From Meyerozyma guilliermondii (lineage: Eukaryota), in NCBI GenBank assembly GCA_051546255.1, contig CP128816.1, positions 1,736,001 through 1,800,000 of the forward strand: DNA of 64,000 nucleotides, written 5' to 3'. The translations under genes and the position numbers were made by a program. Under the pieces are notes generated by a model that saw nothing but the letters and a program-made list of their open reading frames with translations, was not told the DNA's origin and ran no database searches. Shown piece after piece: positions 1-64,000 of this stretch; position 1 is the stretch's first letter, and every line of letters begins with the position of its first letter.

Positions 1-1
1 A

Positions 2-2161
2 GCGATTTTCCCCAAGACAATCGATGGTGATTTGTTGCGTTTGGTTCACATGTCCAATGGTTACAAGATGATTCCAGGTGCTTCTCCTTTGCAGAAGGAC
101 GACGTGGTATCGTCCAGTGCCGAGATCAAGGCTGTCGTCAATCAGCCATCTGGAAAGATGGTGGAAGTCGTTGGTACTATCACTAGAGATGGTAAGCCAG
201 TGATGGAAGTCACTTCCCAGTTCTTGTACCGTGGTGAGTATGTTGATTTTGAGAACACTTTCCAGAAGACCACCGAGACTCCAATGCAAGTCTCTTACAA
301 GTCTGCTAAGGACGTTGCCATTCTTACTTCTAAGGAGTGGTTCCACTTGGAGAAGGAGGTCAATTTGATGGGTCAAGATTTGACTTTCCGTTGTGAATCT
401 GTCTACAAGTTCAAATCCGCAAATGTGTACTCTTCAATTCGTACAACTGGTCAAGTGTACTTGGAACTTCCCTCAAAGGAGGTTATTCAAATTGGTTCAG
501 TCGATTATGAAGCCGGTAAGTCTTACGGTAACCCAGTTACCGACTATTTGTCGAGAAACGGAAACTCAATCGAACAGGCCGTCAAGTTCGAGAATGCTAT
601 CCCAATTTCCTCCGGTGAAGAGTTGACCTCAAAGGCTCCAAGTACCAATGAACCTTATGCTAAGGTATCTGGTGATTACAATCCAATCCATGTTTCAAGA
701 GTGTTTGCCTCCTACGCCAATTTGCCTGGAACTATCACTCACGGTATGTACTCCTCGGCTTCTATCAGAGCTTTGGTCGAAGAGTGGGCTGCTAATAACA
801 TTGCCTCCAGAGTTAGAGCTTTCAAGAGTGACTTTGTCGGAATGGTCCTTCCTAACGACACCTTGCAAACTACTTTGGAACATATCGGTATGATCAATGG
901 TCGTAAGATCATCAAGGTTGAGACAAGAAATGTTGATGCTGATATGACTGTCTTGATCGGAGAGGCTGAAATTGAACAACCAATTACCACTTACGTTTTC
1001 ACAGGACAAGGATCCCAAGAGCAAGGTATGGGTATGGACTTGTACAACTCTTCAGCTGTTGCCAGAGAAGTATGGGACAGAGCTGATCGTCACTTTGTTG
1101 ATAACTATGGATTCTCCATTCTCAACATTGTGAAGAATAACCCTAACGAGTTGACAATTCACTTTGGTGGTCCAAAGGGTAGAAAGATCAGAGACAACTA
1201 CATTGGAATGATGTTCGAGACCATTGCTGAAGACGGGTCAATTAAATCTGAGAAGATTTTCAAAGACATTGACCACAACACAACCTCGCATACTTTTGTT
1301 TCGCCAACTGGTTTGTTGTCTGCTACACAGTTCACCCAACCTGCTTTGACCTTGATGGAGAAGGCTTCTTATGAAGATATCAAGTCGAAGGGATTGGTAC
1401 CAGAAAACATCATGTTTGCTGGTCACTCCTTGGGTGAATATTCTGCTTTGTCCTCTTTGGCAAATGTCATGCCTATTGAGTCATTGGTGGATGTTGTGTT
1501 CTACCGTGGTATGACCATGCAAGTCGCAGTTCCAAGAGACGAATTTGGAAGATCCAACTATGGTATGTGTGCTGTGAATCCTTCCAGAATTGACCCCACT
1601 TTCAATGATGCTGCGTTGCGTTTCGTTGTTGAAGAAGTTGCTTCTACTACTGGATGGCTCTTGGAAATTGTGAATTACAACGTCGAGAACACCCAATATG
1701 TCACTGCTGGTGACTTGAGAGCCTTGGATACCTTGACAAACGTGCTCAATGTCTTGAAATTGAACAAGATCAACATCGTCAAGTTGCAAGAAACCTTGAG
1801 TATTGAAGAAGTCAAGAAACACTTGAAGGATATCATTGACGAGGTTTCAGCTAAATCCAGTGCAAAGCCTCAGCCAATTGACTTGGAAAGAGGGTTCGCT
1901 GTCATCCCATTGAAGGGTATCTCTGTTCCTTTCCACTCATCCTACTTGATGTCTGGAGTGAAGCCATTCCAAAGATTCTTGTGCAAGAAGATTCCCAAAT
2001 CTTCTGTCAAGCCTAATGACTTGATCAACAAGTACATTCCTAACTTGACCGCTAAACCATTTGAGATCACCAAGGAGTACTTCCAAGAAGTTTACGAATT
2101 GACTAAATCCCAAAAGATCAAGGCTATCATCGATAACTGGGAGCAGTATGAGAAAGCCTGA
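2..2161 (+). CDS. FAS1: Fatty acid synthase beta subunit, C-terminal part (dehydratase and malonyl/palmitoyl transferase domains); 5' end lies outside the window
   Basis: Frame is open from base 2 ([16 protein letters not shown]). Motifs [14 protein letters not shown] (DH), FTGQGSQ, GHSLGEY (MPT active serine) and VPFHS. Confidence 0.97.
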
Positions 2162-2268
2162 ATTACGCATTATCAGATTGATTTGAGTAGATTTTCAGTG
2201 GGAGTAGATACGTGGTACTATCTGCTCTCGCTAATTAGTACAAATATATATTTATTGAAATATTAGTA

Positions 2269-5200
2269 TTATCCAAGCCCCGATGTAAGAGGACTCGATA
2301 TATTAACAGGTGTAAACTTTTTTGGTAAGGAGACACGAGTGAAGCGAGACTTCAATCTTTGGGTTACCAAATCAATGTCCAAATGTCTGGTTAAACTTAT
2401 CCGTGGAATGCAGCCAATATAGTGGTCATCATCAAGCTGGACGTCAAGAGGATCTTGTGTATGGCAGCCGGGAGAGAGAGACAAACGAATTGAGTGCTTC
2501 TTACCCGAAGCGCTATTGGGGTCGTCGGCTTCGTATAACTCAAAAACAATTTGAGATAAGTAGTCAAGCTCTGGCAATGCATTTCTGGCAATCTTCATTG
2601 GAATTTGAGACTCATAGAGAACATTGAGGAGAGTGTAAATGTGTGACTCCTTTGTGAAATAATTCACCACTGCTGCACTTTCATGACCACGCATGTTCCT
2701 AATATCAGAAACAATTTGTTTAGCAAGAGGCAAAGATGTAAGCAATCCAATATCGAGCTTTTCTTCGTCTTTGATTCCATATTCCTGAGGACAGATGAAG
2801 TCGAATAAAACCTTCGACAATCTGTACAACTCCCTCAATCGAGCAAAAGTTGGATGGTCAAAGGGATTATCTTCTGCATTAGGACTTGACCCGTGCTTCT
2901 TTGTGTTAGATTCGTTATTGGAGCAAGAGTCATTGATAGTTGCAGTGGCTCCCTTAAGTACCCAACCCAAAGACCCCGCCGATGCTGGTGCATTGGAAGA
3001 TGTGATGTTCAACAAGTTATTGCTTGAATTCGAATTCGAATTTGCCGTACTAGTGACGCCTGATACGGTACCATTATGCTCGCTTGGGAGCCTGAAATTG
3101 TTCATGGCAAGAATGTTAATAGGATATTCACTGACCAAGCCGGAAGAGTTGATTGTATCAGCGCAAGTTTCTTTCAAGCGATTCAAAAGGTCCTGATCAT
3201 TGGGATCAAACGAAAAAATCTTTTGCAAAAAATGTCTGTTGTGTAAGGCGTCGTACTTCATGGTGTCGTATAGTTCAGATATCTTGGAAGGATGGGTCTT
3301 CTCTACCGTTAAGAATTCCTGGAATAATTTGTCCCACCTTTCGCGGAACAACGAAGGGTCTTCTCCACAGCACCAGTTGTCTTGAAACTCATCAACGTTA
3401 TACTTTTCAAAATTGTACAGCATGATCTGTCTATGGAAGTTCATCAATTCACACACTCTCTTGATGACCACAAAAGGTTGTGGCATTTTTGGTGGCCAAG
3501 TAAATTGAGGTGGAGCCTCCGCACCCTGACGAAGAAGAGGCTTCAACTTCTTTTTCACCTTATCCATCAAATCTTTAGCAGCATTTGAATCATCCAATAA
3601 ATCTTTCCGAATGATTAAAAGATCATCAGGCAAACTTTCATCCTTGTTGTACCCCAAGAGTGCCAATGTTGAGAGATGGGCACTAGCTATTACTCTTCTT
3701 TCTGAAGAGGTGAAGACCTTAACATCCTTCAACGCTTCAGCATTCAACAACTTGATGTTCTGACGAAGTTGCTCTCCTACGTCTGTGGCCTGATATCTTG
3801 CAGAATGGGTGGGTTCACCTCCCCATTTCAAAATCAATTGCACCTTTTCAACAACATCTGCGTTTTCCCCTCCTAAAGATGGCTTTATTTGAATCTTCGT
3901 TCCGGGGAAGTTCATCTTCTTTTCTAAAGCCCCTCTCAATTGTGCTAATTTATTGAGATCTTCCAATTCTTTCTCCTCCGCGATTTTGACAGTCTCTAAG
4001 ACCACTTGCAAGTCAGGAACTGCTCGAATGATAACCTCTTCCTTATGTCCCTTCAAAAGAGAGATAAAGAGTGGGGACCGAAAAGAATACTTGAATTTTT
4101 GCTTTGGCGTACGGTCTGCGTGACGAATAACAGATACCATTCCTTTGAACACCCACTTCTGCTCTTTTTCCTCAAACTGACTCTTGTGGAGCAATTTAGA
4201 CAGAGGTGGAATACGGGTCTTCAATAAATCACGGGATTTCTTGGCTTGAATGAAAAGATCTCTCAAAATCGATGAACATGAATCATAGTAGTCATTATTA
4301 TCCTTCACAAACGAGAAGCCGTTTACATCAATAACATATGACTTGCCATCAACGCGAAGCAAGTCAAAGCCACAAATAGTTTGTTGGAATATAGTGCTGA
4401 CATTTCTAGCCATTAACTTTTCTTCTTTCGAGAGCTCGGTGATGTACCTTATTTCCTTACCGTGGGTATTACGCCTTACAATACCATCTACCACAGGTGA
4501 CTTTCTCGTTTCAGCATGACAAAAGTCCTTACCTACGGTATATGCCTTGACGTCTTCGAAGTTATCAGTATCCATGAAACGCTCGTAGATGAAGGATCCC
4601 TCAGTACGGGGAGTATTCAAGTCAGGATCGAATTCTGAGGACTTGTTTCCAATCTTACGGAAAAGCCTTCTACCTCCTCCGCCAGTAGACTTGGGGTAGT
4701 ATATATAGACATTGTGGTCTTCTCCGTCAACGGGCTTTTCCACAAAAGGCTTCTTCATAATCTTGTCACCCACCTTGAGAGTATCGTCGTCAACCATCTC
4801 CCACTTAGGCTCTTCTTGGTGAGTCATGTCATGAATTACCGACTCACTGAAACCAACCTCTTTCAATTTTTCAGCTAAAATTGCGTCGATTCTAGGACCC
4901 CCGTCTCTGCTGATCTCAAGTCTTTCTGGGGTTGGAACCTTGGCATGATTCAAAATCGTGAGAACCAATCTTCTATCCCACAAAGTCTTTTGCAAAATGA
5001 GATCATTGATAATATAGGGCTTTCTGTATTTGGCGTACTCGATTGCCTTGTCTAAGGGGAACCCAGTAGAGAAGAAACTGATGAGGAAATCACACGTGGG
5101 CCAGTTTTCGATAGATTCATCAAGGATTACCTTGTCTCCGAAGATGATGGTCTCAAATTCGCCGTTCTCAATAAGGCGATTCAAGATCCTTCTACAAGGT

Positions 5201-5772
5201 TTTGACATGACTTTAGAATCCATGGCACAAACGCCGATTTTTCCCACTTTAGTGAGTTTGGGACCCTCGGGTTCTCGATGTACAGAGACCGATTTCCTCG
5301 AGGTGTTGGACGAATTGGAAATGGAAGGCGTGATTCTGGGAAGTCCATCGAACAGCGTGCCCGTAGAGGCTGTGGAATTTTTGCGAGATGCATGGCGAGA
5401 CTTGAGAGTTTCAGCAAATGCCAAATTGTCGGCTGTGAGTTTATCGTTGGTCTCAATCGGCGACGAAGATTGTACAGAGCTGCTGAGTTTGGATGACACT
5501 CCATCCTCGTTCTCTTGGGCGCTTGTCTTCGGCTTGAAACTTTCTAACATTGGCGCAATAGATGCCATGGCTTTTTCAGTTGGTGCGTGGTCATCGCTGG
5601 GAGACGGTGAGCCCAAGAATTCAGTTGGCGCTTCCTGAGAAGACAATGACAATGGTGATACGGGTGCTGGTACGGCTCCGTCTCGCGAGACCGCGTCAGT
5701 TCCTGGCACAGGAATGGGCGTCGAAGACCTTGTCATGATGCAATTGCAAGTTGGCGATGAATCTTCGCACAT
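2269..5772 (-). CDS. VIP1: Inositol hexakisphosphate / diphosphoinositol pentakisphosphate kinase (Vip1/Asp1)
   Basis: ATP-grasp kinase region (IGVCAMDSKVMSKP, EKPVDGEDHNVYIYYP, DVNGFSFVK), then a histidine-phosphatase domain (RHADRTPKQK, ESHIYTLL). Confidence 0.96.
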   Translation of the reverse strand: MCEDSSPTCNCIMTRSSTPIPVPGTDAVSRDGAVPAPVSPLSLSSQEAPTEFLGSPSPSDDHAPTEKAMASIAPMLESFKPKTSAQENEDGVSSKLSSSVQSSSPIETNDKLTADNLAFAETLKSRHASRKNSTASTGTLFDGLPRITPSISNSSNTSRKSVSVHREPEGPKLTKVGKIGVCAMDSKVMSKPCRRILNRLIENGEFETIIFGDKVILDESIENWPTCDFLISFFSTGFPLDKAIEYAKYRKPYIINDLILQKTLWDRRLVLTILNHAKVPTPERLEISRDGGPRIDAILAEKLKEVGFSESVIHDMTHQEEPKWEMVDDDTLKVGDKIMKKPFVEKPVDGEDHNVYIYYPKSTGGGGRRLFRKIGNKSSEFDPDLNTPRTEGSFIYERFMDTDNFEDVKAYTVGKDFCHAETRKSPVVDGIVRRNTHGKEIRYITELSKEEKLMARNVSTIFQQTICGFDLLRVDGKSYVIDVNGFSFVKDNNDYYDSCSSILRDLFIQAKKSRDLLKTRIPPLSKLLHKSQFEEKEQKWVFKGMVSVIRHADRTPKQKFKYSFRSPLFISLLKGHKEEVIIRAVPDLQVVLETVKIAEEKELEDLNKLAQLRGALEKKMNFPGTKIQIKPSLGGENADVVEKVQLILKWGGEPTHSARYQATDVGEQLRQNIKLLNAEALKDVKVFTSSERRVIASAHLSTLALLGYNKDESLPDDLLIIRKDLLDDSNAAKDLMDKVKKKLKPLLRQGAEAPPQFTWPPKMPQPFVVIKRVCELMNFHRQIMLYNFEKYNVDEFQDNWCCGEDPSLFRERWDKLFQEFLTVEKTHPSKISELYDTMKYDALHNRHFLQKIFSFDPNDQDLLNRLKETCADTINSSGLVSEYPINILAMNNFRLPSEHNGTVSGVTSTANSNSNSSNNLLNITSSNAPASAGSLGWVLKGATATINDSCSNNESNTKKHGSSPNAEDNPFDHPTFARLRELYRLSKVLFDFICPQEYGIKDEEKLDIGLLTSLPLAKQIVSDIRNMRGHESAAVVNYFTKESHIYTLLNVLYESQIPMKIARNALPELDYLSQIVFELYEADDPNSASGKKHSIRLSLSPGCHTQDPLDVQLDDDHYIGCIPRISLTRHLDIDLVTQRLKSRFTRVSLPKKFTPVNISSPLTSGLG

Positions 5773-6084
5773 GGTATACTAGGTACAGGAACAGTACTGA
5801 TAAAGATAAGCTAGAGGCAGGGTACTGAACTGAATAAATAGAGAAAAAGAAAAGTAACACGGAAGAATAAAATCGTAGCTTACAGTGTAAAAAACAAAAG
5901 AGTTTTACAAATGTACCTTGAAAGCTGAGGATACCTTCCACTTGTTAGGCTCCTTTCAGCATCAAGAGGATATATTCCAACGCTCCGTTAGTCCTCGTCT
6001 TGTAGATCAAAACGTGGCCTGCAACCCAGTGGTTGCATCGTTGGGTATCTACAATGGTGGTTTCCACCAGATACCAAATAGGGT

Positions 6085-7323
6085 TTATTCGATAGCAGTA
6101 AGCGAGTCAAATAAAACAGAAATAGACTCACCAAAGTGGTCTCTGCGAATACACTCGGCGAAAATTGGCGAAACATCAATGACCGACAACTTCTTGTTGG
6201 CATTGATACGTTCACGTCCAATTGGGTAGGTGTTGGTGACAACGATCCTGTCAATACACTTGGAGGCATTCAATGCTTCCAAGCAATTGTCGGTGAAGAC
6301 TCCATGGGTACCAAGTACGTAAACAGCCTTGGCCCCACAATTGAGACGCAAATGCTCAGCAGCCGAAATGAACGAGTTTGGCTTATCGATCATGTCATCA
6401 AGAATGATAGCTGCCTTATCGTTAACGTCGCCTACCAATGTAATAAGCTTTTCTTCAGCAAGCGACGTTGGTTCGTCTTCATCGTCACTATTGTTTGCAT
6501 CGTAAGATCCTCCCAAGGCATCCAGGTCCAATACACTGGAACGCTCCAAATGATCGGTGGGAATAGATCCATTGGTGATTGGAGTTTGTGGAGGATAGTC
6601 GTCATCAACGACATGGCCCTTAACTATACGAGCTGTCTGCATCTCCGAAACTATATTGTCAGCGGTCTCAGAGTCACCATCTGCAGAAGACTTTAATGCC
6701 TTACGTTTAGACGAATAATTATCCATGGTTCTGCGTCTGTCTGTGTGAATCATGGCAAAGTTAATTTTAAGCGAGTCTGCCAATGCGGTTACTCTCTTTG
6801 TTCCCCCAGGGTTTTTAGAAACTACCACGGCGTTTTCCCAGTCAGGAACATTGTGACGAATCCACCTTGCCAAGGTAGGTGCACCAAAAAGATTATCTAC
6901 CGGTTTGGTGAAAAACCCTTGCATCTGAGAAGCATGTAAGTCCATCAGCACCACGTGGTCGGCACCAGCCATGACCAAAAGGTTGGCCAACATGCGAGCG
7001 GTGATGGCACCACGATGTTTTTTCATTTTCAGCTGCTTCAGGTATGGAAACTGAGGAATAACTGCCGTAATCTTGGAAGCAGAACCACCGCGGCATGCTG
7101 AAATCAAGATTAAAAGTTCCATTATATGGTCATTGATGTTGGGTGAGCCCAGCTGGATAATGTAGACGTCCTCATCACGAACAGACACTCCGATCTGAAC
7201 CGAAGTTTCACCGTTGGAGAACTTTTTGAGGGTGCAAGGAGCAGGCTCGACACCCAAGCGCTCACATACAAGTTGTCCTAGCTCCTGATGGGAGGAACCG
7301 ACGAAGACTTTGCACTTTCTCAT
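6085..7323 (-). CDS. PRS1: Ribose-phosphate pyrophosphokinase, Prs1 type with internal non-homologous insertion
   Basis: First ATG at 7323 (MRKCKVFVGSSH). Motifs KFSNGETSV, DLHASQMQGFF, VVSKNPGGTKR and AIILDDMID; an acidic insertion lies between IHTDRRR and LITLVGDV. Confidence 0.95.
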   Translation of the reverse strand: MRKCKVFVGSSHQELGQLVCERLGVEPAPCTLKKFSNGETSVQIGVSVRDEDVYIIQLGSPNINDHIMELLILISACRGGSASKITAVIPQFPYLKQLKMKKHRGAITARMLANLLVMAGADHVVLMDLHASQMQGFFTKPVDNLFGAPTLARWIRHNVPDWENAVVVSKNPGGTKRVTALADSLKINFAMIHTDRRRTMDNYSSKRKALKSSADGDSETADNIVSEMQTARIVKGHVVDDDYPPQTPITNGSIPTDHLERSSVLDLDALGGSYDANNSDDEDEPTSLAEEKLITLVGDVNDKAAIILDDMIDKPNSFISAAEHLRLNCGAKAVYVLGTHGVFTDNCLEALNASKCIDRIVVTNTYPIGRERINANKKLSVIDVSPIFAECIRRDHFGESISVLFDSLTAIE

Positions 7324-7503
7324 TAATGACGCCGTCAGGGACACTTTGAAGGCTCACGCTTGTGAGAAGGCGAATTTCAAGGGGACGAGTATCACGAACT
7401 GAGTCTCCTCGCAAATTCACAGCCAATAAATTTTGCGATGGGCAGACTGCATGGTGCACGGGCCTACTCTGGGGTAGCTATAGTTAATGGTTAGCAGTCG
7501 TAG

Positions 7504-8256
7504 ATGGAAAAGATAGTGGATCGAATCAATGTGGCGGAACAAGATATCGGCAAAGCTGAACTCTTACTGATCATAGTTCTGGAATTAGAAGACTTGGATA
7601 TCTCGCACATAATATGTCTAGCATTGGGGTCGCCGGAGCTGAGTTCGGCTGCAAGGTACCAATTAGCATTGTTGAAAAAATTAGTTGAAGCGTTCAAAAT
7701 AAGCCCTAGCAAGGTGTTTTTGTATGATCCAGTGTTCACAGATACAGACAAACAGGTAATAACCTCATTGGGGTATCTTTTAGAGTCACTTGAACTGGCT
7801 GTGAAACTGTGCCTGGAAGAACCATCAACAAGCAACGAACAATCCGAAAAAACTGAAATCAACGCCAAGGATAAAACTACACTGAGAACACTCTACTTTT
7901 TACCACATGCGTCTTTAGAGCTTACAGAAGAAGTTCTTTCTCGTTATCATGCGCGCTATCTTCTTGCCAATGATGCCATCGCTCACACTGATCGACTAAC
8001 CACTCGAAAATTATACGATAACTACCGCACCCTTTCCTACCTTGTCCTGTTGACTGAACAGTCTTCTGTCGATACCCAATTCCAGACCGTCAAGAAAAAA
8101 CGCCGACAAAAAGCAAATGTCTTTGTAGAGCCCAAATTAGACTTTTCAGCTGACAACATGTATTTCAACTCCACCACAATCAAAAGACTCCCCACAGAAG
8201 GTCCGTGGGGCAATGCGTTCACCGACTTGGCATTACATAAACTTGATTATAAATAA
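7504..8256 (+). CDS. BER1: SRR1-domain protein (Ber1-like)
   Basis: IICLALGS..SAARYQLALL, YDPVFT..D, LYFLPHA and WGNAFTDLALH match the SRR1 family as recalled. BER1 lies close to VIP1 in S. cerevisiae. Confidence 0.8.
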   Translation: MEKIVDRINVAEQDIGKAELLLIIVLELEDLDISHIICLALGSPELSSAARYQLALLKKLVEAFKISPSKVFLYDPVFTDTDKQVITSLGYLLESLELAVKLCLEEPSTSNEQSEKTEINAKDKTTLRTLYFLPHASLELTEEVLSRYHARYLLANDAIAHTDRLTTRKLYDNYRTLSYLVLLTEQSSVDTQFQTVKKKRRQKANVFVEPKLDFSADNMYFNSTTIKRLPTEGPWGNAFTDLALHKLDYK

Positions 8257-8285
8257 AATCTATTGCTATAGTACATACTTTACAA

Positions 8286-9761
8286 CTATTGTAACCGAGG
8301 CTTCTTGGTCACCGACTCTTCACCATCGGGAAGGATCAAACTCTGCTGAGCCGGTCCTTGTATTCCCGCTAGCTGCCGCATATTCGAAGAAACTGGCGTT
8401 GAAGCATCGGGAGCCAACAAATACTTGCTCAAAATCGAGTAGAGATCATCTTTGGTGAATGGCTTCGCCAATATATCCGACATACCATTTTGAAGGTACG
8501 TCACCAAATCGTTATCTTCGATATTTCCGGTCATAGCTATAATTGGAGTTTTTGTGTCGAAATTACGAATGACGCTGGTGGCCGTGGCACCATCTAGATT
8601 AGGCATGACAATGTCCATTAACACAAGGTCATATTTGGTGTGCTCCACGGTTGATATGGCATTTAAACCATCAGTGACAACCGTAACCTGGCATCCGTAC
8701 TTCACAAGGAACTTGCGGCACAATTGTATGCATACGTTATCGTCTTCAACGAGAAGAACGTGGTACTTTGGATTAGGAAGATTGGTGGTGGAGACTATTG
8801 GCACTTCTCCATTATGATCTCCGGCTGTGGTGGCTGGTGGTGGTGGATGGGTTGCAATTGCATTACCCACGGAGTTGACACTTCCAGGTATATTCGGAGA
8901 CCCAGCAGCAGACACAAGCGTTTGTGGCAGCCGCGGGCTCACATCTTCAGTGGGAGTTCTTGAAAGCGATGGTTGTTGGGAAGTGTGTTGCGGACGATGT
9001 TGAGGGCGGTGTGGATGCAATGGTGGGGCCTGAACAGGTTGTTGATACATGGACTGGTCGAAAACTTTTGGTTGTTGTAAGTTGGAAAGGGTAGGGTTTG
9101 GGAAGTCGAGGGGAGGTAATTTGATCCCAGATTGTACTAAGGTGTTTATGAGAGCGCCCATAGACCGATAGTTGCGTTCACTAACATTTTGAAGACCAAC
9201 AAGTCCTTCAACTACCGTTCTGTACTTGGTTTGCAAAACCAGCATGTCCACTATCAACGACTTGTGGGTTCTGCGCATCATTTCGAGCTCCTCACGGATT
9301 GAAGCAAGCTCTCCAGAGGCAGAGGATAGGCCCTCGTTGGAATTTTGGGAGTTCCCATACATGGAAGATGGAGATATTTTCTTTGCTGTAGGACCCTTTC
9401 TTTTGATATTTTCAAGGGAATCTCGATCGTTGATCCTAAAGTCAGGATGCCGAAATTCCCATGCATCTTCACCATATTGATAATGTTGTTTTTCTTCATT
9501 CAGTATTTTAACCTTGTGGAAATCGTACTTGTTTAGTTGACGAACAAAACTGGCAAAGTTGGAATGTTTGAAATGGCGAGGAAGAATATCTTTGGTAAAA
9601 TCGTTGGTATTTATCACCACAAAACTATCTCCTGAATCTGTCCATTTGACGATATCCTTGTAATTTTCATCTTGAAGCATCTGGAATAACTTTTTAACAA
9701 AGTCATTAGACCCACTGGTATTGGAGGACGCAGTAGTAGCAGGCTCTTCCTTTACCTTCAT
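8286..9761 (-). CDS. SKN7: Response regulator transcription factor (HSF-type DNA-binding domain, coiled coil, receiver domain)
   Basis: FVKKLFQML...HSNFASFVRQLNKYDFHK (HSF domain); VLLVEDD, LMDIVMPNLDG and AKPF (receiver domain). Confidence 0.95.
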   Translation of the reverse strand: MKVKEEPATTASSNTSGSNDFVKKLFQMLQDENYKDIVKWTDSGDSFVVINTNDFTKDILPRHFKHSNFASFVRQLNKYDFHKVKILNEEKQHYQYGEDAWEFRHPDFRINDRDSLENIKRKGPTAKKISPSSMYGNSQNSNEGLSSASGELASIREELEMMRRTHKSLIVDMLVLQTKYRTVVEGLVGLQNVSERNYRSMGALINTLVQSGIKLPPLDFPNPTLSNLQQPKVFDQSMYQQPVQAPPLHPHRPQHRPQHTSQQPSLSRTPTEDVSPRLPQTLVSAAGSPNIPGSVNSVGNAIATHPPPPATTAGDHNGEVPIVSTTNLPNPKYHVLLVEDDNVCIQLCRKFLVKYGCQVTVVTDGLNAISTVEHTKYDLVLMDIVMPNLDGATATSVIRNFDTKTPIIAMTGNIEDNDLVTYLQNGMSDILAKPFTKDDLYSILSKYLLAPDASTPVSSNMRQLAGIQGPAQQSLILPDGEESVTKKPRLQ

Positions 9762-9988
9762 CGTGGTAACGTAAAAATCTCAGCACAAATGAAAGGTTCT
9801 TATGTAAGAGTGAAGGAGAAGTAGCTAAAAAAAGTTGAACTTGAGTTACAACAACAGATGCACCTGACTCGAGGTGCCAAAATATCCTGTCGCTGCTACG
9901 ATGTAACTGTACAGGAGAGGGGGGAATGTGACAGCGCGCACCCACACCCCGCGCACTTATTTATAGTGATAATAATATTGGGCGGGAA

Positions 9989-10876
9989 ATGGCACCAACA
10001 CAAATTTTCGTAAGTCCCGAATTCTACGGAGTGTATATACTACAGTCTGAGCCTAGCCCCAGGTCATTTTACATAGGGTCGACTCCCGATCCAATTCGTA
10101 GATTAAGACAGCATAACGGCGACTTGAAACAAGGCGCATTCCGCACTCGACGAACGAGTCGCCGACCTTGGAAAATGATAGCGATTACCCACAATTTTCC
10201 CTCGCGAGTCGCAGCCTTGCAATTCGAGCACGCACTACAGCACCCGAAAACGTCGCGGCACATGGCGGGCGGCGGCGGCAGTGTGACTGCCACTGCGGAA
10301 ACCGCCAAATCCGCACCGGTAGCCGGTAAATCTGATGCGACTTCGCCGGCGAAAAATCGCCGCAATGCCGCGCCAGTTGCCCGGTCTGGGCGTACGCATC
10401 TTCGTAATGTTGCCCGGCTCCTTGAAAGCCCCTATTTCAGCCGCATGGGTCTCAAAGTAACCATCTTTGATCCAAGCCTTTTCGATATGGATCTCTTACC
10501 GGCACAGTTGCAACTGTTTGCAGCCTTTAGTGGTGCTCGCACCGCCGCATGCAGTGACTATTTTTCCGTAGCCAAAAAAGCCGCTCTCACGACGGCACAT
10601 TGCTGCTTGTGCAGCGACGCAATAGACTATGTTCCGGAAATGCTACCCGAGTCCATTAAAGATGTGTTGCTAGTGTTACCCCTCATTGCCGTTTGTCCAT
10701 CATGTGCCGTTATTTGTCATCTTCGTTGCTTGGCAGCTTCATGGTACCAGTCACTGGAAATCAATGCCGCACTCATTCCAAGTGATGTTTCATGTTCACA
10801 ATGCGGCGCTCAAACATCTTGGCGGTTGGTAGCAGATATGGCCACCAAGTTAAGACAGTATGCATTAAGTTCCTAG
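9989..10876 (+). CDS. SLX1: Structure-specific endonuclease subunit (GIY-YIG plus C-terminal RING/PHD-like zinc finger)
   Basis: FYGVYIL..FYIGSTPDPIRRLRQHNG, RPWKM and ALQFEHA; C-terminal CCLC..CPSC..HLRC..CSQC. Convergent with ROT2, as in S. cerevisiae. Confidence 0.93.
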   Translation: MAPTQIFVSPEFYGVYILQSEPSPRSFYIGSTPDPIRRLRQHNGDLKQGAFRTRRTSRRPWKMIAITHNFPSRVAALQFEHALQHPKTSRHMAGGGGSVTATAETAKSAPVAGKSDATSPAKNRRNAAPVARSGRTHLRNVARLLESPYFSRMGLKVTIFDPSLFDMDLLPAQLQLFAAFSGARTAACSDYFSVAKKAALTTAHCCLCSDAIDYVPEMLPESIKDVLLVLPLIAVCPSCAVICHLRCLAASWYQSLEINAALIPSDVSCSQCGAQTSWRLVADMATKLRQYALSS

Positions 10877-10894
10877 CTCGTCTACAATCCGAGG

Positions 10895-13654
10895 TCACAA
10901 CTCATCATGGGTTAATTTTGTCGCAAACTTTATTTTCCACTCCGCTGCAACACTCATGCCGGCATTCCGGATTTCCCCATCCACTATCTGGACCTGCCAC
11001 AGCTTTTCGCCCTGGGTCACAAGCGCTTGGTCATCATTGCCGTGGCCCAATAAAATAATTTTCTCGATTTTTATTTTTTGCATGGCTTTGACATAAGTGG
11101 GGTCGGGAACAGTTTCAAATTGAGCTGTTATACCCTTGGAATCCGCGTAAAACTGCAAGTTGATTTCTTGTCCTTCCTTGTAGCCATATGACTCGCCGTC
11201 ATCAATGTGGAGCTTGCCAGTGGCTTTGCCTTGGTTATCAAAAGCCACCACCAAAGTGTAGGGGTCATTTTGCATGAGCTTGGTCGACCTCCTATACCTA
11301 TCTTTCCTGGCTACAATGCTTCCTCCTTTCAAGAACATTGGGATGTCAGCCAACTCGACATCAAGGTCAACAGTTTTGGGGCCCTTGTATGCTTTTCCTG
11401 GAACTCCACTTGTAAACTCATAGTATACCTCGTTGTCTGGAAGATAGACATCAACACTCGTAGCTCCTTCACTCGTTACTGGCTTCACCATCAAACCAGA
11501 ATTGCCCAAGAAGAACTGGTCGTCGATTTCATAGGCATCGACGTTGTGAGGACATTCGTAGAATATTGGTTTCATGACGGGTAATCCACTTTGACTCAGG
11601 TCGTAGAAACATGTATAGAACGTTGGAAGCAACGCATATCTAAGCCTGATAGCGTCACGAATAATGCTTGTGAATGGTTCTCCTGGAACCCATGGCTCTC
11701 TGCGTCTCGAATCGATATGTGCATGTGCTCTGAAAAATGGGTACCATATTCCTGTTTGATACCACCTGGTTAAAAGCTCCTTAGAAGGGTTTCCAAAGAA
11801 CCCACCGACATCAGCTCCCGCAAAAGGCATACCAGCAATTCCAGAAGACAATACCATTGGAATAGAAGCTTCAAGATATTCCCATTTTGCCATGTTGTCT
11901 CCCGTCCACATAGCCGATGTCCGCTGTGATCCGGCGTAGAAAGAACGGGTCAAAATGAAAGGTCTTTGTCTCGTCGACAGCTCAAGACGCTTTGTCAACG
12001 ATTCGAACGTAGCTTCATGGAAAGTCAAACCATAAATGTTGTGAACAGACCTATGTTCCCATCCATCGTAAAAGATGTTATCTCTTGGAGCAGAGGTCTC
12101 GGGTCCATCAAACACAGAAGGCTCATTCATGTCGTTCCACACATAAATGTTCGTGGACATTCCGCCCATGACCTTGTTGGTTTCAGACCTTACAAAAAGT
12201 GAATCCCAATACTCCTGGGAACCAGGATTAAACGTATCAATCCACACCGATTCTCCGGGCCAACAATGGCCATGGAACGTCTCGTTTTTGGAATTTTTCA
12301 TCGCAAGATCTCTCTTGCGAACCTCGTCACTAACATAATAACCAACTTTCAAATGAGGGTCGATGATCAATACCAAATTTCTTCCTGTTCTATCCAACGC
12401 TTTGAGCATGCGTTCGGGGTCAGGAAACGCATCAATGTCCCAAGTAAAGTACTTTTTGGCATCAGCGTACTCGACATCCAACCAAATTGTGTCATATGGC
12501 ACTAATGTCTCATCCATTTTCGAAGTGATATCAAGCACATCTTTTTCGTCATTGTAGTTCCACCGGCATTGATGGTATCCCAAAGAGAACATAGGTGGTA
12601 ACGGAGCATAGCCAGTAAGGCGTCCGTACTTTGAGTTTATTTCCGCTGGAGTTTCTCCAAGGATCACAAGAAAGTCCATTACACCATTTTCCGAAATCCA
12701 GTGAGTCTTGACATCATTGGATTTATGTATATCGATAAATGTGTCGGCGGCATTTAACCAGAAGACCGCTGTCGACATTTTGGGTTTTGTTGCCAACATG
12801 AGAGGAATTGACCCATACATTGGCATTCTGGAATCAGTATCGTACTCAAAAATGTCCACATTGAATAGACGATATGGCCAGTTTGATTCTGATGTATCTT
12901 TGAGCGACATGGAGTCTGCGTGTTCAGGAATACCATAAACATGCTTGTAGCCTGCAAAAGTAAAATCCAAGCCGATGGACTCAGGACCGAGCGGTATCGA
13001 ATCTTCAGAAGCTGTATTATGGCTGTCTTTGAACAGATCAAAGTCAGACTCAAAAGGTAGCAAATGCTTATCGTTCTCATCCCGTTTTCTGTAGTGCTCG
13101 ATGTTGAAAAAATTACGTTCATTGACCACAAGCTGCAATTGACCCTTGTAGTAGATCTTAATCGTCATATCTTTTACATCGAACTCTGCTTTGGTATCGT
13201 TGGGTCCAAAGCTTATCGTCACCAATTGATCAGTCGACTCGACATTAACGGGATATTTGCTTTCGTATGGAACGTCAGGGTCCTGGAAAGCCCATTTTGC
13301 TGCCTCGTTATACCTATTTCCACGAATCATCCCACCACTTGTTTCTGGGCGCATTTCATCGGCCTTGAAACGAAGAATTGAACCCTCAAGAATTGAGATC
13401 TCAAAAGGAAATTGGCGAGTCTCATCCAATTGAGGAATAGATTTCGTTATTACTCCGGTTAAAGAGTTCTGTGCTGTATTGCTTACAACTAACGAAGGCT
13501 GAGAGACAGCATACGGAGACTCATTCTCAGCAATATTTTTGGCATACAACCTATTTCTCTGACAAAAACCAGAATTGTCACAGTCCTTGAAGAGATAATC
13601 CTTCACCCCACAAACATTGTGAAGGAGGATCAAGAAGATCACTATACCCTTCAT
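10895..13654 (-). CDS. ROT2: Glucosidase II alpha subunit (GH31) with signal peptide and C-terminal HDEL
   Basis: ATG at 13654 gives the signal peptide MKGIVIFLILLHNVCG, then VKDYLFKDCDNSGFC. Catalytic WNDMNEPSVF and WTGDN; protein ends THDEL. Confidence 0.95.
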   Translation of the reverse strand: MKGIVIFLILLHNVCGVKDYLFKDCDNSGFCQRNRLYAKNIAENESPYAVSQPSLVVSNTAQNSLTGVITKSIPQLDETRQFPFEISILEGSILRFKADEMRPETSGGMIRGNRYNEAAKWAFQDPDVPYESKYPVNVESTDQLVTISFGPNDTKAEFDVKDMTIKIYYKGQLQLVVNERNFFNIEHYRKRDENDKHLLPFESDFDLFKDSHNTASEDSIPLGPESIGLDFTFAGYKHVYGIPEHADSMSLKDTSESNWPYRLFNVDIFEYDTDSRMPMYGSIPLMLATKPKMSTAVFWLNAADTFIDIHKSNDVKTHWISENGVMDFLVILGETPAEINSKYGRLTGYAPLPPMFSLGYHQCRWNYNDEKDVLDITSKMDETLVPYDTIWLDVEYADAKKYFTWDIDAFPDPERMLKALDRTGRNLVLIIDPHLKVGYYVSDEVRKRDLAMKNSKNETFHGHCWPGESVWIDTFNPGSQEYWDSLFVRSETNKVMGGMSTNIYVWNDMNEPSVFDGPETSAPRDNIFYDGWEHRSVHNIYGLTFHEATFESLTKRLELSTRQRPFILTRSFYAGSQRTSAMWTGDNMAKWEYLEASIPMVLSSGIAGMPFAGADVGGFFGNPSKELLTRWYQTGIWYPFFRAHAHIDSRRREPWVPGEPFTSIIRDAIRLRYALLPTFYTCFYDLSQSGLPVMKPIFYECPHNVDAYEIDDQFFLGNSGLMVKPVTSEGATSVDVYLPDNEVYYEFTSGVPGKAYKGPKTVDLDVELADIPMFLKGGSIVARKDRYRRSTKLMQNDPYTLVVAFDNQGKATGKLHIDDGESYGYKEGQEINLQFYADSKGITAQFETVPDPTYVKAMQKIKIEKIILLGHGNDDQALVTQGEKLWQVQIVDGEIRNAGMSVAAEWKIKFATKLTHDEL

Positions 13655-14184
13655 GGTGATTCTCTGTGTCGCAGCATCGTCTGTCGCAGTCCTTGGCACT
13701 ATATGCACGGCATGGAGGTGCGGAGAAGCAAGGTACTTCGAGCACTGCAGGACAAATGTAGAAGAAGCAACGGGGAAAGGAAACAACCTTTAGAAGTTTT
13801 AAAATTGATTAGTATGTTGGAAGCATGATCAACAAGTTCAATAACGAGGTATGTGGATCGACTTTGATTCATCAAGGCACTTTGAAACCACATTGGTAAG
13901 CTCCGTGAAAAACTTTGAATCTACTCCGAAAATGAAAAAATGGACATTAATGGATCAATATCAACTCAATGGCTTCTGCAGTATAATATGGACCTAACTC
14001 TGACAACCCTGAGCCATTTGGTCCCTTCCCCTTGTCAGCTGTCTTATAGTGGGGGAGTCCGTAGTGTACTCACCAAAAACAGAAAAATCAACTATCTTAC
14101 GGTTGAGAATTTACACTAACGGAAACTTTTCAGCTTGAACCATTTCTTCAGAGTTGTATATAATCTTTGGTAAATTTGGTTGAT

Positions 14185-16239
14185 ATGGCTGAAAAGAGGG
14201 CTGGGGATGACCCAGCGGAGAGTCCGGCCCAGGCAAAACGATTGAAGCCGATGGATGAACTCAGCGAAGATGGTCCTCTAACTCAACGCGATGTCGTTTA
14301 TTTTAAGAAGGAGGCCATCTGGAGACAGATGAGGGCGTATAAGACAAAGTGCAACGCATTGATGGCCGATATGGACCGGCTTCAGAGGCAATATCACGAT
14401 AGTGAGACGAAGGTCAACATACTCGATGCTTGGTATGAGCAGATAATCAATCAGTTAGACTTCGCTGCGGAGAAATCTGAGGACTTAAACGAGACCTTAC
14501 TCATAAAATCAACAAACCAAAAACCCGACTTACTCGACGGCGTATTGGCGAAACGCAGAGAGCATTTATTACGAATACTTGAACCAGCATTAAAGAACAC
14601 CGCATCGCTGCCAGATCATCAGGACTTGGTATCTAAACTAGAGCTGCTAAATAATGACTTGACTTCTGCCCGGGTGGAAAATGAGACCTTGACAAAACTG
14701 AAGTTGGAGCTCTCGGCAAAAGTAGATGAGCTTGAGCAGAGCCTTCTCTCGGTTCATAAACAGAAAGAAAGAGAAGATTCAAAGACCTTGAATAGAGTCA
14801 ATGGTATGGCCGTTGCCAAGAAAGAGAAGGAGGAAGAAGTACCTGAAACAACTTCAAAAACAGAGGAGGCTCATATAGATTCCGAGGAGCTTGAGAGGTT
14901 GTCACTGGAGCTCCAACAAGTCACGAGCCATAACAACTCATTAGAAGAACAGTTGAAAGATGTGTCCTCGAAGTATGCTGCTTTGGTTCAAGAAAATGCT
15001 CAATTGCAATTAAGACTCAATAACTTGAGTGATAGAGATTTAGTCAATTCGTCTCTGTTTCAAGAATTGTCATTGCATAACAAGCAGCTTCAGGAAAAGA
15101 TAGCAGGATTGCAAAAGGTGAATGACAAAACAGTGGCACGACTTAACGAGCTTGAAGCCATCCATGAAGATGCGAAGGCTTTCGCCAACAAGGAATTAAC
15201 AGAGGAAAACGAGGCTCTTAAACTGCAATTATCCAAGTGTGAAAATGATTTGGTGAGAATAAGAACTACTCGAGACGAATTGTTATCCAAAAACAGCATT
15301 CTCAAGTCTGAAGTCAACGACAAGGATACAAATGAAGCACTCAAGCAGATGAATTCAGTTCTTGAGCAGCGCGTGAAGAAGCTTGAGCTGGCTCATGCTG
15401 ATGATGCAGCTGAACTTTCTAACGCCGACAAATTGGCTGAATCTTCTAAAGACGAATTGCTCAAAAGAATAGCAGTACTTACTACCGAGTTGAAGGAGAT
15501 CGAGGTAGCATTTCAGCAAACACGAGAAATTTCCCTCAAAAAGTTGAACAGTGCTGTTGACCAAGAAGGCTTGTTACGGAAACTTAGCGTTGAAAAGACG
15601 AAAGCTGACCAGAAGTACTTTGCTTCGATGCGCGTGAATGATTCGTTGACGGCCGAAAACAAGATTTTGAAGGCACAGATCTCCAAGTCACAAGAAGTCA
15701 TCAGCAAATTTGGAGAAATGGAACGGAGCTTTGCTAATAAATTTGAGATTTTGAAGAAGGCGAATGATGATTTCAAGGCCATTAAAGAGACATCTATTCA
15801 AGAAACGAGTAAATTACAAGACCTTGTCAAAGCCTTGAATCAGAAAAAGTCAATGGTTGAGAAGGAGATTAAAAACTTGAAAGATATCATTTCCAAACAG
15901 GCCAAGGACAATGCGGAATTGGTGCTGGAATTACAGACAGCTAAAGACAACTCGGCCAAAATGGAAAGTAATTTAAAGACTACCGAGTCATTACTACAAA
16001 AGTATAAGACCAACAATACTTCATCCATCCTTCAAGAAGACGAACGACAACTTGAGGCCTTGAGATCCATTGCCAAGTGCTCATTGTGTTCCAAAAACTG
16101 GAAAGATACCGCCATTACCGTTTGCGGCCATGTCTTTTGTCATAGTTGCACTCAAGAACGTTTGGCAGCACGGCTTCGGAGGTGTCCTTCGTGTAATAAG
16201 GGATTCTCAGCCAACGACTTATTGTCAGTGCACTTGTAA
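14185..16239 (+). CDS. BRE1: H2B E3 ubiquitin ligase
   Basis: PLTQRDVVYFKKEAIWRQM, long coiled coil, KTKADQKYFASMR and C-terminal RING CSLC..CGHVFCHSC..CPSC. First ATG at 14185. Confidence 0.95.
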   Translation: MAEKRAGDDPAESPAQAKRLKPMDELSEDGPLTQRDVVYFKKEAIWRQMRAYKTKCNALMADMDRLQRQYHDSETKVNILDAWYEQIINQLDFAAEKSEDLNETLLIKSTNQKPDLLDGVLAKRREHLLRILEPALKNTASLPDHQDLVSKLELLNNDLTSARVENETLTKLKLELSAKVDELEQSLLSVHKQKEREDSKTLNRVNGMAVAKKEKEEEVPETTSKTEEAHIDSEELERLSLELQQVTSHNNSLEEQLKDVSSKYAALVQENAQLQLRLNNLSDRDLVNSSLFQELSLHNKQLQEKIAGLQKVNDKTVARLNELEAIHEDAKAFANKELTEENEALKLQLSKCENDLVRIRTTRDELLSKNSILKSEVNDKDTNEALKQMNSVLEQRVKKLELAHADDAAELSNADKLAESSKDELLKRIAVLTTELKEIEVAFQQTREISLKKLNSAVDQEGLLRKLSVEKTKADQKYFASMRVNDSLTAENKILKAQISKSQEVISKFGEMERSFANKFEILKKANDDFKAIKETSIQETSKLQDLVKALNQKKSMVEKEIKNLKDIISKQAKDNAELVLELQTAKDNSAKMESNLKTTESLLQKYKTNNTSSILQEDERQLEALRSIAKCSLCSKNWKDTAITVCGHVFCHSCTQERLAARLRRCPSCNKGFSANDLLSVHL

Positions 16240-16862
16240 ACTAGAATAACCTGATCAAGCTATGTAACGATAATTAATTTTGCTACATTTTTGCAGCCGA
16301 TATACCTGGTGTGGTGGGTGTGGCGCCTGGACCAGCGGATTGAACCGCGGTGTTCCGGTCTGGTTTCGGGGCTTTCGGGTCGGCCGGGTAATGTGCGTTC
16401 GTGTGGTCATGCGCGCGTATATTCAGTAACGCCAACAGCCAGGTCAGCAACACCGACGCAAGACGAGGCGATGCGACCGACGTTTACCAAAAAAGTTAAG
16501 ACAAGGCCCCGCACTTGAAATTGATATATGTGTACCCATGCATGATCAACAATAGTACTGTAGCTTTTTTCTCCTTGCATCATGCATTTTGAAGAGCTGC
16601 TGGCTCTCGATGGCAACATGATTTTCCCCTTTTAGGTCGTGCGCGGACCGCTGGCAATTTTTTCTCGCATGCGCGATTAGTATAAATGAACTGAATTTCC
16701 GGATTTTCATTCTGGTGCCAAGTTAGTCGCAAATTGCACAAAATCTCGGTTGGGTTTACTGGTGCGGACTGATAATACATTTACACCCAAACACCTACAA
16801 TAACACTTTGCATCATCTATCGGTGATCCAGAGGGAGGTCTATAGTCACACGATTGGTTCTC

Positions 16863-18635
16863 ATGTTCGGCACAGAAGTTGCTACCACCCCTGTACAAAC
16901 ACCATCGTCAGATAACTTTTACCCACAAGAAACAGGTATGGAAAAAGCGGTTCAGTCAAAGACTGTTGAAGAACCTGAAAAGCCATTGTCGCCACCCAAC
17001 CCTTCCCCATCACCTGAAAAGCATGAAGTCGAACCCGAAGCATCAGAGGCAGCCCCTCTTCCATCTACACAAACTTCCATGGAGCCTGCTCCAAAACCAC
17101 CTTCAGAACCAGACATGAATAACTTACCAGCTACCCCAATTCCTAAGCATCAAGCGAAGTTTGCCTTAAACTCAATCAAAACCATCAAGCGCCTTCGTGA
17201 TGCTGCGCCATTCACTGTTCCTGTTGACACTGTCAAGTTGAACATTCCCCTCTACTACAACTATATAAAGCGACCCATGGATTTGTCCACCATCGAGAGG
17301 AAGATCAACTTGAATGCATATGCCGATGTGTCTGAAATTGTTGATGATTTCACCCTTATGGTAGACAACTGTTGCAGATTCAATGGCGAAGACTCCGCTA
17401 TATCACAAATGGCTAAGAATATCAAGGGCCATTTCGAAAAGCATATGCTAAACATGCCTCCTAAAGTCTTGCCCAATAATGGTTCGACAACCCCAACTGC
17501 TAATGCTGGCTCTAGAAGGCGTACCGGATCAAACCCTGCCAGCACTCTGGAAAGGAGAGAGTCGGTAGCTGCTCATAGACCAAAGAGAACTATCCATCCT
17601 CCTAAGTCCAAAGAGCTTCCTTACGATGTTCGTCCACGTAAGAAGAAGTACGCCGCTGAATTGAGGTTCTGCAGTCAAACTATCAAAGAGTTAACATCAA
17701 AAAAGCACTACAACATCAACTTCCCATTCTTAGCTCCAGTCGATCCTGTTGCTTTAAATATCCCCAAGTACCATGAAATCATCAAGGAGCCAATGGACTT
17801 GGGTACCATTCAATCCAAGCTTGCAAACAATCAATATGAAAATGGTGATGTGTTCGAACGTGATGTCAGACTCGTTTTCCAGAATTGTTATACATTCAAC
17901 CCAGAAGGTACCGACGTTAATACCATGGGTAAGAAACTTGAAGCAATCTTCGACAAGAAATGGGCTAATAGACCCGTAGCTCCACCTACTCCTACTACCT
18001 CTGACGAAGAGTATAGTGATTATGATGACGACGAACCCGAAATCAGTGAAGCCATGCTTTCCAATGTTCCAGCAATTCAGTTCCTAGAGAATCAATTGAT
18101 TAGAATGAAGCAAGAGCTCGACGAGTTGAAAAAACAACACTTGCAGAAATTAAGACAGCAGCGGGACATGAGAAGAAAGCGCAAGAGATCAAAGAAGTCT
18201 CGTTCGCGTAAGAATTCTTCGTCCGAAGGATTGTCCGGCGTTCCTGTAGTCACATATGAGATGAAGAAACAGGTCAGTGACCTGGTTCCCAACCTTAATG
18301 ATAAGAAGCTTCAAGCGCTCATCAAGATTATCAAGGATGACGTTGACTTGAGCAATGAGGAAGAAGTTGAACTCGACATGGACCAGCTCGAAGATAGAAC
18401 CGTCTTGAAGTTATACAACTTCCTCTTCGGTAAGAAGGCTGTGTCTGCTGCTAACTCCAGAAAAAAGAAGAAGCATTCGCCCGGTGGAAGCATGAGTGAA
18501 CTCGAGCACTTGAGAAGTCAATTGGCGCTCTTCGAAGATGCAGACCGGGGATCCAATAATGGATTCGCAGGTATGAATGATGCCCAGGAGTCATCTGACG
18601 ACGAAATGAGTTCTGAGAGCTCAGAAGAAGAGTAA
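16863..18635 (+). CDS. BDF1: BET-family double bromodomain protein
   Basis: Two bromodomains (PFTVPVD..YYNYIKRPMDLSTI; FPFLAPVDPV..IIKEPMDLGTI), an ET domain (VTYEMKKQVS..EVELDMDQL) and an acidic SEED tail. Confidence 0.95.
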   Translation: MFGTEVATTPVQTPSSDNFYPQETGMEKAVQSKTVEEPEKPLSPPNPSPSPEKHEVEPEASEAAPLPSTQTSMEPAPKPPSEPDMNNLPATPIPKHQAKFALNSIKTIKRLRDAAPFTVPVDTVKLNIPLYYNYIKRPMDLSTIERKINLNAYADVSEIVDDFTLMVDNCCRFNGEDSAISQMAKNIKGHFEKHMLNMPPKVLPNNGSTTPTANAGSRRRTGSNPASTLERRESVAAHRPKRTIHPPKSKELPYDVRPRKKKYAAELRFCSQTIKELTSKKHYNINFPFLAPVDPVALNIPKYHEIIKEPMDLGTIQSKLANNQYENGDVFERDVRLVFQNCYTFNPEGTDVNTMGKKLEAIFDKKWANRPVAPPTPTTSDEEYSDYDDDEPEISEAMLSNVPAIQFLENQLIRMKQELDELKKQHLQKLRQQRDMRRKRKRSKKSRSRKNSSSEGLSGVPVVTYEMKKQVSDLVPNLNDKKLQALIKIIKDDVDLSNEEEVELDMDQLEDRTVLKLYNFLFGKKAVSAANSRKKKKHSPGGSMSELEHLRSQLALFEDADRGSNNGFAGMNDAQESSDDEMSSESSEEE

Positions 18636-18759
18636 GCTAACCCTACTTGTATCATATATAGCATTTGCTAAATGTATATTACTAAAGCCACATTGTTGGA
18701 CGTAGCAGGGCCCTAATACCCGTTTAGGTGCGTCTACGCGAGATGCAGGACAAATCACA

Positions 18760-18767
18760 GCGATGAG
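18760..18767 (+). promoter_or_regulatory. PAC element (GCGATGAG) upstream of DUS4
   Basis: Exact GCGATGAG about 90 bp upstream of the ATG of a tRNA-modification gene. Confidence 0.65.
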
Positions 18768-18852
18768 ATGGAGTCGCGATAGCGAATTTAATCGTTCTTT
18801 ACCACAGCTCAACGCAGATCACTCTTGAATAGCCTTTTTTTGCTTTCGTCGA

Positions 18853-19896
18853 ATGGAAACTCAGTACACTTCTCTCACGCCGAGACTCGCGGAGCACAAC
18901 CCGTTGCGAATCATAAAAAATGCAAAATCAAAACTAGGACGTCCAGCTTTCATAGCAGGTCCTATGGTTCGGTATTCAAAACTTCCCTTCCGAGAGTTGG
19001 TCCGCCACTACAACACTGACATTGTCTATACACCGATGATACTTGCTCGTGAATTTGTTAGAAATGACGTTGCTCGAGCTTCCGATTTCACTACCAATCC
19101 TGCCGACCGTCTGGTGATTGTTCAAGTGGGTTGCAACAATGTAGAAGATCTCTTGAAGTTTGTTGAAATGATTCATCCTTATGTTGACGGTATCGGTCTT
19201 AATTGTGGGTGTCCTATCAAGGAGCAAGTTCGTGAAGGTATTGGTGCTGCTTTGATGTCTGAACCCGAACTCGTATCATCGATGGTAAAAGCGGTGAAAC
19301 AAAAGTATGGGGATAAAATATGCATAGAAACTAAAATTCGAATTCATCCAGATATAAAAGAGACTTTGAAGTTTGTTAAAATGGTCGAGGAAAGTGGTGT
19401 GGATTTCATAACAGTTCATGGAAGAACTAAAAATACGAGGTCTTCGGTTCCAGTTAATCTTGATGCTATCAAGGCAGTGAAAGAGGCGGTACTGGTACCA
19501 GTGGTAGCTAATGGCGACTGCTTTTCGCTCCAGGATGCATATGATATTGCAGAATACACTGGTGTTGATGGGGTAATGGCAGTGAGAGGAATTCTTGCCA
19601 ACCCAGCATTATTCGCAGGTTACAAATCTGCGCCATGGTCTGCTGTCGAGAGGTTCTGGGATTTAGCTACCAGCTATGGCCTTCCATTTCGCATTATTCA
19701 ACACCATCTCTCGCAAATGTTAGAAAAGAAGATTCCCAAAAAAGTCTTGAAGGAAATGAACGAGACCACACTGTTGGTAGACATGATCGACTGGTTCGAT
19801 GCCAACTTTATCTTGAGACGGAAAGGTGACGCCAATTTTGCTACACATGAAGACCCAACGTGGCGCATGAATAGAGAACAAGCAGCCCATATTTGA
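18853..19896 (+). CDS. DUS4: tRNA dihydrouridine synthase
   Basis: AGPMVRYSKLPFR, LNCGCPIKEQVREGIGAALM, ITVHGRT, VVANGD and GVMAVRGILANP. Confidence 0.92.
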   Translation: METQYTSLTPRLAEHNPLRIIKNAKSKLGRPAFIAGPMVRYSKLPFRELVRHYNTDIVYTPMILAREFVRNDVARASDFTTNPADRLVIVQVGCNNVEDLLKFVEMIHPYVDGIGLNCGCPIKEQVREGIGAALMSEPELVSSMVKAVKQKYGDKICIETKIRIHPDIKETLKFVKMVEESGVDFITVHGRTKNTRSSVPVNLDAIKAVKEAVLVPVVANGDCFSLQDAYDIAEYTGVDGVMAVRGILANPALFAGYKSAPWSAVERFWDLATSYGLPFRIIQHHLSQMLEKKIPKKVLKEMNETTLLVDMIDWFDANFILRRKGDANFATHEDPTWRMNREQAAHI

Positions 19897-19941
19897 AGAG
19901 CTTTTCGGTGCAATTTCCATTACCCAAACCTAATATACATA

Positions 19942-22900
19942 TTATACATTTTCTAAGAAGCTCTTGTTCTTCAATGAAACACTCTTTGTCATGTTGTTCA
20001 CCTTGTAGATTCCCACCAATTGCTGTGCCAACTCAAACATGTTATTTCTCAAAGAAATAACCACAAATTGGGCATTTTTCGTACGTTCTTTGATGTAGTT
20101 GGCCACAATCGAAACATTCCTAAAATCCAACGCAGCATCGATCTCATCCATCACATACAATGGTGTGGGCTTGTATTTATGTAAGGCAAACACCAATGCA
20201 AGAGAACTCAAGGTCTTTTCTCCACCAGACAAATTTGAGATGTTTCTCCACGACTTCTTCGGAGGCATGACACTAAACAAGATACCTTCGGAGAATGGAT
20301 CCAAACTATCCACAAGTTCTAGTTCTGCATTTCCACCCATCGTAATCATTTGATACATTTCTTTCAATGAAGTGGATATGGTATTGAAACCTTCCATGAA
20401 CTCATCGAGTCGACGCTTTTTAAGATTCTCGCAGAACTCGCTAAGATCATTTCTTTCCTGGACAGCCACATTTAAGTCGTCCCGGCGCTCTTCATATTCA
20501 GCCTTCTTGGCACCGTATTCCTTTAAAATTTCGATGTCCACTTTCACATTTTTCATGTAATCTTCGAGCTCACTTATCTCTTGGTTAATGGAATCCATGT
20601 CGAGCAGAGCAAGCTCGTCCTCGGGTAAGTAATCAATGGCAGCTCCGTCATATTGCTTGCGCTCAGACTCTTCTAGCCATCCAATATACTCTGAAACATC
20701 ACGAACAATCAATGACTTGAGTTCCTCTTCATTCGTCTTAATTCCATGTTTCGTCCGCTTTATAAATCCATTCACTTTTTCCAACTTATTTTCGATGTCA
20801 ATTTCCTTCGACCTGAACTCATTTATTTGCAGCATCCACTCTTCCATTTGAATCTTGACTTTCTCACGCTCATCTTCTTTGGCCTCTTTCTGTTCGTTTA
20901 GCAGTTCTACCTGTTTTGAGATATCGTTGAGCTCCTCGGTGACCAGTTCAAGTTGACCACGAAATGCTGTGAGCTCGTCTTCTGATGTTTTGAGCTCTAT
21001 CTCCGAGCTTTCTAATATCCTAGTATGCTTCTTGATTTCATTCTCGAGCTTTTTGATTAACATACGATCATTAGAAATTTTGTCATTGATAATCTCAATC
21101 TTTTGTCTGGTTGAGTCAACCTTGGAGCTTTGTAATCTCAACTCAACTCCACCGGCCTCCATGATCTTTTCTTCGAGCATTGTTACCTCAGCTTCCATGC
21201 TGGCCATCTGTGACTTCAATTGATCTCTCTCTTCTTCGAGCAGTTTTCTCTTAGCTAACTTGGAATTTAGCTCCCTCTCAGCATCACTGCTCTGTTCGCT
21301 TTTCTCGTGCTCACTAATAAGATTTTTGCATATCCTCAGGATATCCTTTTTCTCTGCAACTAAGGATTGAATATCAAGTTCTAGCCTCGATATAGAAAAC
21401 TCCGTTTCTGGCTTCAAGTCTTGTAGCTTTCTCAAATTGATTTGCTTTTCCTTAAGTTCTGAACGTGCCTTGTCAAATTCGCCTTCAAGAACCTGAAGTT
21501 TATTGCGCAATTCTTCAACCTCCTCCTCTGTGACATCTGCCTGTGTAGACTTTTTAGCTGATTCAAGTTTCATGGCACCTTTTGCAGATACTGTCCCACC
21601 ACCAGACATAGTACCCGAGGTATCGACAACTTTACCATCCAAGGTAACAACTTTCCATCTTTTCGCCCCATAAGCAACTTGCTTAGCCTCCAGTAACGTG
21701 GATGTCACTAAAGTATTGTAAAGTTTACTGTAAAAGGCAGGTGCAAATTTTTGATCCTGGGGAGTTATCATGTCGAATAATCGCTTCAGATTGGGAGGCA
21801 CGGATATAGGATCGAGATTGAAGTTGCGGAGCTTATTCAAGCAAATGAATGTAGCATATCCTAATTTGTTCTTCCTCAAATAATCGATACACGCCTGCGC
21901 AGTTTCAACTGTTTCAACAACCATCGAGTCCAACCCTGGACAGACTGTCGAAATTGCGACATCATACCTATCATTGATGGTACCCAAATCTCCTAATCTT
22001 CCATAAAAGCCGTCTATTCTGCCCGATTTGGCCAAGCGTACCAAGCTGGTCAATACTTTGCTCTTGTTTTTGTGTGATGAGAGTGAGGTGATTGCTTCCT
22101 GTGTCTGCTGACGAACAGCAAGTAATTGTGATTGCTTTGACTCGAGTGACTTCTGTTCCACTTCGCACGCGCTTTGGCCAAGCTGAATTTGCTCCGAGAT
22201 TTGATCTAATTTTTGACGGGCATTGATCAATTCCTGCTCTTTTTCTTTGCCCTCAGTCTTGATGTTGATCAACTTTTGTTTATATTCCTCGATCTGGTTT
22301 AGGGCATTCTCCTTCTCCTTTTGAAGCATATCAATTGAAGATGTCACGAGTTGTATTTCACTTTCCTTTTCTTTGAGCTGATCATTCCATGGTTCGAGCT
22401 TGGTTTGTATGGCTTCGATTTGTTTAGCAAAAACGGACGTTTTATCCGTGAGCCTGCGTCTGATTTCGTCTAATACATGCTTTTCAGATTCCAAATTTTT
22501 TGTAAGTTGGGAAAGCTCATCCTTCAAATCTTCCATGTTTTTGTTGCTCTCTTCTAGCTTTGAAGTGGAAGTGCTCAAAACGAGCTTCAGGCTTTGCTGA
22601 TTTTTTGCAGCTTTCTTGATCTTATTTGTCATGTTCTTGATCTTCTCATCCCCCGATACGTAGACTTTATTGACAGCCTTACTTCGCTTCAGTAAAGAAT
22701 TCAACTGATTAGAAAGTTCGTCAATAACTCTTGAAATTTCCTTCTGTAACTTTGAGCATTCTTCGATTTTGTCGGTGAGCTCTTTGTTACCTTCCTTCTC
22801 TGCCTTTAGTTGTTCCTCCAACTCTTCCCTTTTTGCCTCAACATCATTCAATTTCTTCTGATGCTCTTGGATGTTTGTCTGATATTGAATGGATTTTTTG

Positions 22901-24021
22901 CTGATTAATAACTTCTCTTTTGCAAGAAAGCTCAATGCTTCGTTCTTCTTTTCCTCCATCAGTTCCTTGTCCTTTTCAACAAGCTCAAATCGATTCTCTT
23001 TTTCGATACAAACGTCGTTAAGTTCGTCAGCTTTTGTCGTGTTCTCCTCGATTAAAGATTTGTACTTGGAAGTTCCAATGATATCCTCCAAATATTCTAA
23101 AAGACCATCATCGTTCTCCTTCTCAGCTTTCGCTTTCATTTGAGCAATCTGTTCGACTTCACCTTGAAGAATTAAGAACCTTTTATGGTCTAAATCGATT
23201 CCTTGGTCCTTCAAAAAGCTAGTGACCTCAGTGTAGTTACTGCCTTTTCCATTGATATAGTACTGGGAAGAATTATTCTTGTATGCTTTTCGACTGATGA
23301 CAAGCAGCGAATTGGGCACCACGGTGGAAACAACTGGATCATCATTGCTGTCTATGACGTGGTTGAAGTGTATATCGACCTGGCAAAAATCGAGTTTCTC
23401 ACCTCCAGCGGAATTGTGAATAAGTTCGGACAACTTGCCCTGACGCATTTTCAGAGCACGAAATCCAAATACAAATAACATAGAATCGATGACATTAGAT
23501 TTTCCACTTCCATTGGGCCCCACTACCGCAGAAAAAGATGCATTGAAAGGACCAATGACTTGTTGGCCCGCATAAGATTTGAAGTTGGTGAGCACTAATT
23601 GAGAAATCACTAGTCGAGACTTTTGTGGAGCCGGCTCAGATGTAGAAGCGGCATTCATGGAAGTTTCGGATACTGATGCTCCTGGTGAAGGGGAAAGTAG
23701 GTTGCCACTTGCTGGATGTGGGATATTGCTGAGTTCAGGTGACGCGTTCGATTCGTTATTATTCATCATAGACTTGCTATTCTCGATCAAATGGTCTTGT
23801 GGTGTTGATTCTGAGTTTACGTCTTCCATAGCTTCGTCTTCTATAATCTCGTCCTTGAGAGCTGAGTCTAGATTCAATGAGGCTTGATGGTTGGTGTTTT
23901 GTTCATCATCTTCTGAAGTCCTATCAGGGGTAATATAATCACTATTGTTGATAAAAGTTGATTCTTGTGGTTCCTCTTCAGTCGGGCGAGATCGCTTGAG
24001 TGCCCGTTTCTGGCGAGGCAT
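19942..24021 (-). CDS. SMC4: Condensin SMC ATPase subunit
   Basis: Walker A GPNGSGKSN, hinge GFYGRLGDLG..GTMSGGG, signature LSGGEKTLSSLAL and Walker B YVMDEIDAALD. Confidence 0.97.
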   Translation of the reverse strand: MPRQKRALKRSRPTEEEPQESTFINNSDYITPDRTSEDDEQNTNHQASLNLDSALKDEIIEDEAMEDVNSESTPQDHLIENSKSMMNNNESNASPELSNIPHPASGNLLSPSPGASVSETSMNAASTSEPAPQKSRLVISQLVLTNFKSYAGQQVIGPFNASFSAVVGPNGSGKSNVIDSMLFVFGFRALKMRQGKLSELIHNSAGGEKLDFCQVDIHFNHVIDSNDDPVVSTVVPNSLLVISRKAYKNNSSQYYINGKGSNYTEVTSFLKDQGIDLDHKRFLILQGEVEQIAQMKAKAEKENDDGLLEYLEDIIGTSKYKSLIEENTTKADELNDVCIEKENRFELVEKDKELMEEKKNEALSFLAKEKLLISKKSIQYQTNIQEHQKKLNDVEAKREELEEQLKAEKEGNKELTDKIEECSKLQKEISRVIDELSNQLNSLLKRSKAVNKVYVSGDEKIKNMTNKIKKAAKNQQSLKLVLSTSTSKLEESNKNMEDLKDELSQLTKNLESEKHVLDEIRRRLTDKTSVFAKQIEAIQTKLEPWNDQLKEKESEIQLVTSSIDMLQKEKENALNQIEEYKQKLINIKTEGKEKEQELINARQKLDQISEQIQLGQSACEVEQKSLESKQSQLLAVRQQTQEAITSLSSHKNKSKVLTSLVRLAKSGRIDGFYGRLGDLGTINDRYDVAISTVCPGLDSMVVETVETAQACIDYLRKNKLGYATFICLNKLRNFNLDPISVPPNLKRLFDMITPQDQKFAPAFYSKLYNTLVTSTLLEAKQVAYGAKRWKVVTLDGKVVDTSGTMSGGGTVSAKGAMKLESAKKSTQADVTEEEVEELRNKLQVLEGEFDKARSELKEKQINLRKLQDLKPETEFSISRLELDIQSLVAEKKDILRICKNLISEHEKSEQSSDAERELNSKLAKRKLLEEERDQLKSQMASMEAEVTMLEEKIMEAGGVELRLQSSKVDSTRQKIEIINDKISNDRMLIKKLENEIKKHTRILESSEIELKTSEDELTAFRGQLELVTEELNDISKQVELLNEQKEAKEDEREKVKIQMEEWMLQINEFRSKEIDIENKLEKVNGFIKRTKHGIKTNEEELKSLIVRDVSEYIGWLEESERKQYDGAAIDYLPEDELALLDMDSINQEISELEDYMKNVKVDIEILKEYGAKKAEYEERRDDLNVAVQERNDLSEFCENLKKRRLDEFMEGFNTISTSLKEMYQMITMGGNAELELVDSLDPFSEGILFSVMPPKKSWRNISNLSGGEKTLSSLALVFALHKYKPTPLYVMDEIDAALDFRNVSIVANYIKERTKNAQFVVISLRNNMFELAQQLVGIYKVNNMTKSVSLKNKSFLENV

Positions 24022-24185
24022 GTTGTTATGTTACAGTAAATAACACGGTAGAAGGAATCACCAAACTATAAACAAGTACACGTGAGAAACTAAATGTGTT
24101 TTATGCAGTACATACAGAGAGGAACAGAGGTAGTCGTAACGTATTCTATGCCAGGGTTGGAAAGTATGCAAAGGGGCTTTCATTT

Positions 24186-24866
24186 CTAATCCTTCTTCTT
24201 ATCCTTCTTGTGCTTTTTGTCTTTTTTCTCTTTCTTTTCCTTCTTTTCTTCCTTATCTTTCTTTTCCTCTTTGTCCTTCTTTTCTTTCTTCTCCTTCTTC
24301 AGTTTATCCTTTTTATCCTTTTCAACGCTCTTTTTGTGTTTCTTGTCGTCGTCAACGTCGTCTTGATTTTCTTGATCGTCTTCATCTTCTTCCATTAGTG
24401 TATCCTGTGTCTCTTCTTGCTTAGGTTCTTCTATACCGTCTATGTCTTCAGTAGTCTTTGTCCCTTCATTTACTGTTGTTGACTCGCCATCGTCATCAAA
24501 TTTGATCTTTTTATTCTGGTGAGCCCCGTTCTCTACGTCATCATCGCCAAACTTGATTCTTTTGTTGGATGATTGAGGTTCCACTGAAACCACTGGAGGA
24601 AGTCCTCTGAGATCTCTTTGAATTCTTCCTAGCTGACTCAATACGGTACTGTTGTCTCCCAGCGGAGAAAAGCCTACTCCAAGATCTTCTCCGTTTAATT
24701 GAGCTCCAGGGAGGGCATTTTTCCACTTCTCAGTTTGATCTATAAAATGAGTTACTTCTCTTTCTGTCTCCTCTAGCGTTACGGAGGTACTGCTAAGAAA
24801 CTTGATAGCTGTGGGGTAGTTTACCGAAGAGTTATTGACCCTCCTGGACCTGAAGGCACCTGACAT
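24186..24866 (-). CDS. RPA14: RNA polymerase I subunit A14 with extended acidic and KKE/D-repeat tail
   Basis: SQLGRIQRDLRGLPP matches the Rpa14 core as recalled (S. cerevisiae SQLKRIQRDFKGLPP). KxIKF motifs; PAC and RRPE elements upstream. Confidence 0.82.
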   Translation of the reverse strand: MSGAFRSRRVNNSSVNYPTAIKFLSSTSVTLEETEREVTHFIDQTEKWKNALPGAQLNGEDLGVGFSPLGDNSTVLSQLGRIQRDLRGLPPVVSVEPQSSNKRIKFGDDDVENGAHQNKKIKFDDDGESTTVNEGTKTTEDIDGIEEPKQEETQDTLMEEDEDDQENQDDVDDDKKHKKSVEKDKKDKLKKEKKEKKDKEEKKDKEEKKEKKEKKDKKHKKDKKKD

Positions 24867-24900
24867 CGTCGTATGTAGTTCGTTACGTCGTATGGACTCA

Positions 24901-25002
24901 GCTCATCGCGGCTCAAATTGCACTCTAGATGCAGTACTGTGATTACGCAATCGCGAAAAACTTGGCGTAAACTGGGTACTGTTGATAGTACGGAATTTTT
25001 CA
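24901..25002 (-). promoter_or_regulatory. PAC (GCGATGAGC, 24901-24909) and RRPE (TGAAAAATT, 24994-25002) in the short bidirectional RPA14/bL34m promoter
   Basis: Both motifs read on the minus strand in the usual RRPE-then-PAC order towards the RPA14 ATG. A CGCG with A-tract (TCGCGAAAAA) lies between them. Confidence 0.75.
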
Positions 25003-25025
25003 ACTCTCGCATTCAGTAGTACATT

Positions 25026-25361
25026 ATGTTCGGTTTGGCAGCTTCGACCAGGGGCATTTGGCCAGTTTCCCAGAGGTTGATACAGGCCCAGAGCCGGAAC
25101 TTTACGTCCTTGGTTCGTTCAACTCCATTGGCAAGACCAGAAATGATCAAAAATGTGAATCGCATTCCAACAACTGTCTCCCCTATACTGTCCTTGCTTG
25201 AAATAGTACAAAGACGATTCAAATCCAGGGGTAATACATACCAGCCATCAACGTTAAAGCGTAAGCGAACTTTTGGTTTCTTGGCGAGATTGAGAACCCG
25301 GAATGGAAGAAAGATATTAGCAAGAAGAAAAGCAAAAGGTAGGTGGTACTTGACCCACTAA
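25026..25361 (+). CDS. Mitochondrial ribosomal protein bL34m (YDR115W/Mrx14 orthologue)
   Basis: Basic amphipathic presequence, then [44 protein letters not shown] (L34 signature). Confidence 0.93.
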
Positions 25362-25427
25362 AGCATGTAAATAGCAATAGAGATGACGAGAAAAGGTTAG
25401 CAAAATAAATATTCGTTAATTCGTATG

Positions 25428-28400
25428 TTAGGCTTTGCCCAATATTTTTGAGTACTGCGTTTCAATCTGGTGAATGAATTTTTGTAGTGTGACGATTGCA
25501 AGTTGGTGAGTAGCATCAGGGAATCGATTTCTATGCAATCCAAACCATTCCAAAGGAGGTGTGGCATTACCCAACTCCTTAAGTCTGGGCGCTTCGATGA
25601 TAGGTGGAGCAAGTGGGGTATATTTGTAACTTGATTCTTCCGTCACTTTGGCAAGCGTATCATTGATGTCTTGTTCCATATCTTGCTTCTCAGTTAAAGG
25701 TGTACGCAAGGTGTTTTCGTCAATCTCACCTTCTTTTCTGTATTTTATTCTTGTGAGCCACGCTCGCTTGTGAATGGCATACATCTCTCGAATGAAGTTT
25801 ACGGAACCCAAGTTCCATTTCACTTCAACAGTTCCTCCAAATGCTGATTGGAACAAGTATTCAATTTCTTGTGATTCATATTTTTGATAAGTTCTCATGC
25901 AAATCCTGAGAGAAGGAAATACAAAAATATTGCCCCCTTTGGCTTTATGAGCAAGCTCCACAAATTCAGTAACGGTTCCATTGAGTACAGTTTCCGGTTT
26001 AATTGGTGCGGTCACCGATAATGACACATTTATGCCGCTAAATTTCACATCAAGCTGGTTAGAAACACCGGCAGTGATTTCTGTCTGTTGAAAGTGAGCT
26101 CTGGATTGATCAATCTTCATCACCAATACCTTGGAATCCTCGAGAGATGATGGGTAAACGTAGATGCGAAGATTACCCAAGAGAACTTCGATTCGAAACT
26201 CGAGCTTTTTCACAGTCTCTAACATGATTCTGCTAGCTGCAATGGCTAACCCTCCATTTTTCTTTTGTTCCTGACCGTACGAATCCCAAAGAGTCTCACT
26301 ATAAGACCGCCTATTCTCTTGAATCATCCGCGAGACAGCATTGTTGATATCAATAATATTCGATGCCGCCAAAGACGTCATATATAGCTCTGCTGATTCG
26401 ATATTCGCGGTAACGAATAGATGGTCCTTTGAGATCGTGTGCTCGTTCTTCTGGTTATAGACGTCAAGTGAGCTTCCTCGCAAGTCTATGATCGCGAAAA
26501 CATGGTAATCGAAAGACGCTTTCACCTGAAGGGAATCGATACCACCAGATACTAGGATGAGTGGGATATCAAGCACTTCGGCTCCATACTTCCATCTGAT
26601 GGCGGTATGAAGAAATGCGTCCCTAAGTTGTATGTTTCCCCCGAGTCTACCCTCCGATGTAAGCAGCACAATGTCGGTACCAATCTTCAAATCTTGAGCC
26701 CAATCGGTCGATTTTTTCGATACTAGCCAAAAGTTATTGAGACTCAAATTGAAATTACCAAGCAGCTGCCCGACGTCCATTTGGAACGACATATTGGAAA
26801 CCACAAGAGTAAATATCCATGGAATTGCATAAGTGGTGGAAACCTCCTTGAACCTTGAAGATATGTTTCTGGAACTTGATAGATGATCTGACTGCGTAAC
26901 AGATAATTTGCTTCTTTGTGGGGTAGGCTCTGAGACGTTTTTAGCTTTGTACAAAGACTTGGGAAACCAAATATCTTTGAACAAGTCGACGTCCTGAAAC
27001 TGCTTTGCATCCACTGAGCCAACCACATCAGATATAGAGCACGATGAGATCACGCTGGTCGTTTTACCCATCTCCACTGAGCTTAAAAATATAACTTGCG
27101 AAACCTTAAGCGAGGCACTTATTTCACGGGAGTATATGTGTTGAAGTGAGGCGTAAAGTGGGTTCAAGCGAATCGCAGCAGTAATTGAGGTATGTTCTTT
27201 CTCGACAGTATTGATCTGAATGTAGATACCGTCGATTCCAACTACTGCTTCGACTCTTGCGGTGGGCTCACAAGACAAGGCTAATCGCTGCTTTTCAAAG
27301 CGAATTCCCACATGAACATCAAAATCTTGAAGTATGTTGGTCATACTGCTCTTTGAACTTGTAATCAGCAGCTTTCTGCGCTCTCTGGCAGCTTGTTCAT
27401 TCATGCTTACATCTTTGCTGGACGTACGCATCATTTGCTTGAAACCATTGGCGAATTCAGCCATGACTGGAACACATGAGGCGTATACTGTGTTGTCAGA
27501 AGCACTGGCCATTACTTCTGATTTGATGACATGCCTCTTTGGACCATGCTTGTTGTGAGTATACTTGGTGACAAACTTGACGGCTGGTGAATGCAATGAT
27601 AATGCTGGTGCATCACTCACACTGACTTGGTCGTTGCTCCACAACACCATGTTAGAACCGGCAAATGTTGCCTGGAATTCGACTGAAGTAAACCATGGTT
27701 TGAATGGACGTTGTTCTGGTTGCTTTTCTTCTGTGCTTGTAACATGCTCGCTCCTTAACTTATCCAACAAGCGCTTCACTTCGTTTCCTGACTGAATTAC
27801 TCTTTCGACCAATAGCACTGAATTCGAGAGGAAGCAAATATCCAACTCGTCACCCGTGAGAATTATAGTGAGGTTCTTCTCTCCGCTATTAACCTCCTCA
27901 ATAAAGTAGCAGAGTTGGATGTTGGGTAAAAAGGCTCTGTTTAGACTTACTCTTTCCGACAGCGTACTGAAGAAATTAGACGAAGCGGATCCGTTGGCAA
28001 CTGAAAGATATGCATCGATCAAGGTGAACTTACCAAGGTCTTTTTCAGTAACAGCAAAGAACCGCTCGGCTCCCATTATTATTCCTGGGTAGTCTTTATG
28101 TTGCAGTCTAAAGATCCAACCTAAACACCAATTGTAAGAAAGTACATGGACTGAAACAAAGCGAGAAAATATACCATTTTTAGACCCCTGATCGCTCTTG
28201 ACGGGCTTCTTCACCGAATTGTGGCTTGGAACTTCACGGTGGAAATAATTGGACAACCTAGATTCACCAAGCACTTTTAAAGTACTAGCAGTGGTCTTCG
28301 ATAGCTTGTGGGCTATCATTGCAGCTCTCAATACAGCTTGAGGACTCAATACAATCCTGAAGTATTGTGATTCCACTTGCAATGTTTGCCCTTTCGCGGC

Positions 28401-31400
28401 GAAATCATTTGAAACTTTGATGCTGGTATTGAAATCCACCACTGTCGAGAGTGATAAAGGTATTTGCTTATCAACAATCGACACCCTTGTTGAAGGTATG
28501 TATACATCACCAAACACGGGAACTATGCTATAAATCTTCGACGATTGCTCCTTTTGGGTCACCTGTAGAGTTGATATTGAACAAGCCATATTGTCAAACT
28601 CGAAATTTACCCTACTGTTGTCAATACCAACCGATAAGCTGAGATAGTCAATCGAAAAGCTTGACTTGAAAACAACAGGTTTTTCACGCTTGGGACTTGA
28701 TCTTAAAGGTGGAGTATCGTCTGTTTTCTTTGGGCTCTTGTTCCCAAGAACTTCGAAGCATTGACGGAGAGAATCAATTCTGGTCTCCAACTTTGGCAAA
28801 CTCGTTTCGAGCTCCAGCATTCCTTGGAGTACCTTTGGAAAACTGATCTTCGTAAAACCTATGCTGTAATCAAAGTCAAGCAACGTATTCGCAGAATTGT
28901 TCTTGACTAAGACGCTCAATTTCGTGTCAGAATTTTCAAATCCACAGATGACGCTCTTCGCAATGAAAGTACTCAATTCTGTTGACCCGAGCAGAAACTC
29001 GAGAATTTGCGCTCCATTTGAGGAATCAACCGAGAAATCGATATCTCTCGAAGAACTCACTAGCGTTATAGGATCCAAGAAGTTCGCTTTAAACAAGAAG
29101 TTCGCAATACCAAACTTCGCAAATATGTCTGGTGCTTTTCGTGAGCCGCCTAGCTTATCCACTGCTTGAGGTGGGTTGCTCAGTGTGGATGGTTTAGGTA
29201 CAAATGTACGTTGTAATCCCTTGATGTAGTCCACATCCTCTTTGATCATCGCTTCCAAACTTTTAGAAGCTTCCAAATTGTGACCAAATAGATGCATCGA
29301 GATAACATCGGCATCAATTTCTAAGACTTTCGGACCCTCTCTCAAGGTACCCACAGTAGCGGCAGATACTCTAATGTTCTCTCCACTCAAAGAAGCCAAG
29401 TTTTCAGCGCCAACACTGAATTTGATGGCCAGAGTTCCAAGCTGACTAGACAAAGTTATCTGGTTGGTGTCGCCTGCGACACCAAGTCGGAGACCATGAA
29501 CTGCGTTTGATCCTGACATCCTAACAGTTGAGTTCAAAATTTTTAAAGTCTGATCATAAGAGGATATTTTGATTACTCCCGAAACTCTTTTCTGTAATTG
29601 GGTCACAGCTGAATCTGCTTTGGGTGCGATTGGTTCTTTGGGGTTCAGTTCCGATTGTGCTTTAAAAGTTGCCAACAAGTCGATAGATAGAGAGGATATA
29701 AAGGACTCATAGTGCCCAATCTGACACAAAATCTCAACAACTTCATCAGTTGAGGAAATTGCTTCGTCCTTTATAACACCACTGACCAATTTGGCCATGT
29801 CAAGTGAGGCACTGGATGAGTTCAAGATAATCCGATTGGTTTCCTCGTTCATCTTTGAGATTGACAACACGAGACTGCCAACAGCAAATTTATTGAGTCT
29901 TCGGTTGTCATTTGGAGCATTCATTTCACGGTTGAAAACCTTTTTGAATAGAAATCCATTACTCGTATCCACTTCCCAACTTCTCCACCGCGAGAATATA
30001 CCTAAGACATCTTCGTATGCGGTGTCAGGAGCTTCCCATTGAAGATTTTGCAACTTTTCGTTCGTGTCGTTCTCCCATTGCGAGGGTATATTACTCAACA
30101 CATGGCGCAATCTCGTGATAACTTTCCAGCTATCGTAGGTTCTAACATGATCGTGGACAGATCTCAAGACATGTGTGGGCTTCGTCAATACAGCAGAATC
30201 GTGATCGATTCTGTATTGATCACTGGCCATTGTAAGCTTATAAACGAGCTCCGCTTCTGCCTTGGATTCCATATTCGACTGTTTCGAGTTTTCCTTCAAG
30301 ATGGGAGCCATTTTCTCCTTCAAATGTGCGATATAGCATCTCAAGAATTCCACTTGAGCTTCCTCAAGTGATATATCAAAATCATCAATTGTCACCGATG
30401 AAGTCTCGTTATTAGCTGTGTCTATATCTCTCCAAAATTCAGTATTGGTGACCCTGAAGGAGACTGAGGCTGCGAAAGAAGATGGGTCTGATATTGAAAC
30501 AAGAATTTCTTTCACATGGCCAGCGAAAGTAGCTGATGTAGAAGGAAGGGCCTCATCACCTCCAAAATATTTGAATGCTTTCGAAAGCGCCAAAGATGGC
30601 TCATGCAATGACAAAGATAGAACTGGGACCGGCAGTGGCAGATCGAATATAGTTCTTGGATTATAGGTTTCAAACTCACCGACTTTGAATATAACTTCTG
30701 GCACTACTATCCTGGTGCAATCGTCTGCAGCAAGTGATAGTATCAGCTTTCGAATATTGCTGACAATGTCGAATTCAATATTGTCCATTAAAGTCTCCAT
30801 CCTTAGATCTTTGAAGTTCCTTTGTAATCTCACTATGGCCATTACCGCTCCTGAAGTGATGAATGAGTGTATGACCCCAAATTGCAAAATGGCATTTCCG
30901 TGCTTCGAGTCTGGTGATTTCTCGTATTCCGGTTTGAAGTCGGAATCATTATACTCGTAGAGAAAGCTGTCGAACGACGAATCAACGTCGTCGAATGAAA
31001 ATGATGACCTCAAAGAGCCTGATGAGCTCGATGAAAGACTTGGTGTGCTCCAAGTGCTATCAAGGTAGTCATCCCATCCGCCTATTGAGTCGAAGGTCTC
31101 TCCGTTCAAAGGAATACTGACATCGGGCAATGTCAAATTGGTGCTCAAAGATCCGAGAGCACGCTTGTACGTGAAATCACGATCATCTGGAGGAAGTATA
31201 AATGGACATCTATGGAACGGTCCATCGTTAAACTTCACATGCTGTCTTTGAAGCTTTTGCACCTCCAAAGAATTTGCTTTGAGAATAAAGTTACTAAGAG
31301 TCAACGAGGTGTTGAAGTATCCTAGCACTTTTCGCTCGCCTCCACTTTCACTTTCGCCTAATACACTCGCGGTAATCTCGGGTAGGTAAATCGAAATACG

Positions 31401-34400
31401 AGTGTTGTACCTGCCGTTGGGGAGATCATTCAAAGAAACGACTAGCGATCCTAAATTCGCCACAAGTATCGGACAGTTTGTTGGTTCAACTGCAGGTCTA
31501 ACATTGATAATGAAGCTAGGGCACCTGAAGGAGAAGTTTGCGGCATCGTGCACTATTGGGAGCGTAGGCACGAGACAATTTTCAAGGTCCTTGAAAGTAA
31601 ATACGAAGCTTTTGATGCTTGTAAGAAGTCCTGTGAGGAATTTTGCCTGACTGTCAATTTCGATAGAACCAGCAGCAAAATCCCACTTGCAGTAATAGGT
31701 TATCTGGTCAGGAGGAGGTCCGAACATTCGATGGGCGTGAATGTTGAGCCCATCAACTAAAACTTCTGGGGGACCTTCATTGAAATACTTCTCAACGTAA
31801 GCGGGAATATCAAATATCAATGAATTCTCTTCCTCCTCCAATACAAATACTCCTTGAGTAGGACTAAAATCTGCCTGGATATCCATGTAGTAGTTCGTGA
31901 ATCGAAGATCGATATCAAACGAATCGAAATTGAATGCCACGTGTGAAGCAGTACTGTAGAAATTGTAAGGCAAAAGTAATAAGCCGTGTCTCACCTGAAA
32001 CACAAATTCAACATCAAGATCATTTTCTATCTTGATGAATCTTTCGCCCGCATCTTCCTCTTCTATTTTAGTCTTTAGAGTACTCGAAGAGTCGTAAGGA
32101 GTGTTGATTTCAGGTGATTCTGTAGGCATAGTAGTATACTCTTCAAAAGTTTTGAACTTGACATGATCACCAAAGTAATTTTCTCGAGCTGTAAATAAGT
32201 ATCGCACCAAGTAACCGTAAAACTTCAAGGTTATAAAGTCTCCAACAATTCTGATGATGATGTGGTTTGAAGTGGTTGGGTCAATTATGTTAAAGAAAGT
32301 GTATGAGCCATCAATCGTGAAATCGCTACTACGACCCATTTCTTCTGATCTGGAGAAAGCATCAACGGTATGCCACAGGGGAGTAGAGAGCACCGCACTT
32401 AACGCAGGAGTGTAAATCTTGTAAGATATGGTGGCAGACCGGGTGAGGTTACCGTTTAGGGGTATGGCAACTTGGGCTTCGAGTCTATCTCCTTCAAATG
32501 ACAAATACTTATTGCTGTCGAAATCCAATGGATTGTCAATAATGTTTGAGTCGTTAACGTTCAAGTAGAGTTTATAATCATCCATGTTCCAATCAAGGAT
32601 ATACTCAAATGGTCTCAAGTACTCGTAAGCTGGAGGGGGGCCTGAAGCAAAGTCGGCGAACAAGTCTGAAAGAAGAAAGATATGCTCACGCAACAAAAAA
32701 AGTCTTGCTTTGGTGCTCTGATTTGCAAATTTCCAGAGACATGGAGCGTTCCATCGCAATGGAAAACCTATATCGCAATCCAAAACGTGAGTATCTGCTG
32801 TGAATAGTATATCGTGGTTGACAGAAGATCGAAGCTCAGGTTGTAATAAGTAAAGGGAAAGCTTGTTGGCCCAGCCGTTTTCCCTATTACTAGTGAAAGA
32901 TGTGTATGAACATACAGATGATTTTGCAGCCATCTTGAGTTCAAGCCATCCAAAGGAACGAGCAATTTTTGTTGTAGGCATCGCACCGCTATCAGACTGT
33001 AGGTGGCTGCGAACAATTTCCTTGTCTTTGCTGGCTTCACGTATTGGAATTCTAAAAATCAATTCGTCTTTGACAGACACCACCACTTTGAAACCATCAT
33101 ATTGTCTTTTCATACCCGGCTGAGGCGTGGGCGTGGGACTTGAATCACGAGATAAAGGAGGAAAGAACATTTGTTGCAAAGGCACACGTTGTTTGTCGGC
33201 CCATGGACCATAGTGAATTGTTGCCACCGCAAGCTCTATGTCAACACCGTACTCAGGAGTGGCGTACGTTAAGGGGTCTCCTTCTTGAGGAAAATTGCCA
33301 AGGGAGTCGAAGTAATATATGAATCGGGTCAGGGCAGAGTCCAATATCAAACTGTATTTTGCATACTCTTCCTCTGTGTTCAAGTGAATGTTGTTGGGGC
33401 TTCGGGGCTCATTGTCTATGTAGCGACGCAACCCTCGCCACTCCTTACTTGCTTCCTCGAGCTTGATTTCTGCCTGTCGTTTTTTAGGTCGCAATAAGCG
33501 GACAGCCTTTTTTGAAGCCTGATGAAACTTGTGCCAATATTGATATTGTCGCTGGCGGTTTAGGCGGATGGTTGATGACTTGTGGTTGAGTTGTGAGGTC
33601 TTTGGTTTGGTGTACTTTGATTTGTCGTAGGATATATTTGGTTTCATTGATAGTTGAAATTGGGCCAAACTGAAGTTGTAGACATGACGAAAGTAGTCAA
33701 GAGGGCACGGAGACTGATGGAGGTCTATTATGCCAAATGCTGATTTATAGGATGCCACAAATATGCTGGGGGTGGTAGAATTGCCTAGGATAAGTGTACC
33801 CTTTTTTATCTGAACTCTTATTGGCATTAGACGGAGAAGATAGCTGAGGGAGGTGCTTTCGGCAGGACCCGTTTTAGCTGTGGTAAACTTGGTAGTTTCA
33901 GATGGATTTTTAGCCTTTTCATTAAGCATCTGTTCGATATTGTCATATGCAAATGATCGGTTATACATGAACACCTCAAGGCCCTCGAGGTACAAGACAA
34001 ATCGACAAGGAAGTTTTTCATTCTCATCTCTAGGAATTCCAGATTCAAGCTCTTGTCTCATTTGGTAGTAGAATTCTGATATTCTGATGATTCGAAAGAT
34101 CCAATATCGCCATGAGAAGTTGAGGGCAAGCACCGATATGGTATAATCCTGGGTAGTAATTACCAAGTTTTTCGCAAATATTCGGCCGCCCAACGGTGAT
34201 ATTCTAAGTGATTCGACGGTGATTCTCGTTTTGCTTCGTCTCCAAAGAAACAACTTTAATAGAAACGTAACAATGAATCCAATGAGACGACTGAAGAAGA
34301 AAAGGAACGCCAACGCCACTATAAGAGACAAGATCCAGTCCAGTAAATACACCCATGGTGAAGAGTTCTTTCCACCCACATTGGTGGAAGTATACTGAAA

Positions 34401-34412
34401 CTGGTTTGCCAT
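25428..34412 (-). CDS. CSF1: Csf1 bridge-like lipid transfer protein (BLTP1 family), 2994 aa
   Basis: N-terminal TM anchor, SLRISPLGGRIFAKN, GLEVFMYNRS, IHYGPWADKQR and C-terminal PPIIEAPRLKELGNATPPLEWFGLHR. Near SMC4, as in S. cerevisiae. Confidence 0.93.
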   Translation of the reverse strand: MANQFQYTSTNVGGKNSSPWVYLLDWILSLIVALAFLFFFSRLIGFIVTFLLKLFLWRRSKTRITVESLRISPLGGRIFAKNLVITTQDYTISVLALNFSWRYWIFRIIRISEFYYQMRQELESGIPRDENEKLPCRFVLYLEGLEVFMYNRSFAYDNIEQMLNEKAKNPSETTKFTTAKTGPAESTSLSYLLRLMPIRVQIKKGTLILGNSTTPSIFVASYKSAFGIIDLHQSPCPLDYFRHVYNFSLAQFQLSMKPNISYDKSKYTKPKTSQLNHKSSTIRLNRQRQYQYWHKFHQASKKAVRLLRPKKRQAEIKLEEASKEWRGLRRYIDNEPRSPNNIHLNTEEEYAKYSLILDSALTRFIYYFDSLGNFPQEGDPLTYATPEYGVDIELAVATIHYGPWADKQRVPLQQMFFPPLSRDSSPTPTPQPGMKRQYDGFKVVVSVKDELIFRIPIREASKDKEIVRSHLQSDSGAMPTTKIARSFGWLELKMAAKSSVCSYTSFTSNRENGWANKLSLYLLQPELRSSVNHDILFTADTHVLDCDIGFPLRWNAPCLWKFANQSTKARLFLLREHIFLLSDLFADFASGPPPAYEYLRPFEYILDWNMDDYKLYLNVNDSNIIDNPLDFDSNKYLSFEGDRLEAQVAIPLNGNLTRSATISYKIYTPALSAVLSTPLWHTVDAFSRSEEMGRSSDFTIDGSYTFFNIIDPTTSNHIIIRIVGDFITLKFYGYLVRYLFTARENYFGDHVKFKTFEEYTTMPTESPEINTPYDSSSTLKTKIEEEDAGERFIKIENDLDVEFVFQVRHGLLLLPYNFYSTASHVAFNFDSFDIDLRFTNYYMDIQADFSPTQGVFVLEEEENSLIFDIPAYVEKYFNEGPPEVLVDGLNIHAHRMFGPPPDQITYYCKWDFAAGSIEIDSQAKFLTGLLTSIKSFVFTFKDLENCLVPTLPIVHDAANFSFRCPSFIINVRPAVEPTNCPILVANLGSLVVSLNDLPNGRYNTRISIYLPEITASVLGESESGGERKVLGYFNTSLTLSNFILKANSLEVQKLQRQHVKFNDGPFHRCPFILPPDDRDFTYKRALGSLSTNLTLPDVSIPLNGETFDSIGGWDDYLDSTWSTPSLSSSSSGSLRSSFSFDDVDSSFDSFLYEYNDSDFKPEYEKSPDSKHGNAILQFGVIHSFITSGAVMAIVRLQRNFKDLRMETLMDNIEFDIVSNIRKLILSLAADDCTRIVVPEVIFKVGEFETYNPRTIFDLPLPVPVLSLSLHEPSLALSKAFKYFGGDEALPSTSATFAGHVKEILVSISDPSSFAASVSFRVTNTEFWRDIDTANNETSSVTIDDFDISLEEAQVEFLRCYIAHLKEKMAPILKENSKQSNMESKAEAELVYKLTMASDQYRIDHDSAVLTKPTHVLRSVHDHVRTYDSWKVITRLRHVLSNIPSQWENDTNEKLQNLQWEAPDTAYEDVLGIFSRWRSWEVDTSNGFLFKKVFNREMNAPNDNRRLNKFAVGSLVLSISKMNEETNRIILNSSSASLDMAKLVSGVIKDEAISSTDEVVEILCQIGHYESFISSLSIDLLATFKAQSELNPKEPIAPKADSAVTQLQKRVSGVIKISSYDQTLKILNSTVRMSGSNAVHGLRLGVAGDTNQITLSSQLGTLAIKFSVGAENLASLSGENIRVSAATVGTLREGPKVLEIDADVISMHLFGHNLEASKSLEAMIKEDVDYIKGLQRTFVPKPSTLSNPPQAVDKLGGSRKAPDIFAKFGIANFLFKANFLDPITLVSSSRDIDFSVDSSNGAQILEFLLGSTELSTFIAKSVICGFENSDTKLSVLVKNNSANTLLDFDYSIGFTKISFPKVLQGMLELETSLPKLETRIDSLRQCFEVLGNKSPKKTDDTPPLRSSPKREKPVVFKSSFSIDYLSLSVGIDNSRVNFEFDNMACSISTLQVTQKEQSSKIYSIVPVFGDVYIPSTRVSIVDKQIPLSLSTVVDFNTSIKVSNDFAAKGQTLQVESQYFRIVLSPQAVLRAAMIAHKLSKTTASTLKVLGESRLSNYFHREVPSHNSVKKPVKSDQGSKNGIFSRFVSVHVLSYNWCLGWIFRLQHKDYPGIIMGAERFFAVTEKDLGKFTLIDAYLSVANGSASSNFFSTLSERVSLNRAFLPNIQLCYFIEEVNSGEKNLTIILTGDELDICFLSNSVLLVERVIQSGNEVKRLLDKLRSEHVTSTEEKQPEQRPFKPWFTSVEFQATFAGSNMVLWSNDQVSVSDAPALSLHSPAVKFVTKYTHNKHGPKRHVIKSEVMASASDNTVYASCVPVMAEFANGFKQMMRTSSKDVSMNEQAARERRKLLITSSKSSMTNILQDFDVHVGIRFEKQRLALSCEPTARVEAVVGIDGIYIQINTVEKEHTSITAAIRLNPLYASLQHIYSREISASLKVSQVIFLSSVEMGKTTSVISSCSISDVVGSVDAKQFQDVDLFKDIWFPKSLYKAKNVSEPTPQRSKLSVTQSDHLSSSRNISSRFKEVSTTYAIPWIFTLVVSNMSFQMDVGQLLGNFNLSLNNFWLVSKKSTDWAQDLKIGTDIVLLTSEGRLGGNIQLRDAFLHTAIRWKYGAEVLDIPLILVSGGIDSLQVKASFDYHVFAIIDLRGSSLDVYNQKNEHTISKDHLFVTANIESAELYMTSLAASNIIDINNAVSRMIQENRRSYSETLWDSYGQEQKKNGGLAIAASRIMLETVKKLEFRIEVLLGNLRIYVYPSSLEDSKVLVMKIDQSRAHFQQTEITAGVSNQLDVKFSGINVSLSVTAPIKPETVLNGTVTEFVELAHKAKGGNIFVFPSLRICMRTYQKYESQEIEYLFQSAFGGTVEVKWNLGSVNFIREMYAIHKRAWLTRIKYRKEGEIDENTLRTPLTEKQDMEQDINDTLAKVTEESSYKYTPLAPPIIEAPRLKELGNATPPLEWFGLHRNRFPDATHQLAIVTLQKFIHQIETQYSKILGKA

Positions 34413-34521
34413 TCAGTAGTTTTGAGTTATGGCTGTGGTGATTTGAATCTTTTTGGGTGGTCCTGCAGATCAGTGCGAAAGGGTCGCAAATATAATCTCA
34501 GACCAAAACACAAACATCACC

Positions 34522-35388
34522 ATGTACAGTAGGAAATCAGTACAGGATGAAAATGCGTTTCTGGCGCCTCTGAAGGGTCGAAAGATCGCCCGCGTGCCTC
34601 TAGGAAGCAAGGACCGTCGTCAACCACTTTTACAAAAGTCCCAATCTAGCCTTAATACCCTTGATCGTCCTTCGAAGCCACAACTTACCAAATCTAACCT
34701 GGTTTTAGGGGTCACTGAAGGGCTGAAAAAGTACGAATCTCGCCCTGAGCAGTTGCATGTTGAACAGAAAGCTTTTTTTCCGGAAGTTTCTGGTCTGAAC
34801 GCCTTTGAAGGGCACCAGTTGATACCAAAAGATAACGTTCCAGTTGATGTTCTGACTCAAGTAGCACCGGAAATAAGCGCAGAAAATGCTGTTACAACTC
34901 CCCTGAGCACTTCTGTGCGCCAAAATGCTATGCTTACTCCCGATTCCCACGATTTTTCATACACAGATTCCATTCCGAAACCAAATATCGCCCCTAAACC
35001 ACCACTTGCAACCTCGCTCCGCGATACATTCTCTTCACGAACAAAGCAGCTTGACGCTGTCAATGTTATCGACCGCGATCTCCAGCGTTCAAACGTCGAT
35101 CCTATCAAAAAGGTCCCCGTTGAATCGCGGTCAATTGTAGTTCCCCAGGATTTGATTGATGATGAAACCAGTGTGGAGACGATCCCACAACGGCCAAGAA
35201 TGAAAACCCCCTCCGACTTGGACGAGTTATATGAAATACCCGGCGGACACCACTATCAAAGTGAGGTAACTGGGGCCATGGAAGATATTGATCTTGATGA
35301 TCCTCGTAACTTTGGATTCGACGAAACCAATGAACCGGAAAATATTGGCATGACGGTGGACGAATTGAACGACTTGCTAGATATGTAA
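34522..35388 (+). CDS. Probable securin (divergent Pds1/Eip1-like separase inhibitor), 288 aa
   Basis: Basic N-terminus with DEN and D-box RVPLGSKD; KSN(S)VLG; VETIPQR; acidic C-terminus GMTVDELNDLL. These parallel S. cerevisiae Pds1 motifs as recalled, and the gene neighbourhood fits. Confidence 0.72.
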   Translation: MYSRKSVQDENAFLAPLKGRKIARVPLGSKDRRQPLLQKSQSSLNTLDRPSKPQLTKSNLVLGVTEGLKKYESRPEQLHVEQKAFFPEVSGLNAFEGHQLIPKDNVPVDVLTQVAPEISAENAVTTPLSTSVRQNAMLTPDSHDFSYTDSIPKPNIAPKPPLATSLRDTFSSRTKQLDAVNVIDRDLQRSNVDPIKKVPVESRSIVVPQDLIDDETSVETIPQRPRMKTPSDLDELYEIPGGHHYQSEVTGAMEDIDLDDPRNFGFDETNEPENIGMTVDELNDLLDM

Positions 35389-35426
35389 ATCGCTATGATA
35401 TATTATCTGATGCTCTATGTACATTA

Positions 35427-36755
35427 TTATTGTTGCGTGCACTCGGCCTGGGGCCCATTTTGGTACCCTCCATGACTATTATCGTGGTCCTGATCCTCTT
35501 CTTCATCATGGTAATCTGGAAGTGACAGTTCACGGGCAATCCTGAAATCGGTCACAAGTTCCACGTTTGCGTCTGTGAGAGTATCTAAATCACCATTTTG
35601 TTTGGTAGACACTTCTGTGGGAAGTAAATTCCGCATCTTTGTAAGATCATTTTTTTCCAAATACCAGCTATCTTGAGGAAACTCAATCTCCATTTTGATA
35701 TAAAGGTCTCCTCGTGTTGGAGACAGACCGAACCACCGGCGTTGCAGCTTTTTGATGGGCATTCCCTCGCTAGTGATCTTTATATAGTCACCAGGACGAA
35801 TAACTTTTCCTGTTGGAGTAGCCACTTTAATCTTTCTCCCGTCCAAATGTTGAGCCACCACCCGGGTAAACCCACAGAGTGACTCCACGAGAGGAATGGT
35901 GAACGTGGTGTACAAGTCGTTCTTCTTTCTGGTGAAAACTGGATGGTCCACACATGTGTAAGTTAATACGACGTCGCCAGTTTCTTTACCTGGATATTGA
36001 TCTGATTCATTCTTTAATACAATCAGCTCACCCGAGAATGATCCTTTTTCAATTTCGAACTCTAGAATCTTGGTTTCTTCCACCACTTTTTTGCCTGTAC
36101 ATTTTTTGCATCGATCCTTTGTTCGAAATATCTTTCCTGCTCCGCTACATGTCGAACAATCGACGTAGTCTTGTGCCACAAGACCTGGACCCACTCGTCT
36201 GATCTTACGAACTGTGCCTTCTCCGTCGCATACCCCACATTTCCTGGACACAGCATGCTTCTTAGCTCCGGTTCCATGACAGTGAGAACAGATTATATCT
36301 CTTGTGGAAGTAATTTTGATTACTTTGCCATTGAACAAGTCCTCTAGTGTCACGTCCACATTAATCTCTGCATCCTTGGTACGTGGTTTGCCCGGTCTGG
36401 CACCTCCTGCTGGAGGTCCTCCATTCATATTGTTGAAAAAGTTGTAGAAATCATCAGCTTGAAATTCCTGACTGCCTCCAAACATGTTATCAAAGGGATT
36501 TTCTGAATAGCCATGGTACCCATTAGCCATTTCTGGGCCATCCGTAGTTCCGTACATGTCATATTGACGCCGTTTATCTTCATCCGAAAGAATTTCGTAC
36601 GCTTGTGAAACCTCTTTAAATTTTATCTCCGCCTCCTCCCGACCTTCGGATCCCACCTTATCGGGATGGTATCGTAATGCTAGCTTTCTGTATGCTTTTT
36701 TAATCTCTATGTCGGTGGCAGAGGTATCCACCTCTAGCACCTCATACAATGACAT
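35427..36755 (-). CDS. XDJ1: Type I DnaJ co-chaperone with zinc finger and CaaX box
   Basis: J domain with HPD, G/F-rich region, four CxxCxGxG-type repeats and C-terminal CTQQ. Position next to CSF1 favours XDJ1 over YDJ1. Confidence 0.8.
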
Positions 36756-37089
36756 GATGGCGATCAATCCAAGTGCTCAAACTTATATGTGGTCCTGCAG
36801 ACAGCGCAGAGAAAACTATGGCTGGTAAAATGGAGAAAGCAACAGTGAAAGAGAAAGAACAGAGTTTGGGTAGAGGTTCAATAGCGAGTAACTTCTATGT
36901 TGGCTATGGATATTTTGAAAATTTTCAATTTTGCAACGTTGCAAAATTTTGCAAATGTCATTTGACCACAAAAGTAAAATACAAAATTGATAGTAACAAA
37001 ATAAGCGTAGACGCTGTACATAAGGTCAAGACGCTACTCACTTTAACTGATAAAGAGCATATTTAAGACCTTGTTTTTTGATCGAAAGC

Positions 37090-37097
37090 AAAAAAAA
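37090..37097 (-). terminator. RNA polymerase III terminator (T8) of the tRNA-Ser(CAG) gene
   Basis: Run of 8 T on the minus strand, starting right after the encoded CCA. Confidence 0.85.
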
Positions 37098-37100
37098 TGG

Positions 37101-37182
37101 CGACACGAGCAGGGTTCGAACCTGCGCGGGCAGAGCCCAAAGGAACCTGCATCCTTCGCCTTAACCACTCGGCCATCGTATC
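37101..37182 (-). tRNA. tRNA-Ser with anticodon CAG (decodes CUG as serine), intronless, 82 nt
   Basis: Minus strand GATACGATGGCCGAGTGGTTAAGGCGAAGGATGCAGGTTCCTTTGGGCTCTGCCCGCGCAGGTTCGAACCCTGCTCGTGTCG. Acceptor stem GATACGA/TCGTGTC with G73; anticodon loop U-G33-CAG-G37-U; variable arm GGGC-UCU-GCCC; T loop GGTTCGAACC. Confidence 0.97.
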
Positions 37183-37453
37183 GTCTATCTGCAGAAGTAC
37201 GTTTTTGCGATATATACCCTGAGTCTGTTATGGTACACCACTTTTATGAAGATCCATCTGCTGTATACTTTCTCAAATTGATGTGGTAAATGGTGGCTAC
37301 GCCAACTTGCGAAGGAAATACTTTTTGGCTAGATTACCACCACAGCCATGATGTTCGTCGGGAGTATTGCTTTGAGTTGCGCACGCACTTCGGGTAACTT
37401 CGCGGAATCAGGGGAACTGTCGAACGAACGATAATCAAACAGAGTCTAATAAA

Positions 37454-38338
37454 ATGGTAAGTAAATATCTTATTTGCAGCTAAAAGCGGCTGCTATCGAT
37501 TTCTTGGTCGATATAGTAAGTCCAATTCAGATTGATTAAAACTAACATCAAGTCTAGATCAGGGTATGTACATTTGCAATATGGAAGTTCCACGCGTCAG
37601 CAGCTGAATTCCCTGTCAAGAGGATTTGACCATCAATTGATGGTTAATGGATTGAGACCACAGTCTGTGTTGCATAATGTGAAGGGTTTTTGATTGAACT
37701 TGAAACCTGATTTTGTGTCCTTTACGTAAATCCATTGATTTGGTAATTTTATGGTACTCAATTGGGTAAATCATGGAAGACAATGGTGGAGCAATGGAAC
37801 AAGGTGATAGTTATTAGGGGTTTTCCTTCGTCGAATATTTGCTCGGTCAGTCTTCGAGTAACTTCGAGTATTGTCTCATTTTGCAAAATTCACGGTTCTT
37901 TTTCGAATATACTAACGCAGTGTCACAGTTGCCGACGAATCGTTGACCGCTTTCAACGACCTCAAGCTCGGAAAGAAGTTCAAGTTCATCATCTTTGCTT
38001 TGAACGACAAGAAGACCGAAATCATTGTCGAAGAAACCTCCACCAACCAAGATTACGATGCGTTCTTGGAAAAGTTGCCTGAAAACGAATGTAAGTACGC
38101 CATCTACGATTTTGAGTACGAGATTAGTGGCAGCGAAGGTAAGAGATCTAAGATTGTGTTCTATACCTGGTCTCCAGACTCGTCTCCTGTTAGATCTAAA
38201 ATGGTGTATGCTTCTTCCAAAGATGCCTTGAGAAAGGCCTTAAACGGTATTAGTGCTGATATACAAGGTACTGACTTTTCGGAAGTAGCTTACGACTCGG
38301 TGTTGGAGAGAGTTTCCAAGGGTGCCGGTTCTCACTAA
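37454..38338 (+). CDS. COF1: Cofilin, join(37454..37456, 37553..37563, 37921..38338), 143 aa
   Basis: ATG|GTAAGT ... AACTAAC..AAG|TCTAGATCAGG|GTATGT ... TACTAACGCAG|TGTCACA. The spliced product reads [24 protein letters not shown]...[12 protein letters not shown]. Confidence 0.95.
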
Positions 38339-38619
38339 AGTATATACGAAAAGTGAAGTATCAAGAATGTTCATGTAGTGAATCTCCACGTGAGATCCTA
38401 TTCACCTTCTTACGGCGATTATGCACAATAGCTTGCTAGTACCACCTGTTGCATCGCGGTAACTATTCTAGTTTATGCCCGATGGTGACTTGCATAATCG
38501 GAGGTGCCGAATGCGGTAAGAGCGATGCAATGCTGCAGCAAGGAGCACTTGATTTGCAGCACCCCAAAACAAATTTCTGGAGTATATAAAGACACCCAAA
38601 TGTATCAAAATCATCAGCA

Positions 38620-39651
38620 ATGTCAATTAACAACTCTACAATCTCAAGACTTGGCAACTCCGGCCTTCAAATCAACCATGCCGTGGTTGGAACAATGCTT
38701 ATTGGTACCAACAATAATGGTATTTTTGCCAATGGTGTTGATGGAGACGAAGATTCGATGGCACTTTTGAAGAAATGTTACGACAGAGGTCTTCGTACCT
38801 TTGATACTGCCGATGTTTACAGTTCTGGACACAGTGAGGAGGTTATCGGAAAGTTTTTGAAAAAGTATGACATTCCTAGAGATACTGTGGTGATTCTCAC
38901 CAAGTGTTATTTTGCAGTTGACACCTATGACAAAAACCGTCAAGAAGGACTTCATTTGAACAATCTGGGTCTCTCAAGAAAACACATTCTTGATGCTGTT
39001 GACGATTCTGTGCGTCGTTTGGGAACTCACATTGACTTGCTTCAAATTCACCGTTACGATCCCAATGTTCCCGATGAAGAAGTTATGAGGGCATTGAACG
39101 ATGTTGTCGAAAGCGGGAAAGTCAGGTACCTCGGTGCTTCCTCGATGAAAACTTATCAATTTATTGGTTTGCAACACACTGCAGAATTGAATGGTTGGCA
39201 CAAGTTTGTTTCCATGCAAAGCATGTACAATTTGATCTACCGTGAAGATGAGAGGGAACTCAATGCCTACTGTAACCATGCTGGAATTGGTCTTCTTCCA
39301 TGGTCGCCCAACGCCAGAGGTTTACTTGCACTTCCTTGGACCTCTGCTAAGATCCAAGAGAAGCTTGCTAACCCAGAGGTCTACGGACTCAATTATATGG
39401 GTTTGGACGTTGAACATGACAAACCGATTATTGACAGGGTAGAGGAGCTTAGTAAAAAGTACAAGTGTACCATGGCAGAAATCGCAGGTGCTTGGCTTGT
39501 TGCAAAGGGCACTCATCCTATCATTGGTGTTACACTGGAACAAGCCATTGATGCAATGGTGGCCATGGCTCACACCAATCTCTCTAAGGAGGACGTTGAG
39601 TACCTTGAAGAGCCATACAAGGCCAAAATGCTCGTATTTACAAGTTCATAG
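38620..39651 (+). CDS. Aldo-keto reductase, aryl-alcohol dehydrogenase-like (CSH1/IFD/YPL088W family)
   Basis: RLGNSGL, FDTADVYSSGHSE, ILTKC, IDLLQIHRYD, GKVRYLGASS and LPWSP. TATATAAA near 38584. Confidence 0.9.
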   Translation: MSINNSTISRLGNSGLQINHAVVGTMLIGTNNNGIFANGVDGDEDSMALLKKCYDRGLRTFDTADVYSSGHSEEVIGKFLKKYDIPRDTVVILTKCYFAVDTYDKNRQEGLHLNNLGLSRKHILDAVDDSVRRLGTHIDLLQIHRYDPNVPDEEVMRALNDVVESGKVRYLGASSMKTYQFIGLQHTAELNGWHKFVSMQSMYNLIYREDERELNAYCNHAGIGLLPWSPNARGLLALPWTSAKIQEKLANPEVYGLNYMGLDVEHDKPIIDRVEELSKKYKCTMAEIAGAWLVAKGTHPIIGVTLEQAIDAMVAMAHTNLSKEDVEYLEEPYKAKMLVFTSS

Positions 39652-40266
39652 TAATACACTACTAAACCACCAACGGTAAACCGGTTTTCTGATGTTTGGA
39701 TGCCACCTCTTCTCCTGGTCGTGTTCCAGCACTGCGCAATCAGGAAGGTGAAAATCAGGTCTGTGCAGACACCCCACTTGATCTACACCAAGAACCAAGT
39801 AGACAAGGTATAGAATTGATAGTACCAAGGTAATCAGGGAGGTAAAAATTGGTTATCTTTGGACAAAAGCTATTTTTTTTCTCAACATAAATCATCGCTC
39901 CAGAGGAAAAAAGGGAAGAACGACCAGTCGCTTTTTAACGCTCTGCTCGATCGAACTTGGTCTCTAGCAGTCATTCGTTACGGAGATCGAGGTTTACACA
40001 CGGTGGTTTGAATCTCACATCACTTTTGGAAAACTGGCGCAGCGTGAGGTGAATTTCTCGACACAAGTGAAATTTGGTAGGCCTCAATATTCAGCCACAA
40101 ATACTGATCTTTCCAATTACACAGCATCAAAAGCCATTTATTGAAGGCATACCTCCGAGTATCACCATATACACCAAATTTGGGAATCTTAAGCAAAAGA
40201 AAACTACTTTATTGTCCGAGTTGCCCAACTACATCACTGAATTAAAGCTGACACATCGACGTTTCA

Positions 40267-41892
40267 ATGGCAAGTGGATCTCGACCCAGGGCAACATTGG
40301 CCCAGAAAATCAAGGTGTTGGACTTGTATCACCAAGCCAATAAGTCACAAGCGGAGATTGTAAAACATTTTGAGTCGGAATTTTCCATCTCCACATCATC
40401 AATGAGCGAATGGCTCAAAAAAGAAGAACATCTTCGACGGCGTTTCAACGAAATTGGTTCAGCGCTGTTGAAAAACTCTCGGCGTGAATCCAATCAAAAA
40501 TATGAGGAAATCAATCGAGCAATGGACTTGATGGTGCAACAGCGACTAGAACGTCGAGAGCCTGTGAGCGAAACTATATTACGAGAATACTGGTCTATAT
40601 ATGCCCACCAGTACGGTGTGGACGACCCGAAGCGCCTTGTGGGATTTAGTCATGGTTGGCTCTGCCACTTCAAGAAAAGACACGGATTGACTCGCAAGCA
40701 TGGAACTTCCCCTGAAACTGTTGACGGTTCCAATACACCAAATCGCCTGTTCATTACACCAGGAGCAGATGACACAGCTACTGCATCTCCCACCGATGCT
40801 GAGCCCAGAGAGAGCGTTTACCTCGAAGGATCTCGCAATGCTATGAACGACAGTATGAGCACACTGAGTCTCAGTAACGAGCCCATGAGCACAAACACAA
40901 CGCTTATGAACGGCGACACACAAAGCAACAGAGATGACTACGAAAATAATCCTCCTTATGAAATCATAAACCAACCGTACCAAAACTCCATGAATTTTAA
41001 CAATTTTGAGTATGGTCGACAGCCCTCACAAAACCCACCTCAGGCGCAACAAGTACCACAGACTCAACAAGCTTCCCAAACTTCTCAGAATCCCCAGGCT
41101 ACCCAGGCTTCTCAGGCTCCATATGAACCAATAGCTCATCGAATTCGTGGTGTACGTCGCCAGCAAATATCTGCACCTCCACCACCGCATCCTCAAGAAC
41201 AGCCCTCTGGCAACATGCCACCACAACCACCGGCTTTATCCGCAGGACACCCAAACGGGCCGCAGCTACATCTGCCAGTGAGGTTCAAAGAACACGCTTC
41301 TCTAGATTATTTGAGACAACGCAATCGTGAAAGAGTCCTGCCTCAATCACCCAGTGCATCTCGCAGTCCACCCAATGGCCAAATAGCCACAGATTCAAAC
41401 GAAACTATTATTATCAATGCCTCTGATATGGAAAGATTTATCTACCAGTATGCTGATAGTTTCTTCCATCACCATCAGTTTGAATACCCCCAAACCCTGA
41501 AACTTTTCCAAGATTTCAAAAACACATTCTTCAATGAGCGTATCGTGAACCTAAGAACTATGCAACAACAGATGATGAGGCAACAAATGATGAGACAACA
41601 AATGATGAGACAACCTGAAGCCAACGGCGAAATCAACCATATAAGACAAGATCCTCAGCCCAATATTGCGCCGCCCCCAAAGCGTGGACGCAAAAGAAGA
41701 GGCGTGGTGGCTCAACAACAATCTCCATCACAACCGGTGCCTTCCAATGGTCCACCAGTTGGACCACCACCTACAAGTAGCAGTACGAGGGATATGATTG
41801 AGGATTTTTTTATTCGAGAAGAAGTCAACGCTGGTACAGCCCGTCAACAGACGCTCAATGCTCGTAAGCGCTGGAAGGGAAGTGCTGCTTGA
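40267..41892 (+). CDS. CENP-B/Tc5(pogo)-type tandem HTH DNA-binding protein with Q/P-rich tail and no DDE domain
   Basis: RATLAQKIKVLD..SQAEIVKHF..ISTSSMSEWLK (psq-like HTH), then KYEEINRAM..PVSETILRE..FSHGWLCHFKKRHGL (HTH_Tnp_Tc5-like). The rest is low complexity with PKRGRKRR. Confidence 0.8.
   Translation: MASGSRPRATLAQKIKVLDLYHQANKSQAEIVKHFESEFSISTSSMSEWLKKEEHLRRRFNEIGSALLKNSRRESNQKYEEINRAMDLMVQQRLERREPVSETILREYWSIYAHQYGVDDPKRLVGFSHGWLCHFKKRHGLTRKHGTSPETVDGSNTPNRLFITPGADDTATASPTDAEPRESVYLEGSRNAMNDSMSTLSLSNEPMSTNTTLMNGDTQSNRDDYENNPPYEIINQPYQNSMNFNNFEYGRQPSQNPPQAQQVPQTQQASQTSQNPQATQASQAPYEPIAHRIRGVRRQQISAPPPPHPQEQPSGNMPPQPPALSAGHPNGPQLHLPVRFKEHASLDYLRQRNRERVLPQSPSASRSPPNGQIATDSNETIIINASDMERFIYQYADSFFHHHQFEYPQTLKLFQDFKNTFFNERIVNLRTMQQQMMRQQMMRQQMMRQPEANGEINHIRQDPQPNIAPPPKRGRKRRGVVAQQQSPSQPVPSNGPPVGPPPTSSSTRDMIEDFFIREEVNAGTARQQTLNARKRWKGSAA
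41566..41614 (+). repeat. Coding 15-bp tandem repeat x3 (QQMMR)
   Basis: CAACAGATGATGAGG CAACAAATGATGAGA CAACAAATGATGAGA CAAC. Confidence 0.9.
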
Positions 41893-42514
41893 TTGAAGAG
41901 GGTTAAAATATTCCGGTTCTCGATTACGTAACAACATGCACCAAAACAGGTAGAATTATCGATAAGCACAAGCGACATGCAGGTGCATAAACGGTCTGAA
42001 TCTTTTTGCCAAACTTGCCAAACTTGAAAGACAGCTATGCAGATTACATGTGTACAGAGAGAACATCCCATAATAACGAATTTATTGGAGCTTTCCTGGG
42101 CTGTTTCGGGAGCATATTCTCGCAATACTGAAGCCCATAGTAGGTGACATAATTTTGAGGAGGAGATGGAGTTTGTTAAAGTAAAGAATGACGAATTTTC
42201 TGTTATGGCTGCCGAAACTGGCAAACTTAGCCAAATAGCAGCCAAAAATAGCCAATTTGCAATCATGAACAGTGTGTGTGTTTAATGCTTTTTGAAGGCA
42301 ATTTGGTACTAACTCATCTGGATTTTCAGCAGCCCTTTAGTTTTCCTGTTTCTGCAAACTGCACTTGCGTCTTTGAAACTGGTAGCTAACATAAATTCAG
42401 CCATGAAACTAAAAAACCCGAAAGGTTATAATGCCGAACAGGCAGTAAAGGTGATCACTGAATATGATGTGAGAATCAAAGAACTCCATTAACGGATAGA
42501 AAGTCCTTACAAGC

Positions 42515-42558
42515 GATACTCACTGATAACTCACGGATAACTCACTGGTAACTCACTG
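42515..42558. repeat. Intergenic 11-bp tandem repeat x4, consensus GATAACTCACT
   Basis: GATACTCACT GATAACTCACG GATAACTCACT GGTAACTCACT. Confidence 0.85.
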
Positions 42559-42734
42559 CAAGAGAAGCCCGAGACGGAAGCTCGAATCTTATTCTCATAC
42601 TAACCACCAAGGTGATGAATGAACTGGCTTTTGACAGTTCCAGCTTACTGGTATCTCTTGCGATATCACTGATCTCCCTACAACCCTGCTTGATTCATTT
42701 GTATCATCTATAGCTCTAACAATATCATAATGAA

Positions 42735-42989
42735 CTAAACTCCACGGCCTTTGTTATCTTTCAAAGTGAGATCGGCCATTGCTGCAACATCCACTTCAAC
42801 AGAAACTTTGGCTCCCGAGTTATCTTTGGTAGCTGTCCGAGACTTGCAGTTTGCACAATTAAGGCACTTCTTTGGCTTCGTCACCGTAAAGTCCTCAAAA
42901 TCTTCCATTTTGGTTTCAGTTTTGTTTATCCGAGATTCGGTAATGATGTCATGTGCGTGCCTAGCATATAAGTAATTATGTAGAGCCAT
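42735..42989 (-). CDS. Small uncharacterised protein (84 aa) with CxxCxxC motif
   Basis: ATG in strong context (CAAACAATGG). Sequence MALHNYLYARHAHD...KKCLNCANCKSR. No family recognised. Confidence 0.55.
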   Translation of the reverse strand: MALHNYLYARHAHDIITESRINKTETKMEDFEDFTVTKPKKCLNCANCKSRTATKDNSGAKVSVEVDVAAMADLTLKDNKGRGV

Positions 42990-43316
42990 TGTTTGCAAAA
43001 ATAGGAAACGACGACAGTAGAGACGAGAAGAAGGGATGTGACTAACTGGGGCCTGTAACATTAATAATAACCTACATTTGTGTACAATGTATAATACGGC
43101 ACCAAAGTGGGACCACTTTTCAGATGAACCCCAACACCAACTTGAGCCTCTTGAATAGTATGGAAAAAACCTTGTCTGCAGTTTTGGAACTTCATAACTA
43201 GCGCTGTACCTCGTGTCCGTGTCCAGCCCTTTTAATAGGCCTCTACTGGATGGATGCTGATTTCATCATAAGCAACTCTCGTAGCTGTAGTATTGTACAT
43301 TCTATGCTATTCTATA

Positions 43317-45290
43317 TTACTGAAGATGCTGGGGTTGATCATGGGAGAACCGGATGCCGAGGATCATTATGGCAAATGCGATCGAGAGAAACTTGTACTT
43401 GAGGCCATCATCGACAGCAATATCTTTTCGTTTCATCGCAGATCCCATGAGAAGATATTTAATATGAGAAAATATTCCGATATCTTCGGCTTCTTCCTCG
43501 GGTATATCCTCCCAATCGTCCTCCGTAGTGTCATCTTCGCTGTCCGATACATCATCAAAGGAACTGTTTCTGTGGAATAATTGTGATTTGTGTTTTTTTG
43601 GAACGTGGAAATCCTCATCAAAATTGAAGTACGAATTAAGAGCACTAGAAAACACACGCTGCGAATACAAGTCATTGTGATTCATAAATCCGTAGTCGTC
43701 TTCGTCGGACGATATGAAGGGAAACTCATTTAAAAGTCCTTTGTGAAGCATGCCAAACCGCCGGCTGCTATCTTCGTGAAATTTGGACAAAATTGGATTG
43801 ACAGAAACCGAACGAAGGACACGCTTCTTGTGAATCAAAAGGTCCTTTGACTTTTCAATGAGTTTAGCATCTGAATACTCGAACCTCTTGTTGAGTCCAC
43901 GTAGACTACTCTTGCTTGAAAGCTTGCGAATGTTCTTTTTCTGCTTCTGTAATTCAAACCCGATATATGACAATAACTTTTCATTGTGAAGTCTCAATGA
44001 CTGAAGCTCAAACTTGAGTTTCGTAATCTCTTGCTTTGTCAAATCATTATCCAAGATAACACTAACACTATCACGGGAACTAAGCAAAGAGTTTCTGTTC
44101 GACGATGATGTCAATGCACGAAAAGCAGAGCCGCGCACATTGGCCAGCTCCTCCTCTTCTATGCTTTCAATCACGCCATTGTCTTTGACAGGAGCAGAAG
44201 ATACGCGCTGGGCTCCTTCTGGCTCGAATTCCACCTTGATAGCAAGGATATCATGAGAGTTATAGCGTGAATGGTTTGGTTTAGACGCCGAGTAGCGGTG
44301 TGTGGGTTGATTGAGTTGGGTCACCAGATCGTCGTCAAAGTATGTTGAAGAATTATTATTTGCGAGTTTGAGAGGTGACAAAACAAACTCTGTGTCCGAA
44401 CGCAACTGTGCTGGAAGCAGCTGACGCTTTTTGGCATTAGGATCGGGAGAAGGGGGAAATTGGAAATTGGGGTTGTGTTCTAGACTTGGTACTCGGTTTT
44501 TATCAAGGTCAGGAAATTCTCCGAGTTTTACTGGGGACAGTTGGTCGAGATGCAGCACTTGTTCGCCTTCCAGGTCGTCCCAAGTATCATTCAGCACGTC
44601 GGGATCATCCTCCACGTGAGTGTAATGGACAATGCTGTCGTTGGCGTCGTCGTCTACATCTTGGTTCTTATTATTATCGAGCTGCGATTGGTTGACCAAC
44701 ATCTCGTTTTCCCGCGTGAGGAACTCAAGCTGGTCCATGAGTGCCATCTTCAGATTCTGCTCAAGTTCGAAATTGCTTTGCAATACTTTAAAGTCCTTAA
44801 CGAGCCGGTCGTATTCAGCTCGAAGAGAGGTGGCATCATCGGACGTCAACCGAGCAACTTCCAGTGACATTTTCTTCAACCGCACCTGCAACTGCAGCAC
44901 TAGGTCCTTGTAGTAGAAGATTTGGTTCTCGTAGAACTCCTTGGTCCTTGAAAGCTCGTTGCGGAGCTCGCGGACCCCAGATTCTAGACGACGAATCAGG
45001 TCTGTTTGGCAAGTAATGGTGTGGTTTTTGGCAGCAACGTCGCGCTGGCTGTGTTCATAGTCATTTGCTAGCCTTCGGTTGCGAAGAAGAAGGTCAGCAC
45101 ATTGCCTCTCAAGGTTTTTGTAATCATTCATGATGTTGTTTTTATTGTCTTGGTTATTGAAGGAGCCATTGGATGTCTTTGACCGGGTTTTTTGGGCCAG
45201 CAATAGAGACTGTGCTTCTGAGAGGGGACGCGGTGTTGCAGGGGACAGAGAAACAGCCTGAGTGACCACCGTTATGTCATTCTCACTCAT
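43317..45290 (-). CDS. Uncharacterised coiled-coil protein with C-terminal transmembrane tail anchor (about 657 aa)
   Basis: Long ORF with an N-terminal coiled coil, an S/P-rich middle, a second coiled coil (KQEITKLKFELQSLRLHNEKLL) and a terminal hydrophobic helix FLSIAFAIMILGI. Start codon is uncertain; an in-frame ATG also exists at 45434. Confidence 0.8.
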   Translation of the reverse strand: MSENDITVVTQAVSLSPATPRPLSEAQSLLLAQKTRSKTSNGSFNNQDNKNNIMNDYKNLERQCADLLLRNRRLANDYEHSQRDVAAKNHTITCQTDLIRRLESGVRELRNELSRTKEFYENQIFYYKDLVLQLQVRLKKMSLEVARLTSDDATSLRAEYDRLVKDFKVLQSNFELEQNLKMALMDQLEFLTRENEMLVNQSQLDNNKNQDVDDDANDSIVHYTHVEDDPDVLNDTWDDLEGEQVLHLDQLSPVKLGEFPDLDKNRVPSLEHNPNFQFPPSPDPNAKKRQLLPAQLRSDTEFVLSPLKLANNNSSTYFDDDLVTQLNQPTHRYSASKPNHSRYNSHDILAIKVEFEPEGAQRVSSAPVKDNGVIESIEEEELANVRGSAFRALTSSSNRNSLLSSRDSVSVILDNDLTKQEITKLKFELQSLRLHNEKLLSYIGFELQKQKKNIRKLSSKSSLRGLNKRFEYSDAKLIEKSKDLLIHKKRVLRSVSVNPILSKFHEDSSRRFGMLHKGLLNEFPFISSDEDDYGFMNHNDLYSQRVFSSALNSYFNFDEDFHVPKKHKSQLFHRNSSFDDVSDSEDDTTEDDWEDIPEEEAEDIGIFSHIKYLLMGSAMKRKDIAVDDGLKYKFLSIAFAIMILGIRFSHDQPQHLQ

Positions 45291-45517
45291 GTCGAGGAGG
45301 CCGGTTAATCGGGTTGTTTGTTTTGGTGTTAAACACCGCCGGTGCATTGGTGCGCGAGGACGTGCGCAAACAACGAATGTGCCAACATGGCGTGCGTGCC
45401 CCGATTCACGATCTATTAACTGATTTTTTCGCATTATCTCCTATCATCTGGACCATGCAGGAATAATTCGGTCATATCCGACCATAAATAGCGCCTGATT
45501 TCCCTCCCCAATCCCTA

Positions 45518-46528
45518 ATGATTTCTGAGCAGCAATTCAGGGAAGACGTGGTACTCAAATATACCGATGTTATCGGTGAAAACTTGGGTGGCCATGTGAT
45601 CAAGGTTTCGGATGAATGGTTTGCAAAAGCCGAGAACTTGATCAAGCCTAAACCACCTATCAGAGATGCCACTCGATTCACTCACGCCGGAGCTTGGTAC
45701 GATGGCTGGGAGACCAGGAGACACAACCAGGAGGAGGCCGATTATGTGATTATTCGCATGGGTGTTAGCTCGGCAAAATTGATTGGATGTGAAGTCGACA
45801 CAGCATTTTTCAATGGTAATCATGCACCCCATATCTCGGTGGAGGCGGCATTTTTGGAGCTGGAGAAGTCAGATAAGATAGAACATGCTCAATGGGACAC
45901 TGTGATTGCCAAGGTCGAGTGTGGACCTTCTCAAAGACATTTTTTCGTCAGAGACTCTCTCACCGATAAGGCGTATACTCATGTGAGACTTAGAATGTAC
46001 CCAGATGGAGGAATTGCCAGATTCAGGTTATACGGCACTGTTCTTCCCGTTCTTCCTCACGATAGATCTGCTATTATGGATACAGCCTCGGTCAAAAACG
46101 GAGGTGTGGCCATTCGTGTCTCCGACCAGCACTTTGGTGTAGCTAGCAACTTGTTACTTCCAGGAAGAGGCCACGATATGTCTGACGGTTGGGAAACCAA
46201 GCGTTCTAGAGAGCCTGGTCATGTCGATTGGGTGATTGTACGCCTTGGTGCTAGAACTGCAGTGAGAGATGTGGTGATCGATACCGCTCATTTCCGTGGA
46301 AACTTCCCCCAGTATACCAATGTCAAGGGTATAGATGTTGAGAGTGACGATAAGGTCCCTGCTTACAACAGCAGCGAATGGAAGGTACTTGTTGGTGACC
46401 TGAAAGCGGCTCCTGACAAAGAGCATACTTATCCAGTTGACAATCACCCAGTGTGCTCACATGTGATGTTGACTATTATTCCTGACGGAGGTGTCAAGAG
46501 ATTTAGAGTTATTGGCACATTGGCATAG
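45518..46528 (+). CDS. DAL2: Allantoicase
   Basis: Two allantoicase repeats: SDEWF..AENLI..WYDGWETRRHN..DTAFFNGNHAP..YPDGGIARFR, and SDQHFG..DGWETKRSR..DTAHFRGNFP..PDGGVKRFR. Confidence 0.96.
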   Translation: MISEQQFREDVVLKYTDVIGENLGGHVIKVSDEWFAKAENLIKPKPPIRDATRFTHAGAWYDGWETRRHNQEEADYVIIRMGVSSAKLIGCEVDTAFFNGNHAPHISVEAAFLELEKSDKIEHAQWDTVIAKVECGPSQRHFFVRDSLTDKAYTHVRLRMYPDGGIARFRLYGTVLPVLPHDRSAIMDTASVKNGGVAIRVSDQHFGVASNLLLPGRGHDMSDGWETKRSREPGHVDWVIVRLGARTAVRDVVIDTAHFRGNFPQYTNVKGIDVESDDKVPAYNSSEWKVLVGDLKAAPDKEHTYPVDNHPVCSHVMLTIIPDGGVKRFRVIGTLA

Positions 46529-46962
46529 ATATGGCAGCAATAAATATATTTCGAGTTTATCTCAGCTCATCTCATCTCACGAGTGAATTTCAACGCTTTC
46601 CTTATACTTTCTCTTCCTTCTTCTTTTGTAATAGGCAGGATTCCCACTATTATCAGCAGACTTGGAAGTTACCGAGTCCAGTTTTACCTTATACTTTCCG
46701 TTTCCATCATTCTCTTTAAGCAAAACAATTTAGATTACTAGCTAGAAAACTATTATGGTAACTAAAAATTAAATCGAACGAGTCTAGGAAAATTTTGATT
46801 AGGAATCGCATACCTTGTTAGAAGACACTGTATCACCAATATAGTGTTAGTGGATTTCACATAGCTCACACACCACCACACCCACGGTGAAGGATATCAT
46901 TATAATCAGCTCATAATCCAACAATATGCGATAGGGATAGCAAATGTTCTGTATTAGCAATT

Positions 46963-47637
46963 TTAGCGAAGGAATTGAAGTGTGGTCCAGGAATTCAAGC
47001 CATTTCTGGTCACTCCATTCACACGTAAATTATAAAGCAGAACTGTTACCAAAATGCTGCCAAGAATTGCTAACACACATAAAGCGAGAATTCTTGATAT
47101 AGTTAGATTCTGTGATTGGCAGTAGAAATAGAAAGCGACAATACATGTCAGAAGGCACGCAGCAGCAGATAATGAGCTTAACATTAATGGCGCCATATGC
47201 TGATAGGAAGCGTACACTTGTCAATATGGGATTGTCACGAAGCTCAAAAGCGCTGATAGCATGAAAGAGGCCTTGCTAAAATAAGTTTGGTTCTGATCGA
47301 CGTATTTTTTTAGAGCCCAAAACCATATCACAATGCACACAGCAGCATAAATCGAGTCGAAGATCATCTTTACTGCTCGCTCCCCACTTCTAATGGAAGT
47401 GAATGCGGCTACAAACCAACTTACTGTCCATATCCCATAACCGACTCCAGCTGCGGACCAGACAAATTTCGGAATCTCGTTTTTCATAACCTTAGGGTAT
47501 ACCAACCAGAGGAAAACAAGGGCTAAAACAAGCACAAACATGAATTGATTTTTCGTTACCCAGCAGCTGCACAGAGTTTCGGCCAGAGTTTCGGCCAGAG
47601 CTTCGGCCAGAGGTTCGGGCGCATTGGTTCTGGTCAT
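46963..47637 (-). pseudogene. Orphan multi-pass membrane ORF (about 6 TM, 224 codons) interrupted by one in-frame TGA at 47221-47223; pseudogene or readthrough gene
   Basis: Track ORFs 47221..47637 and 46963..47217 share a frame (..VTIPY*QVYASYQH..), and both halves are hydrophobic. Confidence 0.6.
47572..47618 (-). repeat. Coding 12-bp tandem repeat x4 (PEPS-AEAS-AETS-AETS with CTG read as Ser)
   Basis: Plus strand CAGAGTTTCGGC CAGAGTTTCGGC CAGAGCTTCGGC CAGAGGTTCGG. Confidence 0.85.
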
Positions 47638-48515
47638 TTCAATCAGTTCTCTCAGGCGTGATGTAGTTCGTTTCTTCTACATGTTGTTGAAACGTGAATC
47701 TAAATCCTTGTGGAAGGTATTCTTCGGCTAGGTTTTTAATAAACTCTATAAGGAGTTGTCTGTTCATTGTATTTATGAAGACTTGAGTACAAACGCGACG
47801 AATGGTCTTTTATATCTAGCGTGTCCCAATCGAAATGCAAACTGAACGGCTGCATGGCATTGCATGCTTCGAAGGTACAACCCCTGCAACTATCTATGCA
47901 ATTCAGCAGAATATTAAACGCAGCATACTTGAAATATTATGTCTCGAAATTATTTACCTTTATCTCACTTGCTTCTAGTATTCAAGAGAGATTAGGTGAT
48001 TTATACTACATTGTAAGAGTGTCAGGTCATGAGCGAAATAGTGAATCTTTTGGTGTTACATGTATAATTTCGCTCGGTGAGAGTCGCACCTTCGTATGCA
48101 TGCAACCTCTTATCGCGTGAGGCTTGTGAGCCGCACGGCTGATTTTTGCAACCAAGTAGGAAAGCTATGTGGTTGTTGGAGTGGTCAACCTTTGATGTTT
48201 CATGACTATGATATGTCTTATAGGTTTTAGTACGGTGGATTATGGGTACATTTGAGCAGCTGACTAACCTAAAATACATCAGTCCAGAATGGATCACGTG
48301 ACTATGCTTCTGCTTCTATGCATCTTGGGGTGGCCAACTACATCAAATGCACAACATGAATGAAGAATGACCACCACGTAGGTCGCGGACTTAAAGGTGC
48401 TCTGTTTAAGACGAAGGGTAAGAAAATTACAAATGCTAAATATTATTATATTCAATTTCACTGACAAGCTGCTAATATGATCGCCGATAATGTAGAGCGA
48501 AATATTGTAGTTGTA

Positions 48516-48839
48516 TTACTCTAATTGGCGGTAACCATTGTAAATCAAATAACAAAACCCACAACATATAAGAAACAAAAGAAAAGAACTATAAATGTCT
48601 TGAAATGGTCGTTTATATCGAATGGAATCGATTAGGAGACACAAAGAAATTGCTGTTAAGATCACACAAACACCTAAAAATACGATCATAGCAAAATGCT
48701 CCGAATAAGCTTTAAGTACAATGACTGACAAAAGCGAGAGAACAAACAAAATCAAAGCTAGGCGACCATCTTTCCATATATCGACCCAGTAGTTTTTCAG
48801 ATTCTCGGCCATATTTTCTTCAGTAATTTTTTCCTCCAT
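48516..48839 (-). CDS. Orphan small membrane protein (107 aa, 3 hydrophobic segments)
   Basis: ATG in AAAATGG context; three hydrophobic stretches; AT-rich; no family recognised. Confidence 0.6.
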   Translation of the reverse strand: MEEKITEENMAENLKNYWVDIWKDGRLALILFVLSLLSVIVLKAYSEHFAMIVFLGVCVILTAISLCLLIDSIRYKRPFQDIYSSFLLFLICCGFCYLIYNGYRQLE

Positions 48840-49470
48840 TTTTAAGAAATTATCGAAGGTTCGCTGCGATAAAAGCTAGGTTTTAAGTAGACGTATGCGA
48901 CTGCCAAGCCTAGAGCCGTGAAAGAAAGCGGTGGCCTCAATATTATAGCGGGTCAAATGTACCTGAAAATGAGCGTTCAGCCTGATTCTGCTATCTTTTC
49001 CTCTACTTTATACTTTCTGTTTCCCTATTCTTTCCGTTTCCTTCATTCTCTGCACTGGTTTATGCCATCCGATGATAGCCAGACACAATTGAGCTTGACA
49101 CCACAACTCACATGTCGAAACTGACACCGATATCGCTCCCTCAATCGGTGCCGTTTCCCGTGACAGTGACACAGGCGATGATATCCCCAGGACAACATTG
49201 CCTCGTCACCAACCACTTCTCAAGTATAAATACTGGGATTATCAAGATAATCCAAATGACGCAGACACAGATGAACCCACGAAAATGCGGGTTGAACGTA
49301 TAGGAACCATCGAATCGCCTATTACAGGCGAAGTAGAAGAGGTTTGCGTGTGGGTGAGGAGATTCACTTTACACCAGTACACCCAGTGTAGATATTTTCG
49401 CAATACGGGCAATTATAACGGTGTTGGTGGGATGTTCCTTATAAATAGCGCACCGAAAATGAATCTAACT

Positions 49471-49503
49471 TACAACTCACATACAACTCACTTGTAACTC
49501 ACT
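49471..49503. repeat. 11-bp tandem repeat x3 with AACTCAC core just upstream of EFM3
   Basis: TACAACTCACA TACAACTCACT TGTAACTCACT. Confidence 0.8.
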
Positions 49504-49525
49504 TCTTACATTTATTCAATCATTG

Positions 49526-50383
49526 ATGGACTTTACAACCTGTGTCCGGCAACGAGTGCCACCCAAATGGATTATAAAACCAAAGTCATCCGAAAACATA
49601 GAAGAAACTTTTCAATCTGTATTACCCCACAATCCATACTACGTGAAAAAAGTTATTGGAAAATTGATTCAAGATGCTGAAAATGAGGGAGAAGCACCGG
49701 AAATGCTCTATGAAATGTATTGCTGGCCACAAGTGCTACAAGCTAAAGAATTGAAGCCAACAGATACCGATATTGTTGCTTATAAAGTTGGATCAGCACA
49801 GATATGGATTCCAGAAACCCCACGCCTCATATCCGGAATGGGCACTACAGGATTACGAACATGGGAAGCGTCATTGTTCCTCTCGGAGTATTTTGTCCAT
49901 GAAGCTTTTTTGGTCAATAAAAGTGTACTAGAATTGGGATGCGGCACCGGACTTGTGGGCATCTCATTGCTTAAAAACAAACTATGTGAAAGTGTCATAT
50001 TCACAGATGGTGACATTGGAGTAGTTGAGAAAATGAGCAACATCTTGAGTCACAATGGAGTCAATGGCAACTCTCAGCAACTTTTATGGGGAGAATCTCA
50101 AGTTCCATCCGTTGATATTTTAGTCGCTGCCGACGTCACATACGACATATCTGTATTACCTAGCCTACGCGAGACACTAAAAAGTGCATTTTCATCCGGA
50201 TGCCAGCAAATATTCATAGCTGCAACAATTAGAAACGAAGACACAATTCTGGCTTGGGAAAATGAACTCACAAACCATTTCAAATGGAGCGTCATTGCCT
50301 CAAAAAATCATAGCAACATCAATCTTCAGTGCTGGTATCCGCCACAAACTCCCGACATCAAGATATACAGTATAGAAATATGA
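49526..50383 (+). CDS. EFM3: Protein-lysine methyltransferase (Methyltransf_16 family; eEF2 methyltransferase-like)
   Basis: RQRVP, NPYYVKKV, ETPRLISGMGTTGLRTWEAS, VLELGCGTG, FTDGD, LLWG, AADVTYD and ATIRNEDT. Confidence 0.85.
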   Translation: MDFTTCVRQRVPPKWIIKPKSSENIEETFQSVLPHNPYYVKKVIGKLIQDAENEGEAPEMLYEMYCWPQVLQAKELKPTDTDIVAYKVGSAQIWIPETPRLISGMGTTGLRTWEASLFLSEYFVHEAFLVNKSVLELGCGTGLVGISLLKNKLCESVIFTDGDIGVVEKMSNILSHNGVNGNSQQLLWGESQVPSVDILVAADVTYDISVLPSLRETLKSAFSSGCQQIFIAATIRNEDTILAWENELTNHFKWSVIASKNHSNINLQCWYPPQTPDIKIYSIEI

Positions 50384-50740
50384 CTGTATAAGTTTTACAC
50401 ATTTTTCCACGTTCCATATTTATAAGCTTCACGTTAACTGTTACTTACATCTTGTATGTCTTAGTAGGGTAGACACACTCAAAGTAGTTTTCCGACAAAA
50501 AGTGTGAAAAAGTTCAGACCCAGGCTTACTGCTCAATTGCGTACATGTGTCTGTATACTGAAACTGTAAGACTCGGCTAGGAGGCTACTTGGCTTCATGG
50601 CTGTAAAGTCTTAGGCATTTGCAGTCATAGATATACATCTCTACACCACAGACGAGAAAGACCTGCATACAACACGCTCATTTTATTGGTCAGGATTCAA
50701 AGCCGAAGAGAAACCAGTGCGACGGACACAATTCATCAAA

Positions 50741-51157
50741 ATGCCAGCTAGATTCCCAACCCCCGTTTTCAAATACTACTGGCCATACGCTACTGGAGGT
50801 ATGTACCGACTCAGCAGACAACGTAACAAGTTTGATTGGTTTCGAAAGACGCTGTAATTCGGATTAAATGCGACGCTCTTTTCGACCCTTTTTCTTCGTC
50901 TATTAAGCGATGAACTGGAAAGAAAACGACGTGAAAACGCGTAGAATATACAATTGAGAGATCAGAAAGAACCACAAACTTTTTTGGCGTCATTTGGCGC
51001 TTTTTCCTTGAAAATTACTAACTCAGCCGGTATCACATACTACCTCATCTACAAGGCCAGCATTGCTTCCATGAACTCCGATGAGTTTATCAATGACCCA
51101 AGACACCCCAGATTTGCCAAGGGCGGCAAGTTCATCGACTTGGAATCGAAAAACTAG
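50741..51157 (+). CDS. ATP18: Mitochondrial ATP synthase subunit i/j, join(50741..50798, 51027..51157), 62 aa
   Basis: Intron GTATGT(50799)...TACTAACTCAG(51026). The spliced product is MPARFPTPVFKYYWPYATGAGITYYLIYKASIASMNSDEFINDPRHPRFAKGGKFIDLESKN. Confidence 0.93.
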
Positions 51158-52177
51158 GTGTGTAGAAATAGATACATTATTGAAAACTGTAGACGAAAAG
51201 TGGCTCAGCTCAGGTAAACTGGATTAATGTGTTTTTTGCGGAGAGTTACTCTGTTGGACATGTCAATGTGACGTCGATCCAATGAATGGCTCCATGTACG
51301 ACAACTGCATATTATGAACCACTCAGCAAATTACTTATTCAGCTCAACTCTTGAGAATTTCAGTCTCAGACAAATTCGGTCCAAACACCAATTCTAGGCT
51401 ATGTCTCAATTGGCTCGTTTGTGGTACACAAAACCTATCATTGTCTGTGCTATAAGCTTGTGAGCAAATTTTCCTTCACTTTTTTTTCTTTAGGCAAGTA
51501 GTCTCTCACCCCATCTCTACAAACAATAACTGCGCACGAGTCTCATGTAAGATTATGTAGTTCCGCGCAGTACATTTAGCCGATGAAATGATCTAGCTGC
51601 GGTAATTGAATTTCAGTTCCCCTATTGGCAAATTTGCATTGCCCCGACCATAGTGCGGCTCGGTTCCACATGTGCCATTGTATACCTGCAGAAAATTTTC
51701 TTATCGGTGTGTCATGTGTCACTCTATTGGGTGAAAAAAACTTTAAACCAAATAATAGGCAACATCGGTAACCCCTTTGAAGTGCTTGCATTCGAAGAGA
51801 CTTTCAACTTAAATTTAAGCGGACCCAACTTGAGTTTGTAGTAGCATCGGAGATTTAAACTTTATTCCGCATTTAAAATTGTATTTTGGGGCGTTTCAAA
51901 TCATTTCCTACCGTCACTTTCCAACTTTGGAACGTGGATGTCAACCGAATAATAACAATAGCTGTAAAAAATTTGGTATTGTTGCAGGACTTTCATATAT
52001 TACAGAAAAAATTTGTGCCAAGTTTAGGTGACATCAAGAAGTCCAATAGTAAATCAAGACTTGAAAAAGCCTAAAGCGACTACAACAGGCAAAGACGTTG
52101 AAAACAGGAAAAAGCAGGACTTTTTAAAATATCAAAGTGATACCCCAATATAATTGTCTGGAGCATAACTCAAATTT

Positions 52178-54127
52178 ATGGAACACAACTCCCATACCTC
52201 CATGACTGAAAAGACCATGAATCTGGTGCACATGTCGCCCAGACAGACGACGGGTACGACTGTCGACGAATACTCAGGAGAATCGGTCAATTTACTGCCC
52301 TATTCGTCTGGTGAAAAACCGTCAGTAGTTAGACGGTTCGTGGATTCTTTTAAGCCATATGATTATTCCCAGCTACCTATTCAGTATTTCACCTCCCATT
52401 CTGCGGTAGACTACATCAACTCCAATCCACTGGAATTTCAACCGGAAATGCACCCAAATCATCCTGATTTCGATTACTCCAAATTGAGTGAACTTGAAAG
52501 AAATGCTATTGTCACGTCGCTGCTGCCTCTTTCTAAGCAACTCAAATCAAGACACTTGCAAATGATTGCGTTGGGCGGATCCATAGGAACTGGTTTGTTC
52601 GTTGGAGTGGGTTCGTCGCTACTGGCCGCTGGACCTTTTGGTCTACTTATCGTATGGCTTTTCATAGCGCTGGTTATCTTTGTTACGATGTCGTCATTGG
52701 CAGAGTTGGCGGTAGCATTTCCAATCTCAGGAGCCTTTATTACATTCAACTCTCTCTTCATCGATTCGCTGTGGGGGTTTGCCATGGCATGGAACTATGC
52801 CCTTCAGTGGTTAGTCACCCTTCCCTTGGAGCTCGTAGCAGCATCCATGACGATTCAATACTGGAATAGCCACGTCCTGCCGGCAGTCTTCGTTGCTATC
52901 TTCTGGGTATTAATCTGCATAATTAATCTCTTTGGAGTGAAGGGCTACGGTGAGGCAGAATCAGTATTCAGTATCATCAAAATTGTGGCCGTTGTGGGTT
53001 TCATTATCCTTTCTATCATTATCATTTCGGGTGGTGCACCTCCTGAACACCGTTATATAGGAGGATCGAATTGGCATGGCCCAGATGGAGGAATGTTCAA
53101 TTCAAGTGAACCTTTCAAGAACATGTGTTCCACAATATTCACCGCAGCATTTTCGTTTGCAGGTGTGGAGTTATTTGGCTTAGCATCGTGTGAAACAGCA
53201 AACCCCAAGGCTTCCATTCCTAAAGCCATGAAACAAGTGTTCTGGAGAGTTCTCATTTTCTACATTGGCTCTATCATCATGATTGGGCTCTTGGTTCCCT
53301 ATAAGCTGTCACAACTTTTGGGAAATAATACCAAAGCAGCAATTGCTGGCGTCGACATTAATGTATCACCGTTTGTTATCGCCATTCAATCAGCAAAGAT
53401 CCCAGCGCTTCCTTCTATCATGAACGCTGTTATCATCATCACAGTTTTGTCTGTTGGTAATTCGAGTGTCTACGGTTCATCCCGTACTCTTGCCGCATTG
53501 GGTGCGTTGAGACAGGGTCCAAAAATCTTGAATTACATCGACCGCCGAGGAAGACCTCTTGTTGCACTCGCAGTCCAATTTGCTATTGGGTTATTATGTT
53601 TCTTGGTACTTCTTCCCGGTAAGAATGGAACAGCAGATGCTTTCAGTTGGATGCTTTCCCTACTGGGATTGTGTTCTATTTTCACGTGGTGGTCTATCTG
53701 CCTTTGCCATCTCCGATTCCGAGCAGCATTACGAGCAAGGGCTCGTGTGGCAGAAGAAGAATTGGTATATACCACCAATATCTGGGGTTCATGGTATGGA
53801 CTTATTACTCTTGCGATAATCTTGGGATTACAATTTTGGGCTGCTCTTTTTCCGACTGGGAACGGTGGTAAGGCCGATGTGAAAGGATTCTTTCAAATCT
53901 ACCTCGGTGGACCAGTAGTTTTTGTCTGTTATGCGCTCCACAAGATCTATGCATACTTTTATAAGGGGGTACCCTTGACGAAATTTTATTACGACGCCAA
54001 AGAAATCGATGTTGATACTGGCAGACGTGAGATCGATCTTGAAATCGTAAAACAAGAAATTGCAGAGATGAGAGAGCAGGCGAGAAACCGTCCATGGATT
54101 TACAGACTTTATAATGTATTTTGTTAA
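52178..54127 (+). CDS. Amino-acid permease (YAT/APC family, Gap1/Hip1-like)
   Basis: LKSRHLQMIALGGSIGTGLFVG, GFAMAWNY, GVKGYGEAE, FSFAGVE, SPFVIA and DVDTGRR; about 12 TM; C-terminal FC. Confidence 0.93.
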   Translation: MEHNSHTSMTEKTMNLVHMSPRQTTGTTVDEYSGESVNLLPYSSGEKPSVVRRFVDSFKPYDYSQLPIQYFTSHSAVDYINSNPLEFQPEMHPNHPDFDYSKLSELERNAIVTSLLPLSKQLKSRHLQMIALGGSIGTGLFVGVGSSLLAAGPFGLLIVWLFIALVIFVTMSSLAELAVAFPISGAFITFNSLFIDSLWGFAMAWNYALQWLVTLPLELVAASMTIQYWNSHVLPAVFVAIFWVLICIINLFGVKGYGEAESVFSIIKIVAVVGFIILSIIIISGGAPPEHRYIGGSNWHGPDGGMFNSSEPFKNMCSTIFTAAFSFAGVELFGLASCETANPKASIPKAMKQVFWRVLIFYIGSIIMIGLLVPYKLSQLLGNNTKAAIAGVDINVSPFVIAIQSAKIPALPSIMNAVIIITVLSVGNSSVYGSSRTLAALGALRQGPKILNYIDRRGRPLVALAVQFAIGLLCFLVLLPGKNGTADAFSWMLSLLGLCSIFTWWSICLCHLRFRAALRARARVAEEELVYTTNIWGSWYGLITLAIILGLQFWAALFPTGNGGKADVKGFFQIYLGGPVVFVCYALHKIYAYFYKGVPLTKFYYDAKEIDVDTGRREIDLEIVKQEIAEMREQARNRPWIYRLYNVFC

Positions 54128-54543
54128 TGACAATTATCTATTTGCAGCCAATGCACATATTTAGCCGCGGTTCCGTATCAAACCCCCAACGTGCGTTGAA
54201 ACTTGACTTTTGACATATGCAGTACGATTGCCTAATCGATCTGCAGTTTCCACACGCACGGCGATAGAGCCACATGATTTATGCAGGAAAGGAACCAACA
54301 AGGCATTTATTATGCATCAATTTCTCCAAACGAGCTCTCGAGAGTCAGCACAGACTTTTGCTTTACTTCTTTGATTTAGATCCAGCTCAAACATCATGCA
54401 CAAAATGAAGATAAATCACTGAAATGTCTTGTTTTCCAATCAGATTATCTAATCAGCTATCAATGTGGTGTATTGATCTTCACTTTTCGGCCCGAAGATG
54501 ATGTTAATGAATTTGAAATTTGCGTTTTCCCAAACATAATTCG

Positions 54544-56100
54544 ATGGCTAGACCAGCTGTATTCAAATCATGTTTGCATGAGATTTCCACAGTCTACATG
54601 ATATGCTTAGCTCAGTTTTTGGCTCAGGGAGGAGTGTTAATGGCTTTGAGTACAAAAAACATCATTTTGCAATCGTTCAATGATCCAAATTTTGACCACT
54701 CACAGGCTGTCTGGTTTATGGGGTCCTTTGCATTGACGGTGGGAACATTCATCTTAATCAGTGGGAAGATCGGAGACGTTTTTGGATTGAAATTAGTTTT
54801 CGTGGTGGGATGGGTATGGGTGTCAATTCTCTCCATCATCACTGGTTTCTCCTACTATTCAAAGTCTGTCATCTTTTTCATCATATGTCGGGCACTCCAG
54901 GGAATTGGATTTGCCTTGATTTTGCCTTGTGGAATGGGAATACTTGGAACGCTTTATCCTAATGGTGAACGTAAGAATATTGCATTTGGTTGTGTGGGAG
55001 CACTGGGTCCTTCAGGTGCTTTTTTTGGAGCGTTTATGGCTGCAGTCATTGCGCAATTAGCGTGGTGGCCGTGGGTGTTTTGGATAATGGGAATCGTGGC
55101 AGCTATTGGTGCCGTGATCTCGTATTGGGTTATCCCCATGGAACTCACCAATAAAGAATGTTCGACAAGGGAAAAGCTTAGGAGGATAGATACCTATGGG
55201 TCATTAACAGGAGTGGCAGGACTTGTTCTTCTTAATTTTGTATGGACTCAAGGACCGGTTGTCGGATGGGGTACGGCGTATATCATCATACTTTTGGTGG
55301 TTTCTCTTGCACTCACTGGAATCTTTTTCTATTTAGAGGTCAAGGTGATTGAAATGCCTTTACTTCCCGCAGGAGTGTTTAATCGAAAAATAGGGCTTTG
55401 CCTTTTATGTTTGGGTTTGGGATGGGGATCGTTTGGAATATGGCAGTACTATTATTGGAGTTTACTCTTAGACCTTCGCCATTACACTTCGATTCACGGT
55501 GGATTAACGTACCTCACTTTTTGCATCATGGGAATTATTGCAGCATTGCTGTGTGGGTTTATTATGTCTCGAACAAGCCCATCTTACATCATTTCTTTTG
55601 CATCAATTGCATTCATGTGTGGTTGCATTATGCTTTCGGTCACCCCTGTCAAAGAAAGCTTCTTTCGCATGTCCTTTGGCCAGCTTTTCATTCTTGTGTG
55701 GGGAATGGACCTTAGTTTTCCTGCTGCATCCTTGATCTTGTCCGATAATTTACCCATTGAACAGCAAGGAATGGCAGGGCTGTTAGTAACAACAGTAACA
55801 AATTTTTCTGTTTCCCTTATTTTGGGAATCAGTAGTACCGCCGAAATCGAGGTCTTTAGGCGTACTGGTGATACTCTTCTGAGTTATCGTGCAGCATTAT
55901 ATTTGGGGATTGGTGTGTCTGGTCTTGGAGTATTATGCTCGTTTGTGTTTATCTATCAACAATTAAAAGAGTCAAAGCAGATCAAGGAACAAGAGAAGAT
56001 GGGCGAGATAGACCAAGAAAATCACGAAAGCACTTTAAGACCAACTACCGATAAAAGCGACTTGACTGAACAAGCCCTAGACATCAGTATATCCAATTAA
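54544..56100 (+). CDS. MFS transporter, DHA2 family (Atr1/Amf1-like)
   Basis: WFMGSFALTVGTFILISGKIGDVFG, RALQGIG, LGWGSFGIWQYY, GMDLSFPAASLILSD and QQGMAG(S)LV. First ATG at 54544. Confidence 0.9.
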   Translation: MARPAVFKSCLHEISTVYMICLAQFLAQGGVLMALSTKNIILQSFNDPNFDHSQAVWFMGSFALTVGTFILISGKIGDVFGLKLVFVVGWVWVSILSIITGFSYYSKSVIFFIICRALQGIGFALILPCGMGILGTLYPNGERKNIAFGCVGALGPSGAFFGAFMAAVIAQLAWWPWVFWIMGIVAAIGAVISYWVIPMELTNKECSTREKLRRIDTYGSLTGVAGLVLLNFVWTQGPVVGWGTAYIIILLVVSLALTGIFFYLEVKVIEMPLLPAGVFNRKIGLCLLCLGLGWGSFGIWQYYYWSLLLDLRHYTSIHGGLTYLTFCIMGIIAALLCGFIMSRTSPSYIISFASIAFMCGCIMLSVTPVKESFFRMSFGQLFILVWGMDLSFPAASLILSDNLPIEQQGMAGLLVTTVTNFSVSLILGISSTAEIEVFRRTGDTLLSYRAALYLGIGVSGLGVLCSFVFIYQQLKESKQIKEQEKMGEIDQENHESTLRPTTDKSDLTEQALDISISN

Positions 56101-56724
56101 TAACTAATATAGATAATAGATCTAGAAGCTACACTTACCACTGCTCACAATCTCAGTAATGACCAGCAACTATTCAAATACGAAAAGTACTTCTATTGCT
56201 GCTCAGAATTATAACTACCTTTTTTGCACCCACTCGCACCTATTTAGTCGTGCGCGAAAATCTCAACAACTACACTTGACGGAACAGAGAAGGTACTTTG
56301 GAGTAATTTTCTAGGTCGCAGGAAGGCAGTTTAAAGTACAAAGACAAGCTTCAACAAGTGATCTCACTCCAGGAAGGCTCTAAGTGGTATAAAGTTTGAT
56401 TGATCGATAGTTTTTGACACCTTTCTCAACCTGTCAAATTGTGTCTTGAGATTGCCGGTTTGGGTCCAAAATAAGTAAACGTTCCAATTTTGCGTTGACT
56501 GACAGAATCATCTGCTCCAACAAACTAGTAGTGCCAATTGATTCCCTGGAAATTTTTTATTCAGATTTCAATTGCATTTGAGCAGATCATCTGGTATTGA
56601 AGTTCATTTTGCAGTTTAGTTGAACATCTTCCACCTTGCTTGAAAACAGAAATCAATAGCGTCTTGTGGCTCATAAAAATTCTTTGGTATTATTTGAACT
56701 TCCTTCAACCTCCATTCCATCACA

Positions 56725-57795
56725 ATGTCGAAACCATTTCCCAAAAGACTGGAACTACAGGATCTTGTTAAAGAGTTTCAGGCCAAGTTGGGTGGTGATT
56801 GGGATAAATACCATGAGTCACTCAGTCTTTTTTTAGTGGGAAAACTTTCCAGAGCTGAACTTGTTTCGCAAATAACCCCAATTCTAAAAGGTGGTCTCGT
56901 GAAGTATCACAATAAACTCCTCCTACTTAACTTTGTGAGTTCATTAAAAAATGGGCCATTGGACTACCAAAATGAACTTGCGTTATTTTGGAACAAGAAA
57001 GCGAACAAAGGAAAGACTGTTCGATCGAGCCAATATGAAAAGTTCAAGCAGAATATCATGGGCCTTCCTTTGCGAGAAAGACGCAGAATAAAAAACATCA
57101 CTCGTGACAGTGGTAAGAAGGGAAAGTTAAGCGCGTCAATTACACTTACTAGACATGCATTGCTTCCCAAAATACCAATGATACAAGACAAAGAACAGCA
57201 GAAACTTCAAGTTAATAACTTGGTGCAATGGCAACAAGACGTGGTGAATGGAATAAATACTCCTCTTTCGACGCAAACATACGAAATCCCTGACTATGAG
57301 GATTTGAGTCGCCATGTGCTCATGACAATGAGAGAATATGGGTTGACTGGCGGAGCCAGTATACCTGCTCTCGAAATGATAATCTTGGGACTAGAAACCC
57401 ATCTTCGCAATATCGTCGAGAGTGCCATAGATGTTGCAAGATATAGAAAGCACAAGTACTCTGCGAATGACATTGTTTCTGCAATTGGCATTGACCCCGA
57501 TGGGCCGAAAGAAACGACTCCTGAAACTCCCATGCCCCAAGTAACTCTTCATATCGAGGACTTGTTCAACACACTCGAGATGTATCCGCATTTAATCGAA
57601 CCTTGTGGCTCAAAATTGAGATTACCAAGTATAACGCTTGAGAATGACGATATGATTGATACTAAGTATGAGTTACCTCCTCGAGAGCAGAACGACGAGG
57701 AAGAAATAAAGGAAGAACCCGATAAACGAACAGCACATCTTGGGACAACTGATGAGCTCAAATGGGTGCTTCATGATCTTATAACGACAACTTAG
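56725..57795 (+). CDS. HFI1: SAGA complex subunit Ada1/Hfi1
   Basis: LG..WDKYHESLSLFLVGKLSRAEL..HNKLLL, REYGLTGG..GLETHLRNIVESAID (histone fold) and IEDLFNTLEMYPHLIEP. Adjacent to a VIK1/CIK1-like gene and YAH1, as in S. cerevisiae. Confidence 0.9.
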   Translation: MSKPFPKRLELQDLVKEFQAKLGGDWDKYHESLSLFLVGKLSRAELVSQITPILKGGLVKYHNKLLLLNFVSSLKNGPLDYQNELALFWNKKANKGKTVRSSQYEKFKQNIMGLPLRERRRIKNITRDSGKKGKLSASITLTRHALLPKIPMIQDKEQQKLQVNNLVQWQQDVVNGINTPLSTQTYEIPDYEDLSRHVLMTMREYGLTGGASIPALEMIILGLETHLRNIVESAIDVARYRKHKYSANDIVSAIGIDPDGPKETTPETPMPQVTLHIEDLFNTLEMYPHLIEPCGSKLRLPSITLENDDMIDTKYELPPREQNDEEEIKEEPDKRTAHLGTTDELKWVLHDLITTT

Positions 57796-57833
57796 TCTAT
57801 GTATAGTATACCAGTATGTATAATTATAAACTT

Positions 57834-59618
57834 CTATTTTTGGTGTCGTTGTTTTACTGCCTCCAATGCTGTGATTATTTGTTCGTCGGGCTGCGATATG
57901 TGTAATGAGCGATTATTGTGACAATAATCAATCAAAGACTTTAAAGAGGGGTCCTGCCCCAAAATTAAATCGGGCTGAACACTTAAATCAGCACCACTAA
58001 TATCAAGAACAACCATATCACACTGCCGCACGATACCGTTGATGGTTCCGTAAATGCTCAAGATTGATAGGTGGCCCTTACTATGTTCTGGAATGGGTAT
58101 TCCTTTCAAGTCCTTCGAACTCTCGATGACCATCTTCTGGGCACGTATGTCCTCTAGGCTAGCTTTGACTTCTGCGGCTACTGGCCGTCTAGAATCTAGG
58201 AGATCCACGGATGGAGTTTGCCCAACATCAAGACACCTCAAGGCATACTCAAACGACCATCCTTTAAATGCTGGAGACGCGGTTCTTTCAAGAATCAGTT
58301 CAAAGCAAGACGACAAAATTTGGGACACGAAACCTGGCTGTTTATGCCCAGAAATGATGATCCCGCAATTCAACATACGCTTAACAGAAGTGCCAACAAA
58401 ACATAGAAACTCATCGATTATCTCTTGATTGCAACTGTCTTTGGAAAACTCTTTTGCAAAGTGAGTAGAGCTCCTTGGTGAATCTCTGACATAAATTCGA
58501 GGACCTCGTTCATAATCCATAATAGCATCTTCAAGCATACGCCTGTGGAGGTTGTGAACATTGAGCTGTTCTCGAGCCTTTCCGAATGATTTACCTTCTT
58601 CTGCAACTGCAGCTTTCCATCTAGATGCTTCTGCTTTTGCTTGGGCGAGGTTGTTTTCCGCCTCAAGTAGCTCATTCAGAAGCTGAGCCTTATCGGCTTC
58701 AAAACGTTGTACATTTTCCTTTATCCTTTTGATTTCATTTTCCAATTGACCATTTTCATCACGCAATTTTTTTATTGATGCCTCCATTTCATTCACTTCA
58801 CTCTCCACTGATTGAAACTCGACCAATTTTGATTGGTATTGGTCTTCGAGAGCGGATGCCTCGTTTGTTTTTGAAGCAAGCACCCTGTTCATTTCTTTTT
58901 CAAGGCTCGAAGCCTCTTCTTTGAATTTGCGTTGGTTTTCTGCAACGACTTTGGCATATTTCTCTTCTAGTACCTTGGTCTCGTCCCGCAACCTTTGCAC
59001 TTCTGCCAAAAGCTCTTCATCGTTGTAGTTCTTCGCTGCTGCCAATTCATCCTGTAATTGAAACTTGGCTTCGTTATACTCTGACGTGAGTTTATTAATC
59101 AAGTCTTTCACTTGCAAATTCATCATTTGTTCGCGATGCAGAACATTTTTCATGATGCGGTCCTCAGAGTACTCGAAGCGTCCCTTTTCAGTGGCTATCT
59201 GGGCATCTAGGTCAGAAACCTTATGTAGGATCTTCTTGTGACTTCGGCGAAGTTCAACCATGTCTGTCTGTAAAGCTTCATGTTTAGATCGAAGGTCCTT
59301 CAACTGAGAGTCCAATTCCACCTCAAGGTTCTTCTGGCGCTCCAAGTGACGATTAAACAGTTCTTCAGCATTAGATGAGCGATCGGGTCGCCTGGAATCC
59401 ACTTGTTGTGATTTTGATTTGCGAACGAAATTCTGATTCATATCCAAAAGCCTATTGATATGAAGTAGATCTAGCAGCGGTGAAACTTGTGCTGGAATCG
59501 GCTTCGGCGTTGGGATTCGAGACCGGGTTTCAATTCGTGCCATGTCGAAAGTGAGTGACTTTCGTTTCAAAGATGAAACATTAGCCTCGGTAAGGGGCCG
59601 CTTCTGTGGAGACGGCAT
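57834..59618 (-). CDS. CIK1: Kar3-associated non-catalytic kinesin-like protein (Cik1/Vik1 family)
   Basis: Long coiled coil, neck-like RRMLEDAIMDYERGPRIYV, and a degenerate motor-homology region with no GQTGSGKT P-loop. Lies between HFI1 and YAH1/VTI1. Confidence 0.78.
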   Translation of the reverse strand: MPSPQKRPLTEANVSSLKRKSLTFDMARIETRSRIPTPKPIPAQVSPLLDLLHINRLLDMNQNFVRKSKSQQVDSRRPDRSSNAEELFNRHLERQKNLEVELDSQLKDLRSKHEALQTDMVELRRSHKKILHKVSDLDAQIATEKGRFEYSEDRIMKNVLHREQMMNLQVKDLINKLTSEYNEAKFQLQDELAAAKNYNDEELLAEVQRLRDETKVLEEKYAKVVAENQRKFKEEASSLEKEMNRVLASKTNEASALEDQYQSKLVEFQSVESEVNEMEASIKKLRDENGQLENEIKRIKENVQRFEADKAQLLNELLEAENNLAQAKAEASRWKAAVAEEGKSFGKAREQLNVHNLHRRMLEDAIMDYERGPRIYVRDSPRSSTHFAKEFSKDSCNQEIIDEFLCFVGTSVKRMLNCGIIISGHKQPGFVSQILSSCFELILERTASPAFKGWSFEYALRCLDVGQTPSVDLLDSRRPVAAEVKASLEDIRAQKMVIESSKDLKGIPIPEHSKGHLSILSIYGTINGIVRQCDMVVLDISGADLSVQPDLILGQDPSLKSLIDYCHNNRSLHISQPDEQIITALEAVKQRHQK

Positions 59619-59865
59619 TGTATGCAAAATTTATGGGAGACACAACGCGGTCAGAATGCTCAATATAATGATAGTAGTGCTCAAAAATGTCCTCAAACAA
59701 GTAAATTAGTGCTAGGTTAAGTTTATACCTGGTGCAACCACTGGTGTAAACAGATGCGAAAGGTTGTCTCATCCCACTTACATAATCTTCAGATTCGCGG
59801 CATTGGGAGCTGTTGCAGCGCTTACATTTAGCTGAAACACCATAGGTTGATTCATATTTACATGG

Positions 59866-60429
59866 TTAGTTAAAGTCCCGGATTTGCAAGTTCCTGGTCA
59901 TGGCCGGCAATGCAACTCTGAGTCCGTCTAATTCTTTTGTCATTTTAATTTGGCACCCTAATCGGGACGTCTCGGTAAGTCCGAACGCCAAATCGAGCAT
60001 ATCATTTTCATCATCATCGGGTTCAGGAATCTCGTCGTAGAATTCAGGATCCACAATTACATGACATGTCGAGCAGGCACAAGATCCGCCGCATGCACCT
60101 TCCATATCCAAATTATGTGCTTGTGCGATGTCCAAAAGGTTGTCACCTTCAGCAACCTCAAAAGTATGTTGCAGTCCATCCTTGGTAATGAAAGTGATAT
60201 GGAGCTCCTCACCAGGCTTGGGCTTATGTATATGGCCGTGGAAAAGAGGTGTAGAAGTATGAAGTCCTCGGATGGAACCATGAAGATTGCCCAAAGTTCG
60301 CAATTGTCCTCTACTTTTTGCAGGTGTCATGATAATACTTTTGTGCAAAGCAACACGAGGAGATTGCGCACGCACGGTAACCAGCGCCTTGACGCCTGTG
60401 CGTCCCCACATGGACCGGAAGGTATTCAT
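59866..60429 (-). CDS. YAH1: Mitochondrial [2Fe-2S] ferredoxin
   Basis: Presequence; MEGACGGSCACSTCHVIV, DDDENDMLDLAFGLTETSRLGCQ and ALPAMTRN. Confidence 0.96.
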   Translation of the reverse strand: MNTFRSMWGRTGVKALVTVRAQSPRVALHKSIIMTPAKSRGQLRTLGNLHGSIRGLHTSTPLFHGHIHKPKPGEELHITFITKDGLQHTFEVAEGDNLLDIAQAHNLDMEGACGGSCACSTCHVIVDPEFYDEIPEPDDDENDMLDLAFGLTETSRLGCQIKMTKELDGLRVALPAMTRNLQIRDFN

Positions 60430-60522
60430 GAACTATGATTTCGCCTCAATTTTTCTTCATCTCATTAGTCGCGACCCCTATACAGGAGCACGCAAAATCG
60501 TAGATAACATTACTGATTAACA

Positions 60523-61176
60523 CTACCAAAACTTACTAGCTAAAACGAGGAAGATAAGTAAGATGAGCACGGCAATGATAGCATAGCTGATGAACTTATT
60601 GGCGGTTATACGTCGTGAAATGGACTTGAGTGTTTTCACCGATTTGTCGATGTATCCATCGGCTGCGGTTAGAGTGTCACGAGCCCCCATAATCTGTTCT
60701 CGTTGAGCTCGTAAATCGTTCAAAATATTTCCTCCAATGGATTCAGTTTCAAGGGCAACTCGCTGAGAATCGTGCAACCGCTGAGTGGACCGGTCCAAGG
60801 AAGATTGGTTGTTAAGAAGTTGTTTACGTTGCAGGTCATGAACACCGTCATCATTGTCACTGTAGCGGTTTCCGAAAAGTTCTTGTTTATCTTGGTCATC
60901 TAGAAGCTGGCTCAATCGCTGTTTCGATTCCTCGGTTTGGTTCCGATACTGACGGATTTTGGTATTATAACTTGACCTTTCACTGGCTGGTAAATTTTGA
61001 ACTTCAAGACTCATTTGGTCTACCAACTCCAAACACTCATCGGTGGCAGACTCTATTGCCTGTAATGTAACTTTGCGCTGGTTTGCTTCAAGACCAGGGA
61101 CCTCTGCAATACGCGCTTTTGCATCCTGTAACGCTAGCTGGAAATCCGATTCATACGTGGTAAAAAGTTCCGACAT
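60523..61176 (-). CDS. VTI1: Qb-SNARE
   Basis: ATG at 61176 (MSELFTTYESDF) gives 217 aa. SNARE motif ALETESIGGNILNDLRAQREQI and C-terminal TM. Confidence 0.93.
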   Translation of the reverse strand: MSELFTTYESDFQLALQDAKARIAEVPGLEANQRKVTLQAIESATDECLELVDQMSLEVQNLPASERSSYNTKIRQYRNQTEESKQRLSQLLDDQDKQELFGNRYSDNDDGVHDLQRKQLLNNQSSLDRSTQRLHDSQRVALETESIGGNILNDLRAQREQIMGARDTLTAADGYIDKSVKTLKSISRRITANKFISYAIIAVLILLIFLVLASKFW

Positions 61177-61276
61177 GGGTGTACTTGCCGTTGTGCGAAT
61201 AGGGATTATATTTATCCCCAGGTTGCGGTGTATGGATGTGAAATCGAATTTCTTCATTAAACAATTTCTATATCGT

Positions 61277-64000
61277 CTACTTGTGACGGGTTTCAAACTC
61301 TTCGCCAGAAAACTCATCGGGATCGTCTTCGTCACGCAGCTTGTACCTGTGGAATGCTGCTCTAATTTGCCCGAGAAGGTTATCGTCTACTGCCGAATTT
61401 CCATCGACAGAACTCTTGGACTTGGAAGGTGTCAAACTATCCATATCATCTAAATCGTCGCCCGCCTGTGGCCTGGAATCAATGCTTGTCTGATCTTCAT
61501 CATCTAAGTCAAGCGCATGGATAGTCATGTTCAAAAGTGACTTTCCACTTCTTCTACGCATAAGTCTTCCTGGGAATGGTCCCGATTTTGGAAGATATTG
61601 CGTTACATCGTCGTCTAAAACATCCTTCGTCGATCCGCTGTTGTGCAACACCACAGAAGAGCGACGAGGAGTACGAGGTGTCTTGGGTGCTCTGCAAGAA
61701 ACTCCATTGTCGTGAATCCATTTGGCCACCAATGCTGTCCAACCACACTGGTGAGAAGCTCCCAAACCACGACCTGTGTCACCATCGAAATACTCGTAGA
61801 ATGGCACGTAGTCTTTGAACAATGGATCTTTGGCAAGCTCATCACCACCATTACATGCTCTGTTCCCATTTTCATCAGGAAGGAAAAGATGGATGAGCCG
61901 GTGCTGAATTTCTTGAGCACATTGAGCCAAATTCAAATAATCACCAGAACCCTTTGGACACTCCACTTTGAGTTCTGGTCCGTAGTATAAGTAGAACCTT
62001 TGCAAAGCTTCTACCAACAAAAAGTTGACTGGGAACCAGATAGGACCTCTCCAATTAGAGTTTCCACCAAACATACCTGAATCAGATTCACCCGGAAGGT
62101 AGTTGACAGTATACTTTTCGCCATGAACATCCATTTCGAAGGGATTCTTTTCATGGTACTTGGAAAGAGAACGAATTCCATGGGGAGATAAGAACTCATC
62201 CTCATCCAACATCTTTTCTAAAATTGCAACTAAGCGATCTTTGTCGACCAACGCAAGAAGAAGTCTTTCACCCACACCCCTGGTTTCCATGGAGGCAATG
62301 TTACGTTCGGCAACGGTTTTCCTGTGCTCAATAAACCAATCGAGACGTTTCTTGAACGAAGGGAATCTAGCCACCAACTCAGGTTCAAGGGTCAAAGACG
62401 CATATAAAGGAATGAGTCCAACCAAGGAGCGAACAGGAAGAAGCTGCGAATGGTTACCATAACTGATGGCATCATAGTAGAACTGATCATTTTCATCCCA
62501 TAACGACAGCTCCTGTTCAGCACCACCTCTATAAGTCATTGCATCAGCAATCAATATAAAGTGTTCGAAAAACTTTGAGGCAATGTTCTCATATATGGGG
62601 CGGGTCTTTGCCAATTCAAGTGCAATGTTCAACATTTGCAAGCAAAAAAACGCCATCCAACCGGTGGAATCAGCTTGTTCCAAACTACCACCAGTGGGAA
62701 GTGGTTCCGAACGATTGAATACACCAATGTTGTCAAGACCCAAAAAGCCTCCTGCAAACACATTGTTACCTTCGGCATCTTTCCGATTGACCCACCAAGT
62801 GAAATTGAGGAGTAACTTTTGAAACACAGTTTCCAAAAAGTCAAGATCTTCTGTACCATACATTTTCCTCTCAATCTTGAAAATTCTGTACGCAGACCAA
62901 GCATGAACCGGAGGATTGACATCACTAAAGTTCCATTCATAAGCAGGAATTTGTCCATTAGGGTGCATGTACCATTCACGAGTAAGCAAATCAAGTTGCT
63001 TTTTGGCAAATTCAGGGTCTATCATGGCAATAGGAACACAGTGGAATGCAGTATCCCAGGCTGCGAAAAATGGATATTCCCATTTATCAGGAAGCGAAAG
63101 CACATCATCAATATGCAAATGCTTCCAATCCCTATTTCGACCATTTGCACGGTTCACGGGAGGCTTTGGGGTGTTGGGATCACCACGGGACCAATAACTG
63201 TGAACAAAGTAGTAAAATTGCTTTGTCCATAAAAGACCAGCAAATGCTTGTCTTTGCACTTGACGAAGTTCGTCACTCAATGGAAGTGGTGATATCTTCC
63301 AATAAAAAGCATCTGCTTCATCTTGGCAGCGCGAAAATACCTCATCAAGTTGCAACTCATCAATATCACCCGGTTGCCGAGTAAATTTGTAACGAATGGT
63401 GACATAATCGCCAGCGGGAACACTTTCAAAATTGAACCAAGCACAAGCTTTCGTACCAGTACGTTCCGGATTGACCGTCTCTGACTTACCATCGATGACA
63501 GCATCGTGAAATGCATCCTTGACATACTTGACCTTGTTTGGTTGACCGTAAAGACGATCAGTATTGGTCTCATTTTCGGTGAAAAGAAGTTGAGGATCAA
63601 TATCGGGAGCATCATCATCAAACCCTGGAGCCGGTGCAAAAACAAGATATCTCTTCCCAAACTTGGCATGGTCAACCTCAATTGTGTAATCATCAAGAGC
63701 CTTCACGCTAGGCTTTTCTTTCTTGGATTCATCGTCGCCCCAAGACCAAGTGTTCCGCAAAACCACATGTGGCATAATATGCAAAGGTGCTGCATCTGGA
63801 CCACGATTGTAGGCGGTGATTCTAAATACGAGTTCCTCATCGTCATCTTTTGCCATTTCGAAAACCACATCGAAATACCGATTTTCATCAAAAATTCCTG
63901 TATCGGAAAGTTCATATTCAAGCTCTTGTCTTGAACGTTTGCCATTGGTCTCAACAAGATCTTTGTATGGAAATTCCCGTTGCGGATACTTGTACAAGTA
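61277..64000 (-). CDS. YMR196W-like six-hairpin glycosidase (GH63-related); 5' end lies outside the window
   Basis: YLYKYPQ, RQAFAGLLWTKQFY, PDKWEYPFFAAWDTAFH, GFLGLDNIG, GGNSNWRGPIWFP and FYEYFDGDTGRGLGASHQCGWTALVA. Next to VTI1, as YMR196W is. Confidence 0.88.
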   Translation of the reverse strand, partial: YLYKYPQREFPYKDLVETNGKRSRQELEYELSDTGIFDENRYFDVVFEMAKDDDEELVFRITAYNRGPDAAPLHIMPHVVLRNTWSWGDDESKKEKPSVKALDDYTIEVDHAKFGKRYLVFAPAPGFDDDAPDIDPQLLFTENETNTDRLYGQPNKVKYVKDAFHDAVIDGKSETVNPERTGTKACAWFNFESVPAGDYVTIRYKFTRQPGDIDELQLDEVFSRCQDEADAFYWKISPLPLSDELRQVQRQAFAGLLWTKQFYYFVHSYWSRGDPNTPKPPVNRANGRNRDWKHLHIDDVLSLPDKWEYPFFAAWDTAFHCVPIAMIDPEFAKKQLDLLTREWYMHPNGQIPAYEWNFSDVNPPVHAWSAYRIFKIERKMYGTEDLDFLETVFQKLLLNFTWWVNRKDAEGNNVFAGGFLGLDNIGVFNRSEPLPTGGSLEQADSTGWMAFFCLQMLNIALELAKTRPIYENIASKFFEHFILIADAMTYRGGAEQELSLWDENDQFYYDAISYGNHSQLLPVRSLVGLIPLYASLTLEPELVARFPSFKKRLDWFIEHRKTVAERNIASMETRGVGERLLLALVDKDRLVAILEKMLDEDEFLSPHGIRSLSKYHEKNPFEMDVHGEKYTVNYLPGESDSGMFGGNSNWRGPIWFPVNFLLVEALQRFYLYYGPELKVECPKGSGDYLNLAQCAQEIQHRLIHLFLPDENGNRACNGGDELAKDPLFKDYVPFYEYFDGDTGRGLGASHQCGWTALVAKWIHDNGVSCRAPKTPRTPRRSSVVLHNSGSTKDVLDDDVTQYLPKSGPFPGRLMRRRSGKSLLNMTIHALDLDDEDQTSIDSRPQAGDDLDDMDSLTPSKSKSSVDGNSAVDDNLLGQIRAAFHRYKLRDEDDPDEFSGEEFETRHK

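What the first reader, a model, noticed from the sequence alone, without database searches (positions are those of the whole stretch)
34522..35388. Orphan-looking ORF between CSF1 and XDJ1 is probably the true Pds1 securin orthologue
Seen: a 288-aa basic-to-acidic protein with QDENA, RVPLGSKD, KSN(CTG=S)VLG, SVETIPQRP and terminal IGMTVDELNDLL. Recalled: S. cerevisiae Pds1 has DKENN, RLPLAAKDN (D-box), KYGSVLG, DIEIAPQRQ (separase pseudosubstrate region) and GLDPEELEDLV in the same order. PDS1 (YDR113C) and bL34m (YDR115W) lie in the duplication sister block of SMC4-CSF1-XDJ1 (YLR086W-YLR090W), and those four neighbours are all present here. CTG-clade yeasts are usually said to lack a recognisable Pds1, and C. 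albicans Eip1 was proposed as a divergent securin. Inference: this is that gene and it is a positional orthologue of PDS1. The SVLG match only appears once CTG is read as Ser.
Basis: partly seen in the sequence, partly recalled or inferred. Interest (0 to 1): 0.75.

Follow-up and report, generated by a model that had tools for sequence, protein, structure and literature searches.

The report
Securin gene of a CTG-clade yeast
This small gene between CSF1 and XDJ1 most likely encodes the yeast's securin, the disordered protein that holds the chromosome-separating protease in check, and it links the Candida protein Eip1 to baker's-yeast Pds1.

Summary

It is a real gene. Close relatives are 52-97% identical. 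A profile of them finds 67 representative proteins.

One of these, P0034, matches three C. albicans EIP1 fragments translated from published primers: 10 of 10 residues at the start, 30 of 33 at the end. The window protein aligns with P0034 over nearly its full length (E 8e-9). So it belongs to the Eip1 family.

The link to Pds1 is also supported. A 69-sequence profile hits one sequence among 177,635 distinct solved-structure sequences: the S. cerevisiae securin fragment of 5U1S/5U1T (E 1.7e-5). The hit survives removal of every member that Pfam already calls securin (E 7.1e-5).

Neighbours are SMC4, RPA14, bL34m, CSF1 and XDJ1. They fit the PDS1 neighbourhood, but are not collinear with it.

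Not tested: separase binding, APC/C-dependent turnover, and the N-terminal match to full-length Pds1.

Verdict: a new member of a known kind.

The parts
34522..35388 (+). Coding sequence of the securin (Eip1/Pds1-family) protein: 288 aa plus a TAA stop, read with CTG=Ser
   Evidence: define the frame. It aligns with the Eip1-like P0034 at E 8e-9. The family profile hits PDB securin 5u1s_B.
34543..34557 (+). QDENA (aa 8-12), a degenerate KEN-box position that reads DEN, not KEN
   Evidence: One search gives coordinates. At the aligned columns E is present in 46 of 69 and N in 47 of 69. A canonical KEN lies in the first 70 aa of 26 of 69 family members; 36 of 69 have only [DSQ]EN. Whether DEN works as a degron is not tested.
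34591..34617 (+). D-box-like degron RVPLGSKDR (aa 24-32)
   Evidence: R24 67/69, P26 67/69, L27 67/69, K30 68/69. The column of R33 is N in 63 of 69, so the window's clade departs from the family at that position. Function as an APC/C degron is inferred.
34690..34710 (+). KSNSVLG motif (aa 57-63) with the CTG codon at 34699-34701 (Ser60)
   Evidence: S 62/69, L62 66/69, G63 65/69. The CTG column is Ser in 61 of 64 distant members. Role unknown.
34963..34980 (+). TDSIPK motif (aa 148-153), a family-invariant core
   Evidence: D149 69/69, K153 67/69. C. albicans EIP1 carries FTDSLTKPTQ, read from the reverse complement of primer SS28R. AF2 pLDDT rises above 80 from about aa 150.
35041..35112 (+). 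TKQLDAVNVIDRDLQRSNVDPIKK (aa 174-197), a conserved block ending in NVDPxK
   Evidence: T174 63/69, D193 64/69, P194 69/69, K196 69/69. AF2 predicts short helices at 166-169 and 172-176 with pLDDT 83-89. Role unknown. It lies upstream of the Pds1 fragment in 5U1S, so it could not be compared.
35146..35196 (+). QDLIDDETSVETIPQRP (aa 209-225), holding the pseudosubstrate-like SVETIP at aa 217-222, which has Pro where a separase substrate has Arg
   Evidence: Profile positions 'SiEtiPe...' align to DIEIAPQRQEPLPYVPEG of S. cerevisiae securin chain 5u1s_B. E219 is 63/69 and P222 is 59/69. The pseudosubstrate mechanism is described in PMC6858450 (passages).
35287..35319 (+). IDLDDPRNFGF (aa 256-266), an acidic conserved block
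   Evidence: These residues are invariant within the ten-sequence alignment A1 (I256, L258, D260, P261, N263, F266). They are less conserved in A2.
35344..35385 (+). C-terminal IGMTVDELNDLLDM (aa 275-288), a predicted helix
   Evidence: G276 68/69, L282 63/69, L285 63/69, L286 67/69. It aligns to GLDPEELEDL at the end of 5u1s_B. AF2 predicts a helix at 279-286 with pLDDT about 87.
25428..34412 (-). CSF1, the divergent upstream neighbour (109-bp intergenic gap)
   Evidence: Pfam Csf1_N E 5.7e-238 and Csf1_C E 7.1e-202.
35427..36755 (-). XDJ1-type DnaJ protein, the convergent downstream neighbour (38-bp gap); it ends in CTQQ
   Evidence: Pfam DnaJ, DnaJ_C and DnaJ_CXXCXGXG. The sequence just downstream of C. 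albicans EIP1, read on the opposite strand from primer SS33R, encodes ...SCAQQ-stop. The match to the window protein's C-terminus is weak (E 0.11).
25026..25361 (+). Mitochondrial ribosomal protein bL34m, a synteny marker
   Evidence: Pfam Ribosomal_L34 E 1.8e-22.
19942..24021 (-). SMC4-type condensin subunit, a synteny marker
Evidence: Pfam SMC_N and SMC_hinge.

Best explanation
The ORF encodes the securin of a CTG-clade (Serinales) yeast. It is an orthologue of C. albicans Eip1 and a divergent homologue of S. cerevisiae Pds1, lying in the same ancestral gene neighbourhood.

Proposed mechanism (inferred, not shown here). The protein is largely disordered. Its basic N-terminal third carries the APC/C degrons: a near-invariant RxPLxxKD D-box and a degenerate DEN at the KEN position. 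Its acidic C-terminal third binds along separase (Esp1) as an extended chain. SVETIP sits in the protease active site as an uncleavable pseudosubstrate, with Pro where substrates have Arg. The terminal GMTVDELNDLL helix provides a distal anchor. Destruction through APC/C-Cdc20 at metaphase would then free separase to cleave cohesin.

Shown here: the gene is real and conserved; it belongs to the Eip1 family; the family is detectably homologous to the separase-binding segment of Pds1; CTG must be read as Ser. Inferred: binding, inhibition and regulated turnover.
For: - Gene: an intact 288-aa frame. Relatives are 52-97% identical. The profile finds 67 representative proteins at E<=1e-3, of which 56 are at E<=1e-10.
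- Eip1 link: P0034 is found at E 2.8e-23. It begins MSSHIFKDIQ, identical to translated primer SS28F. Its last 33 aa are 30 of 33 identical to translated SS33F. BLASTP of the window protein against P0034 gives E 8e-9 and 27% identity over aa 24-286 against 62-322.
- Eip1 function: in C. albicans, Eip1 co-purifies with Esp1, is needed for normal chromosome segregation and shows Cdc20-dependent modulation (PMC6743357; abstract and passages).
- Pds1 link: the A2 profile (69 sequences) against 177,635 distinct PDB sequences gives a single hit at E<=10, securin 5u1s_B/5u1t, at E 1.7e-5 and 27.9 bits.
- Control: A3 (60 sequences) omits all 10 members with any PF04856 match. It again gives only that hit, at E 7.1e-5.
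- Single-sequence bridge: family member P0024 alone finds the same chain as its top hit (E 0.003).
- Pfam: PF04856 Securin matches 9 of 69 members at E<=0.01. Two of them exceed the 22-bit cut-off: P0008 at 25.9 bits and P0024 at 24.6 bits. No other Pfam family matches more than one member at E<=0.01.
- Naming: UniRef names the Candida subhashii member 'Securin'.
- Disorder: AF2 gives mean pLDDT 60.3 and pTM 0.22. The N-terminal half averages 55 or less per 10-residue block, and there are only short helices in the C-terminal half.
- Charge: the N-half is positive and the C-half negative in 74 of 74 family sequences.
- Neighbours: SMC4, RPA14, bL34m, CSF1 and XDJ1.
- Code: the codon-60 column is Ser in 61 of 64 distant members. 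A tRNA(CAG) with G33 and G73 is at 37098-37182.
Against: - The window protein itself has no PF04856 match, even at E<=10.
- The ten-sequence profile of its nearest relatives (A1) does not reach Pds1 in the PDB. Its only hit at E<=10 was an unrelated carboxypeptidase at E 0.52. The Pds1 link therefore depends on intermediate sequences.
- The Pds1 match covers only the 117-residue crystallised fragment and scores a modest 26-28 bits.
- Only 2 of the 74 distinct family proteins scanned pass Pfam's own cut-off.
- The window protein has no canonical KEN box. Its D-box lacks the Asn that 63 of 69 relatives carry.
- It has no full CDK consensus site.
- The VPE/LPE-type docking motif that follows the pseudosubstrate in Pds1 and in many relatives (LPYxP) is degenerate here (PRMKTPSD).
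- Gene order and orientation are not collinear with S. cerevisiae.
- The support for an XDJ1-like neighbour in C. albicans is weak (E 0.11).
- In C. albicans, Eip1 is not essential and has phenotypes beyond a simple securin (PMC6743357; passages).
Confidence: 0.85

Rival explanations
1. The protein is an Eip1-family separase partner that is not descended from Pds1. It would be an independently evolved disordered protein whose short linear motifs (D-box, ExxP pseudosubstrate, acidic C-terminal helix) converged on the same separase and APC/C surfaces.
For: Short linear motifs in disordered proteins can arise convergently. The Pds1 match scores only 26-28 bits and covers motif-rich segments separated by a long gap. 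The window protein and its ten nearest relatives do not reach Pds1 on their own. The authors of PMC6743357 saw 'little similarity' to Pds1, Cut2 or PTTG1 (section 8).
Against: Among 177,635 PDB sequences the only hit at E<=10 is securin, in two profile versions. The motifs occur in the same order. PF04856 matches in 9 of 69 members span the profile from the degron region to the pseudosubstrate region. The gene lies beside bL34m, CSF1, SMC4 and XDJ1, whose S. cerevisiae counterparts surround PDS1 or its duplicate block (S. cerevisiae map recalled). Convergence does not predict shared position.
Confidence: 0.08
2. The protein is homologous to Eip1 and Pds1 but no longer acts mainly as a separase inhibitor in this lineage. 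For example, it might act chiefly as a separase chaperone or localiser, or in the DNA-damage checkpoint. APC/C control would be weakened because the KEN box and the D-box Asn are lost.
For: The protein has DEN instead of KEN. The column of R33 is Asn in 63 of 69 relatives. The docking motif after the pseudosubstrate is degenerate. Eip1 is non-essential and has extra phenotypes, including enrichment after MMS or HU (PMC6743357; passages).
Against: The RxPL core and the SVETIP pseudosubstrate are intact and conserved in the close relatives P0003, P0004, P0006 and P0007. Pds1 itself combines the inhibitor, chaperone and checkpoint roles (recalled), so these roles do not exclude one another.
Confidence: 0.06
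3. The ORF is a chance open frame or a mis-called gene in the short gap between CSF1 and XDJ1.
For: There is no Pfam hit for the protein itself. The composition is low in order-promoting residues. The flanking intergenic gaps are very short, at 109 and 38 bp.
Against: Full-length relatives are 52-97% identical, and the wider family has invariant columns. The opposite strand, in the one register translated, is closed.
Confidence: 0.01

Closest known systems
Eip1 (Orf19.955) of Candida albicans, an Esp1-interacting candidate securin (PMC6743357)
   Same: Same family. An albicans-type member (P0034) aligns with the window protein over almost its whole length (E 8e-9). They share the D-box RxPLGxK, KSNSxLG, TDSxxK, NVDPxK, an ExxP motif and the C-terminal GLxxxxLxxLL. 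Both have a basic N-half and an acidic C-half. A convergent gene ending in a CxQQ box lies just downstream in both (weak).
   Different: Identity is only 27%. The window protein is shorter (288 aa against 325 aa). It lacks the canonical N-terminal KEN that P0034 has at aa 12. It has SVETIP where the albicans-type sequence reads PIENIP. No experiment exists for the window protein.
Pds1 (securin) of Saccharomyces cerevisiae, as crystallised with separase in PDB 5U1S and 5U1T
   Same: The family profile aligns from the pseudosubstrate motif (DIEIAPQR in Pds1, SVETIPQR in the window protein) to the C-terminal GLDPEELEDL (GMTVDELNDL in the window protein). The overall design is the same: a disordered protein with N-terminal degrons and a C-terminal separase-binding segment. 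The gene neighbourhood is shared, but the S. cerevisiae map is recalled.
   Different: The similarity is not detectable by single-sequence or small-profile search from the window protein. Pds1 is longer (373 aa, recalled). Its VPE docking motif is not preserved in the window protein. The comparison of the N-terminal halves could not be run. Gene order is not collinear.
Pfam PF04856 Securin (sister-chromatid separation inhibitor; PTTG-type model)
   Same: 9 of 69 family members match at E<=0.01, and 2 are above the gathering score. The matches cover model positions from about 3 to 174 of 219.
   Different: The window protein and its nearest relatives do not match at all. The family is at the edge of the model's reach.

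Membership tests
Eip1 family (CTG-clade separase-interacting protein) | Significant full-length sequence similarity to C. albicans Eip1 | tested here: met
   P0034 carries the EIP1 termini deduced from published primers. BLASTP of the window protein against P0034 gives E 8e-9 over aa 24-286. The profile E-value is 2.8e-23. The full C. albicans sequence itself was not available; P0034 stands in for it.
Eip1 family (CTG-clade separase-interacting protein) | Physical interaction with separase Esp1 | not testable with these tools
   No separase lies in the window (Pfam scans of 30 window ORFs). None could be fetched. The complex predictor's description admits window proteins only under code 11. 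No complex job was sent.
Securin (Pds1 / Cut2 / PTTG) | C-terminal separase-interacting segment beginning with a pseudosubstrate motif ([DES]-hydrophobic-E-x-x-P, uncleavable) | tested here: met
   SVETIP lies at aa 217-222. The family profile aligns this position to DIEIAP of securin chain 5u1s_B, which is the only PDB hit at E 1.7e-5 and 7.1e-5. This is a sequence-level test only; occupancy of the active site was not modelled.
Securin (Pds1 / Cut2 / PTTG) | N-terminal D-box (RxxL...) | tested here: met
   RVPL lies at aa 24-27 and is near-invariant in the family (R 67/69, P 67/69, L 67/69, K30 68/69). The trailing Asn of the family (63 of 69) is Arg in the window protein. Function was not tested.
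Securin (Pds1 / Cut2 / PTTG) | N-terminal KEN box | tested here: not met
   There is no KEN in the window protein, only DEN at aa 9-11. 26 of 69 relatives have KEN in the first 70 aa. A KEN box is common in securins, but I do not know it to be obligatory (recalled).
Securin (Pds1 / Cut2 / PTTG) | Intrinsically disordered, non-globular protein | tested here: met
   AF2 with 69 sequences gives pLDDT 60.3 and pTM 0.22. There are no strands, and the five helices are 4-8 residues long. Foldseek against the PDB finds 0 matches. Order-promoting residues make up 24%.
Securin (Pds1 / Cut2 / PTTG) | Match to the curated family model PF04856 above its gathering score | tested here: not met
   The window protein has no match even at E<=10. 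Among relatives, 2 are above the cut-off and 9 of 69 are at E<=0.01.
Securin (Pds1 / Cut2 / PTTG) | APC/C-Cdc20-dependent destruction at anaphase onset and inhibition of cohesin cleavage | not testable with these tools
   There is only indirect evidence, from Eip1 in C. albicans (PMC6743357; abstract and passages).
Positional orthologue of S. cerevisiae PDS1 (YDR113C) | Location in the ancestral block that gave YDR111C-YDR115W and YLR086W-YLR090W | tested here: inconclusive
   The window side is confirmed: SMC4, bL34m, CSF1 and XDJ1 lie within 17 kb of one another around the ORF. The S. cerevisiae side rests on recalled names. Only ALT1 (YLR089C) and ALT2 (YDR111C) as WGD paralogs was found in print. 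Strand suffixes show that order and orientation are not collinear. No gene-order browser or yeast genome context was available.

The most novel reading that the evidence does not exclude
Securin was never lost or replaced in the CTG clade. Eip1, published as a Candida-specific protein without sequence homologues among known securins, would be the direct sequence and positional orthologue of Pds1. The family then defines a securin architecture across budding yeasts with two further near-invariant blocks, TDSxxK and NVDPxK. These lie upstream of the crystallised Pds1 fragment, and their partners on separase or elsewhere are unknown.
Probability: 0.75. Interest if true: 0.45.

Novelty: new member of a known kind. 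Interest (0 to 1): 0.4.

Why it matters
Securins evolve so fast that they have repeatedly been declared missing. The 2019 Eip1 study had to find the C. albicans candidate by affinity purification, because it found no sequence homologue of known securins in C. albicans (PMC6743357, abstract).

A profile-level and neighbourhood-level link between Eip1 and Pds1 has three uses:
- It turns 'candidate functional analogue' into 'orthologue'.
- It allows annotation to be transferred across the CTG clade.
- It points to exact residues to mutate: RVPL, SVETIP and the C-terminal helix.

It also flags two conserved blocks of unknown role (TDSxxK and NVDPxK). For this window alone, the result is a sound annotation of one gene, not a new kind of system.

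Tried and rejected
- Pfam on the window protein alone found nothing relevant. At E<=10 the only listed match was a parvovirus NS1_C stretch at E 0.13, taken as noise.
- The ten-sequence profile A1 against the PDB gave no securin, only a carboxypeptidase at E 0.52.
- I tried to obtain full-length Pds1 or named Saccharomycetaceae securins. The search with the A2 profile returned 16 proteins, none from outside the family already in hand. The search with P0024 residues 50-362 returned 3 proteins: P0024 itself, a Scheffersomyces coipomensis protein and a Candida margitis protein. So no profile-profile comparison with a Pds1 alignment could be made.
- Foldseek of the AF2 model against the PDB gave 0 matches, as expected for a disordered chain.
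- No MCB element (ACGCGT) lies in the 109-bp CSF1/ORF intergenic region. The window holds 3 such sites, against 6.2 expected by chance. This gives no promoter evidence either way.
- The supplementary alignment figures S3 and S4 of PMC6743357 hold no text sequence. The mass-spectrometry table gives no peptides.
- A search for a paper listing the S. cerevisiae systematic names together found none.
- Synteny of the family in other yeasts could not be checked.
Full report
**The observation.** Under NCBI table 12, window 34522-35388 (+) is a single ATG-to-TAA frame of 288 codons. Seven of them are CTG, at residues 14, 17, 60, 68, 92, 111 and 128. The complementary strand, read in the one register I translated, is closed by many stops. 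No other ORF of 80 aa or more overlaps the stretch. The N-terminal 72 residues are basic (net +9) and the last 88 are acidic (net -19).

- an SMC protein at 19942-24021 (-)
- RPA14 at 24186-24866 (-)
- mitochondrial bL34 at 25026-25361 (+)
- CSF1 at 25428-34412 (-)
- a DnaJ protein of the XDJ1/YDJ1 type at 35427-36755 (-)

**It is a real, conserved gene.** The first homology search returned 11 proteins. Six are close relatives at 52-98% identity, four of them full-length; one (P0005, 189 aa) covers only 66% of the query. Five form a more distant group at 31-34%. A profile of ten of these sequences (A1) was run against 1.84 billion representative proteins. It found 67 at E<=1e-3, of which 56 were at E<=1e-10.

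In the 69-sequence alignment A2 several columns are invariant or nearly so:
- the D-box-like RxPLxxK (R24 67/69, P26 67/69, L27 67/69, K30 68/69)
- S60 62/69, L62 66/69, G63 65/69
- D149 69/69 and K153 67/69
- D193 64/69, P194 69/69 and K196 69/69
- E219 63/69 and P222 59/69
- G276 68/69 and L286 67/69

Loosely written patterns for five of these motifs occur together and in the same order in 29 of 69 members. They do so in 0 of 20,000 shuffles of the window protein. The patterns were derived from the family, so this only excludes composition as the cause. All 74 family sequences examined have a positively charged first half and a negatively charged second half.

The four members that carry source names are all from Serinales yeasts. 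They are Candida (Hemisphaericaspora) subhashii, Spathaspora sp. JA1, Scheffersomyces coipomensis and Candida margitis. I looked up the lineage for two of them.

**The genetic code.** The column of codon 60 is Ser in 61 of 64 more distant relatives. The four close relatives, which come from database translations, show Leu there.

In addition, a tRNA with anticodon CAG lies at 37098-37182 (-). Its sequence shows G at position 33, G37, a long variable arm and a G discriminator base. From memory, these are the hallmarks of the CTG-clade serine tRNA(CAG). I did not test aminoacylation identity.

**Link to Eip1.** PMC6743357 (abstract, sections 7-8, methods and discussion passages, Table S3) describes Eip1/Orf19.955. 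It is a 325-aa C. albicans protein that co-purifies with separase Esp1, is needed for normal chromosome segregation and is modulated in a Cdc20-dependent way. The authors call it 'specific to Candida species'. They report little similarity to Pds1, Cut2 or PTTG1 apart from a 50%-confidence Phyre2 alignment.

The paper prints no sequence as text, so I used its primers:
- SS28F, which starts at the EIP1 ATG, translates to MSSHIFKDIQ.
- The reverse complement of SS28R translates to FTDSLTKPTQ.
- The gene-specific part of the C-terminal tagging primer SS33F translates to a 33-residue C-terminus.

Family member P0034 (323 aa) begins with exactly the first peptide. It contains FTDSLTKTIQ. Its C-terminus is identical to the third peptide at 30 of 33 positions. 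P0034 is therefore an albicans-type Eip1 or a very close relative.

The A1 profile found P0034 at E 2.8e-23. It aligns pairwise with the window protein at E 8e-9 and 27% identity, over aa 24-286 against 62-322. The window gene is thus a member of the Eip1 family.

**Link to Pds1.** The window protein alone has no Pfam match. The ten-sequence profile does not reach any securin in the PDB.

The 69-sequence profile finds exactly one of 177,635 distinct PDB sequences at E<=10. This is chain B of 5U1S/5U1T, labelled Securin, at E 1.7e-5 and 27.9 bits. The alignment starts at the family's SiEtiP motif, set against DIEIAPQRQEPLPYVPEG. It ends at the family's GLsxdeLndL, set against GLDPEELEDL.

To see whether a few Pds1-like members drive this hit, I rebuilt the profile from 60 sequences. 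This set omits every member with any PF04856 match, including P0024. The same single hit returned at E 7.1e-5. P0024 on its own also finds this chain as its top hit (E 0.003).

Pfam's Securin model PF04856 matches 9 of 69 members at E<=0.01. Two are above the 22-bit gathering score and seven lie just below it; a tenth member, P0029, matches only at E 0.029. The matches run from the degron region to the pseudosubstrate region of the model. No other Pfam family matches more than one member at E<=0.01. UniRef already names the C. subhashii member 'Securin'.

I could not obtain full-length Pds1. They agree with my own recollection, which is not evidence.

**Position.** Within 17 kb the window holds SMC4, RPA14, bL34m, CSF1, the ORF and XDJ1.

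- PDS1 is YDR113C and bL34m is YDR115W.
- SMC4, CSF1 and XDJ1 are YLR086W, YLR087C and YLR090W.

The two regions are linked by ALT2 (YDR111C) and ALT1 (YLR089C). A preprint states that these are whole-genome-duplication paralogs (10.1101/2023.09.07.545205; one passage). That places the ORF in the same ancestral neighbourhood as PDS1.

The arrangement is not collinear. In the window SMC4, CSF1 and XDJ1 are all on one strand, whereas the W/C suffixes alternate. CSF1 also separates bL34m from the ORF. Small inversions would be needed to reconcile the two maps.

On the C. albicans side, the strand opposite to EIP1 just past its stop (primer SS33R) encodes a C-terminus ending SCAQQ-stop. The window's XDJ1-type protein ends ECTQQ-stop. 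The match is weak (E 0.11) and is only suggestive of the same convergent neighbour. No yeast genome context or gene-order browser was available.

**Structure.** AlphaFold2 with the 69-sequence alignment gives mean pLDDT 60.3 and pTM 0.22. No 10-residue block in the first 150 residues averages above 55. There are five helices of 4-8 residues, at 166-169, 172-176, 209-213, 261-264 and 279-286. Confidence peaks over aa 150-180, 200-230 and the last ten residues. Foldseek finds nothing in the PDB. This is what one expects of a securin. Securins are described as intrinsically disordered when free, and as binding separase in an extended, antiparallel chain that starts with a pseudosubstrate motif in the active site (PMC6858450; passages).

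**Mechanism proposed.** The following is inferred from Pds1 and Eip1, not shown here.
- The basic N-terminal third presents RVPL, and perhaps DEN, to APC/C-Cdc20.
- The acidic C-terminal third lies along Esp1.
- SVETIP occupies the active site, with proline where substrates carry arginine. Human securin has EIEKFFP at this position, and changing FP to RE makes it cleavable (PMC6858450).
- The terminal helix acts as a distal anchor.

Points that fit less well:
- There is no canonical KEN box.
- The D-box lacks the family's Asn (63 of 69).
- The LPE/VPE-type docking motif after the pseudosubstrate is degenerate: PRMKTPSD, against LPYxP in many relatives.
- There is no full CDK consensus site.

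The blocks TDSxxK and NVDPxK are the most conserved parts of the family. They have no assigned role, and they lie upstream of the crystallised Pds1 fragment.

**Novelty.** Four literature searches found only PMC6743357 and two papers that cite it for Eip1:
- Eip1 + securin + Candida albicans + separase
- securin + Pds1 + CTG clade
- Eip1 + Pds1
- Eip1 + Candida from 2019 onward, 40 papers holding the terms, 25 listed

PMC6743357 itself has zero occurrences of 'synten'. So I found no printed statement that Eip1 is the sequence or positional orthologue of Pds1. Subscription-only papers and database curation notes were outside my reach.

Automated annotation already labels at least one family member as securin. 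The authors themselves proposed a securin function. The gene in this window is therefore a new, unannotated member of a known kind. The wider point, that the CTG clade kept its ancestral securin, is a modest but useful clarification.

Noticed in passing
window 37098-37182 (-): A tRNA gene with anticodon CAG, which ARAGORN labels Leu. The anticodon loop reads U-G-CAG-G-U, so position 33 is G and position 37 is G. It has a long variable arm, and a G discriminator base follows the acceptor stem GAUACGA/UCGUGUC. From memory, these are the features of the CTG-clade Ser-tRNA(CAG). If so, this is the gene that reassigns CTG, 340 bp from XDJ1.
   Followed up: partly
window 34591-34626 (aa 24-35 of the ORF): The window protein and its four closest relatives read RVPLGSKDRRQP, or KELRKP in one. 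In 63 of 69 family members the column of R33 is Asn (RVPLGGKDQN). The same clade also lacks the extra N-terminal segment with a canonical KEN box that the P0008 group has. This suggests a lineage-specific loosening of both degrons.
   Followed up: partly
window 34963-34980 and 35041-35112: TDSxxK (D 69/69, K 67/69) and NVDPxK (P 69/69, K 69/69) are the most conserved columns of the whole family. They correspond to no securin motif that I know. They lie upstream of the Pds1 fragment seen in 5U1S.
   Followed up: no
window 40267-41892 (+): A 541-aa protein with CENP-B N-terminal and Tc5-transposase HTH DNA-binding domains and a long Q/P-rich tail. It looks like a domesticated pogo-type DNA-binding protein, possibly PDC2-like (recalled), rather than an active transposase.
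   Followed up: no
window 43317-45434 (-): A 705-aa ORF with no Pfam match at E<=1e-4. By eye, the translation printed looks coiled-coil-like, serine-rich and acidic, with a hydrophobic C-terminal stretch. It remains unassigned.
   Followed up: no
window 34443-34521: The database relative P0002 (311 aa, 97% identical) starts 23 codons upstream of the ATG, in the same open frame and at a non-ATG position. The ATG at 34522 coincides with the start of P0003, P0004 and P0007, so the longer form is probably a gene-calling artefact.
   Followed up: partly
window 8286-9761 (-): A 491-aa protein that combines an HSF-type DNA-binding domain with a response-regulator receiver domain. This is the SKN7 architecture (name recalled). 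An ordinary gene, noted only for annotation.
   Followed up: no
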